In this document: piece by piece, positions 1-64,000 of the stretch
How positions within the stretch are numbered: the first letter of the stretch is position 1
Layout of the letters: every line of letters begins with the position of its first letter
Assembly (NCBI RefSeq): GCF_000150275.1
Contig: NW_002060943.1
Location: 11,594,878-11,658,877, forward strand
DNA: 64,000 nt
Reading direction: 5' to 3'
From: Trichoplax adhaerens
Lineage: Eukaryota; Animalia; Placozoa
Notes under the pieces: model-generated
Seen by the model: the letters and a program-made list of their open reading frames with translations, nothing else
Told to the model about the DNA's origin: nothing
The model's database searches: none
Made by a program: the position numbers and the translations under genes

Positions 1-2788
<2,788 letters not shown>

Positions 2789-3466
2789 TTTATTCGCTAA
2801 GAGAATAAAAGCAACATTATTATCGTTGATGTTTAAATTTAACTTCCTGATCAATTGCGAGCTATACTAGATTGATATCATTTCATGAAATTATTCGCAT
2901 TAATCAGATAGTACGTGTGATACTACTCTGTATATAAAATGTATCCTGTGATAAACAAGATATTGGAACCGTTTTCAATTTCAGGCTGATAATTTTCTGT
3001 ACAATTGATATACTGCACAGTGCACAGGTGTACATGTAAATACGTTTATTGCAGTGAAAATCAGGACTTACAACTATTTCGGTTGTATAACAGCCAATAA
3101 TATAGCTTGCTATTACTACAAAATATAGAAATTTTAGATACATGAATTTTAATGATAGTTTTCTTCGACTTTTTATTTTCAGTATCGCAACTTCTATTAT
3201 TTACAGTTAATGTAAATTTATTTATAGAGTATATCTACGGTACTGTAGATCTAGAAGTCCATGATAACACGTATTGTATACCCTTAATTATTATTAATAA
3301 AAATTATTTAAAATATCAAGTGTACAGTACTGCATATTTTATTTATTTTATTAAGGGCGATGGACAACGTTCATATTTCAAGGTTGTTACACTACACACT
3401 ACAGTATACTGGACTGACCATATCAGTCAGGGATATTTAGTGAATATTTTAACGGGCACCACCAGA

Positions 3467-4044
3467 TAGTGCTGTAGACGTCGAGCGATTGGACGTCCAA
3501 CGGACGTTCGATTTTGGACGTTCGGTATGTACGTTCGTTGTCAGATCGGACGTCGACGAACTGTACTGTACAGTGTACAGTGTACAGTACAGTGTATACA
3601 GTCAGTTTGTATAATCCCACCCCAATACTATACAGTACAGTACAGTACTGTACATACAGTACAGTAGTACAAACGTCTTTTACAGTACAACACTTTGTAT
3701 TTCAGAGTCACTACTGTACAGTAGTGCAAACTCCCGTCGCTTTACTGACGGTTTACGATAATGTGCTCATTTAACAGAGGTTCAGTAACTTTATACCGTA
3801 CCGTGTAGACCTGTCAGAGGTTCAGTAACTTTATATCGTGTACTGTGTACAGTACTGTACTGTACTGTAATGTACTGTATGCTGTACTGTACAAATGCAC
3901 GGTTACTGTACAGTACAGTGTACACTATATACTGTAGTGTTAACACTGTACACTGTGTACGTTGGTACGTTCAATGAACGTCCGACGTTCAAATTGGACG
4001 TTCGCACGTTCGTTCATTAAAACTGGCGAACGTCCACAGTACTA
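3467..4044. mobile_element. Non-autonomous hAT-like DNA transposon (MITE), 578 bp
   Basis: Imperfect terminal inverted repeats TAGTGCTGTAGACGT (3467) / ACGTCCACAGTACTA (ends 4044); exact 8-bp flanking direct repeat CCACCAGA (3459-3466 and 4045-4052); clustered subterminal GGACGT/ACGTTC motifs at both ends. Confidence 0.8.
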
Positions 4045-4725
4045 CCACCAGATCTAACAGTACTGTACAGTACAGTACATCATGGATATCAGAGACTACT
4101 GAGAGAGAGAGAGAAGGACGGAAAACTGATTACAGTACTGTACTAACAAACGTCTGGTCCGACCATACTTTACAGTACTGTATACTGTACAGTACAGTAC
4201 TGTACTGTACAGATTCCTACAGTACTGTACTGTACAGTACATCAAAAATACAGTTTATTGCACTGTAGTGTGTACTGTTCTGTACTGTACTGTACTTAGT
4301 ATGAAAAGCTGGCATGATCAACATGGGACGAATCATCATTTTTTCGCATGGTCAAAAGCACTTCGACAAAATGTGGATATCATGTTTTATCATGAGTGCG
4401 AAAGTACCATGGTTTCGACGGCTGGGGAATTTCTGTGTAGAGTAGTCCCTGGCTTTAGTTGTTACATACCGAAATTCGAAGCGTACGATGGAATAGTACA
4501 GAACTGTGCGGTACATGTACAGTACAGTATACTGTAGTACTGTATGGCCTGTAAGTACAAGACTTGCAAGGTTTCGCCTTTTGGAGGAAACCGTATCAAC
4601 GAAAACTTACATACTGTACTGTTCTGTACTGTACTGTACAGAACAGTATACAGTTTTGACTAGAGATAATATACAGTACAGTACTGTACTGTACACTGTA
4701 CAGTACAACTGTGCTCTACTGTAAA
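3560..4725. repeat. (TACAG/CTGTA)n degenerate pentamer microsatellite field upstream of MRPS23
   Basis: Dense tacag/ctgta/tactg runs in both orientations. Confidence 0.9.
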
Positions 4726-5057
4726 ACTTAAAATTGTATCTGTAAACCCTACATCTGAGCTCGACATGGTCAACGTTGTCACGTTGCAGGCATACAAGCC
4801 GAATCGGTTATTATAATTTCACTATTTATTTGCTCTAGTCGTTTATTATAAAACAGGCACAGTATACGTACATTGTACTTAGTAACTTCTTCCTGCAAAG
4901 ATTATTGTCCTTACTTTCAGTACAAACTAATCTACTGCGAAGCTCGTCATCAGAAGAAGTGCCCAACTGCTCATACTGATCATAAATAATAATTTTATTT
5001 GTAACACTGGATTAATCATTGATAAGATATACTTCGTTGCTTATACACTACACTATA

Positions 5058-6362
5058 ATGGCATCTCGAAATTTTAAAGTTGGAACTGTCTATACCAGGT
5101 TTGTATTATTTCACGAAATATAGATTAATTGACCTTGATATCCTTTGGTATTTCTGTAGATCATTTAGTAATGATAGCACTAGCTCATGTACCGTCGTAT
5201 GTTGCCATCCTCAAGTATTAAGATTAGTTATTTGAGATTGCTGTATTTTATCAATAATTATTGAGATCTCTCTACTATTAGTATTGATGGTATTATACAA
5301 GTACAGTACGCTGAGCACAGTAGTTGTAACAAATGATGCAGGTATCCTATCGAGAAATTGATATTTTCGATGTCCTTAATTTGAGGCTCATAACTGGTTC
5401 GTATTTTATTAATGGGTATGTTAGAGTATTAGGACTATTAAAATCTGGAGCAATTAAGCAAAAGCCCTTGTGGTTCGATATTGTTGAAACCTTCCCACCT
5501 ATTTTACCGACAATGCATAATCGTGCTCCAGTACCCGGAAGAGCAAGAAAACTACAGTATTGGGAAGATGAAGTCAGAGAGTTAGTATAATCATTATTAA
5601 TATGATTTTAATCTTCGAGGCATACGTGTAGTTTAACTTTCAACTTGAAGCGTTGATCAGAATTAACCTTGATTTAGCTATTGCAATAATCGAAACTTCT
5701 CATTTTAGAAAGTTTTATAAGGAATTTAAGTTCATTGAACCTGTTAACTTATATGAAACTGACAATAAACCAACAATATGTGATAGGTTTGTGCCCCTTT
5801 ACTTGGATTCTACACCAAATATTAATATCAATAACTCTTGCTGTTATTTATATATATACGTATATATGCAGTACAGGATCGCATATGTGAATTATAGTTA
5901 TTGTAACAATTTGGTTACAAGTAACTCAAAAGCTAGATATATATTTCACCTCATCACTTTTTCTATTCTTGGCTCTTGCAGATTTATTATGCACTACGAA
6001 CAATTCAGTCAAGAAGAAACAGATGGTGATGTTGCATTTGCAAAATCAAAGGAGGCATTGGAACAAGAAGGAGTAACTTTTAGTCGAATTAAGGTCGTAA
6101 AATTTGAAAACAGATTTAACAGTCAATAATTATGCAGTATAGATTAGATTAACTTACGGTTGCTATTGTGTTATACTGATAGAATTTTAAGGCAATGAGA
6201 AGTTAGCTACCTGATATCAATTGACAGACACAAGTCTACATTTTTGACACGTCTTTAAACTTTGAAAAATTATAGGAAAAGGAAGAGAAAGAAGCAGTTC
6301 CTGTTAAAGAAAATACAGCTAGTGAAGACAATGCTTCAATAGAAAATATCTTTCAATTGTAG
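5058..6362 (+). CDS. MRPS23: Mitochondrial ribosomal protein S23 (mS23); exons 5058-5098, 5425-5580, 5709-5786, 5982-6093, 6276-6362
   Basis: Spliced product MASRNFKVGTVYTRVLGLLKSGAIKQKPLWFDIVETFPP...LQYWEDEVREKFY matches the mS23 N-terminal pattern; splice phases are consistent. Confidence 0.85.
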
Positions 6363-6619
6363 CTGTGTTGCGGTATTGCTGTGTTACGCATTCATATTGT
6401 TGCTCATCATAGAAATTTTGTAAATAAATATTAAGCCGTTTGAGGTTATTAAATATCAATCGCATTTAAATTTAATTCGCGTATTAATACTGAACGCATC
6501 GCTTTACTTACTGAGATAATTGTACTGGACAATTTCTGTAAAATATCTTATCAATACTTAAAGGTTTATATTGGCTTCTAGCGTAACTGATTTCTTCGAA
6601 GTGGTATATAGGGTATAGT

Positions 6620-9600
6620 CAAGATCCGGTATTTAGTATTTCTAGTTCACGCGTATTTGTTACTTTACAAACCGAATAATGATCCACCTTTGTAATATAT
6701 CCACACAATATTAATCCGACATCAAAATATTTCTGTGAATGCCTTTAAATTGATATGTACCTCAGATGATAGTAAATCGTAAGAGATTTTATCTAGGAAT
6801 TCATCAAAGCAAAGCGTTAATAAGCTATGAAATCACTAGTTTAAAATTATCAGATGATCACTAATTATTACTCATAAACATGATAACAGCGTCAACAAAC
6901 CGCCTTCAATGACTTCATCCACATATTTTCCATCATCCGACACTGGAGAATTTTCAATAGGAGAACACCTACATAATCATGTTGATTAATTGTTATTTAT
7001 GCTATAAGATTACTACTGTACTTTTTACCACTTTTGAAAAAAATTGTTAGGCAAAGCGAAATACGTATGCAATAGTTGAGATAGTTGAGAAGTAAGAAAT
7101 TAATCCCATGCATGCCGAGAAAACAAGGCATGCATTGTAGGTATAGAGTCCTATGATTAAAGGTTTGTTATCATTAACTAATCAGGGGAATCAGAATGCA
7201 GGTTTTTCTTACGGAGTATTTTCTGCGTTTCTTCGAAACTTCTTCATTAATGCTTGATAAACAGTTTTATTACACGGCGGTTCTTCAGCTAACACAATAG
7301 GCAGCGGATTTTCAACTTGGCACTTGAATAAGGATACTATAAATTCATTATAAAGATATATGCCGAGTTATAACAGTATAATTGATGCCTACGTGTAACA
7401 CATACCGATACTATGAATACTGAACTATTCTTCACTATTAAATTTAGTCTATCAATTCAAGAAATACAAAGGGAGACCTTCTATATTTTGGATTTAGTGA
7501 TTATTTCATGTACTTTCCTTTTACCTACCTTCTCTGGATAGATCAGTAGCATATGAATGTTTACCGACCATACTGATATGTGCGCTGTTATGTACTTGAT
7601 CTTCGATACTGCGTATTTCTTCTACTACAGGATTATTTAAATTGTACTTTGCGAGTTTGCGTAAGCCGAAGTCTACACTTTGACTTAAGAAATATGACAA
7701 ATCTGATAAGTATCACAAGTCATGCGAACTTTCCCATAAAAATTGTTATTTGTAATCTACAATTTTTTGAAACGGAAATTATCGAAATGTGAATTTTACG
7801 TAATGGTAATGGTAAAAATAAAATCATTTTTCTATCACTGAACCACTTCGTTTAAGGATTAACAGAAACTTAATCCATAGCTTCATACATCTGATGTAAG
7901 TTAGTAAAGCATGATCCGTGATCCTCCTGTTCGATGTGATATTTTTGAAATTCAAGACCTATATCCGTAAATTGACAAATTTAAGTGTTATTTGAAACTT
8001 TTAAAAAGATTTTAGTATATTTGCTTATATGATGTACTTTGACACGTTACAACATTTTTATAATTCTCAGATTTGCCATAAGGTGAAACCTAGTCATTTA
8101 TACAAGTTTCTATATAGCGATTTTAAAATTTAATGGTTACCTCTTGTGCCTGGTTTTGTTCCCTAATTATCGTAATATTCAAATATAATGATTTATCAGC
8201 CAACATCAAGATTTTCAGTAAAATGATTAAAGTAGTACCTTTAATATCAAGGATTTCCTTCGATTAGCCACCGAAGGCATATATTTACTGCAAAGGGTCG
8301 CTTTGCGATTATGATCTTGGGATTTTATTCGCTTGCCTAAAATAAATGACACTATGAAAGGTTAAAAGTAAACTACTATGTGAAATAAAATTTTCATTTT
8401 CTTAGTAAAAAACTTAAGCTGTAGTCAGGGTGTTCCGTTCTATAGATAAGATATACCATGATTTAACAATGTTGTCCCCTTGCAGTTCACGGTTTGAGAT
8501 ATTGCTTTTTGCTGTTAAAATATTCACATCCCAGTATTAGAAAATATTTTACTTTTAAATTTATTATAGTGCACATTTAAACCAATCCACACAAGTATTG
8601 TGAATCTGCTAGAGTATTTAAACTAACGGTTTACATAAAATATTATATGTAAATATGATTATATTATTATCTTTCGAACAGTTGTACGGACCTTTGATTC
8701 GGAAGAGTTGTTTGATAGTATTTTCTCTAAAGCAGCAGATAAAACAAAAATAAACCATCTACTGTAAGCCTAATCCTAGGTCTATTATAATTATTTAGAG
8801 CCTTACTTTATTACTAGATTTAAAAATTTAATTCAGCTCTTAAATTAACTGTATACATTATTGGTTTTCTTTAATAATGCCGGCTATATCCAACTAAATT
8901 ACTGATTGACTACGATAATTTTTCAGTGAATAGTTCTTCCATATTTTTGCGCAAAATTGAATAAATACTAAGCGACGAATTTGTAGATATAAACTCTTGG
9001 TTATTATCTGATGACTTACCCAACTGATTGGAAGACATTGCCAGCAAGGTCTATAATTTAATTCAATGAAGCCTGAGAATAAGTGTTGCAATGAATGATT
9101 TGCCATTTCTGAAATTTACAAGGATATTACCTCTTCCGTCTGAAAATTTTTTCCATTACAATTAGGTTGACTCATTTGAAAAGCATGTGCCAACTTCATT
9201 CTTTTATGGATATCTAAACCAACTAGAAAATTATGAAAGGAGATTAATAATATTACCAAAGTGATATATATATAAAAAAATAATACACCTCAATATTATT
9301 GACTACACTGGCAATTAAGCTTAAAATACATTTACAGTAATTAAGCGACGTAAAACTTCAATGTAAATTTATCTATCTACAAATTAAAGTATCCTCCATT
9401 ATATGTCATTAAAAATATTAAAGGCGTCTTAAATAGTATAAATTTTACCATAAGTTAGGTTAATTAAATCCAAATATATTTCAGATATATTATCGTTGTT
9501 TGGTAGGATGATGTCTCTTTGATGTATCACTTCCGTAACTAAGAACTTTGTACTGCGGTAACAAGTATTATAGATGAGTAGTCAATGAGCAAAATTATGC

Positions 9601-12600
9601 CAGAGATGACTGATTTAAGTCTATTTTCCTTATAAAAGTACTTGGAAAAGTAGTAGAAGTTATATAATGCGATGAACGTCAAACATTGTCGACGTACGAA
9701 AATTCTCGGCAATATAAAATTTCAGAGTTACTTCCAATAACCAGTAAAGTAGTGCTAGGTACTATTCCGTTTCTGTTTAATCGCTGTAACGTTTTGGCAT
9801 TAAGTACCGTGATACTTAGTGTCAAACAGGATCTTTCTTTGTGGGAGTCGATTTTCTGTTGAAGGTTGAAATTAATTGTTAGGTTATCATATTTGCATCC
9901 AATGTTTCTTGTATTATTTTGATACAAGTTAAATCCTCTGCAGAGATTTTTTAATATCTTATATTAAAAATACCTGTTTGACGTCTATTGCGAATCTAGG
10001 AAAAGTAGCTGCAGCATCACAAATCTATGGATATATTAATATATTCACATCTGTAACAATTTTTAGTACCGGTATTTTGAATTGACTTCTACTATTTAGA
10101 TCACAATTCAATCATATCAAATTAATAATAATAATAAATGAAGCCAATAGTTCGAAGCACTATCTTTCATTTTTTATTACAGTAAACAAAATTACCTGAT
10201 TTCCGAAAGGCGGACGTCTGCTTAATAACTGTATAGAAATCGCAAAATGTAAAATTCTTAGGGCTCTGATTTAATTAATACGTTATCATAAAGGTACATC
10301 AGTATCTTACAGCCTCAATTTTACTTGGATTTGCACTTGCAATTAAATCGAGTTTTATTAATCCTGCTTTGACTAGAGCTGCGGCATATTTGTTGCCTAG
10401 TATTTTAAGAAAGGTAGCTTAATATTGAATCTACTTTAGATTAGATTGAAACATTTACGTTTTTTGAATCGATATTTTTTACATGATTTTGCATATACCG
10501 ATGTACTTAATTTGTTTTGATACGAAATGAGAATTTTCCCATAATCTATAAAAGAGATACTTCATATTAAGTCTCTATAGTACGAATACATAGAATGTAA
10601 AACTAGATAAAATATTTAAAAATTACTCGGCTCTGAAGCATTTAAGAAGGATAGCAGTGCAAATTAAGGCATAATAATTATTTTTCCTTAAAGAAATTTG
10701 ATAGAGCCCTGTATGAATATTAAGCATTGAAAGCCACGTTAGCAATACAAAAAACTTCCATGAAATATATTGTTCGTTGTGTTTAGGCATTTATGGAGCT
10801 TACTAGATTGTACCCACCTTTAGCTAGCCTACGACCAGTCTGAAGTATGGTCTTTAATAAGATGCATAATATGAAATTCAATAGTAGATAAATACGTGCG
10901 CTTAATTTTAATTTAGAGTAGCAAATTAACATGCAATCTGTTTACCGCGGTTTCAGCAGCCAAATAATTTGGAATGGCAATGCTATCAAAAGTTGCTTGA
11001 ATAAGACTGTTCGGTACAGAAATTGCAGGATATACCAAATGATAGTTTTCAACAGGATAATATGGATATTCGTTAATATATTAAGATTTGTAAAAAATAG
11101 GATATTTGGATTTTCCATCTTCAAATAAGTAGTATGGTCGAGCAGATATTGCATTAAATTAATTAAAATCTTAGTAAAGACCTATTAATTTTCATGAATT
11201 TATCCTTGATTTTCCCTTTCATAGGAAACCTTTAAAAAATTTAACACACTTATTAAATAACTGCGATATACGCGTATTATGAATAAATCTTAATATAAGA
11301 ATTGTAGCTAGATCTGCGTTTGCATTTTTCATCGTAATCATTGGAATCATTATCTAAACCAATACAGCTATTACCGAATAGACTGGGGACCTTTACTTTG
11401 ATTTAAATTATTTAAATCTTTCTTTTCGCCTTTTCTTAGCTGTATTTCACCGAACTCTGGACACTTCGAAATTGTCATGATCTAAAATAGATCCAATCTT
11501 GTTTAATTCCTCTCAGTATGTTAATTAAAACTTAAGCCCTATGTCTAAAATCTTACCATTACAGCCATAGTATTCTCATTGGACGCTTTCATCAAAATTT
11601 TCATAGTCTCTAAAGAGAGTGAGTTTTTAGCCATAATTTTTCCTTCATCTAATTATGAAATATCATATTTATAACTAATCAATCTGAGCCTATCTAGAAC
11701 ATGGGTAAAATTTTAAAGGCAAGTGCTTCGTACTGCAAATATTTTGCTAAAACAATCGCTAGATTAAATAGTAACGACCAGTTACCTAAGCATCGGTGAC
11801 AATTACAGTACTACCTGCTGGAATTATATATAGGTTATCTATTATATTGATCATAGAGGCCTCCAACAGTACTGAAAGACTGTTTTGACAAAGCTCTGCA
11901 AAGAATTTTAAAATCTAATCAGTTGCTGATTTAAAAATCAATATAAAATTTGCATTCAAATATTTTAATTTCCTTGAAATTGCAAAAGTTACATTCTTTT
12001 TGTATAGATGATGATAAAAAGACTCACTCAGCAAGTCATTCTCAATTCCCTCTTTAGTAGTGAGATTTCTGGAAGCTAAAAAAATTTTAGTACCAGGAAT
12101 TTCTTAGTAAAATTTCATGGACTAATTCCTTACAATAGTATGAAGGATTTTTTCTCATTCTGATATATAGATAAGTTGACTTCAGCCACTTCATGACTAG
12201 AGAAATATTATTGATAGCTCCGGATGCGATTTGTGCATTCATATGTTCATTTAGGTTACGATGTAAGCTGTTTAGAAACCTCATCGTTAAAAGATCTTAC
12301 GGAATTTCCCTACTTGTTGTGATTGCTATCATTCCATTCGAAACTGTAGTTAATAGGAAAAATGTTTCTTACTTGCTTTCAATCATTTGGGTTCCTAAAA
12401 TAAGAGTCTCATATTTGTCCTGGAAATACAAATCATTCAGTGATGAGTGCAAGGCAGTTCATATTGAGCATATAATCAACTTGGTGAATGAGTAAATAAG
12501 AAAGATTTTTATATAAAGCCTGATAGTGATAATATATCTTCATCTTTGACAACCTTTAGGACTGGCTTCGTCATTATTACGGCAATCGCTTTGGTATCGA

Positions 12601-15600
12601 ACTTGAAATTGTAACACACCTTCCCTTAAACATTTATAGTTGTTTAATCTTATAATATAAATCTCTACAGTACCTGTGGCCTACCCGCTCTTCCAATCAT
12701 TTGTATTATCTGTGCTTCTGAGTACTCTGCACCGTCGTATCGATTAGTTGACATAATTATCACCAAGTGAGCAGGAAGGTTTACCTTGGCAAGAAATTCA
12801 TGAGATATCTTGATTAACAATTAAACCTGACAACAATAATGCATAGTGAGCCTATTATTAAAATTATTTCTAATATATGAAGTAAGTAAATGTTTAGATA
12901 ATTATTAGTATCCATTAATTGAATAACATGAATAGATTTTATTTAGGTATATTGCAATTGAAAAGACAGTTTTATGACTTACTCCCATCGATAATGTGCT
13001 TGTACAAACTTGAAATCGGCAAAATATTATAGTGATGAATATGATAATGTTCGTAAATTTACCGTAAATATCATTGATAGAATTTCATTAGTATTGAATA
13101 GTATTAGTAAGCTAAACGAGCGGTACGATAAGTTAAGGAGGGAATGAGAGGAGATTATATGCATTAGCAGTAATTATGCAATTCTAAAGTGTATTATAGC
13201 TCTGATAGATGGATTGAAGTATTAACTAATATTAACCTACTTTAAAATATCTGATGCAATAGATAGCAATCATACAAACTGAAGACTATTTGATTGACAC
13301 ATAGGCTTGTATTGCTAATGTACGGTATAGGTCACCTATATTTAATATAGCATAACGTATTTATGGTATTTATCAGTAATTAAATAAACATACATAAGAC
13401 AGGAAGAACGCTAGAGGAAAACAGTGACTCAAGTATCTTTCTTTCCTGAGAGTCTAGCCCAGCATGGTGATAACCTACTCCTCTACGCAAGCAGTCTTAA
13501 TTTATTGCAATTGAGTAAAATAAATACAGATATCGGTTACTTAAAAATTTAAAACATTAATTTCTACGTGCAATATACTAATACTTGAAGGAGTTTAATC
13601 GAATTACGTTATTATTTGATAATTTTTAAATCGAATATTCTAGAATACCCTGTAGTTTTTTATTTTTTATATTTTGACTTTCCTTGTACAACCTAAATTA
13701 ATGTTTTAATTATAACAAAACGTTATAAAGCACTGAAATGTCGTTACTAGAATGCATCTGCTAACGTATGTAATAAACCTTTTTAGTGATTCTTGATCAG
13801 TTGTAAATTTTGCATCCTTCATCAGAGTGCGTGCAGCATTTTCAGTTGTTATTCGGGAATTACAAAACTGGTATAAATAAATATATAAAAATTGATGAGT
13901 ATTTTTAATTAAAGTTATGAATGATATATCATAGTTATTATAGAATAAGTACGGCATTTACAAATTAATAATAACTAACGATAAGAGTTGGTTTTGAGTC
14001 AGCGTAGTTTAATAGTACTTCAGCTATTTGATAAGATAGGAGAACATTATACTGGTATGTAGTCCTACTTTCAGGTTCGTAAGCTAGTACTACTTTCTTC
14101 AATTGTACAGGTCGGTAGCTGTCATCAATTCTATTTAAAGGTAATATTATGGCTTTGATATTAAGATAACACAAATTAACACCGATGAATCTTACATACC
14201 TGAAGTAAGAAGAATTGCAATTTGGTAATTCTAACCATTCAGCCACCTGTACATTAATGGCAACGCTTAATTCAATTTTATAAAATGATCGATACAACGC
14301 TGTATATGGAAATAAGAGCAGATCGTTCGATATCTAGACAAACGATAATTTCTGCTTCATACATAACAAGAAACTATACAGGTACTTGTAGGGCATTATT
14401 TGTTTATCTTAAAAATTAAATAATAACAGAAACGCTACTACTAACGGGTGTTTAGATTAAGATAAAAATGAAATTAGATTTATTCAAAAACTGTACTTGT
14501 AAATTTATTACAAGCTAATGTGTAATATAATTAACTTCGGAATTTCTACATACGTCTTGTGCGTTAGGAATGGTTGCAGAGATTGCTAGGAAGCGAAGCT
14601 TTTCTTCAGCAGCAAATCCTCTGTCGTTCGCTGAGATGTGATATGCTTTTATACGACTTATCACTGCTTCTAGAGTTGCTCCGCGTGTGTTATCGTTGAG
14701 AATATGGATCTTTTAATTTATAACGTAGCAAAATTAATTTATTAATTTCCCTCACACTGTGAAAGAGTAAGGGTTACTTATTCAGAAGTTTTTATGTTGC
14801 ATTAATGTATGATCGATTAAAACTAGTGTTATAATTGGCTGAAAGCAAATTTTATGATTTTATAGCAATGGCTTGATAAAGGAAACCTCATCAATTAGTA
14901 TAAGGCTTGCTCTTTCTATGATTGCACGATTTTGCGTTCTTGTTAACATATCTAATTTTTCCTGCAATTTACAAGTTAATTTATGTTTTAAGGGAAAAAA
15001 CGAGTTACTTAATTAATAAATAAAGAAGTCAATATCGTGGTATTATGTCAATTTTAATATGCTAGCTAGCACATGCTATACATACTGGGGTAGTTAAGAT
15101 AATACTGGCTTTCTTCAGACGGTAATAATCCTCTACGCTAGTATCACTTGTCATCCCTACGCAGTTCAACTTGTGTGGAGAGAATTTCTTTGACCAGTCA
15201 AGGTAACGCTCACTACATAATGCTTTTAGCGGTGCAACTGTCGATATTGAAGATCGATATCAAATAGTAGAAGTTTAATAATCATTGTAATTTCTATGGC
15301 AATATTATTTTCTAACATCAGATATTTATCCAAAATATTATTATGCTTACTGTAAATGATTTTTGCTGTTGGTTTATCAACTTTCATACTAGCCATTAGT
15401 CGGACTATCGCTAACTCTAAAATCACTGTTTTACCTGAACCAGTGGGAGCACTTACTATAACTGATTTATCGGAATATAATACCTTAGAATAAATGAGTT
15501 AAAAGGCCAGTTAAAGAAAGTATATTATAGTCAAGAAATACTTGTTTGAACTTCAAACTTACGTCATTCATAACCTCTGATTGGACATGATTAAAATCCG

Positions 15601-16185
15601 AAAAAGGAAATAAGGATCGAAATTTTATCGCTATAAAATATAACATAGGCGAAACATAAAGGAAATCACTTTGTTAAGCAAGGGTAATTTTCAACAGTAC
15701 GAGTATACTATGCCATACGCAATAGTAGCATTGGCTGGAATACAATCTTATAGGCTCAAATGATATCAATTTTTTTATTATTTTAATAACTGCACTGATC
15801 TTAGATAATCGAAAATTGCTCATAAAAAATCTTGTAAGTGTTGAGCGTAGAAAATCAATTAATATCTTTTATGAAGAATCTCTTCTACTAGTCGATTAAG
15901 TACGACTACTATAATAATATAATATATACGCATAATCATAAATTTCTCTACTTATGATCTTCTGCGTACGTAGTTCATCCGTTGAACGTAAGGCACATGG
16001 ATTACTATTTTGAGCTTGAAAAAGTAAATAATTCAACTTGGTATTAGTGTCTATCCAATATCAGTTGTAGATACATTTATAGCACTACAATTTTCGATTA
16101 TTAAGGTTTCGGTTAGAATGTCGTAAGACGGTTAAAGAAAAGATCTACCTTTACGTATTCCTGAAGAGATTTGAGTGATGCTCAT
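6620..16185 (-). CDS. HFM1: Meiotic Ski2-like DExH DNA helicase HFM1/MER3, many short exons; both ends approximate
   Basis: Motif I VSAPTGSGKT (~15450), motif II LILIDE|IHIL..RGATLEAVISR, FLAISATIPN, YHHAGL, CTSTLSMG|VNLPAHLVI, QMIGRAGRPQ|FDTKAIAVI, WLKSTYLYIRMRKNPSYY, Sec63-like region; IDDSYRPVQLKKVV is typical of MER3. Confidence 0.88.
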
Positions 16186-16210
16186 GATGACCTATTCCGT
16201 AGATTTTCAT

Positions 16211-17287
16211 CAATGTGAAGATCAAAAACAAAATCACTTCAATTACTGTTATTCCATTTCAATAATGTGCTTGCTCGATTTTAAATTAATATCATAGAAT
16301 AATTTTAGTTGAAATCACTAATAGAAGCTGTCTTACACTTGGCTCTCTATCTTACAAAGTATTCACAAAATATTCCACCTTAAAGGCGATCATGAAATTA
16401 ATGTCTTCTTTCAATGGGGAAAAAAGTGAAAATTCACAATCTCTTTGGAGGAAAAAGTGAAAATTCACAATCTCTTTCTATCATAGAGTTGACTCTACAT
16501 TTGCGCTAAAACAATAAGGCACTTCAACCTTGAACAGGCGTGTGCTGTTTGCAACGTCCAAATTAGGGGTGAGTTATCGCATTGTTGATAAGCAATGTGA
16601 AGATCAAAAATAAAATCACTTCAATTACTATTATTCCATTCCAATAATGTGCTTGCTCGATTTCAAATTAATATCATAGAATAATTTTAGTTGAAATCAC
16701 TAATAGAAGCTGTCTTACACTTGGCTCTCTATCTTACAAAGTATTCACAAAATATTCCACCTTAAAGGCGATCATGAAATTAATGTCTTCTTGCAATGAG
16801 GAAAAAAGTGAAAATTCACAATCTCTTTCTATCATAGAGTTGACTCTACATTTGCGCTAAGACAATAAGGCACTTCAACCTTGAACAGGCGTATGCTGTT
16901 TGCAACGTCCAAATTAGGGGGTGAGTTATCGCATTGTTGATAAGCAATGTGAAGATCACTTCAATTACTGTTATTCCATTCCAATAATGCGCTGCTCGAT
17001 TTCAAATTAATATCATAGAATAATTTTAGTTGAAATCACTGATAGAAACTGTCTTACACTTGGCTCTCTATCTTACAAAGTATTCACAAAATATTCCACC
17101 TTAAAGGCGATCATGAAATTAATGTCTTCTTGCAATGGGGAAAAAAGTGAAAATTCACAATCTCTTTCTATCATAAATAGAGTTGACTCTACATTTGCGC
17201 TAAAACAATAAGGCACTTCAACCTTGAACAGGCGTGTGCTGTTTGCAACGTCCAAATTAGGGATGAGTTATCGCATTGTTGATAAGC
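16211..17287. repeat. Three near-identical tandem units of ~345-380 bp (start ~16211, 16593, 16945)
   Basis: Each unit starts caatgtgaagatca and ends gagttatcgcattgttgataag; small indels between copies; unit 1 has an internal ~28-bp duplication (gaaaaaagtgaaaattcacaatctcttt). Confidence 0.95.
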
Positions 17288-17543
17288 TTTGGATGTAGCG
17301 CTGTGAAAGTTGTCGTATCGTTGACGCACGTAATGAATTGGGTTGCTCAGCCAATGAGATTGTGGATATACATAATATAGTATGTATTCTGTGAACGATG
17401 TAGCGTTAGCGTGACGCGTCTGATATCGATCGGCCTATGCGTATTATCAACACTAGCATAGGTTGAATGTTTCATTGGAATGAGACAACATGCAACTTGT
17501 ACGCGTACATCGAAGCGACAATCCGATAACGATAACTCATCCC
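17260..17543. mobile_element. Possible degenerate MITE bounded by a 14-bp inverted repeat
   Basis: GGGATGAGTTATCG (17260-17273) / CGATAACTCATCCC (17530-17543); the left end reads TAGGGATG like hAT termini; no TSD found. Confidence 0.45.
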
Positions 17544-19702
17544 GTTTTGCTTGCCATTAAACGCGAATGCTTTTACGTTTCTAGACAGTACAGATTGCTT
17601 GACATAGCTGATGAAATGTATTCAAATAGAAGTAGAATTTAGACAACTCATACGTGTATAATACTGCTTCATTTTAGTATTTATATTTGCAATATCGCGT
17701 TACAAGCAGGAGATCAGTTCTGCTGTGGTGCATGGCAATAATTCAATTCTGCGTATTATTTCAACATATCGTCTTAGCTCTACAACGCAATGTCGATAAA
17801 CACCACGGTAAAAGAGGCAAGATACCATAGTTGAGCGTTCACTGTTAGTAAATTACAAGAAAATTGTTATACAGATTTCTCAGACAACTGTTGTATACTG
17901 TATTTTGGTTCATAAAACTTTTCCTTAATGCTCGCACGATATAACAAGCATTCCGTACGAGAATTTACAAACATTTCCTTTTACTGTATCTTCAATTTTA
18001 TTCCATATCTGAAGTATTTCATATCTGAATATTTCTGGTAGTAATAAATGTTTTTTTAATGAAATTATGCTTGGTTATTACATCTGTACGCCTATTACGT
18101 GACTTGTTCTGCCTCGCGATGTGCCGGCAGACCGCAATTTTCATTTCTTCCATCGACAAACGAAATATTATTTTTGAATAGCTCTACAGAAGTCATTATG
18201 GTTGCTGCACATTAGTGTACAGTACTGTAGTACTGTAGTCTGCAGTACAGTATACTGTATTGGACTGTTTGAGGTATGCTCGTAAATAGCCAATCAGAAC
18301 GCAGGATTTTAGTCGTGGTTAGTTTAAAAATCGTTTCGCGACATGCGCGCTTCATGAGAGAAAATGAAGAGGTGTTTGCTAGGCAACGTTCAAGCAAAAT
18401 TACCAAGAATGACAATTATTCTGATGAATTTTTCTTAATCTAAATGATTTGAAATTTCGTAACTTTGAAAATATTTTATCGAATTTCCCTGCTACTAAAC
18501 AGTAACTATATCATGCGAGTATTAATATTATAATACAGAATGGCAATGAAAAGCGATATTAGTATTGTTCAGTAGTCGTTGTATGCACTACTACAAGAAA
18601 ACGAGGACTGACAGCGACTGAAAGGATTATTTCAGTGTTACAGACATTAAAATTTAGAACACCTTACGGGCTAGTGTAATAGAGCCAGAATGAGTTCCAC
18701 TCTTGGAATGTAAAACTGAGGATAAAAAATTGCTAGTGATTAAGATTAAGGACATAGCAAATACACAGTTCTGCGAGTCCTGCAAGGCATGATGTTGACA
18801 CAGTAAACTACTATATTAATACCACTGTGCAGTATGTGTGGATAATGAGGTAACGTAGAGTTATCATATTTGTTATAGTCTTCCTTTGTTTTGAAGAAAG
18901 ACTGTACATGTCACCAAACATCAGCAAATATCATTGCTTAACCGGTAGCGATTATAGGTGGAAAAAAACTGTAAACGCATACGATCTTGTAATATCAATA
19001 GATAAATTTTATGACTAAAACTAGTATAACAGTCTACTACATTGATACCGGATTGAAATTGTTATATTAACCGTGGGAACTTATATACCGAATTATACAG
19101 TACCGTATAATCATTGTCTATATGCTATACAGTAACTTTAACGGTATACTGTGTTATATTATATATATATGTTTTATACATATACATATACACCTACGGG
19201 AAAATTGACATCGTTGTCAATCATAGTACTATTAACGTAAACGCTGTCATCATAAAATAAATCGCCATCTCTATATATCTGAATCACGTCCAATTATTTC
19301 GTAGCCAGAACATCGAAAATCAAGCATTCCATCTTGGATATGTACAAAATAACAGAGTAGCGGTATGGAATGTTATTTTAATTCTTATCTAATGCGTAGT
19401 CATACTGCAGTATAAGAAATAACTAGTAGCTAGTGAAGCAGTAGTGATTCAAGAATTAACGAACCCTCCAAAGCGCAATTGCTTGGTAATAGTATTAAAG
19501 AATTATTACCAAATTTTATATTCAACATAAAGCATACAAGGAGGATATAGTAGCAGCGTATTATATAACTTAAAATAGGAAAGATAGATCGTAACAACAG
19601 TAGGATGAAGTAATCTTTATTACATAATTATAATTCATACTGTTCTTGTCTTATATTTTTTCACCATTTAATAGCGTTTGTTTATAATAAATGTAGATTG
19701 AT

Positions 19703-22700
19703 ATGGAGAGTCCATTTCAAAATAGAGAAGTTAACGATGCACAACTAGCTTTTAATCATAAGAATACATCGCAACGATTTCAGCTAGGTAAGAAAGAATT
19801 TCATTACCAGTAACACTAACATGCAGTATTTCTTAATCAATTAATGTTCATGAATTCGACGATGTTTAAAAGGTGCAAGACATTCTAATAATAATAAATT
19901 AGTTGCTAATCGATTCTATTTAGGTGAATTTGAAATGATAGCTGGTAATTTAGCAAAGAGCATAATACTGATGAAAAATTTTAAGCATAGACATACATAT
20001 CGAAGTAGATAGCAAAAATTCTCAGTTGTTTTAGATAGATTAATTGCTTGTAATATCAATTATGATCGACTTTGTAGCCTGTGCGTGTGCACAATTTGTA
20101 TGTATAATATGTTATACAATACACACTAGCAACTGTCTATCATGACTTAGTCTTCCTGAAGTAGAATTAATGTATAGACGGATATCTTTAATGGAATATA
20201 AATTAGAAACCAATTGGTAATAATTAGGTTGCATCTCCCTAATAAGTAATACTTTTACGTACGTTAGGCAAATTTTATAGTTTAGTACAATGAAAAAGTG
20301 TCAATGGAGGAGATTTTCTAACAACTACTGTATTATTTTTTGCTTATTATTTATGGAGTGTACATTTCGATTTATTATACGACTATAATTTATTGTCTAA
20401 ATGCTATAATCTTAATACCTTCACTGATTCTGTATTCAAACAAAAAATTTTTAATTTGATTGATTAGTTCGTACAAATACATATTTTAGGGATTGATCAA
20501 TTCAAATTAAGAAAATTTTTTTAAAATCCGTCTTAATATTGATTTATTATTATCTTCCTTTAAAATTTTCGATTCTAATTAAGTTTCATATGCGTGCATT
20601 GCTATGATAAGGTGATATAAATTACAATTACCAGCTAAAAATTTGTTTGCTTAAATAGCTATTGATCTCAAGTTAGCTTAATTCCTTTAATGTGTTTGTT
20701 TTATCTAATTTTATGGGGAAAGAATGTATTAAAAAACTTACTTAGTTAGATTAGGAATTTTAATGTGTATGAGACGATATGAATATTGCTAGTGGTTACA
20801 TGTTGGATAAATACAGTGTCAGAAATAGCGCTTTGAACTATCCTTCTATAGAATTAAATTCAAAATTCTTTGAATAATTTTTCACTGCAGACATCAGATG
20901 TAAGGGTAAAAATTAAGCCTCATACAACAGTTCATCATAATTGTCTTTAAATTGAAAGCTACCTCCCCATTAGCGAAATACATTTATTTTGTTGTTCAAA
21001 TTGCCTACTCACCAAGATTTGGCTAAGTAGAGTAAAAAAGAAATTAATTTGTTTGATAAAATAGCAATTAGTACTTTGTCCAGAAATAATAATAGTCCGA
21101 TTCAGTCGCGTACACCTGCTGCCGGTCTGGCCTGACAATTATATAATGATCGTTTTATAGCTTACGTAACGAATATAGAGGTACAAATAAAACGTAGTGG
21201 CTGCACTCATTATTTGCTTGCACAATAATTATTAGCAGGTTATGCTATATTATGATTTTTTCGCTTTTAAAGTCCTAATTTATTAGAAATCTATTAAATT
21301 TATTATAACATATTCACACAGATTACTTTTAATTAAAATTTACATTGAGGCAAAACTTTAAGGCTTCATTATTTATTATAACATCAATATTTAACTATTT
21401 TCGACGTAGTGTAATCGTTTTATTTTCTTATTATCCATGATTGGAAGAAATAAATCCATCACTCTTATTGTTTAAAATTTCATACAGGCAGCAAAAATCC
21501 ATTAAAATTTACCATCAATTGTTTAATAATACGTTAACTCGTCTAACTTTTTACAGCTTCTGATAACATTAACAGCCGTAGTGATACAGAAACATTTCTC
21601 GGATATACTTCCAAGGTCAGTTACTTAGTGTTTAATTTACTAGATATTCGTAACTGATTGGACTATGAAATACCGCTAATTATTATTGTTATATAGTTTA
21701 ATAGAGAAAATAAAACAACGCTACGGATTATATCATTTATGAAACTAAAGCTATGCAATCAGATATTCTATAACGTGTTGTTAACGTTTACTTATCGCTT
21801 CTTTTAGTCAATATTACCAATGGCAACATCATCAAGCACCAATCGACCTCATTCCAATAACAGAAATGTGGGTATTATACCAAGTAATGTGCCTAAAATT
21901 AATCGCACATCCTCACCAACATATAGCTATACTGGTACTAATCGAATAGCGCCAACAACATCATCAATAACTGCTCTACAAGGCCAAATCAGTATAGCTA
22001 ATATGGCCTCAGGCTCAGTTGCCAAAAATAATAATGATAAATCTAACAGTAGCAGCTTGAATAAAACGCAAGAGGAATTTAACATATCGCCATCTAAGCT
22101 GGTATGTGTCAATTGATAAATACTCTATAAGCTATTTAATGAAGTACGAGTATTAATGTTAACTCGTATTAGCATATTTTTATCCTAAAATTTAAGATAC
22201 TAATATTATATCGCTTAGTGTCAATAGAAAAATTGATAGTCGCTAGTGTAACGATTTATTTTCACAAACTATAATAATAAGAATGATTAAACTTTCGGAC
22301 ATACAATGTTTATAATTTTATTAGAATGCAGCTTCTGAATTAGATACTATGACAATTCAACGACAACGACATGAATTACAGTTACTAATAGCTGAATTAA
22401 AGGATAGAGATAGGCAAGTAAATTTATTAAATCGTTGTCACGGACTCTAATAGTTAACTAATTAAATTGCTATTGAATGCTATCCGTTAGGGAATTGAAT
22501 GATATGGTTCAAGCGCATCAGAAAGAAATTGCAGTCTGGGAAGAAGATAGAGAAAGGGTCAGTTATAAATAGTATTTTAGATATTACTGTACGAACTATA
22601 TTAAATATCTATAATATTGTAATAGCATAATTGTAGTCATTGTAATACTGTAGCTTAATATACCGTAAAAAAATGAACTCAGAACTTCCTGCAGATAGCT

Positions 22701-25700
22701 ATACTCTGCAAGACCAATCTATAGTTAGTGAGCTAGCTAATGATTATACGAGCAATAGTGCGAAATATGAAATGTAGTCATGTGTACGTAGAATGCGAAG
22801 TCGAAAAACCTCGAAATCTTAAATGCTTGTAATAAAGTGTGAGTTACTAACTCTATTCGTGGAGTGTACTTGTAGCTTAAAATATAACAAGGTAATTCAT
22901 GCATAATATTAGTAACAGTTACATTACTACAAGCTCAGTCAAAAATTAAATGGCTAATAATAATGAGATTTCTATTTAACGCAAAATTGTTTACAATAGT
23001 TGAGGCAATCAGAGCATAAGTGTGCTCGGCTAGAGGGTGAACTTAAACATAGACGAGAACAAGTGAAATCGTTACAAACGAGGTGAGGATATGAAATTTA
23101 CTTATCCTATCTACAATTTTGCTAGGGTTAATGACTTAATGATATTATTAATATTGTATCTTACTGTTATTAGAATAAAAATTGTCGAGAGTCAAGAATA
23201 TTCTAAATCACGTGCACTCGAAGACGCCCAGGTAATCGTATTCCGTTAAATCTTTCAAAATATCTATCATCAGATGTTTTAGCTAGCTACTGTCCAGTAA
23301 GAAACTGGTACTCAAAATCTATATCGTTCATTATAATTAGAGAAAAATTCAGCAAGTAAATGAACAAGCCAATCTATCATCACAACACTGTCAGGATTTA
23401 GAGGTGGACTATTACGATAATTAATTACAATGACTCCATTAATGCGTGTTGCATCGTAGAGTAGAAATTAAACATTTTCAAAAAATTTCTTACATGATCG
23501 ATGATATACGCATAGGAAAAAAATGAAACCCTATCTACTTCTCTACGAGACTTATCCACCTCAGTTGGTCATTTGCAAGCTCGTGAGCAAGAATTACTTA
23601 CTATGTTTAACTTGAAGGTGGGCATTGCAACTTCCACTTTAAATTTCAATTAAGCTAGCTTTTATTAATATACAAATAAGGTTTCTTGCTAATGATGAAA
23701 TTTTCTTACATCTAGGAAAATGATTTGACGGAAGCAAACAAGATTTGTAACGATCTCAGGAAAAAGTTCAAGAAATTAGAAATTATGTGTGAGGTAATTT
23801 GCAACAGTTTTATATCTTGCGTATTTTATTCCTTTTAAATTTGTGATCAGATCATCATGATGGTACATGTGTCAGAATTTTATTCGCAAGTACAAATTGA
23901 TACAACTTAACCATAATTTTATCGTTGTATAAATAAAATGAAAGGAGTGTACTAGGTCAGAAAAAGCTGCGCGAGCTGATCTTGCTCAATGGCGACAACA
24001 AGCTGCTGCAGCTAAGGAAGAAGTTGAAAAATTAAGAAGTAAAGTTAATAGCATAACTAGGAGAGTTGAAATTGATATAACTGTCTATCATTGTAACAGT
24101 TTGGTTTATTTCTTAAAGATGAAATTGAAAAACAGTGCATAAGTGGTGATAAAGCACAAGCTGAGCTGTCAAAAGTAATTTAACGTTAATGTTTTAAAGT
24201 ATTTTGATTCTTGTTTTATGTCATGTCTTTAAAGTACATAAAAAATTTTAATTGTAACACAGAACAAGCAAGAAGTGGCAGTTTTACAGAAAGAGTTATT
24301 TTTAGCAAGTAAGTCTCAATAAATATTCCTTTTCGTCTAAATAATAATTTAGAGCTACTAGAGCTTTCTTTACGAAGATCAATATAAAAAGGCTTATAAT
24401 TTTTTTGGTGTTTGTGTAGATGAGCGAGACAAGAGAAAAGAACAACTTATTGAGTTACAAAGATCTAAACAAGAGAGAGCAGATGCAGAATTAGCAAATC
24501 TTCGCCAGGTTTGTCTGCATACTAATATAGTTGATAAATTAAAGGGCGATTTCAGTTTTCATTCATTCATTTTTAGTTATATGTGTTGGAGCTATATATA
24601 GACAAACTCATCAGGTCGATAGTTACAAACAAATTGAAGGTATTGTATTGTATTACACGGACTATCATATTAGGTGTATGATCGACAACAGCGGGATCTG
24701 TCAATTCTTCGACTTAATTATCAAACATCAAGAGACAGAGCATCAATGCTTGGGACCGAGTTGACGTTTGATACAAGTAATATCGACAACGAACTAAATG
24801 TTAGTGGTCGTGATGATATCTTTAACTCTATTCATAAAGCATCATCACCAAATATGATGGGTTTGGAAGATAATTCTAAGGGCAAATTGAATGAAACAGT
24901 TGAGTTTTTCATTTCAAAGTGCTTACATAACTGCTATTGTCACTCTTGAAGGAATTCTAGAGCATTTGGCAGTACAATACTACTTAGTTAGCGAAATTGC
25001 TCTTTATTATTTAATAGCTTTCTCCTAGGAATTTTACTTTTTTAATAATATGTCATTTCAATTGATAGTATGAAGGTACTGAAGATGCCGAGGACCTGGA
25101 AGGTAAATTTTTCCCCTAGATCATGGGCTACTATAATTTTGAAATAATCTATAACTAAATTATAATTTTTGATTATTTTGGTCAAATGTTCTATTATAGA
25201 TGGTGCATCATCATCATTTAAAGAGGATAATGCTATTTATGGCAGTTTAGGCAGCAACGCAGCAAATGAGAATCAGGATAAAAGTCAGGTCAGAAAAGTA
25301 GTTGTAAACCAGTCTTAGAAAAGCTCATATAATTTCTCTATGATTGCGTTATTTCCGGTTATGTACTTCAGTAGTATGCGAACTTTCAAGCAAGAATATC
25401 TAAGATCTTTCGTAATTATATATCTTTTTCATTGTTGCATCTCTTAACATAGACCGGAGAACAATCACTATTAATGTCAAAAATGGAACAGACTTTAAAA
25501 GAATCTCGTGAAATAGTTGAAAACTTGCAGCAGAGATCAATCGTTCCGTCTAATTCGGTAAGTACGTTTCGTGCTATGTACTGTATTTATACGTGTGTAG
25601 ATATATACCGTACATATGGCATTATAAACAATTTATGTGATTGTGTCCTTGATTCAGTCATATCTAGCTGAGATGAGAAATATTCTTCAATGCCCTAGCA

Positions 25701-25993
25701 TATGACATAGATACGATATTGAGTTATCTAATTGATATTTGAATGTAGTAGTAAAAAATCTTGATGTATCCATTCATAGAGTAAGTAAACTTAATTATAT
25801 CGAATACATCTGAAAATTGAGTTACTACATATGAATTATTGTTACGAATCTGACTGAAAGACAATGAACTTATCGTTTTTTCGAAATATAAATGTTATTT
25901 GAACGTAATTAACAGATCAATCCTATTTTGCAGATACATGAAGGAAAAGAGCAGCATTCTTTTACTAAGAACAGTCAAATAAGCACTGAATAA
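19703..25993 (+). CDS. CCDC62: Coiled-coil domain-containing protein 62-like, ~18 exons; 5' exon(s) less certain
   Basis: Spliced peptides TIQRQRHELQLLIAELKDRDRELNDMVQAHQKEIAVWEEDRER, VGHLQAREQELLTMFNLK and DERDKRKEQLIELQRSKQERADAELANLRQVYDRQQRDL closely recall the CCDC62 N-terminal coiled coil. Confidence 0.8.
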
Positions 25994-27394
25994 TTCCCGA
26001 TGATACATTTACTCTGTAGTATTTTCTTGCGGTTAATACGACTAATCTTGTACGTAGGAGAATAACAGAGATATCATAACCACATCAATTTTATACTTAC
26101 CTTTTTGTGAAATTTTCCATGATCATTACGGTTTATTAAAGGCTCCTACCCTATTATAGTTGCATCAGAACAATTTGGCAGTTGCTATATTCTACAGTTA
26201 TTTATGAAATTCTATTTCCTCTTTAATAGTGTTTGTAATCAATAAGCTTAAAAATGAAAATCTGATACTTCCATTCCATGAATTTAGTCGTTATAATAGC
26301 TGGTTAAAGTTGTCAGAATCTTCCTAATGTTTTCCTAGGATGAGTGTCGATAATCCTAATTTTGAAATCGTATACTAGAAATACATATACTAAATTCATT
26401 GCTAAGACTATTTTCAATTCCAATATCTGATAATAAAGCAAAAGAGTAATATGGATTACAAACTGGATTATCAATTCACTGAGTATGATCCGTTTGTCAC
26501 TAGATTGAGCCGTATATTGCGTTTGGTAGAAATTGTAGTACAGAAGTAGCTCATTAACTTGATCACTGTTATTATTTATGACTGTCTATATCAAGTACCA
26601 AAGTACGGAATGCGTATCTTTGCATCATTTAATAGATGCAACTACGAATCCTAGTAGTAAATAGCCGTATTTTAGTTTAATCATTGATTAGTGTAATAAT
26701 TGCTCGCCTAATTGACTAATTTGCCTTAACCCTTTGTAAAAACTAGTCAGTTATCGTAAAGGACAGTTTACTAAGTCGAAGCTCATCAATTATAGCATCA
26801 TTTTTCTATTCTGCTAATAAAAATTAGTGATCAAATCAATTGAAGACGTAATAATATCTAACCGATGGCTAAAATACTTAGCTTACCACATTCTACACTG
26901 TACCTGCTTAATACCTAACTACCTATTCGTGCATGTTACATATATATAATTAATTAATGACACCTATTCTGAAATATCACGATTTAATCGTTTTTATTGT
27001 ATACCATGGTTCATTTACATACGGTTTTCAGCTAAGAACTTAGTTCAGATTCGCAATTTAATTTCAAATTATTCTATCGGTTTCCTTACAGCTGCGATTG
27101 CGATTTACATTTCGGTTCTAAGAAGTTTTTTACAGTTGGCGCCTATTAGTAATTTTAAAGTACTTCACAATAAAAGCTATTTATATGTTGGAGGTTGCTA
27201 TATTTTTGGTTTTGCTTCACCTATGAATATTGTACATTTACAGAATGGCATAACTTTTAATTTTACGATATATCGAGTGTATATGAGTTTATTTTTTATT
27301 GATATATGAACCTTTTTTACTACTACATTATGTCTAATGGTTAAGATTTCTTCAGTTGCTGTTGTTGGTTTTGTGCATTTACGGTAGACTTAAT

Positions 27395-30300
27395 TTATTT
27401 TGCTGGTTCGTAGCCAATAATTGGAAGTTTCTATAAGAGAAAAACAATACATGAGATCTAGTGTTGTATACAGTTTTTAATCAGCAATATTATATGGTTT
27501 ATTAATGCCCAACAGTATAAAAATGAAAAAAGATGTAAATTGAAATATAGCCAGGTAAACTAAAACTACTTAACGACATTAGTGGGTCATAATATTAATT
27601 TCATGTTGATACATCAAAGTTATAAAATTATTAGATCTATCCCACATAGAAAAGGCTGTGGTAGTCTATTACGGTATATAATCAGTAATTATAAAACCCA
27701 TGCTAAGTGTCAAGTATCTCTATACAAAGAAGTAATTATTGGTAATATCTGTTTATAGTCATCTATTCTGCAGCCTAATTATTAATAATTTAGAATAGTT
27801 ATTAGGGACCGTTACTAATTACAGAATACACTTAAGATATATTTTCAATTCAAACCTCCACTTCTGTATCACTCAATTTATTTATGCGCTCAGGATCGCT
27901 GTAAGCTTTTGAGATATGGATAATTCTAGATATCATAACTTGTTGGTCATGAACCAGAGTAAAGGATGCAATTAAGAAACAGCCACAGCCAATGATACAT
28001 AAAAATGGGCTAGCCATCATTGCATATCTTAATGCATATGATTGAGAAACAGGATCCTTGCTTGTCGTTATACTATCTGCTATCTAAATAGTGTAAAATG
28101 TAATAATCATAGTACACGTACACAGCCTTTAGTTAAGTTATTTGTGCATTAAGATAAGAAATTAAATTTTACTTTTAATTACATTTATAATGACTTACAG
28201 CACCAATAACGTATGGGCTAAATGCATCTCCGAATAAATGTGAGATTGTTATTTGGAAGGCTTGAGCAGTAGATCGTCGAGCTGGGATAATAGTATACTA
28301 TTCAAAGGAGAGATAGATAATCGATAACAATAAATAAACTATACGATGAAGATATGGGCTGAAACTACAGCCAAATATTAGGTATAAAAAATTAATGTTG
28401 TGAATTGAGGAAGGATAGTCTAAACTTACTAATACTATATCTAGAATTGGTGTCCATACCATACATAAAAACATAAACGTTACAAAAATAATAGCCTAAA
28501 TACATGAAGAAGAAAAAATGTTGTATGATTAGGACAGAATTATTTGATAGGATACAGGTACGATTAGTCTAATAGTTTGGCGATTAAATAAAGCACCCAA
28601 GTTAATGCCATATTATATGAAATCAGTATTGAAACTGCATAGATGCAAATTCCTGAGGCACCAGATGCTATTGCGCATAGGATAACATCAGCACATTGAT
28701 ATCCATGTTTTTTTGCCCATCTAGTTATCTCAGCGCCAAGCATCGTTCCCACAATACCGGATATGCAAAGAACGAGACCAAAAATTGAACCGATCCTTTC
28801 GGCAACATCAAGAAAATTAGGCTAATTTTAGCATCTAGTTTATAAGGACCTTAAAATTTATTTTTATAATTATGAATGCTGATTGTTATACTGTATAAAC
28901 ATAAAGCCTTTCTTTCTAATATGACTCATTGCGTTTAGTATTTAGTAAAAAAAAATAGTAAGTTAAGATCACACTAAATAACATACGTTGATAAGTTTGC
29001 TGTTCCTTTCGAGCTAATAACTACATAAAATATAATAGAAGGTCCCCAAAATGCCATTACTCCAGTAGCAAATAGTTGGCATGTAAATCCTATAGTTGTC
29101 CATATAAAAGTCTTTCTATGGGAATATTCAAAATTTAAACAATTTTCAAATTACTGGTAAAATGTAGTAGGAATGCAAATATGATTTGATAATATGAAGA
29201 ATTAGGTATGCAAGTTAGACTAATTTGCATAAATTCAATCAATTTCAAGGCAATAAGCCATAAGAACTTTGCTGTCTGCAACTAGATTAGACGCAATTAA
29301 TCAGTACTTATTAGTTATATATCAATCATTCATGCAATTCTATTCAATACATGAAATCAAAAAGACATAAGCTTTTCTTTAAATGATTTATAGATAAGAT
29401 ATTAAATATTCTAAATGGGAAACATGAATTGAATGGTCATGATTTCTTGCACACTTGATTCAATTTACATTCGATAGCTCATGACTTACGTCATAATAAT
29501 ATCGATGATATCTTCTTTAAGTGATGTTGGTTTTATTCCATGACCGCTTTTTGAAATTTGCCCTCTGATATCAGCTTCACCATGAGGAGGATTAGCGTTA
29601 AATAGTGCACAAACAATTGCGGCTGCACCTCCTATACAAGGAGCAATCTAAAAGAATTTTTTATAATAAAGTTCAATACTTTTGACTAGATTCATCAATG
29701 TACATATATTTGGAATATAGTTTCAATTTTTGTAAAGGTTGTAGTCATTTTCTGGAGCTCTACTCTTTTTGAAATTAAATTTTATGATTATAAGAATCAT
29801 CACTTACGGTTAATCAAGCTCGTATCATCATTAATGTCAAATAATATGGACTAGGTGTACTTTATATCTAGTAGTCAATGCAAATAGCCATCCTATTAAA
29901 TTATCGTCTACTCACTCGAAATGCTGCTCTCCAAGAATGAGTGGCTAGATTCACCGTAGTTCCTGTCCAATAACCTAAACCACTGTTGACAATAGTGTGG
30001 CATGGATATTTAATATAGAATTATCAATGTCCGTTAAAATTGACCCATATTTAGTATCAAATTAGTATATTAATAAATTTATTACGCATTTATTTCTACC
30101 TTCCTATCGAGATGCCAAGATTAAACAAAGCTAGTATTCGTGATCGATTATCTTTCGTAAAAAGGTCTGCAAAAATGCTAGGAGCATTTGATGCAAAGCT
30201 AGCTTCTCCTATTCCGACTGTTGCTCGTAGTAGAAGTAATAACCAAAAATGCTTTGTAAGGAAACAGAGAAGATATTATTTATTTGGTATTAATGATACC

Positions 30301-31320
30301 AAGAATATTATTTAGAATCATGCTCAATAACCCTCCTGCTTTAAGGAGTAGCCAAGATTGCTTTAGGTATCTTAGTCAACTACAAAAATAAGGATATTAC
30401 TGGCGTGATTTGATACCAATAAATTGCCTTACTTTACTGACTGTGAATTAATTTCTTGACAAAAGGGTTGGAGTTTATTTAGTAACTGTCGCAGGCGGAA
30501 TTTTTAACTTAAAGGACTAAAATGGCTGTACTATTATTATATATCACTGTCAATTTCGTAGCTCAGTATTGTTTGAATAGTTTAGCATAGCAACTAGAAG
30601 CATCGACTACGTTATCTTTAAAGAAAATAGCTGGCGAGTGAAATTTATTATTTGCTCTAAATAATTAATTAAGTACATACTTGGCTTCCTTCCGGTATGA
30701 AGGAAGATACCATGATAACACTTGACCAAATCAGCATACCAAAAGCCATGACATGATTTCTGTTATACCGATCTCCAAGATATCCAAATATAGGAGCAAA
30801 AAGTAGAAAGCCACATATTGACAATGTTTGTATTAAACCTGATAGTTGATCGTCCACTTGGAAAGCACGTTTAAGGTTTGGTAAGACGCCTGCGGATTTG
30901 AATATTAAAAATCAGTTTATCAAGCACGTTAGAACTAGAGAGCATTGCATACAGTATGTAGCACAGTTCGTCTCTCTACTCAGCCTTTTACTGACAATTG
31001 CGATTATTACTTTCAAATTTAAAGTACTAACAAAATTAAAGTGGCTAATTAAATGTTTAAATATTTTATTACAAGAACTAAATTTCAACTATCATCATAT
31101 TGATGTACCCATTTAGCATGCAGAATAAAGATTTAAATCATAACCATATTAAATTTCTAAATAAATTGAAATTGACAATCTATAGGCATGAAATAAAAAT
31201 AGGAAAGATGACTAATTAATTATTGCATGAACCTGAAACTACATTACGATCCATATTGTTGGCTAAGCTCATCGTGAAACAGGTCATTACGGTAATGATA
31301 ACACGGATTTTCGTCACCAT
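27395..31320 (-). CDS. SPNS: Spinster-family MFS transporter, paralog A
   Basis: [67 protein letters not shown]; same intron positions as the other paralogs. Confidence 0.88.
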
Positions 31321-34300
31321 GCTTTAAAAAGATAAAGTTCGATTTACTTTCGTATGGCTTGATTCTGTTAGTAAATGATAAGAATCCAATCACTAGAAGC
31401 TTCGGGTGACTTTTTATCTTCAAACTTGAGAGCTTTGCGGTGCTACCAGTATAATTTATTGTATATTAGATTTCTTATTGTACAATGATACTTTAGATGG
31501 TAGAAGATCTGATAAGTTAATGGCATTAAAGTAAATTTAAAGTCAGTAACAATGGAATGTTTCTGTGTTCTCCTTTTACTTTACAGGCTTACTTATCAAT
31601 GTCTTAATTAGTAATGATATATAAAAGAAAGGTTTAAATCAGGTATTGGCGTATTAAATCAATTTTATAGACAAAATCGAAAAGTTTCATGATGTATTCA
31701 TTTAATCATCGTAAACATGGTCGATCTAAGTAAATAGTATAATGCCATCTAGCTCGAAAGTGCATTGCTAGTAATAATTATTTAGAATGGAATTACTTTA
31801 AAGGTAAACATCGGTAGATTTCATCGAATCATTTACTTAAAAATTAAGGATGTCTCAAAATCAAATCTATTCTTTAACGACAATGTAGAGTAACAGCGGG
31901 TCTTGCTATAGATTCCATGTACAACTTTATCAAGCTCAAATCAATAACAACTGATACATCCTTGTTACGTCCGTTTAATAAACTATTAACTTGATTAAAG
32001 TGTGTACTGTTGCTTTAGGGATAAATTTATTTCGATTCGTGGGTTACTAGTTAATTGTTGATTAACTTAAAGGCTAATTAATAATAGCTAATAGAAGTTG
32101 CCCTATAAAGGCCGAAATAGTCAATACTAGCGAAGCAAAACTGTAAAATCAATCCAACACCAGTCTAAATGTTGTCGCTGGGAATCGAAATTTAGAATTT
32201 TTGGATATTATAATATAATGTGTAAAATCTTGCTAGGATAGATAGATTTTTAGTTTATTAACACTAACAGACGGCAAGAGTATTTTTACTAATATACTTA
32301 CAACGATGATCATGAAGTCAACAGAGCACTATAAATTCTTCTAAGTTGCATTTTGTAAAGTGAATGATTTCGTTAAATGTCGGTAAGATATATAGAGTGC
32401 TAATAAAGTTTTACTGATACCTTATCACTTTTCTTTATTCGTTTTGGGCATTTTCAAACTGACTACTGCATATGCAAACAAATCTTTAGAATACGATTAA
32501 AACTAATTAAATCATGTATTATTTAATTATGAAATTAAAACGTCTAGCCTTTCTATTCTATGCGTTTGATGATCTATTCGGAACTGTATGTCTTGTGTCC
32601 AATATTATAATTTTGATCTAAAGACGGTAAGACTAATAACAGATTTACTGGCTTTTATTAGTGTAACTCAAATATTTGCAATTACGTGACCGCTATCACG
32701 AATTGAATAATTTATAATCTATTTTGTTATCTTTATACAAATAATTCAAGTTGCCCCGCAGAGGCGCTATGTTCTCGCTTCTGCCCATGAGCCCATTACT
32801 GTATCTATGACTATGTTCATTATTTTTATACTCCATTCTGTGTCTCCTGAACAATTGAGAGTTGATTTGCAGTAGCAGCATATTAAAAATAATGCACTGA
32901 TTTTATATTAAACATAAATATCTGGATGGTGTCGTATTACAGGTTATGAAATTGTAATGTACAAAATTAAATTGATATTTCTTATTTTAATCAAGCGTTT
33001 ATATTCTATGTTTTGGTTCTTACACGCGTAGGCTAGTTATAATACAGTCTAAAATATATAGAATCGAACATTTTTGGAGGCAAAATACCGTTTACATTAA
33101 TTCTTTGTAAATAAATATTGAGTATTAAGAGAACTTTAGAGACGCTCAGTATAATGCTACATAAAACAACAATTCAGAGATGCCTCGTTTTCTGCCTTAT
33201 TTTTGCGATACTGTTGGGTCTAAGATACAACACGAGTATGAGGTAAATTATATATTTGTCGTCCTGCTGATTATATGTCTTAACAGACTTTAAACTGAGA
33301 CACTTAATAAATTTAGAAAAAAGGCAATGATATAATTTTATAATACTGCACCGCTCTTGAAAGTGTATGAATTTATTCTGCTTGGGGATATTTTAAAATA
33401 GGTACGGTATTGTCTCCTCATTTAAGGTAAGACTTCGATAGATGCCGACAGAGTTGGATATAATTTATATATTCTGTGCTAATCTTTAAGTTCAGAAGTT
33501 ATTGCCGTTTCAGATATGCGTTTATTCTGTAATCAAATGATGGTAATTAAAGATGCAAGTAGGAAATGAATTTAATGTTTGAATAATTTGATATGTACGA
33601 GTATAATTTGTACTGAACGAATCAGACGTCAAATGCTGTGAATCTTTCCATCTGCAGCACAGTTTGGTAGCTACCGTAGATTTCATATTTAGTAATTAAA
33701 ATGGCTGCATAGCATCATTTCTGGGGCACTGTATGGGTAAATTATTGAGAGGGTAAAATAGAGGGTGAAGTAAATTTCTGTAGTTCCTTTCGGTCTATTT
33801 TGATCGCAACGTTTTAGGATCATCAGGACTGCAATTGGATTACCATATATATCAGTGACTAAGTTTAGGCTTTTAGTTTTACACTTTAATTATGGTCAAC
33901 CACGAAGCATTCATAAGTCGAAGTGAGCCAGCATTTTATTTTCATTGTTCGATCTAAATGACTGAGATAGTGATATTATTCGCTATTTTGCATTGTTAGA
34001 AATACATCACTAGAATATGAGAAACTTTATCTCATATGAAGTGCCAAATTCTTTCTTTACGATTGAGTTGATAAATTCTTTTATGAATAAACAGCTATAA
34101 TGATGTAATATTAGGTTATCATTAGAATTTTAACTAAAAAAATAGGAAATTTCTATACAGAAGACGATATTACTGTTATGATAACGAATAAATTTAATAT
34201 ATTCAGTTATGACATTTTATTATAAGCCAAAAGTTCCAGCGTCGCTTTGATTGATTCGTTATGATATGGCTTTAAGATCGTAAGAAATGATTTTTAAAGA

Positions 34301-34972
34301 TACTATGGTAACCGAAAAAGGGCACCTTTGACTTTTGACTACATTGAAATAATTAAAGATATTTACAAAGCTAGCTATGTGACTGAATCTGGCTGAATGG
34401 GCTTTACTCTATTGCTTTATATAAAATGTTCGGTAATTATTTGATTCAACAATAAGTAAGTTCTTTCATTTAAACAAGTATATAAAATTTGTAACTTTTA
34501 ATATAGAAGTACAGTATATACCAAACATTTGCAAGGCCTATGTTAAAATATTTGTGTGCGATTATCTTTTATATATTATTATTTAAATATACCCGTATGT
34601 CGCGAACACAATGTATAATTGTAATCAAATACTTCCTCGACAGCCAATGTGTTAATTTTTCAAAAAATAAAATATTTACTTTTAAGATAGACTTTAAAGT
34701 TGATTTGCATATAGTATTATAGCTGTTTGCCTACCAAGAAATGGCCAAAAATAGAATAGTACGGTCTTCAAACTGTCAACGAGTAGGTATGTTGCGAATT
34801 ATGCACATACCAAATCAGCACTCAATGCTCCTTTTATAACCACATAGTTTATGTAGGTTTCCAGATCAACGTAGCAAATCTTTATCGTAAAAGTGGTGTT
34901 TTCTATTGCAATGATATCGACCATTAGATATTTGTACATTAAAGTTTTTACTGAATATTTCTTTTAAAGATT

Positions 34973-37937
34973 TCAACAAATGATAATGTCGACTAGTTTG
35001 TTAGTACTGACCTCCTGTAATATATCGCTATTTTCAGATACAACCTGTTGGTCATCTACTAATACATCGTTATCGCCAATAAGTCGAAGCATTTTTTCTC
35101 TATCATTTACCAGAGTTAACGATGCAAATAAATGAAAGCCGCAACCAAGCATACAAACAAATGTACAAATCAATAGAGAATATCTTAGAGCGTAGGATTG
35201 AGCAACTGGGCTTTTATTTATGGTGATTGCATCCGATATCTGTCACAACATGATGTGATAAAGATTGTTTTAAAATCTTAAATAAATCATCAAAGTAATT
35301 TCAAAAGAAGAAGATAGGCTAACCGCTCCAACAATGTAAGGACTAGCAGCATCCCCGAGTAAATGACCTACAGCAATTTGAAAGGCTTCTGCTGTTGAAC
35401 GTCTGGCAGGTGGTATAGTATACTTTATCCGCAATTGGACATGTCAACGGATAAATATTAAATGAATTTAGTTATTATACGAGGTGAGCAAATGTAGCGA
35501 TTAGGTTAAATGTTGGTGTTACTGATATATCTGCGTTGCAAGACACGTACGTAACCGCCGTTAATGCACTTACCAATAATATATCTGTAATAGGAGTGGT
35601 GAGTAAGAAAATGGCGAAGCAGCCCATGAATACGAAAACCTGCGAAAATAAACCAGATTGAACGTCTTAATTTAATATGGTTGTTGCTACACGGTATAAC
35701 TTGAACTTTAGAGTAATTTTTGCATGATAATTACCCATGCTATGACTATGCTGAATTCACCAAATACTAAACAAAGGTACAGTGATATCCCAGATGTAGC
35801 CATACCAACTGCGCATACAATAGCATCACCTTCCTTAATCACATTTTCTTTTAAATAACTTGCGGCTCCAGCGCCAGTTAATACGCCAGCTATACCACCA
35901 AAGCACAGTATTATACCAAAATATAATCCGGTTCTGATGTAGAAGTTAAAGGTAAATTTAGAAATTGCACCATGTAGCTGATCGGTGCATTTAGAAGTAG
36001 AAGTACACAATTAAATATGTTATTAGTTTTATTATTTGAGTACACACTGAAGTAGCGTAGCATGTCCAGTTATGCTAAGCTGCAGGTAATATAAAGTCGG
36101 TGCCGACCAGAATGCCAGCGCTCCTATGGTAAAAAATTGACAGGCATATCCAAGACTGGAAAGAACATAAGTCCGCCTATTTACGAGTAATTGGATATTT
36201 ATCATTTAAGGCTTGTAATGATTTTAGAAAAATAAAGAATTATTACGTTTTAAGAATTGCTTTAATATCGGTTATCCAACTAGTAGCGCGAAATCCATGC
36301 CAATTGTCGGTAACATTTGAATTTACTTCTGCATTACCGCGGGGTGGATTTTCGTTAAATAAAATACAGATTACTGCTGTTACAACTCCTATGCCGGGAG
36401 AGACCTATTTGCAGTAAATTTGAGGTTAAAAGAAACGAAATTTTGAACGTAACGTTGGTATCAGCTTTGATTATTACCAACATATCGCCGTAACTACTAC
36501 ATAACTTTCGAGTACCTAACTTAACTTACCCAGAAAGCAGCTCTCCAGGTTTTTGCAGCTTTCGCTACAAATGTTCCAACTAGAAATCCCAAAGCACTAT
36601 CAATTATCAATATGTAATCCGGGATGATTAAAAAGATTTTAGTAGTTAAATGAAACTATCATAGGAGATAGGTTATGTAATGTACTGTATGTTGCAATAA
36701 CATGTAATTATTTCTATTAAACTTGTATAAATACGGAGTTATATTTATCCTTAAGGTACGTATTGCGTTATATCAATCGCGTTACTTGAGCGATAATTTC
36801 ATATTACCTTCCAATTGGAACAGCTAGATAATATAAAGCTAGTGCAGTAGTGCGTTTTCTGTCAGTGAATAAATCAGCAATAATTGTAGGAGCAATAATA
36901 CCATAACTTGCTTCACCAATTCCGCTGCATGCACGTAATAATAGGAATAGCCAGAAATGCTTTCATAGGAAATATTAGAAATTGTATGTCTGTTAATAGC
37001 TTTAAAACTAAGTAAATACTCCAGTCGATGCATTTATGAAGCATTTTCGCACGTACTATATAATATGTGGGTATGAATAATGCTATGTTCTACTACTTGT
37101 ACTGTACGTATATCAAAAACGAGATAGTAAGCATATAATTTTATTCGAGAGAAGATGAGTTAGAATTACAATTTTGGTAGAGTTACCTGTTTACCCTTTG
37201 CCACAAATGATGAAGCAAATGTTACTGATGCCCACATAAGCAGTCCCATAGACATTAAAGTATTGCGATTAAAGCGGTCTCCCAGGAAACCAAAAACTGG
37301 AGAAAAGGTCAGATAGCTAATAATAAACACACTCTGAATAATGCCCGCCTGTCCGTTATTAAGATCGAATGCTTTCTTAATATCAGGTAGAACACCTAAT
37401 GAAATAGCAATTTTAAAATGTTACAATTATTCGTGATGAATCCAAGCATAAGTATCTTCTACAGTAGCAAGGTAGAACATGAATATTCCAGAATTAACTA
37501 ATTAACTCATAAACTAGCTCGTCTGTCTTATATTTTACGTATACATTATCAGTAATTGGAATAGCTTGACAAATAATTATATCATGTAATCGCAATTGCA
37601 AGTATTATGCTGACTAATAACTCAAGGTTGTAAATAATTGTTATGAGCTGCACCTATAGCACGTCTTATATTAATTTAATTTGATATATACGAGCTGTCC
37701 AAGTTATCTTTATCAATCGGCTGTGTGAAGTATACTGCAGTGCATAAAATTGAGTAGTGTAGATACAATAGAGTACAGTACGTCTATGTTGGTCTATTTG
37801 ATCGCATTCTATAATTTAGTTCCTAAAATTCTTGTACAATTATCTCAACCTGATACTGTCACACGGTCCATGTTGTTCAGTAAGCTCATTACTGTCAAAA
37901 CAAAGACAGTAAAGATGGTTCGTTTGCTGTTAGCCAT
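34973..37937 (-). CDS. SPNS: Spinster-family MFS transporter, paralog B
   Basis: [71 protein letters not shown]. Confidence 0.88.
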
Positions 37938-39807
37938 CTTTTTACTTGTCGTTAATCCAAAACACTTTTCTACAAACTTCTCACAAGTTACAGTACCATC
38001 TTTACTCGTAATCGGGGACGACTGATAACTGCTGGCTCAGATTTTATTTTTATCTTTCTATCCTGTGCAATTTCAATTTTGGCTTTCTATCTTTGTCATC
38101 TTTAAATTTGAACACAGCGATTTTGAGCAGTAGAAAGCGCTGACTTTTGATAATATCCTTCAGTAAGCTATCGTTCAGTGGAAGCTTCGGACTCTTGCGT
38201 CTTGACTACAGTACAGTACTGTACAGTGAAATTTTCCTACGCATGCAGTACAGTACAGTACAGTGCAATCTGCAGTCCTCGGAACACTACTGTATAGTGT
38301 ATACTGTATGTATGATATGCTCGATTACAGCGATATTCTGGAATTACGGGGAATATAAGCATACCCGTAGATGATAAAGTATATGAAATTCATTTTCTGT
38401 AAGTAGAACCATGGACAACTTAATATACCATCTAGAGCATAAAAAGTGGTATTTCATATCCAGGTACTGCCTCGTACAACAATGCCTAATAACAAACCAT
38501 ACGGGCATTTCGTAGACTATGATTCGTATGTCTATCATGATGTTTATACGATACGAAACTTTGTGTATAGTAGATTTGCGCTAATAAATGGGGTTATACT
38601 TCACGCTTTAGCGATTTCCGTTCTATCCTAACCGCAAATGCCATATCGACCTTACTAAGTTGGGTAATGATAAAATTGTTGTTAGTAGAAGCTAACAATA
38701 TCGGAATACTCGTAGATCATTCACCTACTTAAGGGGTTTACAGTAAACTTTACACTTTAAAAGTATGGTATATCTGCACCGTATAACACATGTTATACAG
38801 TTATAGTATATAGTATAAGGCCAAAATCTACGTCTTAATACTGTGATTTCGGAGATGCAATGTAAAAGTAATATGATACTGGTACAGTACTGAACTCTAT
38901 TCGAATAATGTAACGTAACGTAGGGCAGCTTCAATTACTGGTCGATTTTTCCTTAAGTTAACCACACATCGATATACGATCTACCATGCATTGTACAACT
39001 TTTTATTGATAATTGTAATGTATATTTGGTATACGGTCTTGTAACACACTGCCGATATAAGTATAAAGTCTAAAATGGAATTACAATTATAGGTTATAGT
39101 TGGTATTGCATAAATGCTAGTAGAAAGCCAATCCAAATAGTAAAAATATTATCGTTACAGAATATTTGTTAGTTAGTTGTACTTGATCTATAAATTTCAG
39201 CTGATGACTATAGATTGTTGTTCGCATAAATACTATAATAGAATCTTCTAATTTGAGATTTCTTAATAACGCGAGAGCAATTCGTAGAATAGTCGTAACT
39301 TTATAACAACTTCAGATCGGCTAGATGATAAATAGATTAATAATTGGAAGGAAATAAATTTCTAGATATAACAGCATAAAATATTGACTATTATTTGAAA
39401 ATGACAATGGATATTACCTAGCAATCAGTACTTTCCATATATATTTTCTATGATTTATATAACTTATCAGCAGCGATCAACAATTTTACCTGCTAATACT
39501 TCTGTTTATTTTTAACATGCACATATAACAGTAGTATCGCCATTTTTCTCCATTGATTACTATTTACAATGAGGCGCTGTAGATTTTTATAATTAATAAA
39601 ATCCATGAATAGCAATTAAACAACCTTCAGTGAAATTGGAAAATTTTTAGCCATTATCTACATATGTAAATTACATTATTTTACGATTGATTTTCTCTTT
39701 AATTCTGCCATTTCGACGATTACACTGCTTTAAAATCATTAGCAACATATACCATCATAGAATACACTTCCATGAAGTTTCATCATAAATGTGGAGGTTT
39801 CTGAGAA

Positions 39808-42773
39808 TTATAAAAATAATATCAAATGAATATGGCAGAAAAACTGGCTTTGTGATATTGGCGCGTATAACCTATAGAGTACCTCGTATGGAATCTGGCT
39901 ATCTTCATTCTCAATCTGTTGATATTCAGCTCTTACAACGTTGTCTCTTATCTGTTGTAACATTTTCTGTTGATCTCTCACCAATGTTAAAGATGCTAGT
40001 AAATGAAAGCCACAGCCCAAAATGCAAGCAAACGGACAAATCAAAAGAGAGTATCGTAAAGCATAAGATTGAGCAGCTGGTCCTTCATTTGTGGTTATTG
40101 AATCTGCTATCTGCATATTAATAAAGTTTTCAAAAATTATCAAATGAATGTTTTTTAAAACTATATTATAGCCCTTATTTACAGCACTATTTGATACATG
40201 TAGCACTATCTGATCATAACTGACCGCTCCAACAATATACGAACTGGCAGAATCTCCAAGTACATGGCCCATTGCTATTTGAAAAGCTTCGGCTGTTGAT
40301 CGTCTAGCTGGTGGTACAGTGTACTACATTTGTGTAGTATAGATTGATATAAATTAAGATTTTCGATTAAAGGGATGTCCTATCGCTGTACTTACCAGAA
40401 GTATATCCGCTATAGGAGTACCGAGCATGAAGATGCTAAAGGAGGTGATAAATAGAAAGGCCTACAGGGAGATTTAAAAGAAAGTACGTATTGTAGGGCT
40501 AACAGTCACTAAGGTAATAGAGCAACATAACGTACCCATGCTACTCCCAAGTTCAGTCGTCCAAGCGTCAAACAAAGATATAGAGATATTCCTGAAGCCA
40601 ACATACTAAGGGCACATACAATAGCGTCACCTTCCATTATCTTACGTTTTTTTAAGTAATTAGCAGCAGCAGCCCCAGTTAATACGCCACATATCCCACC
40701 AACAAGTAGAATTACACCAAAGTATAACCCAATTCTAAGATCAGGTTGATCAAATAAGAGAAAAATTTTCATGATATAGGATTTTAATCATTGATACCAT
40801 TGTCATAAAATAGGAATGCTAGAGTGGTTGTCTTTGTGAATCTTGCAGACTATAGAGCATACGTACTGAGATAAAGTAGCGTAACCGGTTAAGCTAAGCT
40901 GTAAGTAGTATAAGGCGGATACAATCCAAAATGCTAATGCTCCTAGAGTAAAGAACTGGCAGGCGTATCCCAGGCTAGACAATACATATGTTGGCCTACA
41001 GCAAAGATTAGTGATTGAAAGCGATTAAATGACGATCATTCGTCAATATTCTTTCTATATTTCAGAGAATGTCATAAGATTATTACGTTTTGAGGATTGC
41101 TTTTATATCAGATATCCATGTGGTAGCTTCAAAGCCATGCCAATCTTGTGTCACGTTTGATTCTACCTCTGCTTTACCGCGTGGGGGATTTTCATTAAAT
41201 AATATGCTAAACACCGCTGTTAAAATTCCTAAACCAGGTGACACCTAATGAATAATAATTTATTATAAGGTCGAATCACGATTGCATGTACATGTATGAC
41301 ATTGTTACAAAACTACATTTCGATATGTACTTCTACTTATATACGAGTACGAATAATTGTAGTTACCCAGAAAGCAGCTCTCCAAGTTTTAGCAGCCATT
41401 GCTACAAATGTTCCAATGTATAGCCCTAGGGCTCTATCGTAATGTAAGGGTTAATATGATAAATTATATTAAATTATTGTAGTTGTTCGCAAAATAGTTA
41501 CTAATCATAAATATGAACTTTAGGATGTTGATAACGTTCAAAAAATTTATAGTGTATCCCATGCAGCCATGCTATTTTATGGGAATTTGTTAAGTTATCT
41601 TTCGTAAATTAAAATTACCCTCCAATTGGAACAGCTAAATAATATATTGCCAGTACGAGCGATCTCATTCTATTGGTAAATAGGTCAGCGATAATTGTAG
41701 GAGCAATAATACCATAACTAGCTTCACCAATGCCACTACATCCACGCAGCACCAAGAATAACCAATAATGCTAGTTAGGTGGAAAAATATGTCAAAAATT
41801 GAATACCATACGTATTTGTTTCATCTCCAGTATGCTAAATACCCGTTTCTACAAATTGTATTATTATACCATAGATACCTGATAGCCATCTGCTACGAAA
41901 GAAGAAGCAAACGTCACGGATGACCAAATAATTAATCCTGTAAACATCAAAATTTTGCGATTGTAGCGATCGCCCAAGAAGCCATAAATTAGAGCACTGA
42001 TCAAGTAGCTAATAACAAAAACAGTTTGGATTAAGCCGGCTTGGGTGTTGTTGAGGCTGAAGGCCTTCTTGATATCAGGTAAAACACCTACACGGAGTGC
42101 AACAATAAAAATAACCATTGGGTTTGACATAAAAATGGGCTTGTACTACGAACACAAAATGGAATTTTGCGCCTACAAATACTGTAATACGATGCAACAA
42201 ATGAAAGCACTCGTATCATATAGTATTTAATATGGCCAGAGCTTAATATCATGATGATTTTCTAGTATTACTGCATTGTATGAGCCAAAAATTTAGGATC
42301 TCATTGATTCGATAGGGTTTACAGTTTACATTACGAAATCCTCTTGAACTTTGATGCACGGTTGGCATTCGTAGTGTACTGTACAGTACAGTACTGTATA
42401 ATGCAGTAGTACTGACTGATATGCTGTCCTGAAGATTTTAAAACTCGCAAGTGCGCCCACTATATAGTATCAGACAGTAGGAGTACTACACTAATTTGTA
42501 AATTTAAATATTGATAATATCACTATTATCATTGTCATTACTTGGTTAATTACGTTAACTAATACTACGATGGTCATACTGTATTTGTCATTCGATAAAC
42601 GATTATTAATCTTTGATCTATTGATAGTTAAATGAATGAAGTTTTATATGAAACTATTTCTAGGCCTACTTTTGTCCATTACCTGATATAGTCACACGAT
42701 CCATGTTGTTCAGCAGGTTCATTAAGGTCAAGCTAATTACCGTACAGATAATCCGTTTATTATTTTCGGCCAT
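39808..42773 (-). CDS. SPNS: Spinster-family MFS transporter, paralog C (3' end approximate)
   Basis: [53 protein letters not shown]; closest in sequence to paralog B. Confidence 0.88.
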
Positions 42774-43109
42774 TGCAGTATGGACGAATTGGTAATGATT
42801 TGCAGAAAGGATCGCGATAGTAGCTACCTCTGCACTACAACTTAATGGTAGATATAACAATGCATCAACGACATCAGTTTCGGGTTATGCCATTTCATCC
42901 AAGCCTATTTCTCCATCGTTTTTGTGTACTGTTAGCTTATTACGCAGTGCGGATGCTGCATTGATCTGTATAATTCAGAAATGCAAACGTCTTTCTCTCT
43001 ATTTTTGAGTATTCCCCTGATGTTAAGAGATCTGCAGATTATAAGGGAGAATCAAGGCGTGTAAGTTTTTGCGATGGAAATCAATCAACTGACTGGGAAT
43101 CTTATTCAT

Positions 43110-43525
43110 TGTACCGTACCGTAACGTACTGGACTGAGTTCCTTACTCCTGACAAGGCACTAGACCTGAGAAAGGGTTCGGCTCGGTTCGGTCCGGTCCG
43201 AACCGTTATGATCTATTGAAGGCACTAAAGTACAGTATGGAAACTAAACTGCACTGTACGAAGTACTGTAAAGTATACAGTAGTACTACAGTATACTGTA
43301 CTGTACGTACTGTACTGTACAGTATGACGTCATGTAATCTGGCCTACAAAGCAATGGCTACAATACCGAGCTACAGTACAGACCTTATAACAATTCTTCT
43401 GGTACAGTGTAAGTACTGTACTGTACTGTACTGTATAGTGTTGACAGAAAAAACTACAGTACTGTACTGTACTGTACCGTAAACAAGGTGAAAATAATGA
43501 CGTTACCGTAAACAGTACAGTACAA
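43110..43525. promoter_or_regulatory. Divergent promoter region between SPNS C and D, with TACAG arrays and a GGTCC/GGTTC pentamer run
   Basis: Head-to-head start codons at 42773 (-) and 43904 (+); tactg/tacag runs; ggttcggctcggttcggtccggtccgaacc at ~43176-43204. Confidence 0.55.
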
Positions 43526-43903
43526 CAATTTCCAAATTGGACCGTGACAGCGGCTCGTGTCGGCTACTATAGATACTGTTACAGGAGTAACAAATGACAT
43601 CTTCTCTATCTTTTAATTGTTGTTACTTTACTTTCTGCTTGGGATTAATTAAATCGATCACTTACTCGATCGGCGTTCTAATTTGGAAAAGTTTAGATGA
43701 AGAAGAAGCCGCTTGGTTTGACAGCGAATAGAATGCATTCTATATGAGCACAAGAACTACATACGTATCTACAACATAATTGAAGATTATCAATTTTCAT
43801 CAGTACTACTGTAGTACTGTCTATCTGGGACAGGTATTTTAAGTGATACAATTAATTATTGTTGAAACTCGTTGAAGGAAAGTTCAAGGAGAAAATCAAG
43901 AAA

Positions 43904-46900
43904 ATGGTGATGACAGCTAGGCAAGCGTATATAACAGTTGGGGTCCTCTTTCTCATCAATCTTTTAAATTACATGGATCGTTACACATTAGCCGGTACTT
44001 CAATATCATTACTGATATTACTACAGCTATCATTCATTGAACAAATTCGGTGCTATTTTATCTTTAACCTTAACTAAAAGCTAGAATTATGGTCAATCAT
44101 GGTGTGATGAACTTCACCAAATATAACTGTTAGGAAACTTTTCACTTCGATGAGCGTAGTCCAAGCGTACAGTACAGTACGACTATCAATGCTGTCCAAA
44201 ATAGCATGCTGTTACACTGTAGTTTACATAGTATTATTATCAATTTACCCGGTCTTCGCTTGAATAAATGATAAGATTAGCTGAAAGCTCAATTAAATTT
44301 ACTGGTTACAGTAGTTGATTTCCACTACCTTCTACCATGGACTACGACATTGTTAGTCCATGATTCTACATAGTACAGGTTACCATGCTTAATTGATATT
44401 ATTAGATTGTTGATGATATGCTCATAAGGATATCACATTATCATCTGATAGCATGATAAGATCAGAAATGGACGTTGTCTTCAATTTTCAATATCTGCTA
44501 AACCAGCTCACTATCCAATAGTACTTCCTCATTCATACTGTAGTCACTGTAGAACGTATATAAAAATAAATAATAAAAATAAATTTCTCTTAACGTATTA
44601 CTACTGTACAATAGGTGTACTTCCGATGATTAAGAAGGCTTTCGGACTTGATTTTGAAGTTGCTGGCCTGCTTCAGACTGTATTCATCGTTAGTTACATG
44701 TCTTTGGCGCCAATATTCGGCTACTTAGGTGATCGCTATAACAGGAAAATTATAATGGGTACTGGAATACTTATTTGGGCTGGGACAACATTAGCTACTT
44801 CTTTTGTTGCTGAAGGCAATAAGGCAAGTTACGATTGAGTCAATCTTGTGCTTTCTTTAACATATACTGTATACAGCGTGCAATATACATCTCTTAAATT
44901 TAAGTTAAACTACATACGCATCCAATGACCACTTTTAAAAGTTTCTGAACTTAACTGACGCCTGACGTATATCTTCACATACCGTAATAGCACTACTTTA
45001 CCATTGTTGTAAAACAATATTTATCGCTACAATTTTAATAGTATGGCTTATTTGTTAGTACAGTAAATTATTATTGCACTATTCGTGATGGCTTTTTATT
45101 AGAAGAAAGATTTAATTGAGTAAATCTCTAAAATTTTTAGAATGTATGGTTAATGCTGATTATTCGTGGATGTGTCGGTATTGGAGAAGCAAGCTATTCT
45201 ACTATCGCACCCACTATTATTGCCGATATGTTTAGCGGTCAGCAAAGAACGAAAATGCTAGCTTTTTTTTATTTCGCCATCCCGGTTGGAAGGTAAGAGT
45301 TAGATATCTACGTAAGATCACGGTATTTCATTTGGAAATGTTGTCAATTTTTGACTTATTGATGTAATAGCGGATTGGGCTATGTTTCTGGTTCACAAAT
45401 CGCAGCAGCAACGAAAAGCTGGAGATGGGCCTTTAGGGTATGCCGTAATTGTACACCTTAAAATATATGTAGTCCTTTAAAATAACGTTTCAATTTGTTA
45501 ACAGATAACTCCAGGGATCGCAGTTGTATTATCAGGGTTTTGTTTCTTTGTAATTACGGACCCTCCTAGAGGTCACTGCGAACAGGTGGCTCAAAATACT
45601 GAAAAGTATGAAGTTAAGGCCACAACTTGGAAAGCTGATATGAAAGCGTTACTTCGAAAGTTAGTAATTCTATTCCATTTAACTTCGATTAGGAAGGGAT
45701 ACAATAGTAAAAGTAAATATTTCATTTTGAAATCTTATCAACTTTCTTTTAAAATTACTGTATATTCAAACGCTGGTGAACTAATGTACCGAATGTACAC
45801 GTATAAAGCAAAACGTATGTTTGGACGACTATTGGCTTCACGTGTGTTGCTTTTACTACCGGTGCGTTAGCGTTTTGGGCACCCACTTATATTACTTCAG
45901 CTGAGTTAGCTCAGGGAATAACGTCTACCAGTAGGTTAGTACCAACTGTATATATTTTCAGTACGTTAACTTTACAGTTATGCTGAGATGTCATCTGATA
46001 TACATGATTAAAAATCCACTGAGTAATAAATTATAATTTTATTGACTTATGTTTTAATTTAATACAGCAAGATTTCAAGTGATTTCGAATTTCTTACAAA
46101 CTTAGTTTTCGAGATTTTTATGTGCATTAATTTTTACTTAATTTATTCTTTAATTAAAGTACTGGTTTGATCTTTGGCGCAATTACATGTGCTGCTGGTA
46201 TTACTGGAGTTCTTATCGGTGCAGAATCTTCAAGAAGATTTAGAAATCGTATACCATATGCTGATGCTATTATATGTGCAGTCGGTTTGCTAGCTTCTGC
46301 TCCATTTGTATATGTTAGTTTATTTTTGGCCGAAGTTAGTTTGCCTCTTGTGTGGGTAAGTGTTTTATAAGTCTTTAGCTTTACAACAGAAGTTTTAGAA
46401 GTTATGTTTGATGCCAATTAGGTACTGATTTTTATTGGTGAAGTTTTAATTAACTTAAATTGGACACCGATAGCAGATATACTACTGGTACGTAGATTAA
46501 AGGATATATTAGTTCCCATGAAAATACTAAAATTTTATTATGCAAATTTGAGAAATAATCTTTATAATAATATAATTTTATTATATTAGTATACTGTTCC
46601 CCCTGCAAGGCGGTCAACAGCGGAAGCATTCCAAATATTATTTTCCCATTTATTTGGGGACGCTGGAAGTCCATATCTAATTGGTGCAGTAAGTAATATC
46701 GTATGCTTATATATTTGAAATCTAGTACTGGTTTTCTAACATATCAGTCACTATTTGATATTTCTATTTGTCAGATTGCTGATTCTATCACAACCAATAA
46801 AGAGCCAGCCTTTCAAGCTTTTGCGCTGAAGTACGCCTTATCAATCACAACTTTTGTATGTGTACTTGGAGGAGCTGGATTTTTGATGGCTTCCTTTTCA

Positions 46901-47017
46901 TTAGAAAAAGACCGTAAGGAAGCTGAGTTTCAAACTGAGCATAATATTAAAAATCAGATTGAAAACTATGATGAAAGTATTCATGACGACGTGAGTATCG
47001 ATGTCAAAATCTGCTAA
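43904..47017 (+). CDS. SPNS1: Spinster-family MFS transporter, paralog D (most canonical, SPNS1-like)
   Basis: [86 protein letters not shown]. Confidence 0.9.
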
Positions 47018-48940
47018 TTGTATTGTCTATTGCATGCATACTGTGCAGGTTCTATTGCTATTGTAATTATATCAATTTAAGTCTTTAATATTTCTGTTAC
47101 TTCTTTAACTTAATAGACTGCACCTATAATCTAATGAAGATAAATCTGGTATTTTGTAAATACTTTTCTTCTAACTACTATCAACTTGTATAAGATCTTG
47201 CAAGTATCGCTGGAGTGTATTGGCGCCTGGCTTACTATTGTAAATTAAAGTGATAGTCTTTTTGGCTGATCTTCCTAGATCAATTCCTTCGTTATGTTTA
47301 TCTAGCGAAATTTATACAGTATCCGTGTATGTTATACCATATACATATTACAGTTATTGATGATGATACCCCGTTAAATTTAATATTGTTATTGCCCTAT
47401 AATAATGAGTATCTTGTTACTATATACTGTAGTTATGTATGATTGCATAGCATTTAAAAGTTTAATACACGCTAACAGAAATTTTAATAGTTTTTATCGA
47501 ATGCATTAATGCATTCTAATTAAAACTTTTACAATGTTGCCTTGCTAGGTACTGATTCGGTACTTTGCGATTGGATATTTTATTATAAGATAAGATGTAT
47601 AGTCATTAAAGAATCACTTGAATTCTTCGATTTAACGATTAGTTGTAATTACCGCTGACAGTTAATACAGAAAGAGCAATTATTGATATTTAACGATAAC
47701 GGTTTTATTTCTGCATACTATAGCTATCTAACCAAGTGATAGTTTAAATTTATAGATATCTATCGCGAAAAATATTCGAAAAATTGAAATCTCAAAGTGT
47801 GATATTCACCCCTGATGCTCGAATAACCGGGAATAAAGTTGAAATTGCAATTTTTATAAATTACTAAAGAGCCAAGCTCTCCATCGCTGCTTGAATCAGA
47901 TTCAGGGCAGTGTGATTTTATCATTATTATTTAATTATACTAGATAACGATTCATAGTAATTTTAGCTGGCTATTGTCCGGCACGTGAAATTAATATTGC
48001 ATTACATCATTATCATAGTAAACGGCCCTGATCTCTGTCGATGTCCCAGATTCTTAGCTGAAAACGTTTAAAGTGATACTGTAATACGGTACTTACTAGA
48101 TCTTATAATTTGTATAACAGTTCTAGCTGTATTTCAGCGTATAATCCAAGACAAAGATTATGGAATGAACTTACAGTACCGTTAAAACAATCTAGCAGAA
48201 AATTATTATGTTACGAATTTGAAAAGTTAGCTGTGATAGTTCTGTCAGCGAAGTGGCTCGACGTTAAGCAAGTAATAATGTCTAAAATTAAAAATCTAAA
48301 ATCTAATCTATTCAGGGATTCAATACCATTAAGTTCATATTTCGTAACCCTAATTAATTAATTAATTAATTACAGTATACCGTACAGTGTACAGTACATT
48401 AGTTACGTTTTGTACAGTACAGTATACTGTACTGTACAGTACAGTACTGTAGCACAGTGTACAGTGTACAGTATACTGTACTGTAGTCCAGTGGACACTG
48501 GACTGTACTTTAAGCAGTCAGGCTAAAACGTCAAAGTGATTTGGCGCTTCTTGGATTTGGGTAAACGCTAGAATAGTCTAGACTGCCATCAGCAAAATCT
48601 TTCAGCCATCTTTACTTATTTCATGTAAGTATAAAAATTTGAATGATGTGAAGATGTTATCGTAGCTAAATTTCTCATTTTTTTTGACCTGGTATTGAAA
48701 TTCTCAGTTCTCATTACATTGCGTTATAATATATTATCCGTGTTGTACCCCATTATATTATGTCTCTAAATTGTACAAAGTAGGAGGTCTAGTATCTATG
48801 TATTAAAAGAAGTATACTTTGAAAACGGTAGATACTTGAATGATTACGAAGTGAAGGACTGTCCCTTTTTGGCATTTTCCCTGTACTCTTTTACTAACGC
48901 ATATATTATTCTTGTAAGCAGCTTAACAGGTTTATCAAAG

Positions 48941-50714
48941 ATGTCCCGTTACAATGAATGTAGAATTTATATTGGCAATTTGCCTTCGGATATAAGAGAA
49001 AGAGATTTAGAGGATTTATTTTATAAGTATGGCAAAATTTTAAGCATCAGCCTGAAAGATAATAGGAGAGGGCCTCCATTTGCTTTCGTCGAATTTGAAG
49101 ATAAGAGGTTAGATTAGTGATGCGTGTGCTACTCTGATGCAATTTTAGGTAGAACTATTACAAATGCAGGACTGACGGATATGTATAAGTTTTATGCAAT
49201 CTTTGAAATTATGATGTAGTTATTAAAGTTTGCAATGAACTTATTGAAAGAAAGTACTATATAATGATCTGTTCCGGAGGTCTGATACAGTACTACGCTA
49301 AGGTTGACTTTCTGCTGGTACTCTCTTGTATTGTAGAATTGAAAATCGCCAAGGAAAGTTTTGTAGTATCAGATGACAATTTTTTATCCATACGTAGAAT
49401 ATTTCTACTATAGTTTTATAAGAATGAACTGATGCAACACGGTTATCCGAATTTCCGCTAGTTGCTGTTTTCACTATTACGATAGAGCTACAGATTTTAT
49501 CAAAGTAATGTGTTCGACTTTGTTTGGTGTCACTTGTGATACTATCTTAAGTGTTATAAATTAGAAGTAGCTCCATTTCGACATTGATTATAACATACTA
49601 AAATCGTGCTCGGATTAGAATGAATATCTGAATTTTTTGGCTATTGTTTGCAATTGCACAATCCTTACTAAGTCGTACTATATTTATAGGGATGCTGAGG
49701 ATGCAATTGATGGCCGAGATGGGTACGACTTTGACGGCTGCAGGTTACGCGTTGAAGCTCCAAGAGGCGGTGGTGGCGGCGGCGGAGATTATGGTCGCCG
49801 TGGCCGTGGTAATGGTAGCGGCGGCGGTAGGGGTCCAGCTAGGCGATCTGACCATCGCGTTATTGTATCAGGGCTACCGCAAACCGGTAGCTGGCAGGAT
49901 TTAAAAGATCACATGCGTGAGGCCGGAGAAGTTTATTTTGCTGACGTTTATCGCGATGGAACTGGGGTCGTCGAATTCGCTCATTATTCGGATGTTAAAT
50001 ATGCATTGAAACATTTAGATGATTCAAAATTTCGCTCTCATGAGGTTAGCGTTTCAAAGGTCTTCTAGCATGACTTTATGTACTATTTTAATTATGTGCA
50101 TATTACGCAAGCTTTCGATGATACTATTAAGTACTACTGATAGGCATTCATATTTAAATTACTGTTCATATCGCTATTGATAGGGTGAAACTTCATACGT
50201 TCGTGTGAAAGAAGATAGAGGTAGAAGTCGGTCACAAAGTCGGCGCCGATCCAGTTCTGGATCTGCTTCATCCCGGCGTAGATCATATTCTAATTCCAGA
50301 TCACCGAAACGTCGATCCCGTTCTAGATCTAAATCTCCTAAGCGGAGATCCAGATCTCCTAGACGTCGATCACATTCTAGATCCAGATCTCCTAGACGTC
50401 GATCGTATTCTAGATCTAGATCTCCTAGGCGTCGATCGTATTCTAGGTCCCGATCTCCTAGACGTCGGTCGTATTCTAGATCCAAATCTCCAAAACGTCG
50501 ATCGTATTCTAAGTCAAAGTCACCTAAACGTCGGTCGTATTCTAGATCGAAGTCACCTAGACGTCGGTCATATTCTAGATCCAGATCACCTAGTCGCCGG
50601 TCTCACTCTAGGTCTCGTTCTCCTAAGGATCGATCAAGATCACGATCAGATTCGAAATCTGGTTCTCGTTCTCGTTCTAAGTCTCACTCGAGATCACGTT
50701 CACCTTCTAAATAA
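48941..50714 (+). CDS. SRSF1: Serine/arginine-rich splicing factor SRSF1/SRSF9-like; exons 48941-49107, 49691-50045, 50184-50714 (probable 5'UTR intron from ~48625)
   Basis: RRM1 ([18 protein letters not shown]), Gly linker, pseudo-RRM with [25 protein letters not shown], long RS domain. Confidence 0.93.
50270..50620 (+). repeat. 33-bp coding minisatellite encoding ([11 protein letters not shown])n in the RS domain
   Basis: Repeated ttctagatccagatctcctagacgtcgatcgta-type units. Confidence 0.85.
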
Positions 50715-52101
50715 TGTAAACCAGCTCCATATTACACCATGTAGATTAAAGAGGACATAAGCATATTATGTAATGATATCTTTTGTAATGTTGTAATAGA
50801 TCACCTTTATCCCTTGTTTTGCTAGTATCTTAAATCAAATTTAATACCATTATATATATAAGTGTTAGGCTATGGCTCCTTGCTGCCGTATCATCTTTAT
50901 GACTGGATTACGGGACGGCTGCTCTGAAATTTTTATTGTATCATCTTAATTACATTATGTTAATATAGTAAACATATCGTAATGTTGTTGATATATTGTT
51001 ACATGAAAATTAGAAAATTTGTATTTCTTTGCCAAATTTGCCAATAACTTGTTACCTTTACTTGTTGAGATTAGGATAGTACACTATAACGTTTGGACGG
51101 ATAAACTGAATGATAGACTTAAGGACCTTTTATATTTGACTTGTGGACTTAGCATGCCTGACTACGATGTGTTGTGCGTTCGTTCATATGTTTAACAAGG
51201 ATGATGGACTTTGTCGCATCATTGGAATGACAATGTCTTATTCGGATAATGATTCGGAAGTAATAATACCGAGTGACATGATCGTACGAGGAATTCAATA
51301 CGTAATCACGTTTTGTTAGTTTATTAGTAGCTTAGGCTAGATAACTACTTATAGTGCGAAGTTTGAATTTATCCATCAGATGTGCAGTCATATGAATTGC
51401 TTTTGAAATGTTTTCAACGTATCACCGGTGTTAGGGATTTGTTTTAAGAGATTTGTGTTGATATCTCTAGCAGATAACTATAAGGATGTTGCAACTAGGA
51501 TGAACACACATGGAGGATTTAGCTAGCATCAGGATACAGTGAAGATTATCGGATTAGTTATGCATTTCATGATTTAAAAGAATAGTGAAACGAATTGTTA
51601 CGATAATCGACGCAATTGGACGTATTCAAGCACGCTTTTAGTTATGGCAGTGCTGTAACATACGACAGCAGGATATGGTAGTACGGGTATTAAGAGATAA
51701 ATTAACCTGCCAGGATTTATGGTAATGTTTGCATGTACGATTTAATTACAATATGCATTTTTGCCACAATAAAACGAATACATCTTCCACAGTAAAGTGG
51801 GGATCATTGTGTGATTTCTATGGAAAACTTAAACCAACAGTAGAGATTTCAAGGATTGCAAATAGAGAAAATTTAATGATAGTTCTATCGTTGATTTACG
51901 TTACTAACACAGTATGTAATTATTGATGTACGAGTATATGCACATCAGTTAAAATCGCAATTTATTTTCGCTTTTATCATAATGATATCGTTACATGGGC
52001 AGAATCAATCATGTCCTCTAAGTAAAAATTTGCATGTACTCTTTCTTAGATAAATTTTCAGTTCGCGTCGCATCAAGGTTAATTGAAATGTACGATTTCC
52101 T

Positions 52102-55085
52102 TCACCGTTTCTGTTCTCCTAAGTCAGTAATGCTGTCGTCGTCAATCTACGAAAATGAAATAAAATGAATTAGTCAAGTAATCCTCTACTTAAATTAGTA
52201 AATAGAATACTGTATGCAAATATTCATGTGCATAAGCAAGTACTGTAATTACTTTGTAAACTGAAACTTTTTATTATCCTAGATAGTAGCGATGCTGAAT
52301 TGGTGCGTGATTATAATTAATTTTACTGGATCATAACGTGATGGTAGTGAAGAGATAGATTTAATATGTTCTATTATGTAAATTGGTGAATGTAAACATA
52401 TGTGTTGCAAAGTGGCAGCAAAAGCTGTGTATTTCTATTGGTTTATAGGATTCATTTTACAATTACCTCTGGCCACTTTTTTTGAATGATATCAATAATA
52501 TTATCAGTTACATCGCCTTGGACAACTATTTCATCATCGCCAGTTACAGAGGAGCCACAGGAAAATTTTTGAGCGAAATACTTTGAAGCTTTCTTTAAAT
52601 CTATTTCTAAGTATAAACGATACGATAATATCACGTTACAATATTAATACTGCAGTTTTTTAATTACTTATGGCTACATACCAAAAGTTTTTAATCCAAC
52701 CACGATAGTTACATACTTTTTCTTACTTCTTTGAGCCAAAGCAATCGTTACTTGTTTTGGCCCACTTGGCTAGAAGTTACATTAAAATATTATGGATAAG
52801 AAAATCCTGCATGTATAATTGATTTATACAATAAATGGAAGGTCAATTATAAGAATATTTAAGAGATACATACTTTCTTTTTATTACGAATTGCTTTACC
52901 CCCTATTTGGTATCATCAAAATTGAGGTAGAAATAAACCGTTTTAGTATAGTGAGGAATTTACTATAAGACTTGATATACAAATGCTAGAGTTATTTAAC
53001 ATACGTGTATAAATATATTATTATCCTCACAACTAGGTATATCAATAGAAAGTCGAAATTTAAAGCTACACATCACGTAATCTTTTTGGTGATCGTGTTA
53101 TAAACTTACTTATCAAGCGCCAAAATATCTTTTAGTAAATTAATACCTTCCACATGTAAAACTTTACATGATTATACAGTATATTTAAACGCAACACTAT
53201 GATAATAATACTGATCTTACATCTTTCCGTCACAATTATTACATAACAATTACTTTATTACCTCTAGTTTGCCTTTTCTTGCTATCAGCAATATCCGCTG
53301 ATTGAAGCTGATCATTTACTACAGTAAATGATAGATTGAATAGATCATCTTAGTATACTTTCAACTCATTCTTTACAAACTGTTTAAAGTTTTACAGATA
53401 GTGCGATAAGAGTATGTGTAATAAGAGTAGTATAAAGCCTACGTTTTGCCATCATATCGTCGTGAACATTTGGTAAACTGCTCTTAAGCCATTCTTTACA
53501 CTTGTCATAGTCAACTCTAAACTCGCAGTACTGCCAAAACAGTTCAATAAGTTTTTATGAATTGCTCAACATAATTTATAGGTATCACGCACTTAATGTA
53601 ACTCTATAATTTAAACACATCTAGCAATAATTACAATACACTTTAAATTATTACCTCTATAGGAAAGGAGCATACTAAAAGTTAAAAGATAAAAAGGATA
53701 TAACATTAATAGAAGCATCACCAACATTTAAATAGTACCTAGTTAATATGCGCATAATGCATAACAAGAATTATGATGCAGTATTTCATTCAGTATTAAG
53801 GGCTGATCACTGTCTACGCTGACAGAAACAGAACTATTTACATTAACGTTCTAGATCTACACCGGTTTAATTATACTTTGCAGGCATAGAAAATCCCGCT
53901 CCTTAGAAATTTGCTGAGTAATGATATACGCGTAAAGATGTCGTATTTACAAAATGATAATTCGTATTCGCTTCATATGATTAATTTGTTACTCTATAGG
54001 GCAATTTTACGGGTATAAAAATCATACGTAGTATCTGTCCTTTACCATAGACTCCTAAAAGAAGACCTGGGCCTAACCCTCTCGTTGTAGCCTTACCGCA
54101 CACAGTACACAATGGTAAGAAACGAGAAAATTTTATTTACACGGAACTTACTGGTTTTTATTTCGTACTATGTTTGGCCTTGGTAGAAAAAATTGGGTAA
54201 GTCTATCTTTACGTGCATTACAGTGTTATGTAGTACTGTATATACACACTATAATTGAGTGATATAATTAAGGTGCGTATGTTACTATGGTCAGACAGGG
54301 ACTACTAGAGAAAGGGAATAATTTTATTTTCCGGTAGTCCTTGCTACGACAAAGATTAAGAGAGAGCTTTCGTAAGGTAGTGCATATTGCCTTAATTGCA
54401 TACGTATACGAATATAGTACCATACTGTACTCGTATAAAGATCTCGACCAGTGATGCTTGAGGCTAAACAGAAATATGATGTACCGTCCTCATAATTTTG
54501 TGTACTAATGTTTCAACTACAGTAGAAATAAAGTGGTTGATTACGTACAATGTTCTATATAGATACTGTCTATATGATACATACATTTTAGGACGGTTAA
54601 TACGTGTATAATTTAATCATTCATTCTCTACCTATTCGGATTGCCTTTGTGCAGAGGACATAGAACTACGAAAGCTAGCCACATTAGCTTAAATTATTTC
54701 GCGTTATATCATAGGAACAGATTGCAAATGTTCTTCATATCTATAGTCAAAGATGCAGAAACTTTGCTGCAAATATTATATGAAAGAAACTCAAGATATC
54801 GATATAATTTGCAATCAGCCTTTGTTTCAGAAATTGAGTGAATATGAAGAGATGATAGCAATTTAGAATTCGTCTACCACTATAAGCTTACTATCTTTAG
54901 ATTATTAAGAGTTTGATGAAATGTGTACCATCGATTATAATAATAGCTTCAGATGATAGCACACATTATTATATGTAAGGCTGTTATTGATATGAGATTA
55001 TAAATTATAATATACCTCCACAATAATGAACTTCTAAAGGGTATGATAATGTCGTATTCTGGGATTCTTCAACACTGGTAGCCAT
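52102..55085 (-). CDS. DENR: Density-regulated protein DENR/Tma22 (SUI1 domain); ~8 exons, intron 1 = 53675-55015
   Basis: [80 protein letters not shown]. Confidence 0.92.
53800..54970 (+). ncRNA. Candidate large structured ncRNA (telomerase-RNA-like) nested antisense in DENR intron 1; ends approximate
   Basis: More than 10 hand-folded helices whose non-Watson-Crick positions are almost all G-U on the + strand; CCTAACCCT at 54072-54080 within a helix-closed domain (54047-54053/54200-54206). Confidence 0.5.
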
Positions 55086-55089
55086 ATCA

Positions 55090-56095
55090 GAATGTTACTC
55101 TACTTTACTTTAGCTGGCAATCTATTTGAAAGTGCCTGCTATAAAATGGTCGAGTATGATCGAGAGCGCATAGCTGCTCTGTAGTCCGTACGAGAGGCAT
55201 CGGTGTTTACGGTATCTCTACGCTCTATAGAAATGCATTACAGTCTGCTTACAGTGTACAGTGTACAGTACAGTATTGTCACGGAGTACTGTACACTGTA
55301 TAGTACAGTACTATACTTGGAGTGATCGGATGACTTGAAACTGCATTGCTTGCTCTGTGCCGTTTCTATACTGTGTACTGTATGCGTATCTAGCATTACG
55401 TACAGTATCCTACAGGCGCAGAGCCGGCTAAGCCGTTTTAACATCTCCAAAACTGTGAATTTATACTCCCCAAGATTTAGACCTTTTATCCTACAGGTGC
55501 ACACTGCACAGCCGTTTTAACATCTCTCAACTGTAGTTTGTATAGTACTCTAAGATTTGGAGCACTATTCTGTACTGTACTGTACTGTACAAACCACAGT
55601 TAGAGTTGCTAAACGGGTTTAATGCTCAGCCGGCTTTGAGCCTTGCTGTTCGCTTAGTTCGGTTCGACTCTGAACTGGACCGGACTGGACTGGACTGGGC
55701 CGAGTCGTGTTAACGTTTCGGAAAGTACGGTACAGTATACTGTACAGTGTACTGTACAGTACAGTACCAGAAGTACTGTACTGTACTGTATCATACGGTA
55801 ATACTGTAGGTCCGGTGTTATGAGGATGATGCAAGCCCATAGTGCAGTATAGTACAGCAGCTGGAGAGCTAACCAGATTCGACTATGCTCGTATGCTGGT
55901 CTTCAGGCGACCTCGTCATTCTCGATAAATATTTGGACTTGAAGAATGGTCTAGCCAATTTGAGCACAATATTAGGGTTATTATGCTGGTATTACTGAAC
56001 TAGATGCTGTACATATTATGGTAAAGAAAGAGAGTTTTTAGATTGACGGTGAAGATCAATTCTTATCAACTGATAGACGTAGAAATTTTAGCTAG
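55090..56095. promoter_or_regulatory. Bidirectional promoter region DENR/COQ5 with TACAG arrays and a GGACT/GGACC run
   Basis: Head-to-head ATGs ~1 kb apart; tacag/ctgta arrays at 55240-55860; actggaccggactggactggactggg at ~55674-55699. Confidence 0.6.
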
Positions 56096-56099
56096 TACA

Positions 56100-58307
56100 A
56101 TGTATGCAAGAGTCGTTGCAAAATTTTATGCAGCAGTAGCAACCAAGCGATGTTCGATAGCTTGTCTAGGTGCTAGTCGTCGTGCTATTCATCAATCTCC
56201 AAGTAATCGTAACGATAGAGATAGCGAGAGAAACACAACCCATTTTGGATTTCAAACGGTTTATGAAGATGAAAAAGAAGTTAAAGGTCTGTATGATGTT
56301 ACGTCGTGTAAGAAATCGATTTAGAATTGTTCTACTGTAGTTTTCTAGACTGCAGAGTAAAATGGTGATTTGCACAAATGCTTTGATAGCCAATGCAGAT
56401 TTAGTCTTTGAAGTTAAAGTATAGTGTTGAACTGAAAATGATTCTTAAGAGCTATATCAAATTGACTATTTGCTATACGGTTTCAAATTGTGTCCAATGT
56501 AATAAATGCTTTCACATCTTTCATTTTTGTAAAACATATCATAGTGGCCGAGGTATTTCATAACGTGGCAAATAAATATGACCTGATGAATGATGCGATG
56601 AGCTTTGGTATTCATAGACTCTGGAAAGATACATTTGTTCGCCAGTTAAATTTACAGTCTGGATTAAATATAGTTGATGTTGGAGGTGGAACAGGTAAAG
56701 TGAAGTAATTTCTTTCTTCTAAAAATCCTATTATTGTAGATGATCAGTAATTTACACTCATAATAATATGCAGAAATAGTTGTAAACTCTTTGAGATCAA
56801 AAAAGTAAACATACCTGTATTATAGATTTATCGCAGTATTATTTATATCTACACAAGAGAATATATTGAAATTAAATTCGTATATGGGATAGACACTGTT
56901 TTCATGCATTTCTTTGCATTAAGCTACTAAAATTATATAGATACAATTATCATTCTTTTGATTACATATTTGTAGGTGACATATCGTTTCGGATTTTAAA
57001 ATACATGAACATTCGTAATAGCCAAAGAGTAAAGAATTCAATGGATAAAAACACGCAAGAGAATATACCAAATTGTGCAATAAGTGTTATAGATATTAAT
57101 CAATCGATGCTGGATGTAGGAAAAACGCGTGGAAAGGAATTAGGCTACCAAGGTGGTAATAAAGTAACACTGTAACTATGTTCAATAGATTAAGACTCTT
57201 GCCTGTAACATTTAATTGCAGATTTCCATTTTTCAGATGTAGTTAACATGATAGAGTATACTCAACTTAAAGAACACTATCATAAACTGTAGAAGAATTT
57301 CACTTACTTTTGCACTAGACGAAGTTGTATCAATATTGAAGAGTTAGATTGATTGAATGTACACACTCGAATATGTACAGTCACAGGTTATTTCTTTTGT
57401 ATGTAATCACCCGCAATAGCAAAATTTTATACAAAAAACCTGTTCTTTTGCAATTCATCTTGCTAAAATCCGCTGTTAAAACGTAATGCACCTCATCGTT
57501 TGTATTGAGAATTAATGTATGCTTGATGTGTGTATGCGCCATGATATTATGAAATGGCAAGTGTATGCACAATTGCTATTTTTTATACTACTAGCTAATT
57601 ATCAAATACCAATCTGATGCTGATAAATTTCTACTGTAGATATAAAATGGATTAAAGGAGATGCTGAAAATCTCCCGGTGAAGGATTCTTCTGCAGATTT
57701 AGTTACTGCTGCATTTGCTATAAGAAATGTAACTAATATCCGCAAGGTACGTATTTACAAACAACGAAATACGTACTTATTAATATACTGTATTAAACTT
57801 GATAAATTATACCATATTTAATTTGCTATTTATGAAAATTGAGAAGTATCTAATACATAGTTCATTAGGAATTGCTTTTGATATTACGTCAGATCGGACT
57901 TAAATGTGCTAAATTGCTTGTATATTATTTGCAGGCAATCTCGGAGGCTTACCGCATTTTAACTCCAGGTGGTCGATTTTCAGTTTTAGAATTTAGCCAT
58001 GTTACGAATCCATACTTAAAGAGGTGAGGCAGCACACGGTATTAGATAATTATTAAATAAGCTGATCTCTATCTTGAACGGACTATTTTACAGCTTATAT
58101 GATACATATTCATTTGAAATGATTCCTGTGATGGGAGAGATAATTGCTGAAGATTGGAAATCGTATCAATATTTGGTAGAAAGTATAAGGCAGTTTCCTA
58201 CACAAAGTGAATTTGCAGATATGTTTAAGCAAGCTGGATTTAGATTTGTAAGATTTCAAAATCTTACTTTCGGAACAGTCGCTATTCATTCTGGATTTAA
58301 AATATAG
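56100..58307 (+). CDS. COQ5: Mitochondrial ubiquinone biosynthesis C-methyltransferase COQ5 (UbiE family); exons ~56100-56286, 56545-56694, 56976-57152, 57641-57746, 57935-58023, 58094-58307
   Basis: [36 protein letters not shown] motif [35 protein letters not shown]; basic N-terminal transit peptide. Confidence 0.95.
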
Positions 58308-60392
58308 TAATTTTTGTCATTTTATTTAGCTAACGGTATTAATATTGAATTGGTATCATTTTATGGCATTAGTCAGGCTTATTTCGCCTTATATTTATAA
58401 GGTGTGATTTTTGCTACGATACTAAGTAAGATAAGCCAATTTAGTTCTTGAGCTACTACTGACGTATAGCTAATAAATATAATTGGATAGATATTTATGT
58501 TATGTAATTTCTTATAGATAATGAGTCTATTTTAGGTGTTATTTCTACTATAAATATTATAATAGGCAATGCTTCGTTGTATTCTAGACAAGAAAATTAA
58601 TCCAGACATTTGAAGATTAAAATCTTTTGTATGAATTATGAATGAGTAAATGACATTCTGTAATATTAAAGGTTAAGCAGCTACTTCCATGACGACAAGA
58701 ATCAAATATTTCAATTTCAGCTAGTATTGCAGAAGTTCATACGCGGCATTTCGAAAACACCTAACCTCTGTATTTTAATTAAAATTGTTGTTCACTTTAG
58801 TAAATTACTGAAACCTTTGCTCTGATGCTTCCCCAAGGTAATAACATTTATACCTACTTTCGTAATTGCCAATGCTATTATGAAGCGGTTTTATTACAAA
58901 AATTACGTAATCATCCTTTAATTTAATTAGTACCAAATCGATCTAGTGGTACGTCAGCTACTGCTAGTAAGAGAATAGGGCATTTTATCTTCTTTACTGA
59001 AGGACTTTTTCATCTTGGAAACATATGATATCGTATTATTACGTATAACTTAATTATTTGATATTAAACTACTCGTGCAGCTTGTGCTAGTCATGAAATC
59101 TCGAGGTGTATTAATTAATATTTCAGACCTAAAATGCTACTTGCTTCTTAATAGTTCAGTATGCTGATAACTGTACATAATATGCTTTAAGAGTAAGTAA
59201 GAGAAAGAAACGGTAAAGTTACTGCTCCTTTTGTTGGTTTCCAGATGCTATATGACGCACTTAAGATAATTCTTTACAATATGTTGACGTTTTCACCTAT
59301 GATTCATCACACAATATGTGATCTTATGGTATGTAGAAGATGGCAATATTCGAGTTCTTCGTTCTCGAGGTTCAATTGCTCAATTTAATAGTTTACGCTG
59401 TAAAAGTCTCAAGAATTTCGAAGTGATTATATAAGAATTAAGTATTTTAGTTCCATTTTTTTCATAAAAGTCCTTGCTTATGTTATTTTGAATATTTCGG
59501 CTGCGTTCACTACTGTGGTCGATCATGATCAGATTAACTAACTTAGTGTGGAATCTTCTTGGCTGGACTTGTCGAGTATCATTTGGATAGTATGAGAAAC
59601 GAAGCACAAGTTAAGCCATTCTACCGAATCTGATCTTGCGATCGTTAGAGCTTCTAGCACGTATAGTACTATAGCCGAAGTACCTCATGAATTACTCCTG
59701 ATCAACCCAACTGAATATATTGAACGGTGTCAAGTCTACTTTATGCATATACCTTACTACCTCGATGTAAAGTAAGGAGTAACGAAATATAAACGTTGAA
59801 ATGTATTAACTATAAACGTGCATGTATTCTGTCATTTATAGTCGATGAGACAATCAATATTTAACATACACATGATATTATTCAGGTGAGATAACGTAAG
59901 AATTTTACGATTCTGAAGATTTATAATGCATTACAATAACGGTGCTTTGTTGACTAAAAATTATGGTTATAAAATTGTTGAGATAGATCAGTGAAACGAT
60001 TATCAAATAAGGAAATGCTTTAGTTGCAATTAGGCTTGAAAAGATCCGTTAATTTTTTATTGAAGTAGATACAGTAAAGTTACAATCATCAATTTGAATG
60101 GCATGTACCGTATAGTACAATCTTCGATCAGCCATCAATTCATAAGAGTTCCAATATTAGTGATATTAAAACGCTAATAGGCACCACAGATTACATTCTT
60201 AAACATTCGAGCTCTATTAATGAATGATTTCTTACATGAAATTATGCCAAGTTTTTACAACTTGCAATATCGAAATGCAGTAACGGAGTTAGAATAAAAT
60301 AAGCGTACTATGCCTAGGCATATATTCACAGTCCAATTAAACTAGTTACAATCTTACTCCAAAACAAGTATAATGTTTGAGCTGGTAATAGC

Positions 60393-60740
<348 letters not shown>

Positions 60741-63141
60741 TTAGTTCAATCCATAGACAATTTTAAACCACTTATTTCTTTTTCACTCTACAGTACAGTA
60801 TGCTATTCACGACAGTAGAAAAACTGGTGTGTCTATACGAGTATATGCCAATCTTTCAAACTCATACTGTATCTATTCTGTGATCGTAAATAAGACGTAT
60901 AAATATAGAGCAAATAACCACCATTCAATGTATACGCGTGTGTACAGAATCGAAGCGAACAGTTAGCTCGGATATCATGTGCTATAACTAGTGTTGCAGC
61001 AATGTATGAAATTACCAGGATCGATCGTTACAATATTATATCTAAATTCTAATTTAAAAATTCAATTTTAGTTCACTAAGCTAGTTGAAGATATAAGTCT
61101 TACCAATATATAGAGTTCAATAGAGATCAAGATCGAAAATGTCTTCGCGGCTAATAAATTACCCTCCAATATACAGTATGAGTTTTTCCAGAATAAAACG
61201 AAATTGGTCTAATGCTATGATTTATACTGTACGCTTTATAGGGAATGGCTTAAGCTGGTGTACAGTAGAATGGGTCAAATTGTCCTATACAAAGTATACA
61301 GTATTAACTGTCGATTTAATGAGTTTAATGTGGTCTCGAATGAATCCACTGTCATGGTGATCCATGGTTACCTAGCAACATAACGCTAAAACATGGTAAA
61401 TCATTGGTGTAAATATCGGCGACCAGTAACTACCCAGAAGTCATTGCGGATCTGTAATGCACTAAAACCACACAGTACACCCATAAAACCAATCAAGAAG
61501 CTGGATGACAATGGTAGTACTGTACACTGTGTACAGTAGTACAGTATAGTAGTCAAGTTAACTAGTAAGTGGGCCGTTATATTTACAGTACTGTACAAAC
61601 AGTACAGTATATCTACTGTAGTTTATCGTTTCAGACAATACTGTACTGTACAGTACGCTTCACATGGGATGGCTAGCAAGTAGAAAAGTTTGCTTTACTT
61701 TACCCTGCACATTTCATAATGTAGTGTTTTACAACTTTCTTCCTACCCGACGTAGTATCATTTATGAACAGACACTCTCCATTCACTCTAGTGTACAGTA
61801 GCTGTAGTAGTAATAATTTATGGGGAAAAAGTCTTTTCTAGTTTTATTTTACCCTATGGCTGTCTCTATGGAAATATGTAAATAATCCATCAATTTACTG
61901 CTACGGTTATTTACTTGTATTCATTTTCATTTATTTTTTCCGTAGAACTATAGCCCTAGATCTCTATTACAATAATAACTGTATGTGTGATTCCGTAATT
62001 GAATACTATACGTAGAGTGATCTAATAGTATTGAACCGAATTCAGTTGCAATGTAAGCCAAATATCTTCATCGTCATTTGTAGTCAATAAGTAATTTATT
62101 CTGAGTTGTTACTATCTATTTAACCGTTGATAAAGAGGACACTGGTGGATAGCCTGTATGGTAGTTTAATTTATAACTTCGTTATGCAGGCACTTTAAAA
62201 CGAACGTAACCTGCTAAATACTTCGACAACTCAATATGATTGTACAGAGTTATAGATTATTTGTTATACGACGTAGGTATCTGAGCATTTTCTGAAATAT
62301 AGTAGTGATCTTCTGCAATAAGATCTTGGAGCTCTGTTTTAAAAGGTAGTAATAGCTATCGAAATTATGACTCTTATGAAACTTATAACTATTACTAAAT
62401 TTAAATTAACAGTCATTGCGATGCCAACTGATCCTATAGTTCAAAATAGAAGGCATTCGTTATACGCGTATAATTACAATTTACAGTTCTATGAAGTGTT
62501 CATACATTAGTAACCCTCGAGGAAAGAGTAAACAATGTAATGCTTTATATAATTAATCATCGTATTTATTTATAAAGTCTGTATGTTGATATCCTCTTGA
62601 CAACAGAATGCATTGTAATATTAAATTTACATATAATTAATTGTATATGTACTACTTTATTGTCTGAGGCTGCGGACTCGGTAAAGTACAAATGTTTTCG
62701 AAAGAGTTGATATTTGACAAAATTGTAAACATTAGACATTACAGATGCAAGTATAAGTTTTATCTTGCAAGGGCCATGAAGTAAACAGAATATATGCGCA
62801 TGTTAATGTTGTTAAAAAACATGAGTTTATGCGCACTAGATAATATCTAATCCCAGTTAGCTCAGTTAAAACTTAGCTAATGTGATAAATGTAATTTGAA
62901 TTCAATCTAATTTATTACCTGATATGTTTAGTACGACAAACTGTGATAGTCTTATGATTTTCAATCTAGCGAATGGTGCAAGAGGCTAGTTGTTAGGTCT
63001 ATAAAATATGCTAGTTTGGTTGTTAGTAGGTTTAAGTTGGTAGATTGGCATTAATATATTGATTCCCTCATAACGATATTGCTCAAAGGGCACAGTCTTT
63101 ATACTAGGATCTCATAAAAATAAATTGATAGTTTTATCACG

Positions 63142-63319
63142 TAAGAAACCACAAGAACTAATGCTGAAATCAATAAGGTCTACACCAACACACAAAATTT
63201 GACTAGGAACAATCATAGTTAAGCCAGGCATTAAGTTGAAAAGGCTATTGATTGTAATATTGACAGAATAGCTGGTAACTGCTGGAAGGGTATCGCCAGG
63301 CGAAACAAAAAGTTTTGCC
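63142..63319 (-). CDS. Possible internal exon of an unidentified gene
   Basis: Stop-free frame AKLFVSPGDTLPAVTSYSVNITINSLFNLMPGLTMIVPSQILCVGVDLIDFSISSCGFL bounded by AG and GT; no recognisable family. Confidence 0.3.
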
Positions 63320-63554
63320 TACTTTTGAAGGTATCAATTTCAGTAATTTCCTCATAGGGCCTATTAGATTACGGTGGAATACGAATAAATAACATCGGAG
63401 TATTAATGATAGCTTTTGTGTTTAGTTGCTAATAATTATCCTGCTTATGTAATAGCAAGGGACTAAAATCTGTCAGTTATATCAGATTTACTTGATCAAT
63501 ATTTTATCAATTAATTACACTCGGATACCTTGTAATGTTGGATAATAATAGAAA

Positions 63555-64000
63555 AAAATACTGTACAGTACGTACCAACTGAATGTACTGTACAGTATGC
63601 TTGATTGTACGGATCTCGAGGGACAAAGTAACAATTTGCACAGTACAGTACAGTACAGTACTGTAGCCATTACAATGTACAGTACTGTACAGTATAACGA
63701 TAGGTTACAGTATACTGTACTGTAACTGAAATCAATCCAGCAGTACAATGTACTGTAACGATTTGATACAGTACTGTACAGTGTACAGTACAGTACAGTA
63801 TCGGCCTCTAATGTTAGCTTTACTAGTACAGTACAGTACAAACTCCCGTCGCTTTGCTGACGGTTTACGATAATGCTACAGTACACTGTACTGCACAGTA
63901 TCATCATACTGTACTGTACTGTACGCTAAAACTGAAATCAATCCATCCAGTACCATGTACTGTAACTAGTTGATACAGTACCGTACCGTACAGTACTACA
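63555..64000. repeat. TACAG/CTGTA array containing a ~36-bp segment shared with the MITE at 3467-4044
   Basis: aaactcccgtcgcttt(g/a)ctgacggtttacgataatg at ~63840-63876 and ~3728-3763; local duplication of aactgaaatcaatcca. Confidence 0.8.

Follow-up and report, generated by a model that had tools for sequence, protein, structure and literature searches.

The stretch of Trichoplax adhaerens DNA that had been proposed to hold a telomerase RNA, antisense in the first intron of DENR, appears on balance to be an ordinary long first intron that is spliced from the DENR pre-mRNA and is not a separate RNA gene. Within the 64,000-nt stretch that was analysed (the window), the intron bounds were located exactly, helix counts that include G-U pairs were at chance level, telomerase-RNA features were missing, and the presumed template carried a variant. 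A discrete transcript from the intron seems to be lacking. The helices are likely to be mostly chance pairings of AT-rich sequence rich in short palindromes, and would have been picked out because the best-folding non-repeat stretch of the 64 kb had been chosen. The RNA contigs over the intron could be nascent pre-mRNA or excised intron, the template-like 9-mer could be a chance match, and the intron may have a role as DNA close to the promoter of the head-to-head genes DENR and COQ5. An ordinary intron, if this is one, matters little.

The main competing explanation is a structured, non-polyadenylated RNA peculiar to placozoans, about 1.1 kb long (about 53785-54880), whose transcription would start at a Pol II promoter of its own within the intron and run antisense to DENR; this explanation is possible but doubtful. 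The ends of such an RNA would pair into a long closing helix (Table 1) and its branched fold would act as a protein scaffold, possibly in place of an RNA, e.g. 7SK, that has so far escaped detection in placozoans.

Table 1. Features of DENR intron 1 and adjoining exons (window positions)
Feature	Position	Strand	Basis
DENR intron 1, GT-AG	53675..55015, 1341 nt	-	exact skip by spliced contig, run X12
DENR exon 1, coding part	55016..55085, ATG at 55085	-	translation
DENR exon 2, 20 nt	53655..53674	-	splice joints in contigs
CCUAACCCU, template-like 9-mer, polymorphic at 54076	54072..54080	+	contig variant in X11
Unspliced contig span, two recorded random-primed RNA runs (X11 and X14)	54011..54914		strandless contigs
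Strongest-folding part	54200..54600	both strands (predicted)	z -3.15 (+), -2.45 (-), 100 shuffles
End-to-end helix, 5' arm, predicted (10+11 bp), not in the original list of helices	53785..53807	+	p 0.90-0.94
End-to-end helix, 3' arm, predicted	54814..54842	+	whole-intron fold

The DENR gene and its first intron

DENR lies on the minus strand between an SR-protein gene and COQ5, to which it is arranged head to head, and was recognised by the Pfam domains DENR_N (E 2.9e-8) and SUI1 (E 1.2e-12). Its 5' UTR extends to at least 55160. The length of 1341 nt originally claimed for intron 1 was borne out by a spliced contig that omits exactly 53675-55015. The other introns had been put at about 70-330 nt and measured 75-359 nt; they are indeed much shorter, although one slightly exceeds 330 nt. 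Intron 1 is both the longest and the first of the DENR introns. It had been said to contain no meaningful ORF, and at the curated cut-off none of its seven ORFs matched a Pfam family. The GC content of the window is 32.9%. A DENR micro-exon of 15 nt (52874-52888, minus strand) was present in spliced contigs of runs X12 and X14.

Known systems for comparison are long first introns close to a promoter, and intronic RNAs that are stable. The DENR intron resembles them in being the longest and first intron of its gene and in appearing unspliced in random-primed RNA, but it folds somewhat above genomic background and has a weak antisense lean. In metagenomes, the last DENR coding exon used as query led to six loci with 52-81% identity; the intron resembled none of them (best blastn E 0.29). 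The DENR locus of another animal (L003) has no intron at the position of intron 1, which agrees with an ordinary intron. No homologue turned up when the first COQ5 exon was used as query. The literature searched held no description of this locus, the structure-screen loci in the supplements of PMC2655684 lying outside that scope. No intron-length figure for the Trichoplax genome was found in the available parts of PMC6067683, and 'DENR' is absent from the main text of PMC8480181.

Folding strength and natural variants

All 13 helices listed in the original prediction were complementary at their coordinates, two of them with bulges, but as defined they were not above chance. When G-U pairs were allowed, 327 local helices of at least 6 bp were present on the plus strand compared with 327.6 in shuffled sequences, and 77 helices of at least 9 bp at any range compared with 84. 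Counts on the minus strand were similar, and this equality with shuffles on both strands favours an ordinary intron. The G-U positions had been taken as a sign of a plus-strand transcript. This argument fails, as the minus strand bears equally long G-U helices of its own; it was rejected as circular, because the plus-strand G-U positions follow from the way in which the helices were chosen. Nor was a single structure confirmed for the listed helices, the two long-range pairings (53876-86/54642-56 and 53907-16/54856-64) crossing each other. When the whole intron was folded at 25°C, the plus-strand ensemble held only 6 of the 13 at p>0.5. For the 3' hairpin the minus strand gives the better form (13 bp, 54967-54955/54932-54920, p 0.88).

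The intron nevertheless contains a modest excess of structure, and this excess is real. Pure Watson-Crick local helices of at least 7 bp numbered 23, compared with 12-13 in shuffled sequences; the observed number was reached in none of 60 shuffles and matched by 1 of 40 other repeat-poor tiles (7 of 52 when repeat tiles were included). This hairpin excess speaks against an ordinary intron. An exact 11-nt direct repeat is present at 54850-54860 and 54951-54961, with a spacing of 101 nt.

Folding against shuffles on both strands, proposed earlier as a check, gave a divided result. Compared with 20 shuffles, the whole-length minimum free energy had a z of -2.7 on the plus strand and -2.4 on the minus strand. 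With a pair span of at most 150 nt the plus-strand z rose to -1.4, a value undercut by 8 of 23 other tiles (24 of 53 tiles were run). The whole-length plus-strand fold beat its own shuffles by 24.5 kcal/mol, the largest excess among 28 repeat-poor tiles (of 44, with three shuffles each) and followed by 20.1 and 17.9 kcal/mol. This top rank is partly expected, because the region had been picked for its folding. For positions 53780-54880 z was -3.7 on the plus strand and -1.7 on the minus strand, with bounds picked afterwards from the plus-strand fold. The tile ranking and this strand difference argue for an antisense RNA and against an ordinary intron; the low local-span z and the end-to-end duplex, which was equally strong in 11 of 100 shuffles, argue the other way. 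On both strands the strongest-folding part (Table 1) is predicted to contain the hairpins 54296-54343 and 54405-54437 and a branched arm at 54483-54597. Stronger local folding was seen in the repeat-poor tiles 46774-47944 (z -4.9, plus strand) and 16328-17498 (z -5.0, minus strand), each with 8 shuffles.

Natural variants disrupted fewer plus-strand pairs than random variants of the same type, with P 0.013-0.033 for 15 variants and 0.042-0.094 for 12, and disrupted more minus-strand pairs than expected. The test used three boundaries and two temperatures and excluded indels; the smaller set omits three variants from single contigs of depth below 5, which the larger set keeps. The sparing of plus-strand pairs was lost when the fold began at 54000 (P 0.67-0.84). 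The best-folding part is covered by a 558-nt gap that is free of substitutions (P 0.019 if haplotype blocks are disregarded), and a 4-base insertion at 54300 in run X1 retains 9 of the 11 pairs of the strongest hairpin. The spared pairs and the gap favour an antisense RNA over an ordinary intron, the former with the dependence on boundaries just given. Among the signals for such an RNA, the variant tests are the only ones independent of the original choice of region. Together with the folding asymmetry of 53780-54880 they lean weakly to the plus strand. Taken over its full length, the intron varies at least as much as the surrounding sequence: 12 substitutions occur in its 1341 nt, compared with 7 listed in 52000-53674 (8.9 and 4.2 per kb), and substitutions that are not depleted agree with an ordinary intron.

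RNA contigs and alternative explanations

Coverage was taken from assembled contigs of eight among 21 listed sequencing runs, which carry no strand, ends or level. In the mRNA-rich runs X8 and X12 the depth of intron 1 was 2-9, similar to that of the other introns (7-15 and 7-8), while exons reached about 75-235. In X11 a single contig of 863 nt covered 54011-54865 at depth 7.3, compared with 9.8 for spliced DENR mRNA, and the DENR introns of 320 and 359 nt were uncovered, which is not readily expected of an ordinary intron. The X14 contig (54355-54914) had a depth of 5.1, and this run also contained pieces of other unspliced DENR introns, at depths of 2.7-4.3, as expected if intron 1 is an ordinary intron. 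X11 and X14 come from one study. Both leave 53812-53962 uncovered, which counts against an antisense RNA of the proposed extent but at such depths proves nothing. X15 covers the intron body alone and ends at 54902, which would be unusual for an ordinary intron; its status as RNA is a guess, and it was not counted as RNA evidence, as promoter-proximal chromatin DNA would look alike. Cover in X19 was patchy at depth 2.5. The random-primed contigs hint weakly at a non-polyadenylated RNA, and pre-mRNA would account for them almost as well. In the DNA-like run X1 the intron had the depth of a single-copy sequence (95-162, compared with thousands for nearby repeats).

The proposed antisense RNA draws some further support from the intron-body contigs, which end at 54865 (X11), 54914 (X14) and 54902 (X15), although these contigs are strandless, have depths of 4-10, and come from one study for both recorded RNA runs. 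The plus strand contains seven internal runs of 4-5 T, none after 54589, which points to Pol II rather than Pol III. At 53718-53735 on the plus strand, about 60 nt before the predicted closing helix, a sequence loosely similar to the vertebrate PSE of snRNA genes was noted by eye and set aside.

Covariance models of metazoan telomerase RNA, RNase P/MRP and H/ACA RNAs, also suggested earlier as a check, gave no match: Rfam yielded none at E<=10 in the intron and none at gathering score in the window (RNase P/MRP, SRP RNA and snRNAs included), and ARAGORN found nothing. The missing Rfam match agrees with an ordinary intron and counts against an antisense RNA.

7SK is a Pol III transcript that ends in a U-tract, has no internal terminators, and carries a paired GAUC/GAUC stem that binds HEXIM. 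The candidate resembles it in its predicted end-to-end closing helix. As judged by these features it differs from 7SK in being much longer, in its internal U4-U5 runs and in having neither a terminal hairpin plus U-tract nor an Rfam match. GATC occurs at 53805, 53854 and 54440 only, and no two of these sites pair with each other in the fold, which also weighs against an antisense RNA in the role of 7SK. On these features an identity as 7SK is not supported. In the Trichoplax genome RNase P, MRP, SRP RNA, snRNAs and some snoRNAs were found, while 7SK, Y, vault, U7 and telomerase RNA were not, according to the available parts of PMC2655684; those of PMC10848712 mention evidence for 7SK in Trichoplax. 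The missing 7SK, Y, vault and U7 RNAs leave room for the proposed antisense RNA (PMC2655684, in part). That the intron contains an undescribed 1.1-kb antisense RNA under selection for its fold, as either a large ncRNA of a new kind or a strongly altered version of an RNA still missing in non-bilaterian animals, is tentative. If real, it would join the handful of large structured RNAs known from animals outside Bilateria, and would be a testable candidate for roles whose RNAs went unfound in Trichoplax (PMC2655684, in part).

Genes for translation factors are common hosts of snoRNAs. It is nevertheless improbable that the DENR intron gives rise to a stable RNA of the sense strand, or to an H/ACA-like RNA by processing. 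Two weak H/ACA-like units were found, on the minus strand only, one of them ending in ACA (54482-54480) right after an 8-bp helix; a 13-bp hairpin lies near the 5' end of the intron on the same strand, and the RNA contigs fit either strand. The units have no CAB loop and weak energies (-10 to -12 kcal/mol), and the scan had no shuffle control. No Rfam snoRNA matched, and variants break minus-strand pairs more often than expected. The 8-bp helix (54597-54480, minus strand) is G+C-rich and, with ACA directly after it on the sense strand, H/ACA-like, but has a three-way junction.

The length of the intron might also derive from an old, decayed non-autonomous DNA transposon, the closing helix being its worn terminal inverted repeats. 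The arms are imperfectly inverted, with the same three bases on either flank, and the intron position is missing in L003, but the duplex and the 3-base flank are at chance level, the X1 depth is that of single-copy DNA and the window holds no second copy; this origin is very improbable.

The claim that gave the region its name, a telomerase RNA (TR), was not supported. A validated TR elsewhere in the genome had been named as counter-evidence, and one exists as a prediction: the available parts of PMC8480181 place a Trichoplax adhaerens TR of 397 nt and different sequence at ABGP01000509.1:21534-21930, with a 12-nt template, a U-rich/A-rich pseudoknot, CR4/5, an H box, CAB and ACA, and report no functional test of it. 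Both template-containing motifs of this TR were absent from the window, and two shorter motifs gave isolated chance hits. The same parts of PMC8480181 state that P6.1 is kept in all basal-animal TRs, and give templates of 10-12 nt among the basal-animal rows and TR lengths of 900-2425 nt in fungi and 312-559 nt in vertebrates. The candidate's length fits fungal but not vertebrate TRs; it is about three times longer than the predicted Trichoplax TR, and its 9-nt template would be shorter and is polymorphic. No canonical P6.1 or clear H/ACA pair had been recognised originally, and in our scan the plus strand likewise contained no P6.1-like hairpin and no H-hairpin-ACA unit; one P6.1-like hairpin was found on the minus strand. 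CAB is missing as well. Three pseudoknot candidates on the plus strand, the total found in a scan run with no shuffle control, are minimal (8-9 bp); that of the predicted Trichoplax TR is clear.

The 9-mer itself was found as claimed. It is a valid 1.5-repeat template, C-rich and unpaired in the plus-strand minimum free energy structure, and the likeness to a metazoan TR lies in its position within a single-stranded stretch of a branched fold. Such 9-mers occur 3 times in the window compared with 1.8 expected, as would suit an ordinary intron; one was present in 2.7% of 300 shuffled versions of the region, which favours a TR. An exact 22-nt pattern around it had no match in the genome contig collection. 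The 9-mer is not invariant, as a template should be: the X11 contig (depth 7.3) reads A54076C and C54101T, while X5 and X8 match the window at 54076. X1 contigs stop at 54075 and resume at 54102, which we infer to be a two-allele bubble. A54076C would alter the repeat written if CCUAACCCU were the template. It does not strictly refute this role, because a template variant has persisted in a human family, according to the available parts of PMC11144197. A second or true TR with CCUAACCCU as its template, which would have overturned the published placozoan prediction, is the most improbable of the explanations considered.

Neighbouring genes and repeats

Genes for an SR protein, DENR, COQ5 and dynein light chain are clustered at 48770-60740. 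In L003 (2906-5200) DENR adjoins genes for dynein light chain and a UPF0203 (TRIAP1-type) protein. In humans, SRSF9, DYNLL1, COQ5 and TRIAP1 lie next to one another on 12q24, a band that also holds DENR. The cluster of SR-protein, DENR, COQ5 and dynein light chain genes is possibly an ancient gene block.

A palindromic GTAC-rich repeat of high copy number fills the bidirectional promoter region of DENR and COQ5 (55171-55925), and its summed X1 depth reaches about 30,000. The repeat folds far more strongly than the intron candidate (z to -6.5) and gave weak microRNA matches; similar copies lie near 3447-4617 and 43261-44431. The window also contains a large pecanex exon. Named relatives among the matches listed align to it over its whole length at about 30-34%.

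Follow-up and report, generated by a model that had tools for sequence, protein, structure and literature searches.

A single placozoan telomerase RNA (TR) has been published, that of T. adhaerens (397 nt, ABGP01000509.1:21,534-21,930; Logeswaran et al. 2021, PMC8480181). According to the accessible portions of that report, the candidate came from a covariance-model search without activity validation, and it carries a 12-nt template, P1.1, P2.1, a compact pseudoknot with a U loop, a canonical CR4/5 and an H/ACA domain. The same portions describe active TRs from the acorn worm and the apple snail only (the sponge TRs being inactive), set the lower bound of animal templates at 1.5 repeats, and give a published template of 9 nt for the sponge Sycon. 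Hertel et al. (2009) had found no TR in Trichoplax, and the classes 7SK, U7, Y and vault were also still missing at that time (accessible text of PMC2655684). TR duplicates with changed templates are described for Andrena bees (10.1101/2025.04.29.651168) and TR paralogs for Mimulus (PMC10723376), in the parts of both papers that are openly readable. For Trichoplax, no report of a second TR was found in the literature searched, in which subscription journals were thinly covered.

The window (the whole stretch of 64,000 nt of Trichoplax DNA analysed here) contains a locus that resembles such an RNA in outline. A sequence-only reading had proposed a telomerase-like template and pseudoknot domain at 54047-54206, and the locus holds more of the expected parts than that reading had noted: TATA, template, pseudoknot, junction, H box and ACA follow one another in TR order over ~430 nt, although a working core is unlikely. 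The features referred to below, with all helices predicted, are as follows:

52102-55085, minus strand: DENR gene, 178 codons in 8 exons; the TR-like locus lies on the opposite strand
53675-55015, minus strand: DENR intron 1, 1,341 nt (joint 53674/55016 in runs X16 and X17)
54014-54020, plus strand: TATAAAA; 54018 A>C in the second allele (X10, X13)
54046-54097, plus strand: stretch with a diverged copy elsewhere (52 nt, 10 mismatches, C at the position of 54076)
54047-54058, plus strand: P1-like 5' arm, predicted to pair with 54193-54206
54072-54080, plus strand: template-like 9-mer CCUAACCCU, 1.5 copies of the TTAGGG complement
54081-54126, plus strand: P2.1-like hairpin (pairing probability 0.86-0.96; z -1.31 alone), with 54101 C>T in its loop
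54122-54201, plus strand: possible pseudoknot (P2b 54122-27/54161-66, U-rich loop 54131-38, P3 54147-59/54188-201)
54262-54400, plus strand: three-way junction of CR4/5-like outline (closing helix 54265-88/54377-98, long hairpin 54290-350)
54359/60-54370/71, plus strand: marginal 4-bp, P6.1-like hairpin, no U in its loop
54405-54437, plus strand: 14-bp hairpin burying both candidate H boxes (54406, 54414)
54439-54473, plus strand: short hairpin, then ACA at 54468-70; a poor H/ACA-like 3' end

The order of P1, template, P2.1-like hairpin, pseudoknot of U tract and A run, three-way junction, H box and ACA is that of the T. adhaerens and other basal-metazoan TRs as given in the accessible portions of PMC8480181; the CR4/5-like junction, the candidate H boxes and the ACA stand at TR-like distances from the template domain, and the length of the locus is comparable to that of the published TR of the same genus. 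Two smaller likenesses to the published sequence, as far as that source displays it, can be picked out by eye: the P3-like strands of both read CUNG followed by five U, with an A run and then a matching tetramer opposite, and the 5' end of each begins with CAU, 26-29 nt before the template. The locus is nevertheless not the published TR, an identity that was considered and rejected because the aligned sequences differ throughout. The published RNA has a 12-nt template where the locus has 9 nt, and 66 nt between H box and ACA where the locus has 48 nt without a lower stem; by eye, the two have no long stretch in common over the part of it that could be compared. Unlike the basal-metazoan TRs, the locus has a disfavoured boundary stem and P3, a P6.1-like loop without U and a polymorphic template, and it lies antisense in an intron of DENR. 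Like the Andrena (10.1101/2025.04.29.651168) and Mimulus (PMC10723376) paralogs, it would be a further TR-like locus whose template departs from the canonical one by a single base; those paralogs, as their accessible text has it, are gene copies that correspond to telomeric repeats found in DNA reads, whereas the variant here is allelic.

The host gene can be named from its product and its joints. RNA contigs reveal six splice joints of the minus strand between an SR-protein gene and COQ5, and the exons that these connect encode a protein with Pfam DENR_N and SUI1 domains. The introns are GT..AG and leave an open frame, with lengths of 1341, 124, 124, 359, 104, 75 and 320 nt (that of 359 nt was inferred from the sequence), so that intron 1 far exceeds the other six (75-359 nt). 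The TR-like locus is antisense within this intron. Processing from the host intron is therefore impossible for an RNA read in the TR-like direction, and such an RNA would need a promoter of its own.

All of the letters on which the proposed template domain was built are present: the P1 strands (54047-53/54200-06), CCUAACCCU (54072-80), the adjoining hairpin (54081-126), the U tract (54155-63), the A run (54187-92), both crossing pairings and the TATAAAA at 54014-20. Their folding was borne out in part. The hairpin next to the template forms with high probability, and so does P1 in the isolated 160-nt domain (P 0.92), but the latter falls to just 0.28 in a 570-nt fold. The boundary stem (54054-57/54068-71) is there in letters and reaches P <=0.01 in three nested folds; the crossing pairings are likewise complementary, but P3 has P <=0.01 in nested ensembles. 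The U-A.U triples that had been envisaged find no place in the register proposed for them, which leaves no base between the P2b and P3 strands and hence no U-rich loop; its U tract serves as a Watson-Crick strand, so that no third strand is available for triples. An alternative register supplies a P3 of ~14 pairs and a U-rich loop, and it consumes the 3' arm of hairpin 54081-126; it thus competes with the P2.1-like hairpin and with P1, and its pairs have P <=0.02 in nested ensembles, which are blind to pseudoknots. P1 itself extends over 54193-97 and there competes with P3.

The best fold has an energy of -37.2 kcal/mol, whereas the nested cores of the originally proposed one reach -16.5 and -18.7, with stabilisation by the pseudoknot or by protein excluded from all three values. 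The 160-nt fold at 54047-54206 has a z of -1.31 and is matched or beaten by 73 of 355 windows (drawn from ~399 non-overlapping 160-nt windows, up to 56,640). The template, which was expected to be single-stranded, is predicted to be partly paired, with a mean unpaired probability over 54072-80 of 0.41-0.52; its expected conservation is contradicted by a natural allele (54076 A>C). A paired template and an unconserved one had both been named by the sequence-only reading as results that would refute it, and both are seen as far as prediction and allele data reach. No permutation of the telomere repeat of at least 10 nt occurs in the window; the Trichoplax repeat is presumably TTAGGG, as the published TR template also implies.

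The 3' part gives a different picture. The stretch at 54262-54400, whose ends were picked by hand, folds at -41.3 kcal/mol with z -4.23 on the plus strand against z -1.67 on the minus strand, and has 13 G-U pairs among 51 together with one A-C mismatch on the plus strand; of 3,193 windows scanned, 72 show a strand asymmetry of at least 15 kcal/mol, and its z is the lowest of these (-5.8, 20 shuffles). A fold confined to the plus strand points to selection on a plus-strand RNA and is unexplained by neutral intron DNA, and by these folding models the fold is a real structure of the sequence. As a CR4/5 it has the junction outline alone, without the U residues of a canonical P6.1 loop: the centroid lacks the P6.1-like hairpin, which lies at a distance of 8-9 nt from P6 and whose loop reads AGAG or GAGC. 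In acorn-worm telomerase, U-to-C changes in the P6.1 loop abolish activity (accessible portions of PMC8480181). Nor does the 3' end make a box H/ACA domain, the H boxes being inside the 14-bp hairpin and a P7a-like lower stem being absent, and 54420-54473 folds no better than shuffled sequence (z +0.28).

Taken singly, the 5' motifs are no more than chance supplies. Three template-like 9-mers were counted in the window against 1.58 expected (200 shuffles), the exact template motif is present in 14.5% of 200 shuffles, and some 2,600 such 9-mers would be expected in 105 Mb, which we take to be the size of the Trichoplax genome (the DNA contig sets hold 90-126 million letters). Their combination was examined with descriptors that join P1, an adjacent hairpin and a pseudoknot, and the TR-like locus passes the strict, medium and loose versions alike. 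The loose version is matched by 9 per hundred sites (40-230 look-alikes per genome) and the medium version by 1.4 per thousand, or 0.6-1.1 per ten thousand with a U-rich loop required, which gives 0.15-4 look-alikes per genome by chance. The strict version had no match at 125,000 real sites, taken after masking, or at 375,000 simulated ones, and an independence estimate puts it at 1-3 per million sites, or <0.01 look-alikes per genome; this rarity counts against coincidence, with the caveat that the strict version was fitted post hoc to the locus itself. Arguing in the same direction is the arrangement of the parts in TR order together with the TATAAAA, which has 59 copies on both strands of the window and a chance of 0.007 in a given 15-nt slot.

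Natural variation was read from contig sets of sequencing runs (labelled X9, X10 and so on). The stretch is present in 20 of the 24 listed runs, from seven studies and under two organism labels, and eight runs were compared with the window, of which five cover 54076 (X20 has no coverage there). Within the species the template is not invariant: 54076 is C in three of the five covering runs (X10, X13 and X17, from three studies and both organism labels) and A in X9 and X16. Runs X10 and X13, both guessed to be DNA and differing in study and organism label, share four changes that mark a second haplotype, namely 54018 A>C, 54026 A>G, 54076 A>C and 54101 C>T, and the RNA run X17 has the changes at 54076 and 54101. 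The second allele has thereby lost both the TATA and the template, the change at 54076 falling in the middle of the latter; the motif with C is still 1.5 copies of a hexamer, and as a template it would specify GGGGTA-type repeats rather than TTAGGG.

Differences in the long contigs are concentrated in 54011-54206 (four of nine in X10, four of seven in X13), so that there is no sign of constraint on this part; the 160-nt domain holds two in each run against ~0.6 expected, the ranges having been chosen after the data were seen. Between 54102 and 54658 X10 has no difference and X13 a single one, in which 4 nt are inserted after 54300, inside the long downstream hairpin, and this gap in substitutions is not significant because the local rate of difference is low. 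A broken allele need not speak for both copies of a gene: the accessible text of Kamm et al. (PMC6057997) gives a Trichoplax heterozygosity of ~1% and one broken allele beside an intact one, and since such alleles can be sheltered in clonal lines, a bad allele alone is compatible with function of the other. As a side observation, an A>G allele at 53514, in exon 3 of DENR, changes Val to Ala.

A further point of reference is a diverged second copy, found on another contig of ~8.6 kb in both DNA runs (X10 record 2, X13 record 9). It matches 54046-54097, a likeness with a chance of ~3e-5 by a fixed-length binomial estimate, and at ~19% it is far more diverged than the alleles (<1%). Downstream of it, GTACA, AATG and AATTTTAT of 54105-54136 recur by eye in the same order, with the 3' arm of the hairpin absent. 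The C-bearing copy makes C the likelier ancestral state at 54076 by parsimony (roughly 13 to 1); the change probably ran from C to A, as far as this comparison of sequences can tell, and the perfect template would then be a recent change in one haplotype. That the locus derives from a duplicated element is likewise likely. The copy begins at 54046, close to the 5' end (54045) that the sequence-only reading had expected, and such a start speaks for a real RNA. Separately, the flanks of the copy read like a 5' splice site ~20 nt before it and a 3' intron end ~30 nt after it.

At low depth, RNA contigs cover the middle of intron 1 at 54011-54865 (X17), 54187-54797 (X16) and 54355-54914 (X20), forming an island there in three of the four runs known or guessed to be RNA; among the pieces listed for X9, several reach 55054 and continue into DENR exon 1. 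The intron contigs carry neither strand nor ends and extend past the predicted ends of the TR, and any of three sources would account for them, namely DENR pre-mRNA, library DNA and a nested transcript; stretches of the intron that no RNA contig covers were given no weight. No Rfam family reached its gathering score across the window; at lower scores, 52500-56000 gave 16 weak matches, none of them in intron 1, and 53950-54600 gave three weak, unrelated ones. At E 10 or better, telomerase models matched in neither range and snoRNA models not in the latter. Two runs of relatives (X22, X23) contained no match at 80% likeness, which does not prove that they lack the locus, and metagenome contigs contained no stretch with the exact 21-nt pattern; a scan of the latter for the COQ5 exon returned 80 loci, all at <=75% identity and hence none placozoan, and these were left out of the comparison.

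Several kinds of known element were compared with the locus and set aside. An intron-encoded box H/ACA snoRNA or scaRNA would share its hairpins and its ANANNA and ACA motifs in the intron of a housekeeping gene, but the structured strand is plus where DENR is minus, no Rfam family matches, and the boxes are not at the feet of two pocketed hairpins; this class was rejected on the strand and on the lack of a snoRNA model at E 10 or better, and its minus-strand version on the lack, by eye, of an H box at the right place. RNase MRP or P was rejected by eye because the P4 consensus is not matched and because the locus looks single-copy in the run contigs, whereas two near-identical Trichoplax MRP copies are published (accessible text of PMC2655684). 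A small ORF was considered by eye and dropped, and a mitochondrial insertion was rejected, no high-depth contig having matched.

The locus is probably not a working TR. The explanation that we favour, to which we would give about an even chance, is that its TR likeness arose by coincidence in an intron element that is duplicated and rich in hairpins. It is favoured because the template is polymorphic and predicted to be partly paired and its C probably ancestral, because the boundary stem and P3 are weak, because the P6.1-like loop lacks U, and because no Rfam or telomerase model matches. The locus would be a low-copy, hairpin-rich duplicated element in DENR intron 1, in one allele of which the 9-nt ‘template’ would have arisen by a single C-to-A change; the element would leave with the spliced DENR intron and be degraded, and no telomere DNA would be templated. 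Taken on their own, the coincidence and the lack of function are each likely. The unclassified interspersed repeats of Trichoplax, with a repeat content of 6.6-6.7% given in the accessible text of PMC6057997, are similarly low-copy, dispersed and hairpin-rich with diverged second copies; the locus differs from them in having one other copy at 80% likeness, a strand-specific fold, and no terminal repeats or target-site duplication identified. The rarity of the strict pattern, the TR-like order and length and the fold confined to the plus strand would be accounted for by an old duplicate of the TR gene, nested on the opposite strand of DENR intron 1 under a TATA promoter of its own and now decaying, so that the outline is kept and telomere synthesis lost. 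Such decay would fit the change of both template and TATA in one allele and the P3 and CAU likenesses seen by eye, and it has a parallel in the Andrena duplicates (10.1101/2025.04.29.651168, in part). We nevertheless consider it unlikely: drift of this kind would be expected to erase helices too, the C of the diverged copy makes the perfect template look derived rather than ancestral, no long stretch is shared by eye with the published TR, and the locus has neither a U in the P6.1 loop nor a lower stem in the H/ACA part.

A slightly smaller prospect again is that of another structured non-coding RNA, transcribed on the plus strand from the TATA box, of which the junction at 54262-54400 would be the working part (likeliest as a protein-binding scaffold) and the 9-mer incidental. 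The modelled fold, with its z of -4.23 on the plus strand only and its 13 G-U pairs, is what such an RNA would lead one to expect, and the lack of substitutions at 54102-54658 in X10 and X13, the mid-intron RNA contigs and the Trichoplax RNA classes missing in 2009 (PMC2655684, as far as accessible) would suit it as well. Against these points stand the lack of an Rfam match, the TATA changed in one allele, the insertion in the long hairpin, the insignificance of the substitution gap at the low local rate, and contigs that have neither strand nor ends, stop at varying points and in X9 reach DENR exon 1. It is improbable that a second, deeply diverged TR gene lies antisense in DENR intron 1, with TTAGGG and GGGGTA templates in its alleles and a further decayed copy elsewhere. 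No better is the chance of a second TR at work, in which the allele of the window would template TTAGGG and the other would make a GGGGTA variant unless its TATA change silenced it. To its credit are the full order of TR-like parts, a template that at 9 nt or 1.5 repeats lies at the animal lower bound and has the length of that of Sycon (PMC8480181, in part), and the ability of heterozygous clones to shelter a bad allele (PMC6057997, in part); but the template is polymorphic with C likely ancestral, the C allele occurs in an RNA contig (X17), the boundary stem has P <=0.01, the pseudoknot faces two stronger helices, the P6.1 loop has no U and the H boxes are buried. Least credible of all, and very improbable, is that Trichoplax has its true TR here and that the published candidate is wrong: the latter did come from a covariance-model search without validation, but from what PMC8480181 openly gives, the locus fits worse on template, P1.1, P2.1, pseudoknot, CR4/5 and H/ACA, and its template is polymorphic.

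On the favoured explanation of a coincidental look-alike, the locus matters as a caution and no more: one substitution is enough to create a template-like 9-mer among plausible helices, and allele data expose it. A diverged second TR, if real, would mean that in a basal animal, one whose TR is of the H/ACA type, the TR had been duplicated and its template had drifted; a TR-derived locus would be a rare animal TR duplication outside insects, and its variant-template allele would offer a clear test, namely GGGGTA repeats at chromosome ends. Regardless of where it came from, the junction at 54262-54400 on the plus strand merits attention as a possible RNA of Trichoplax that is not yet annotated.

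The window belongs to Trichoplax by its last COQ5 exon, which over 71 aa shows 100% identity with T. adhaerens TRIADDRAFT_20328; the remaining 119 matches listed are at <=76%. Gene order in the window from 44600 to 60662 is a spinster-like transporter (plus), an SRSF1/9-like gene (plus, 48941-50716), DENR (minus), COQ5 (plus) and a dynein light chain (minus, 60396-60662). In human 12q24.31, SRSF9, DYNLL1 and COQ5 are adjacent and DENR lies in the same band, and the order of SRSF, DENR, COQ5 and dynein light chain is possibly an ancient linkage. Within DENR intron 1, 54720-54816 (97 nt) is an inverted repeat that is imperfect except for its outermost 10 bp (z -2.76), MITE-like in outline, at which a target-site duplication was not seen; in intron 2, the minus strand at 53529-53629 weakly matches a C/D snoRNA model (ceN69, E 8.5), which is at chance level. 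A blastn comparison of intron 1 with the window returned palindromic and simple-repeat matches only. Palindromic TACAG/CTGTA simple-repeat clusters lie at 3400-4700, 18200, 38200, 42400-43500, 48400, 55250-55800 and 63550-64000, often close to gene starts, and are matched by RNA contigs of many other loci. Three diverged segments (28200-30250, 35000-37000 and 39900-41800), spaced by ~4.8-7 kb and 65-80% alike, are probably a tandem gene family, and 16188-17287 is a tandem array with units of ~339-380 nt and 94% matches.
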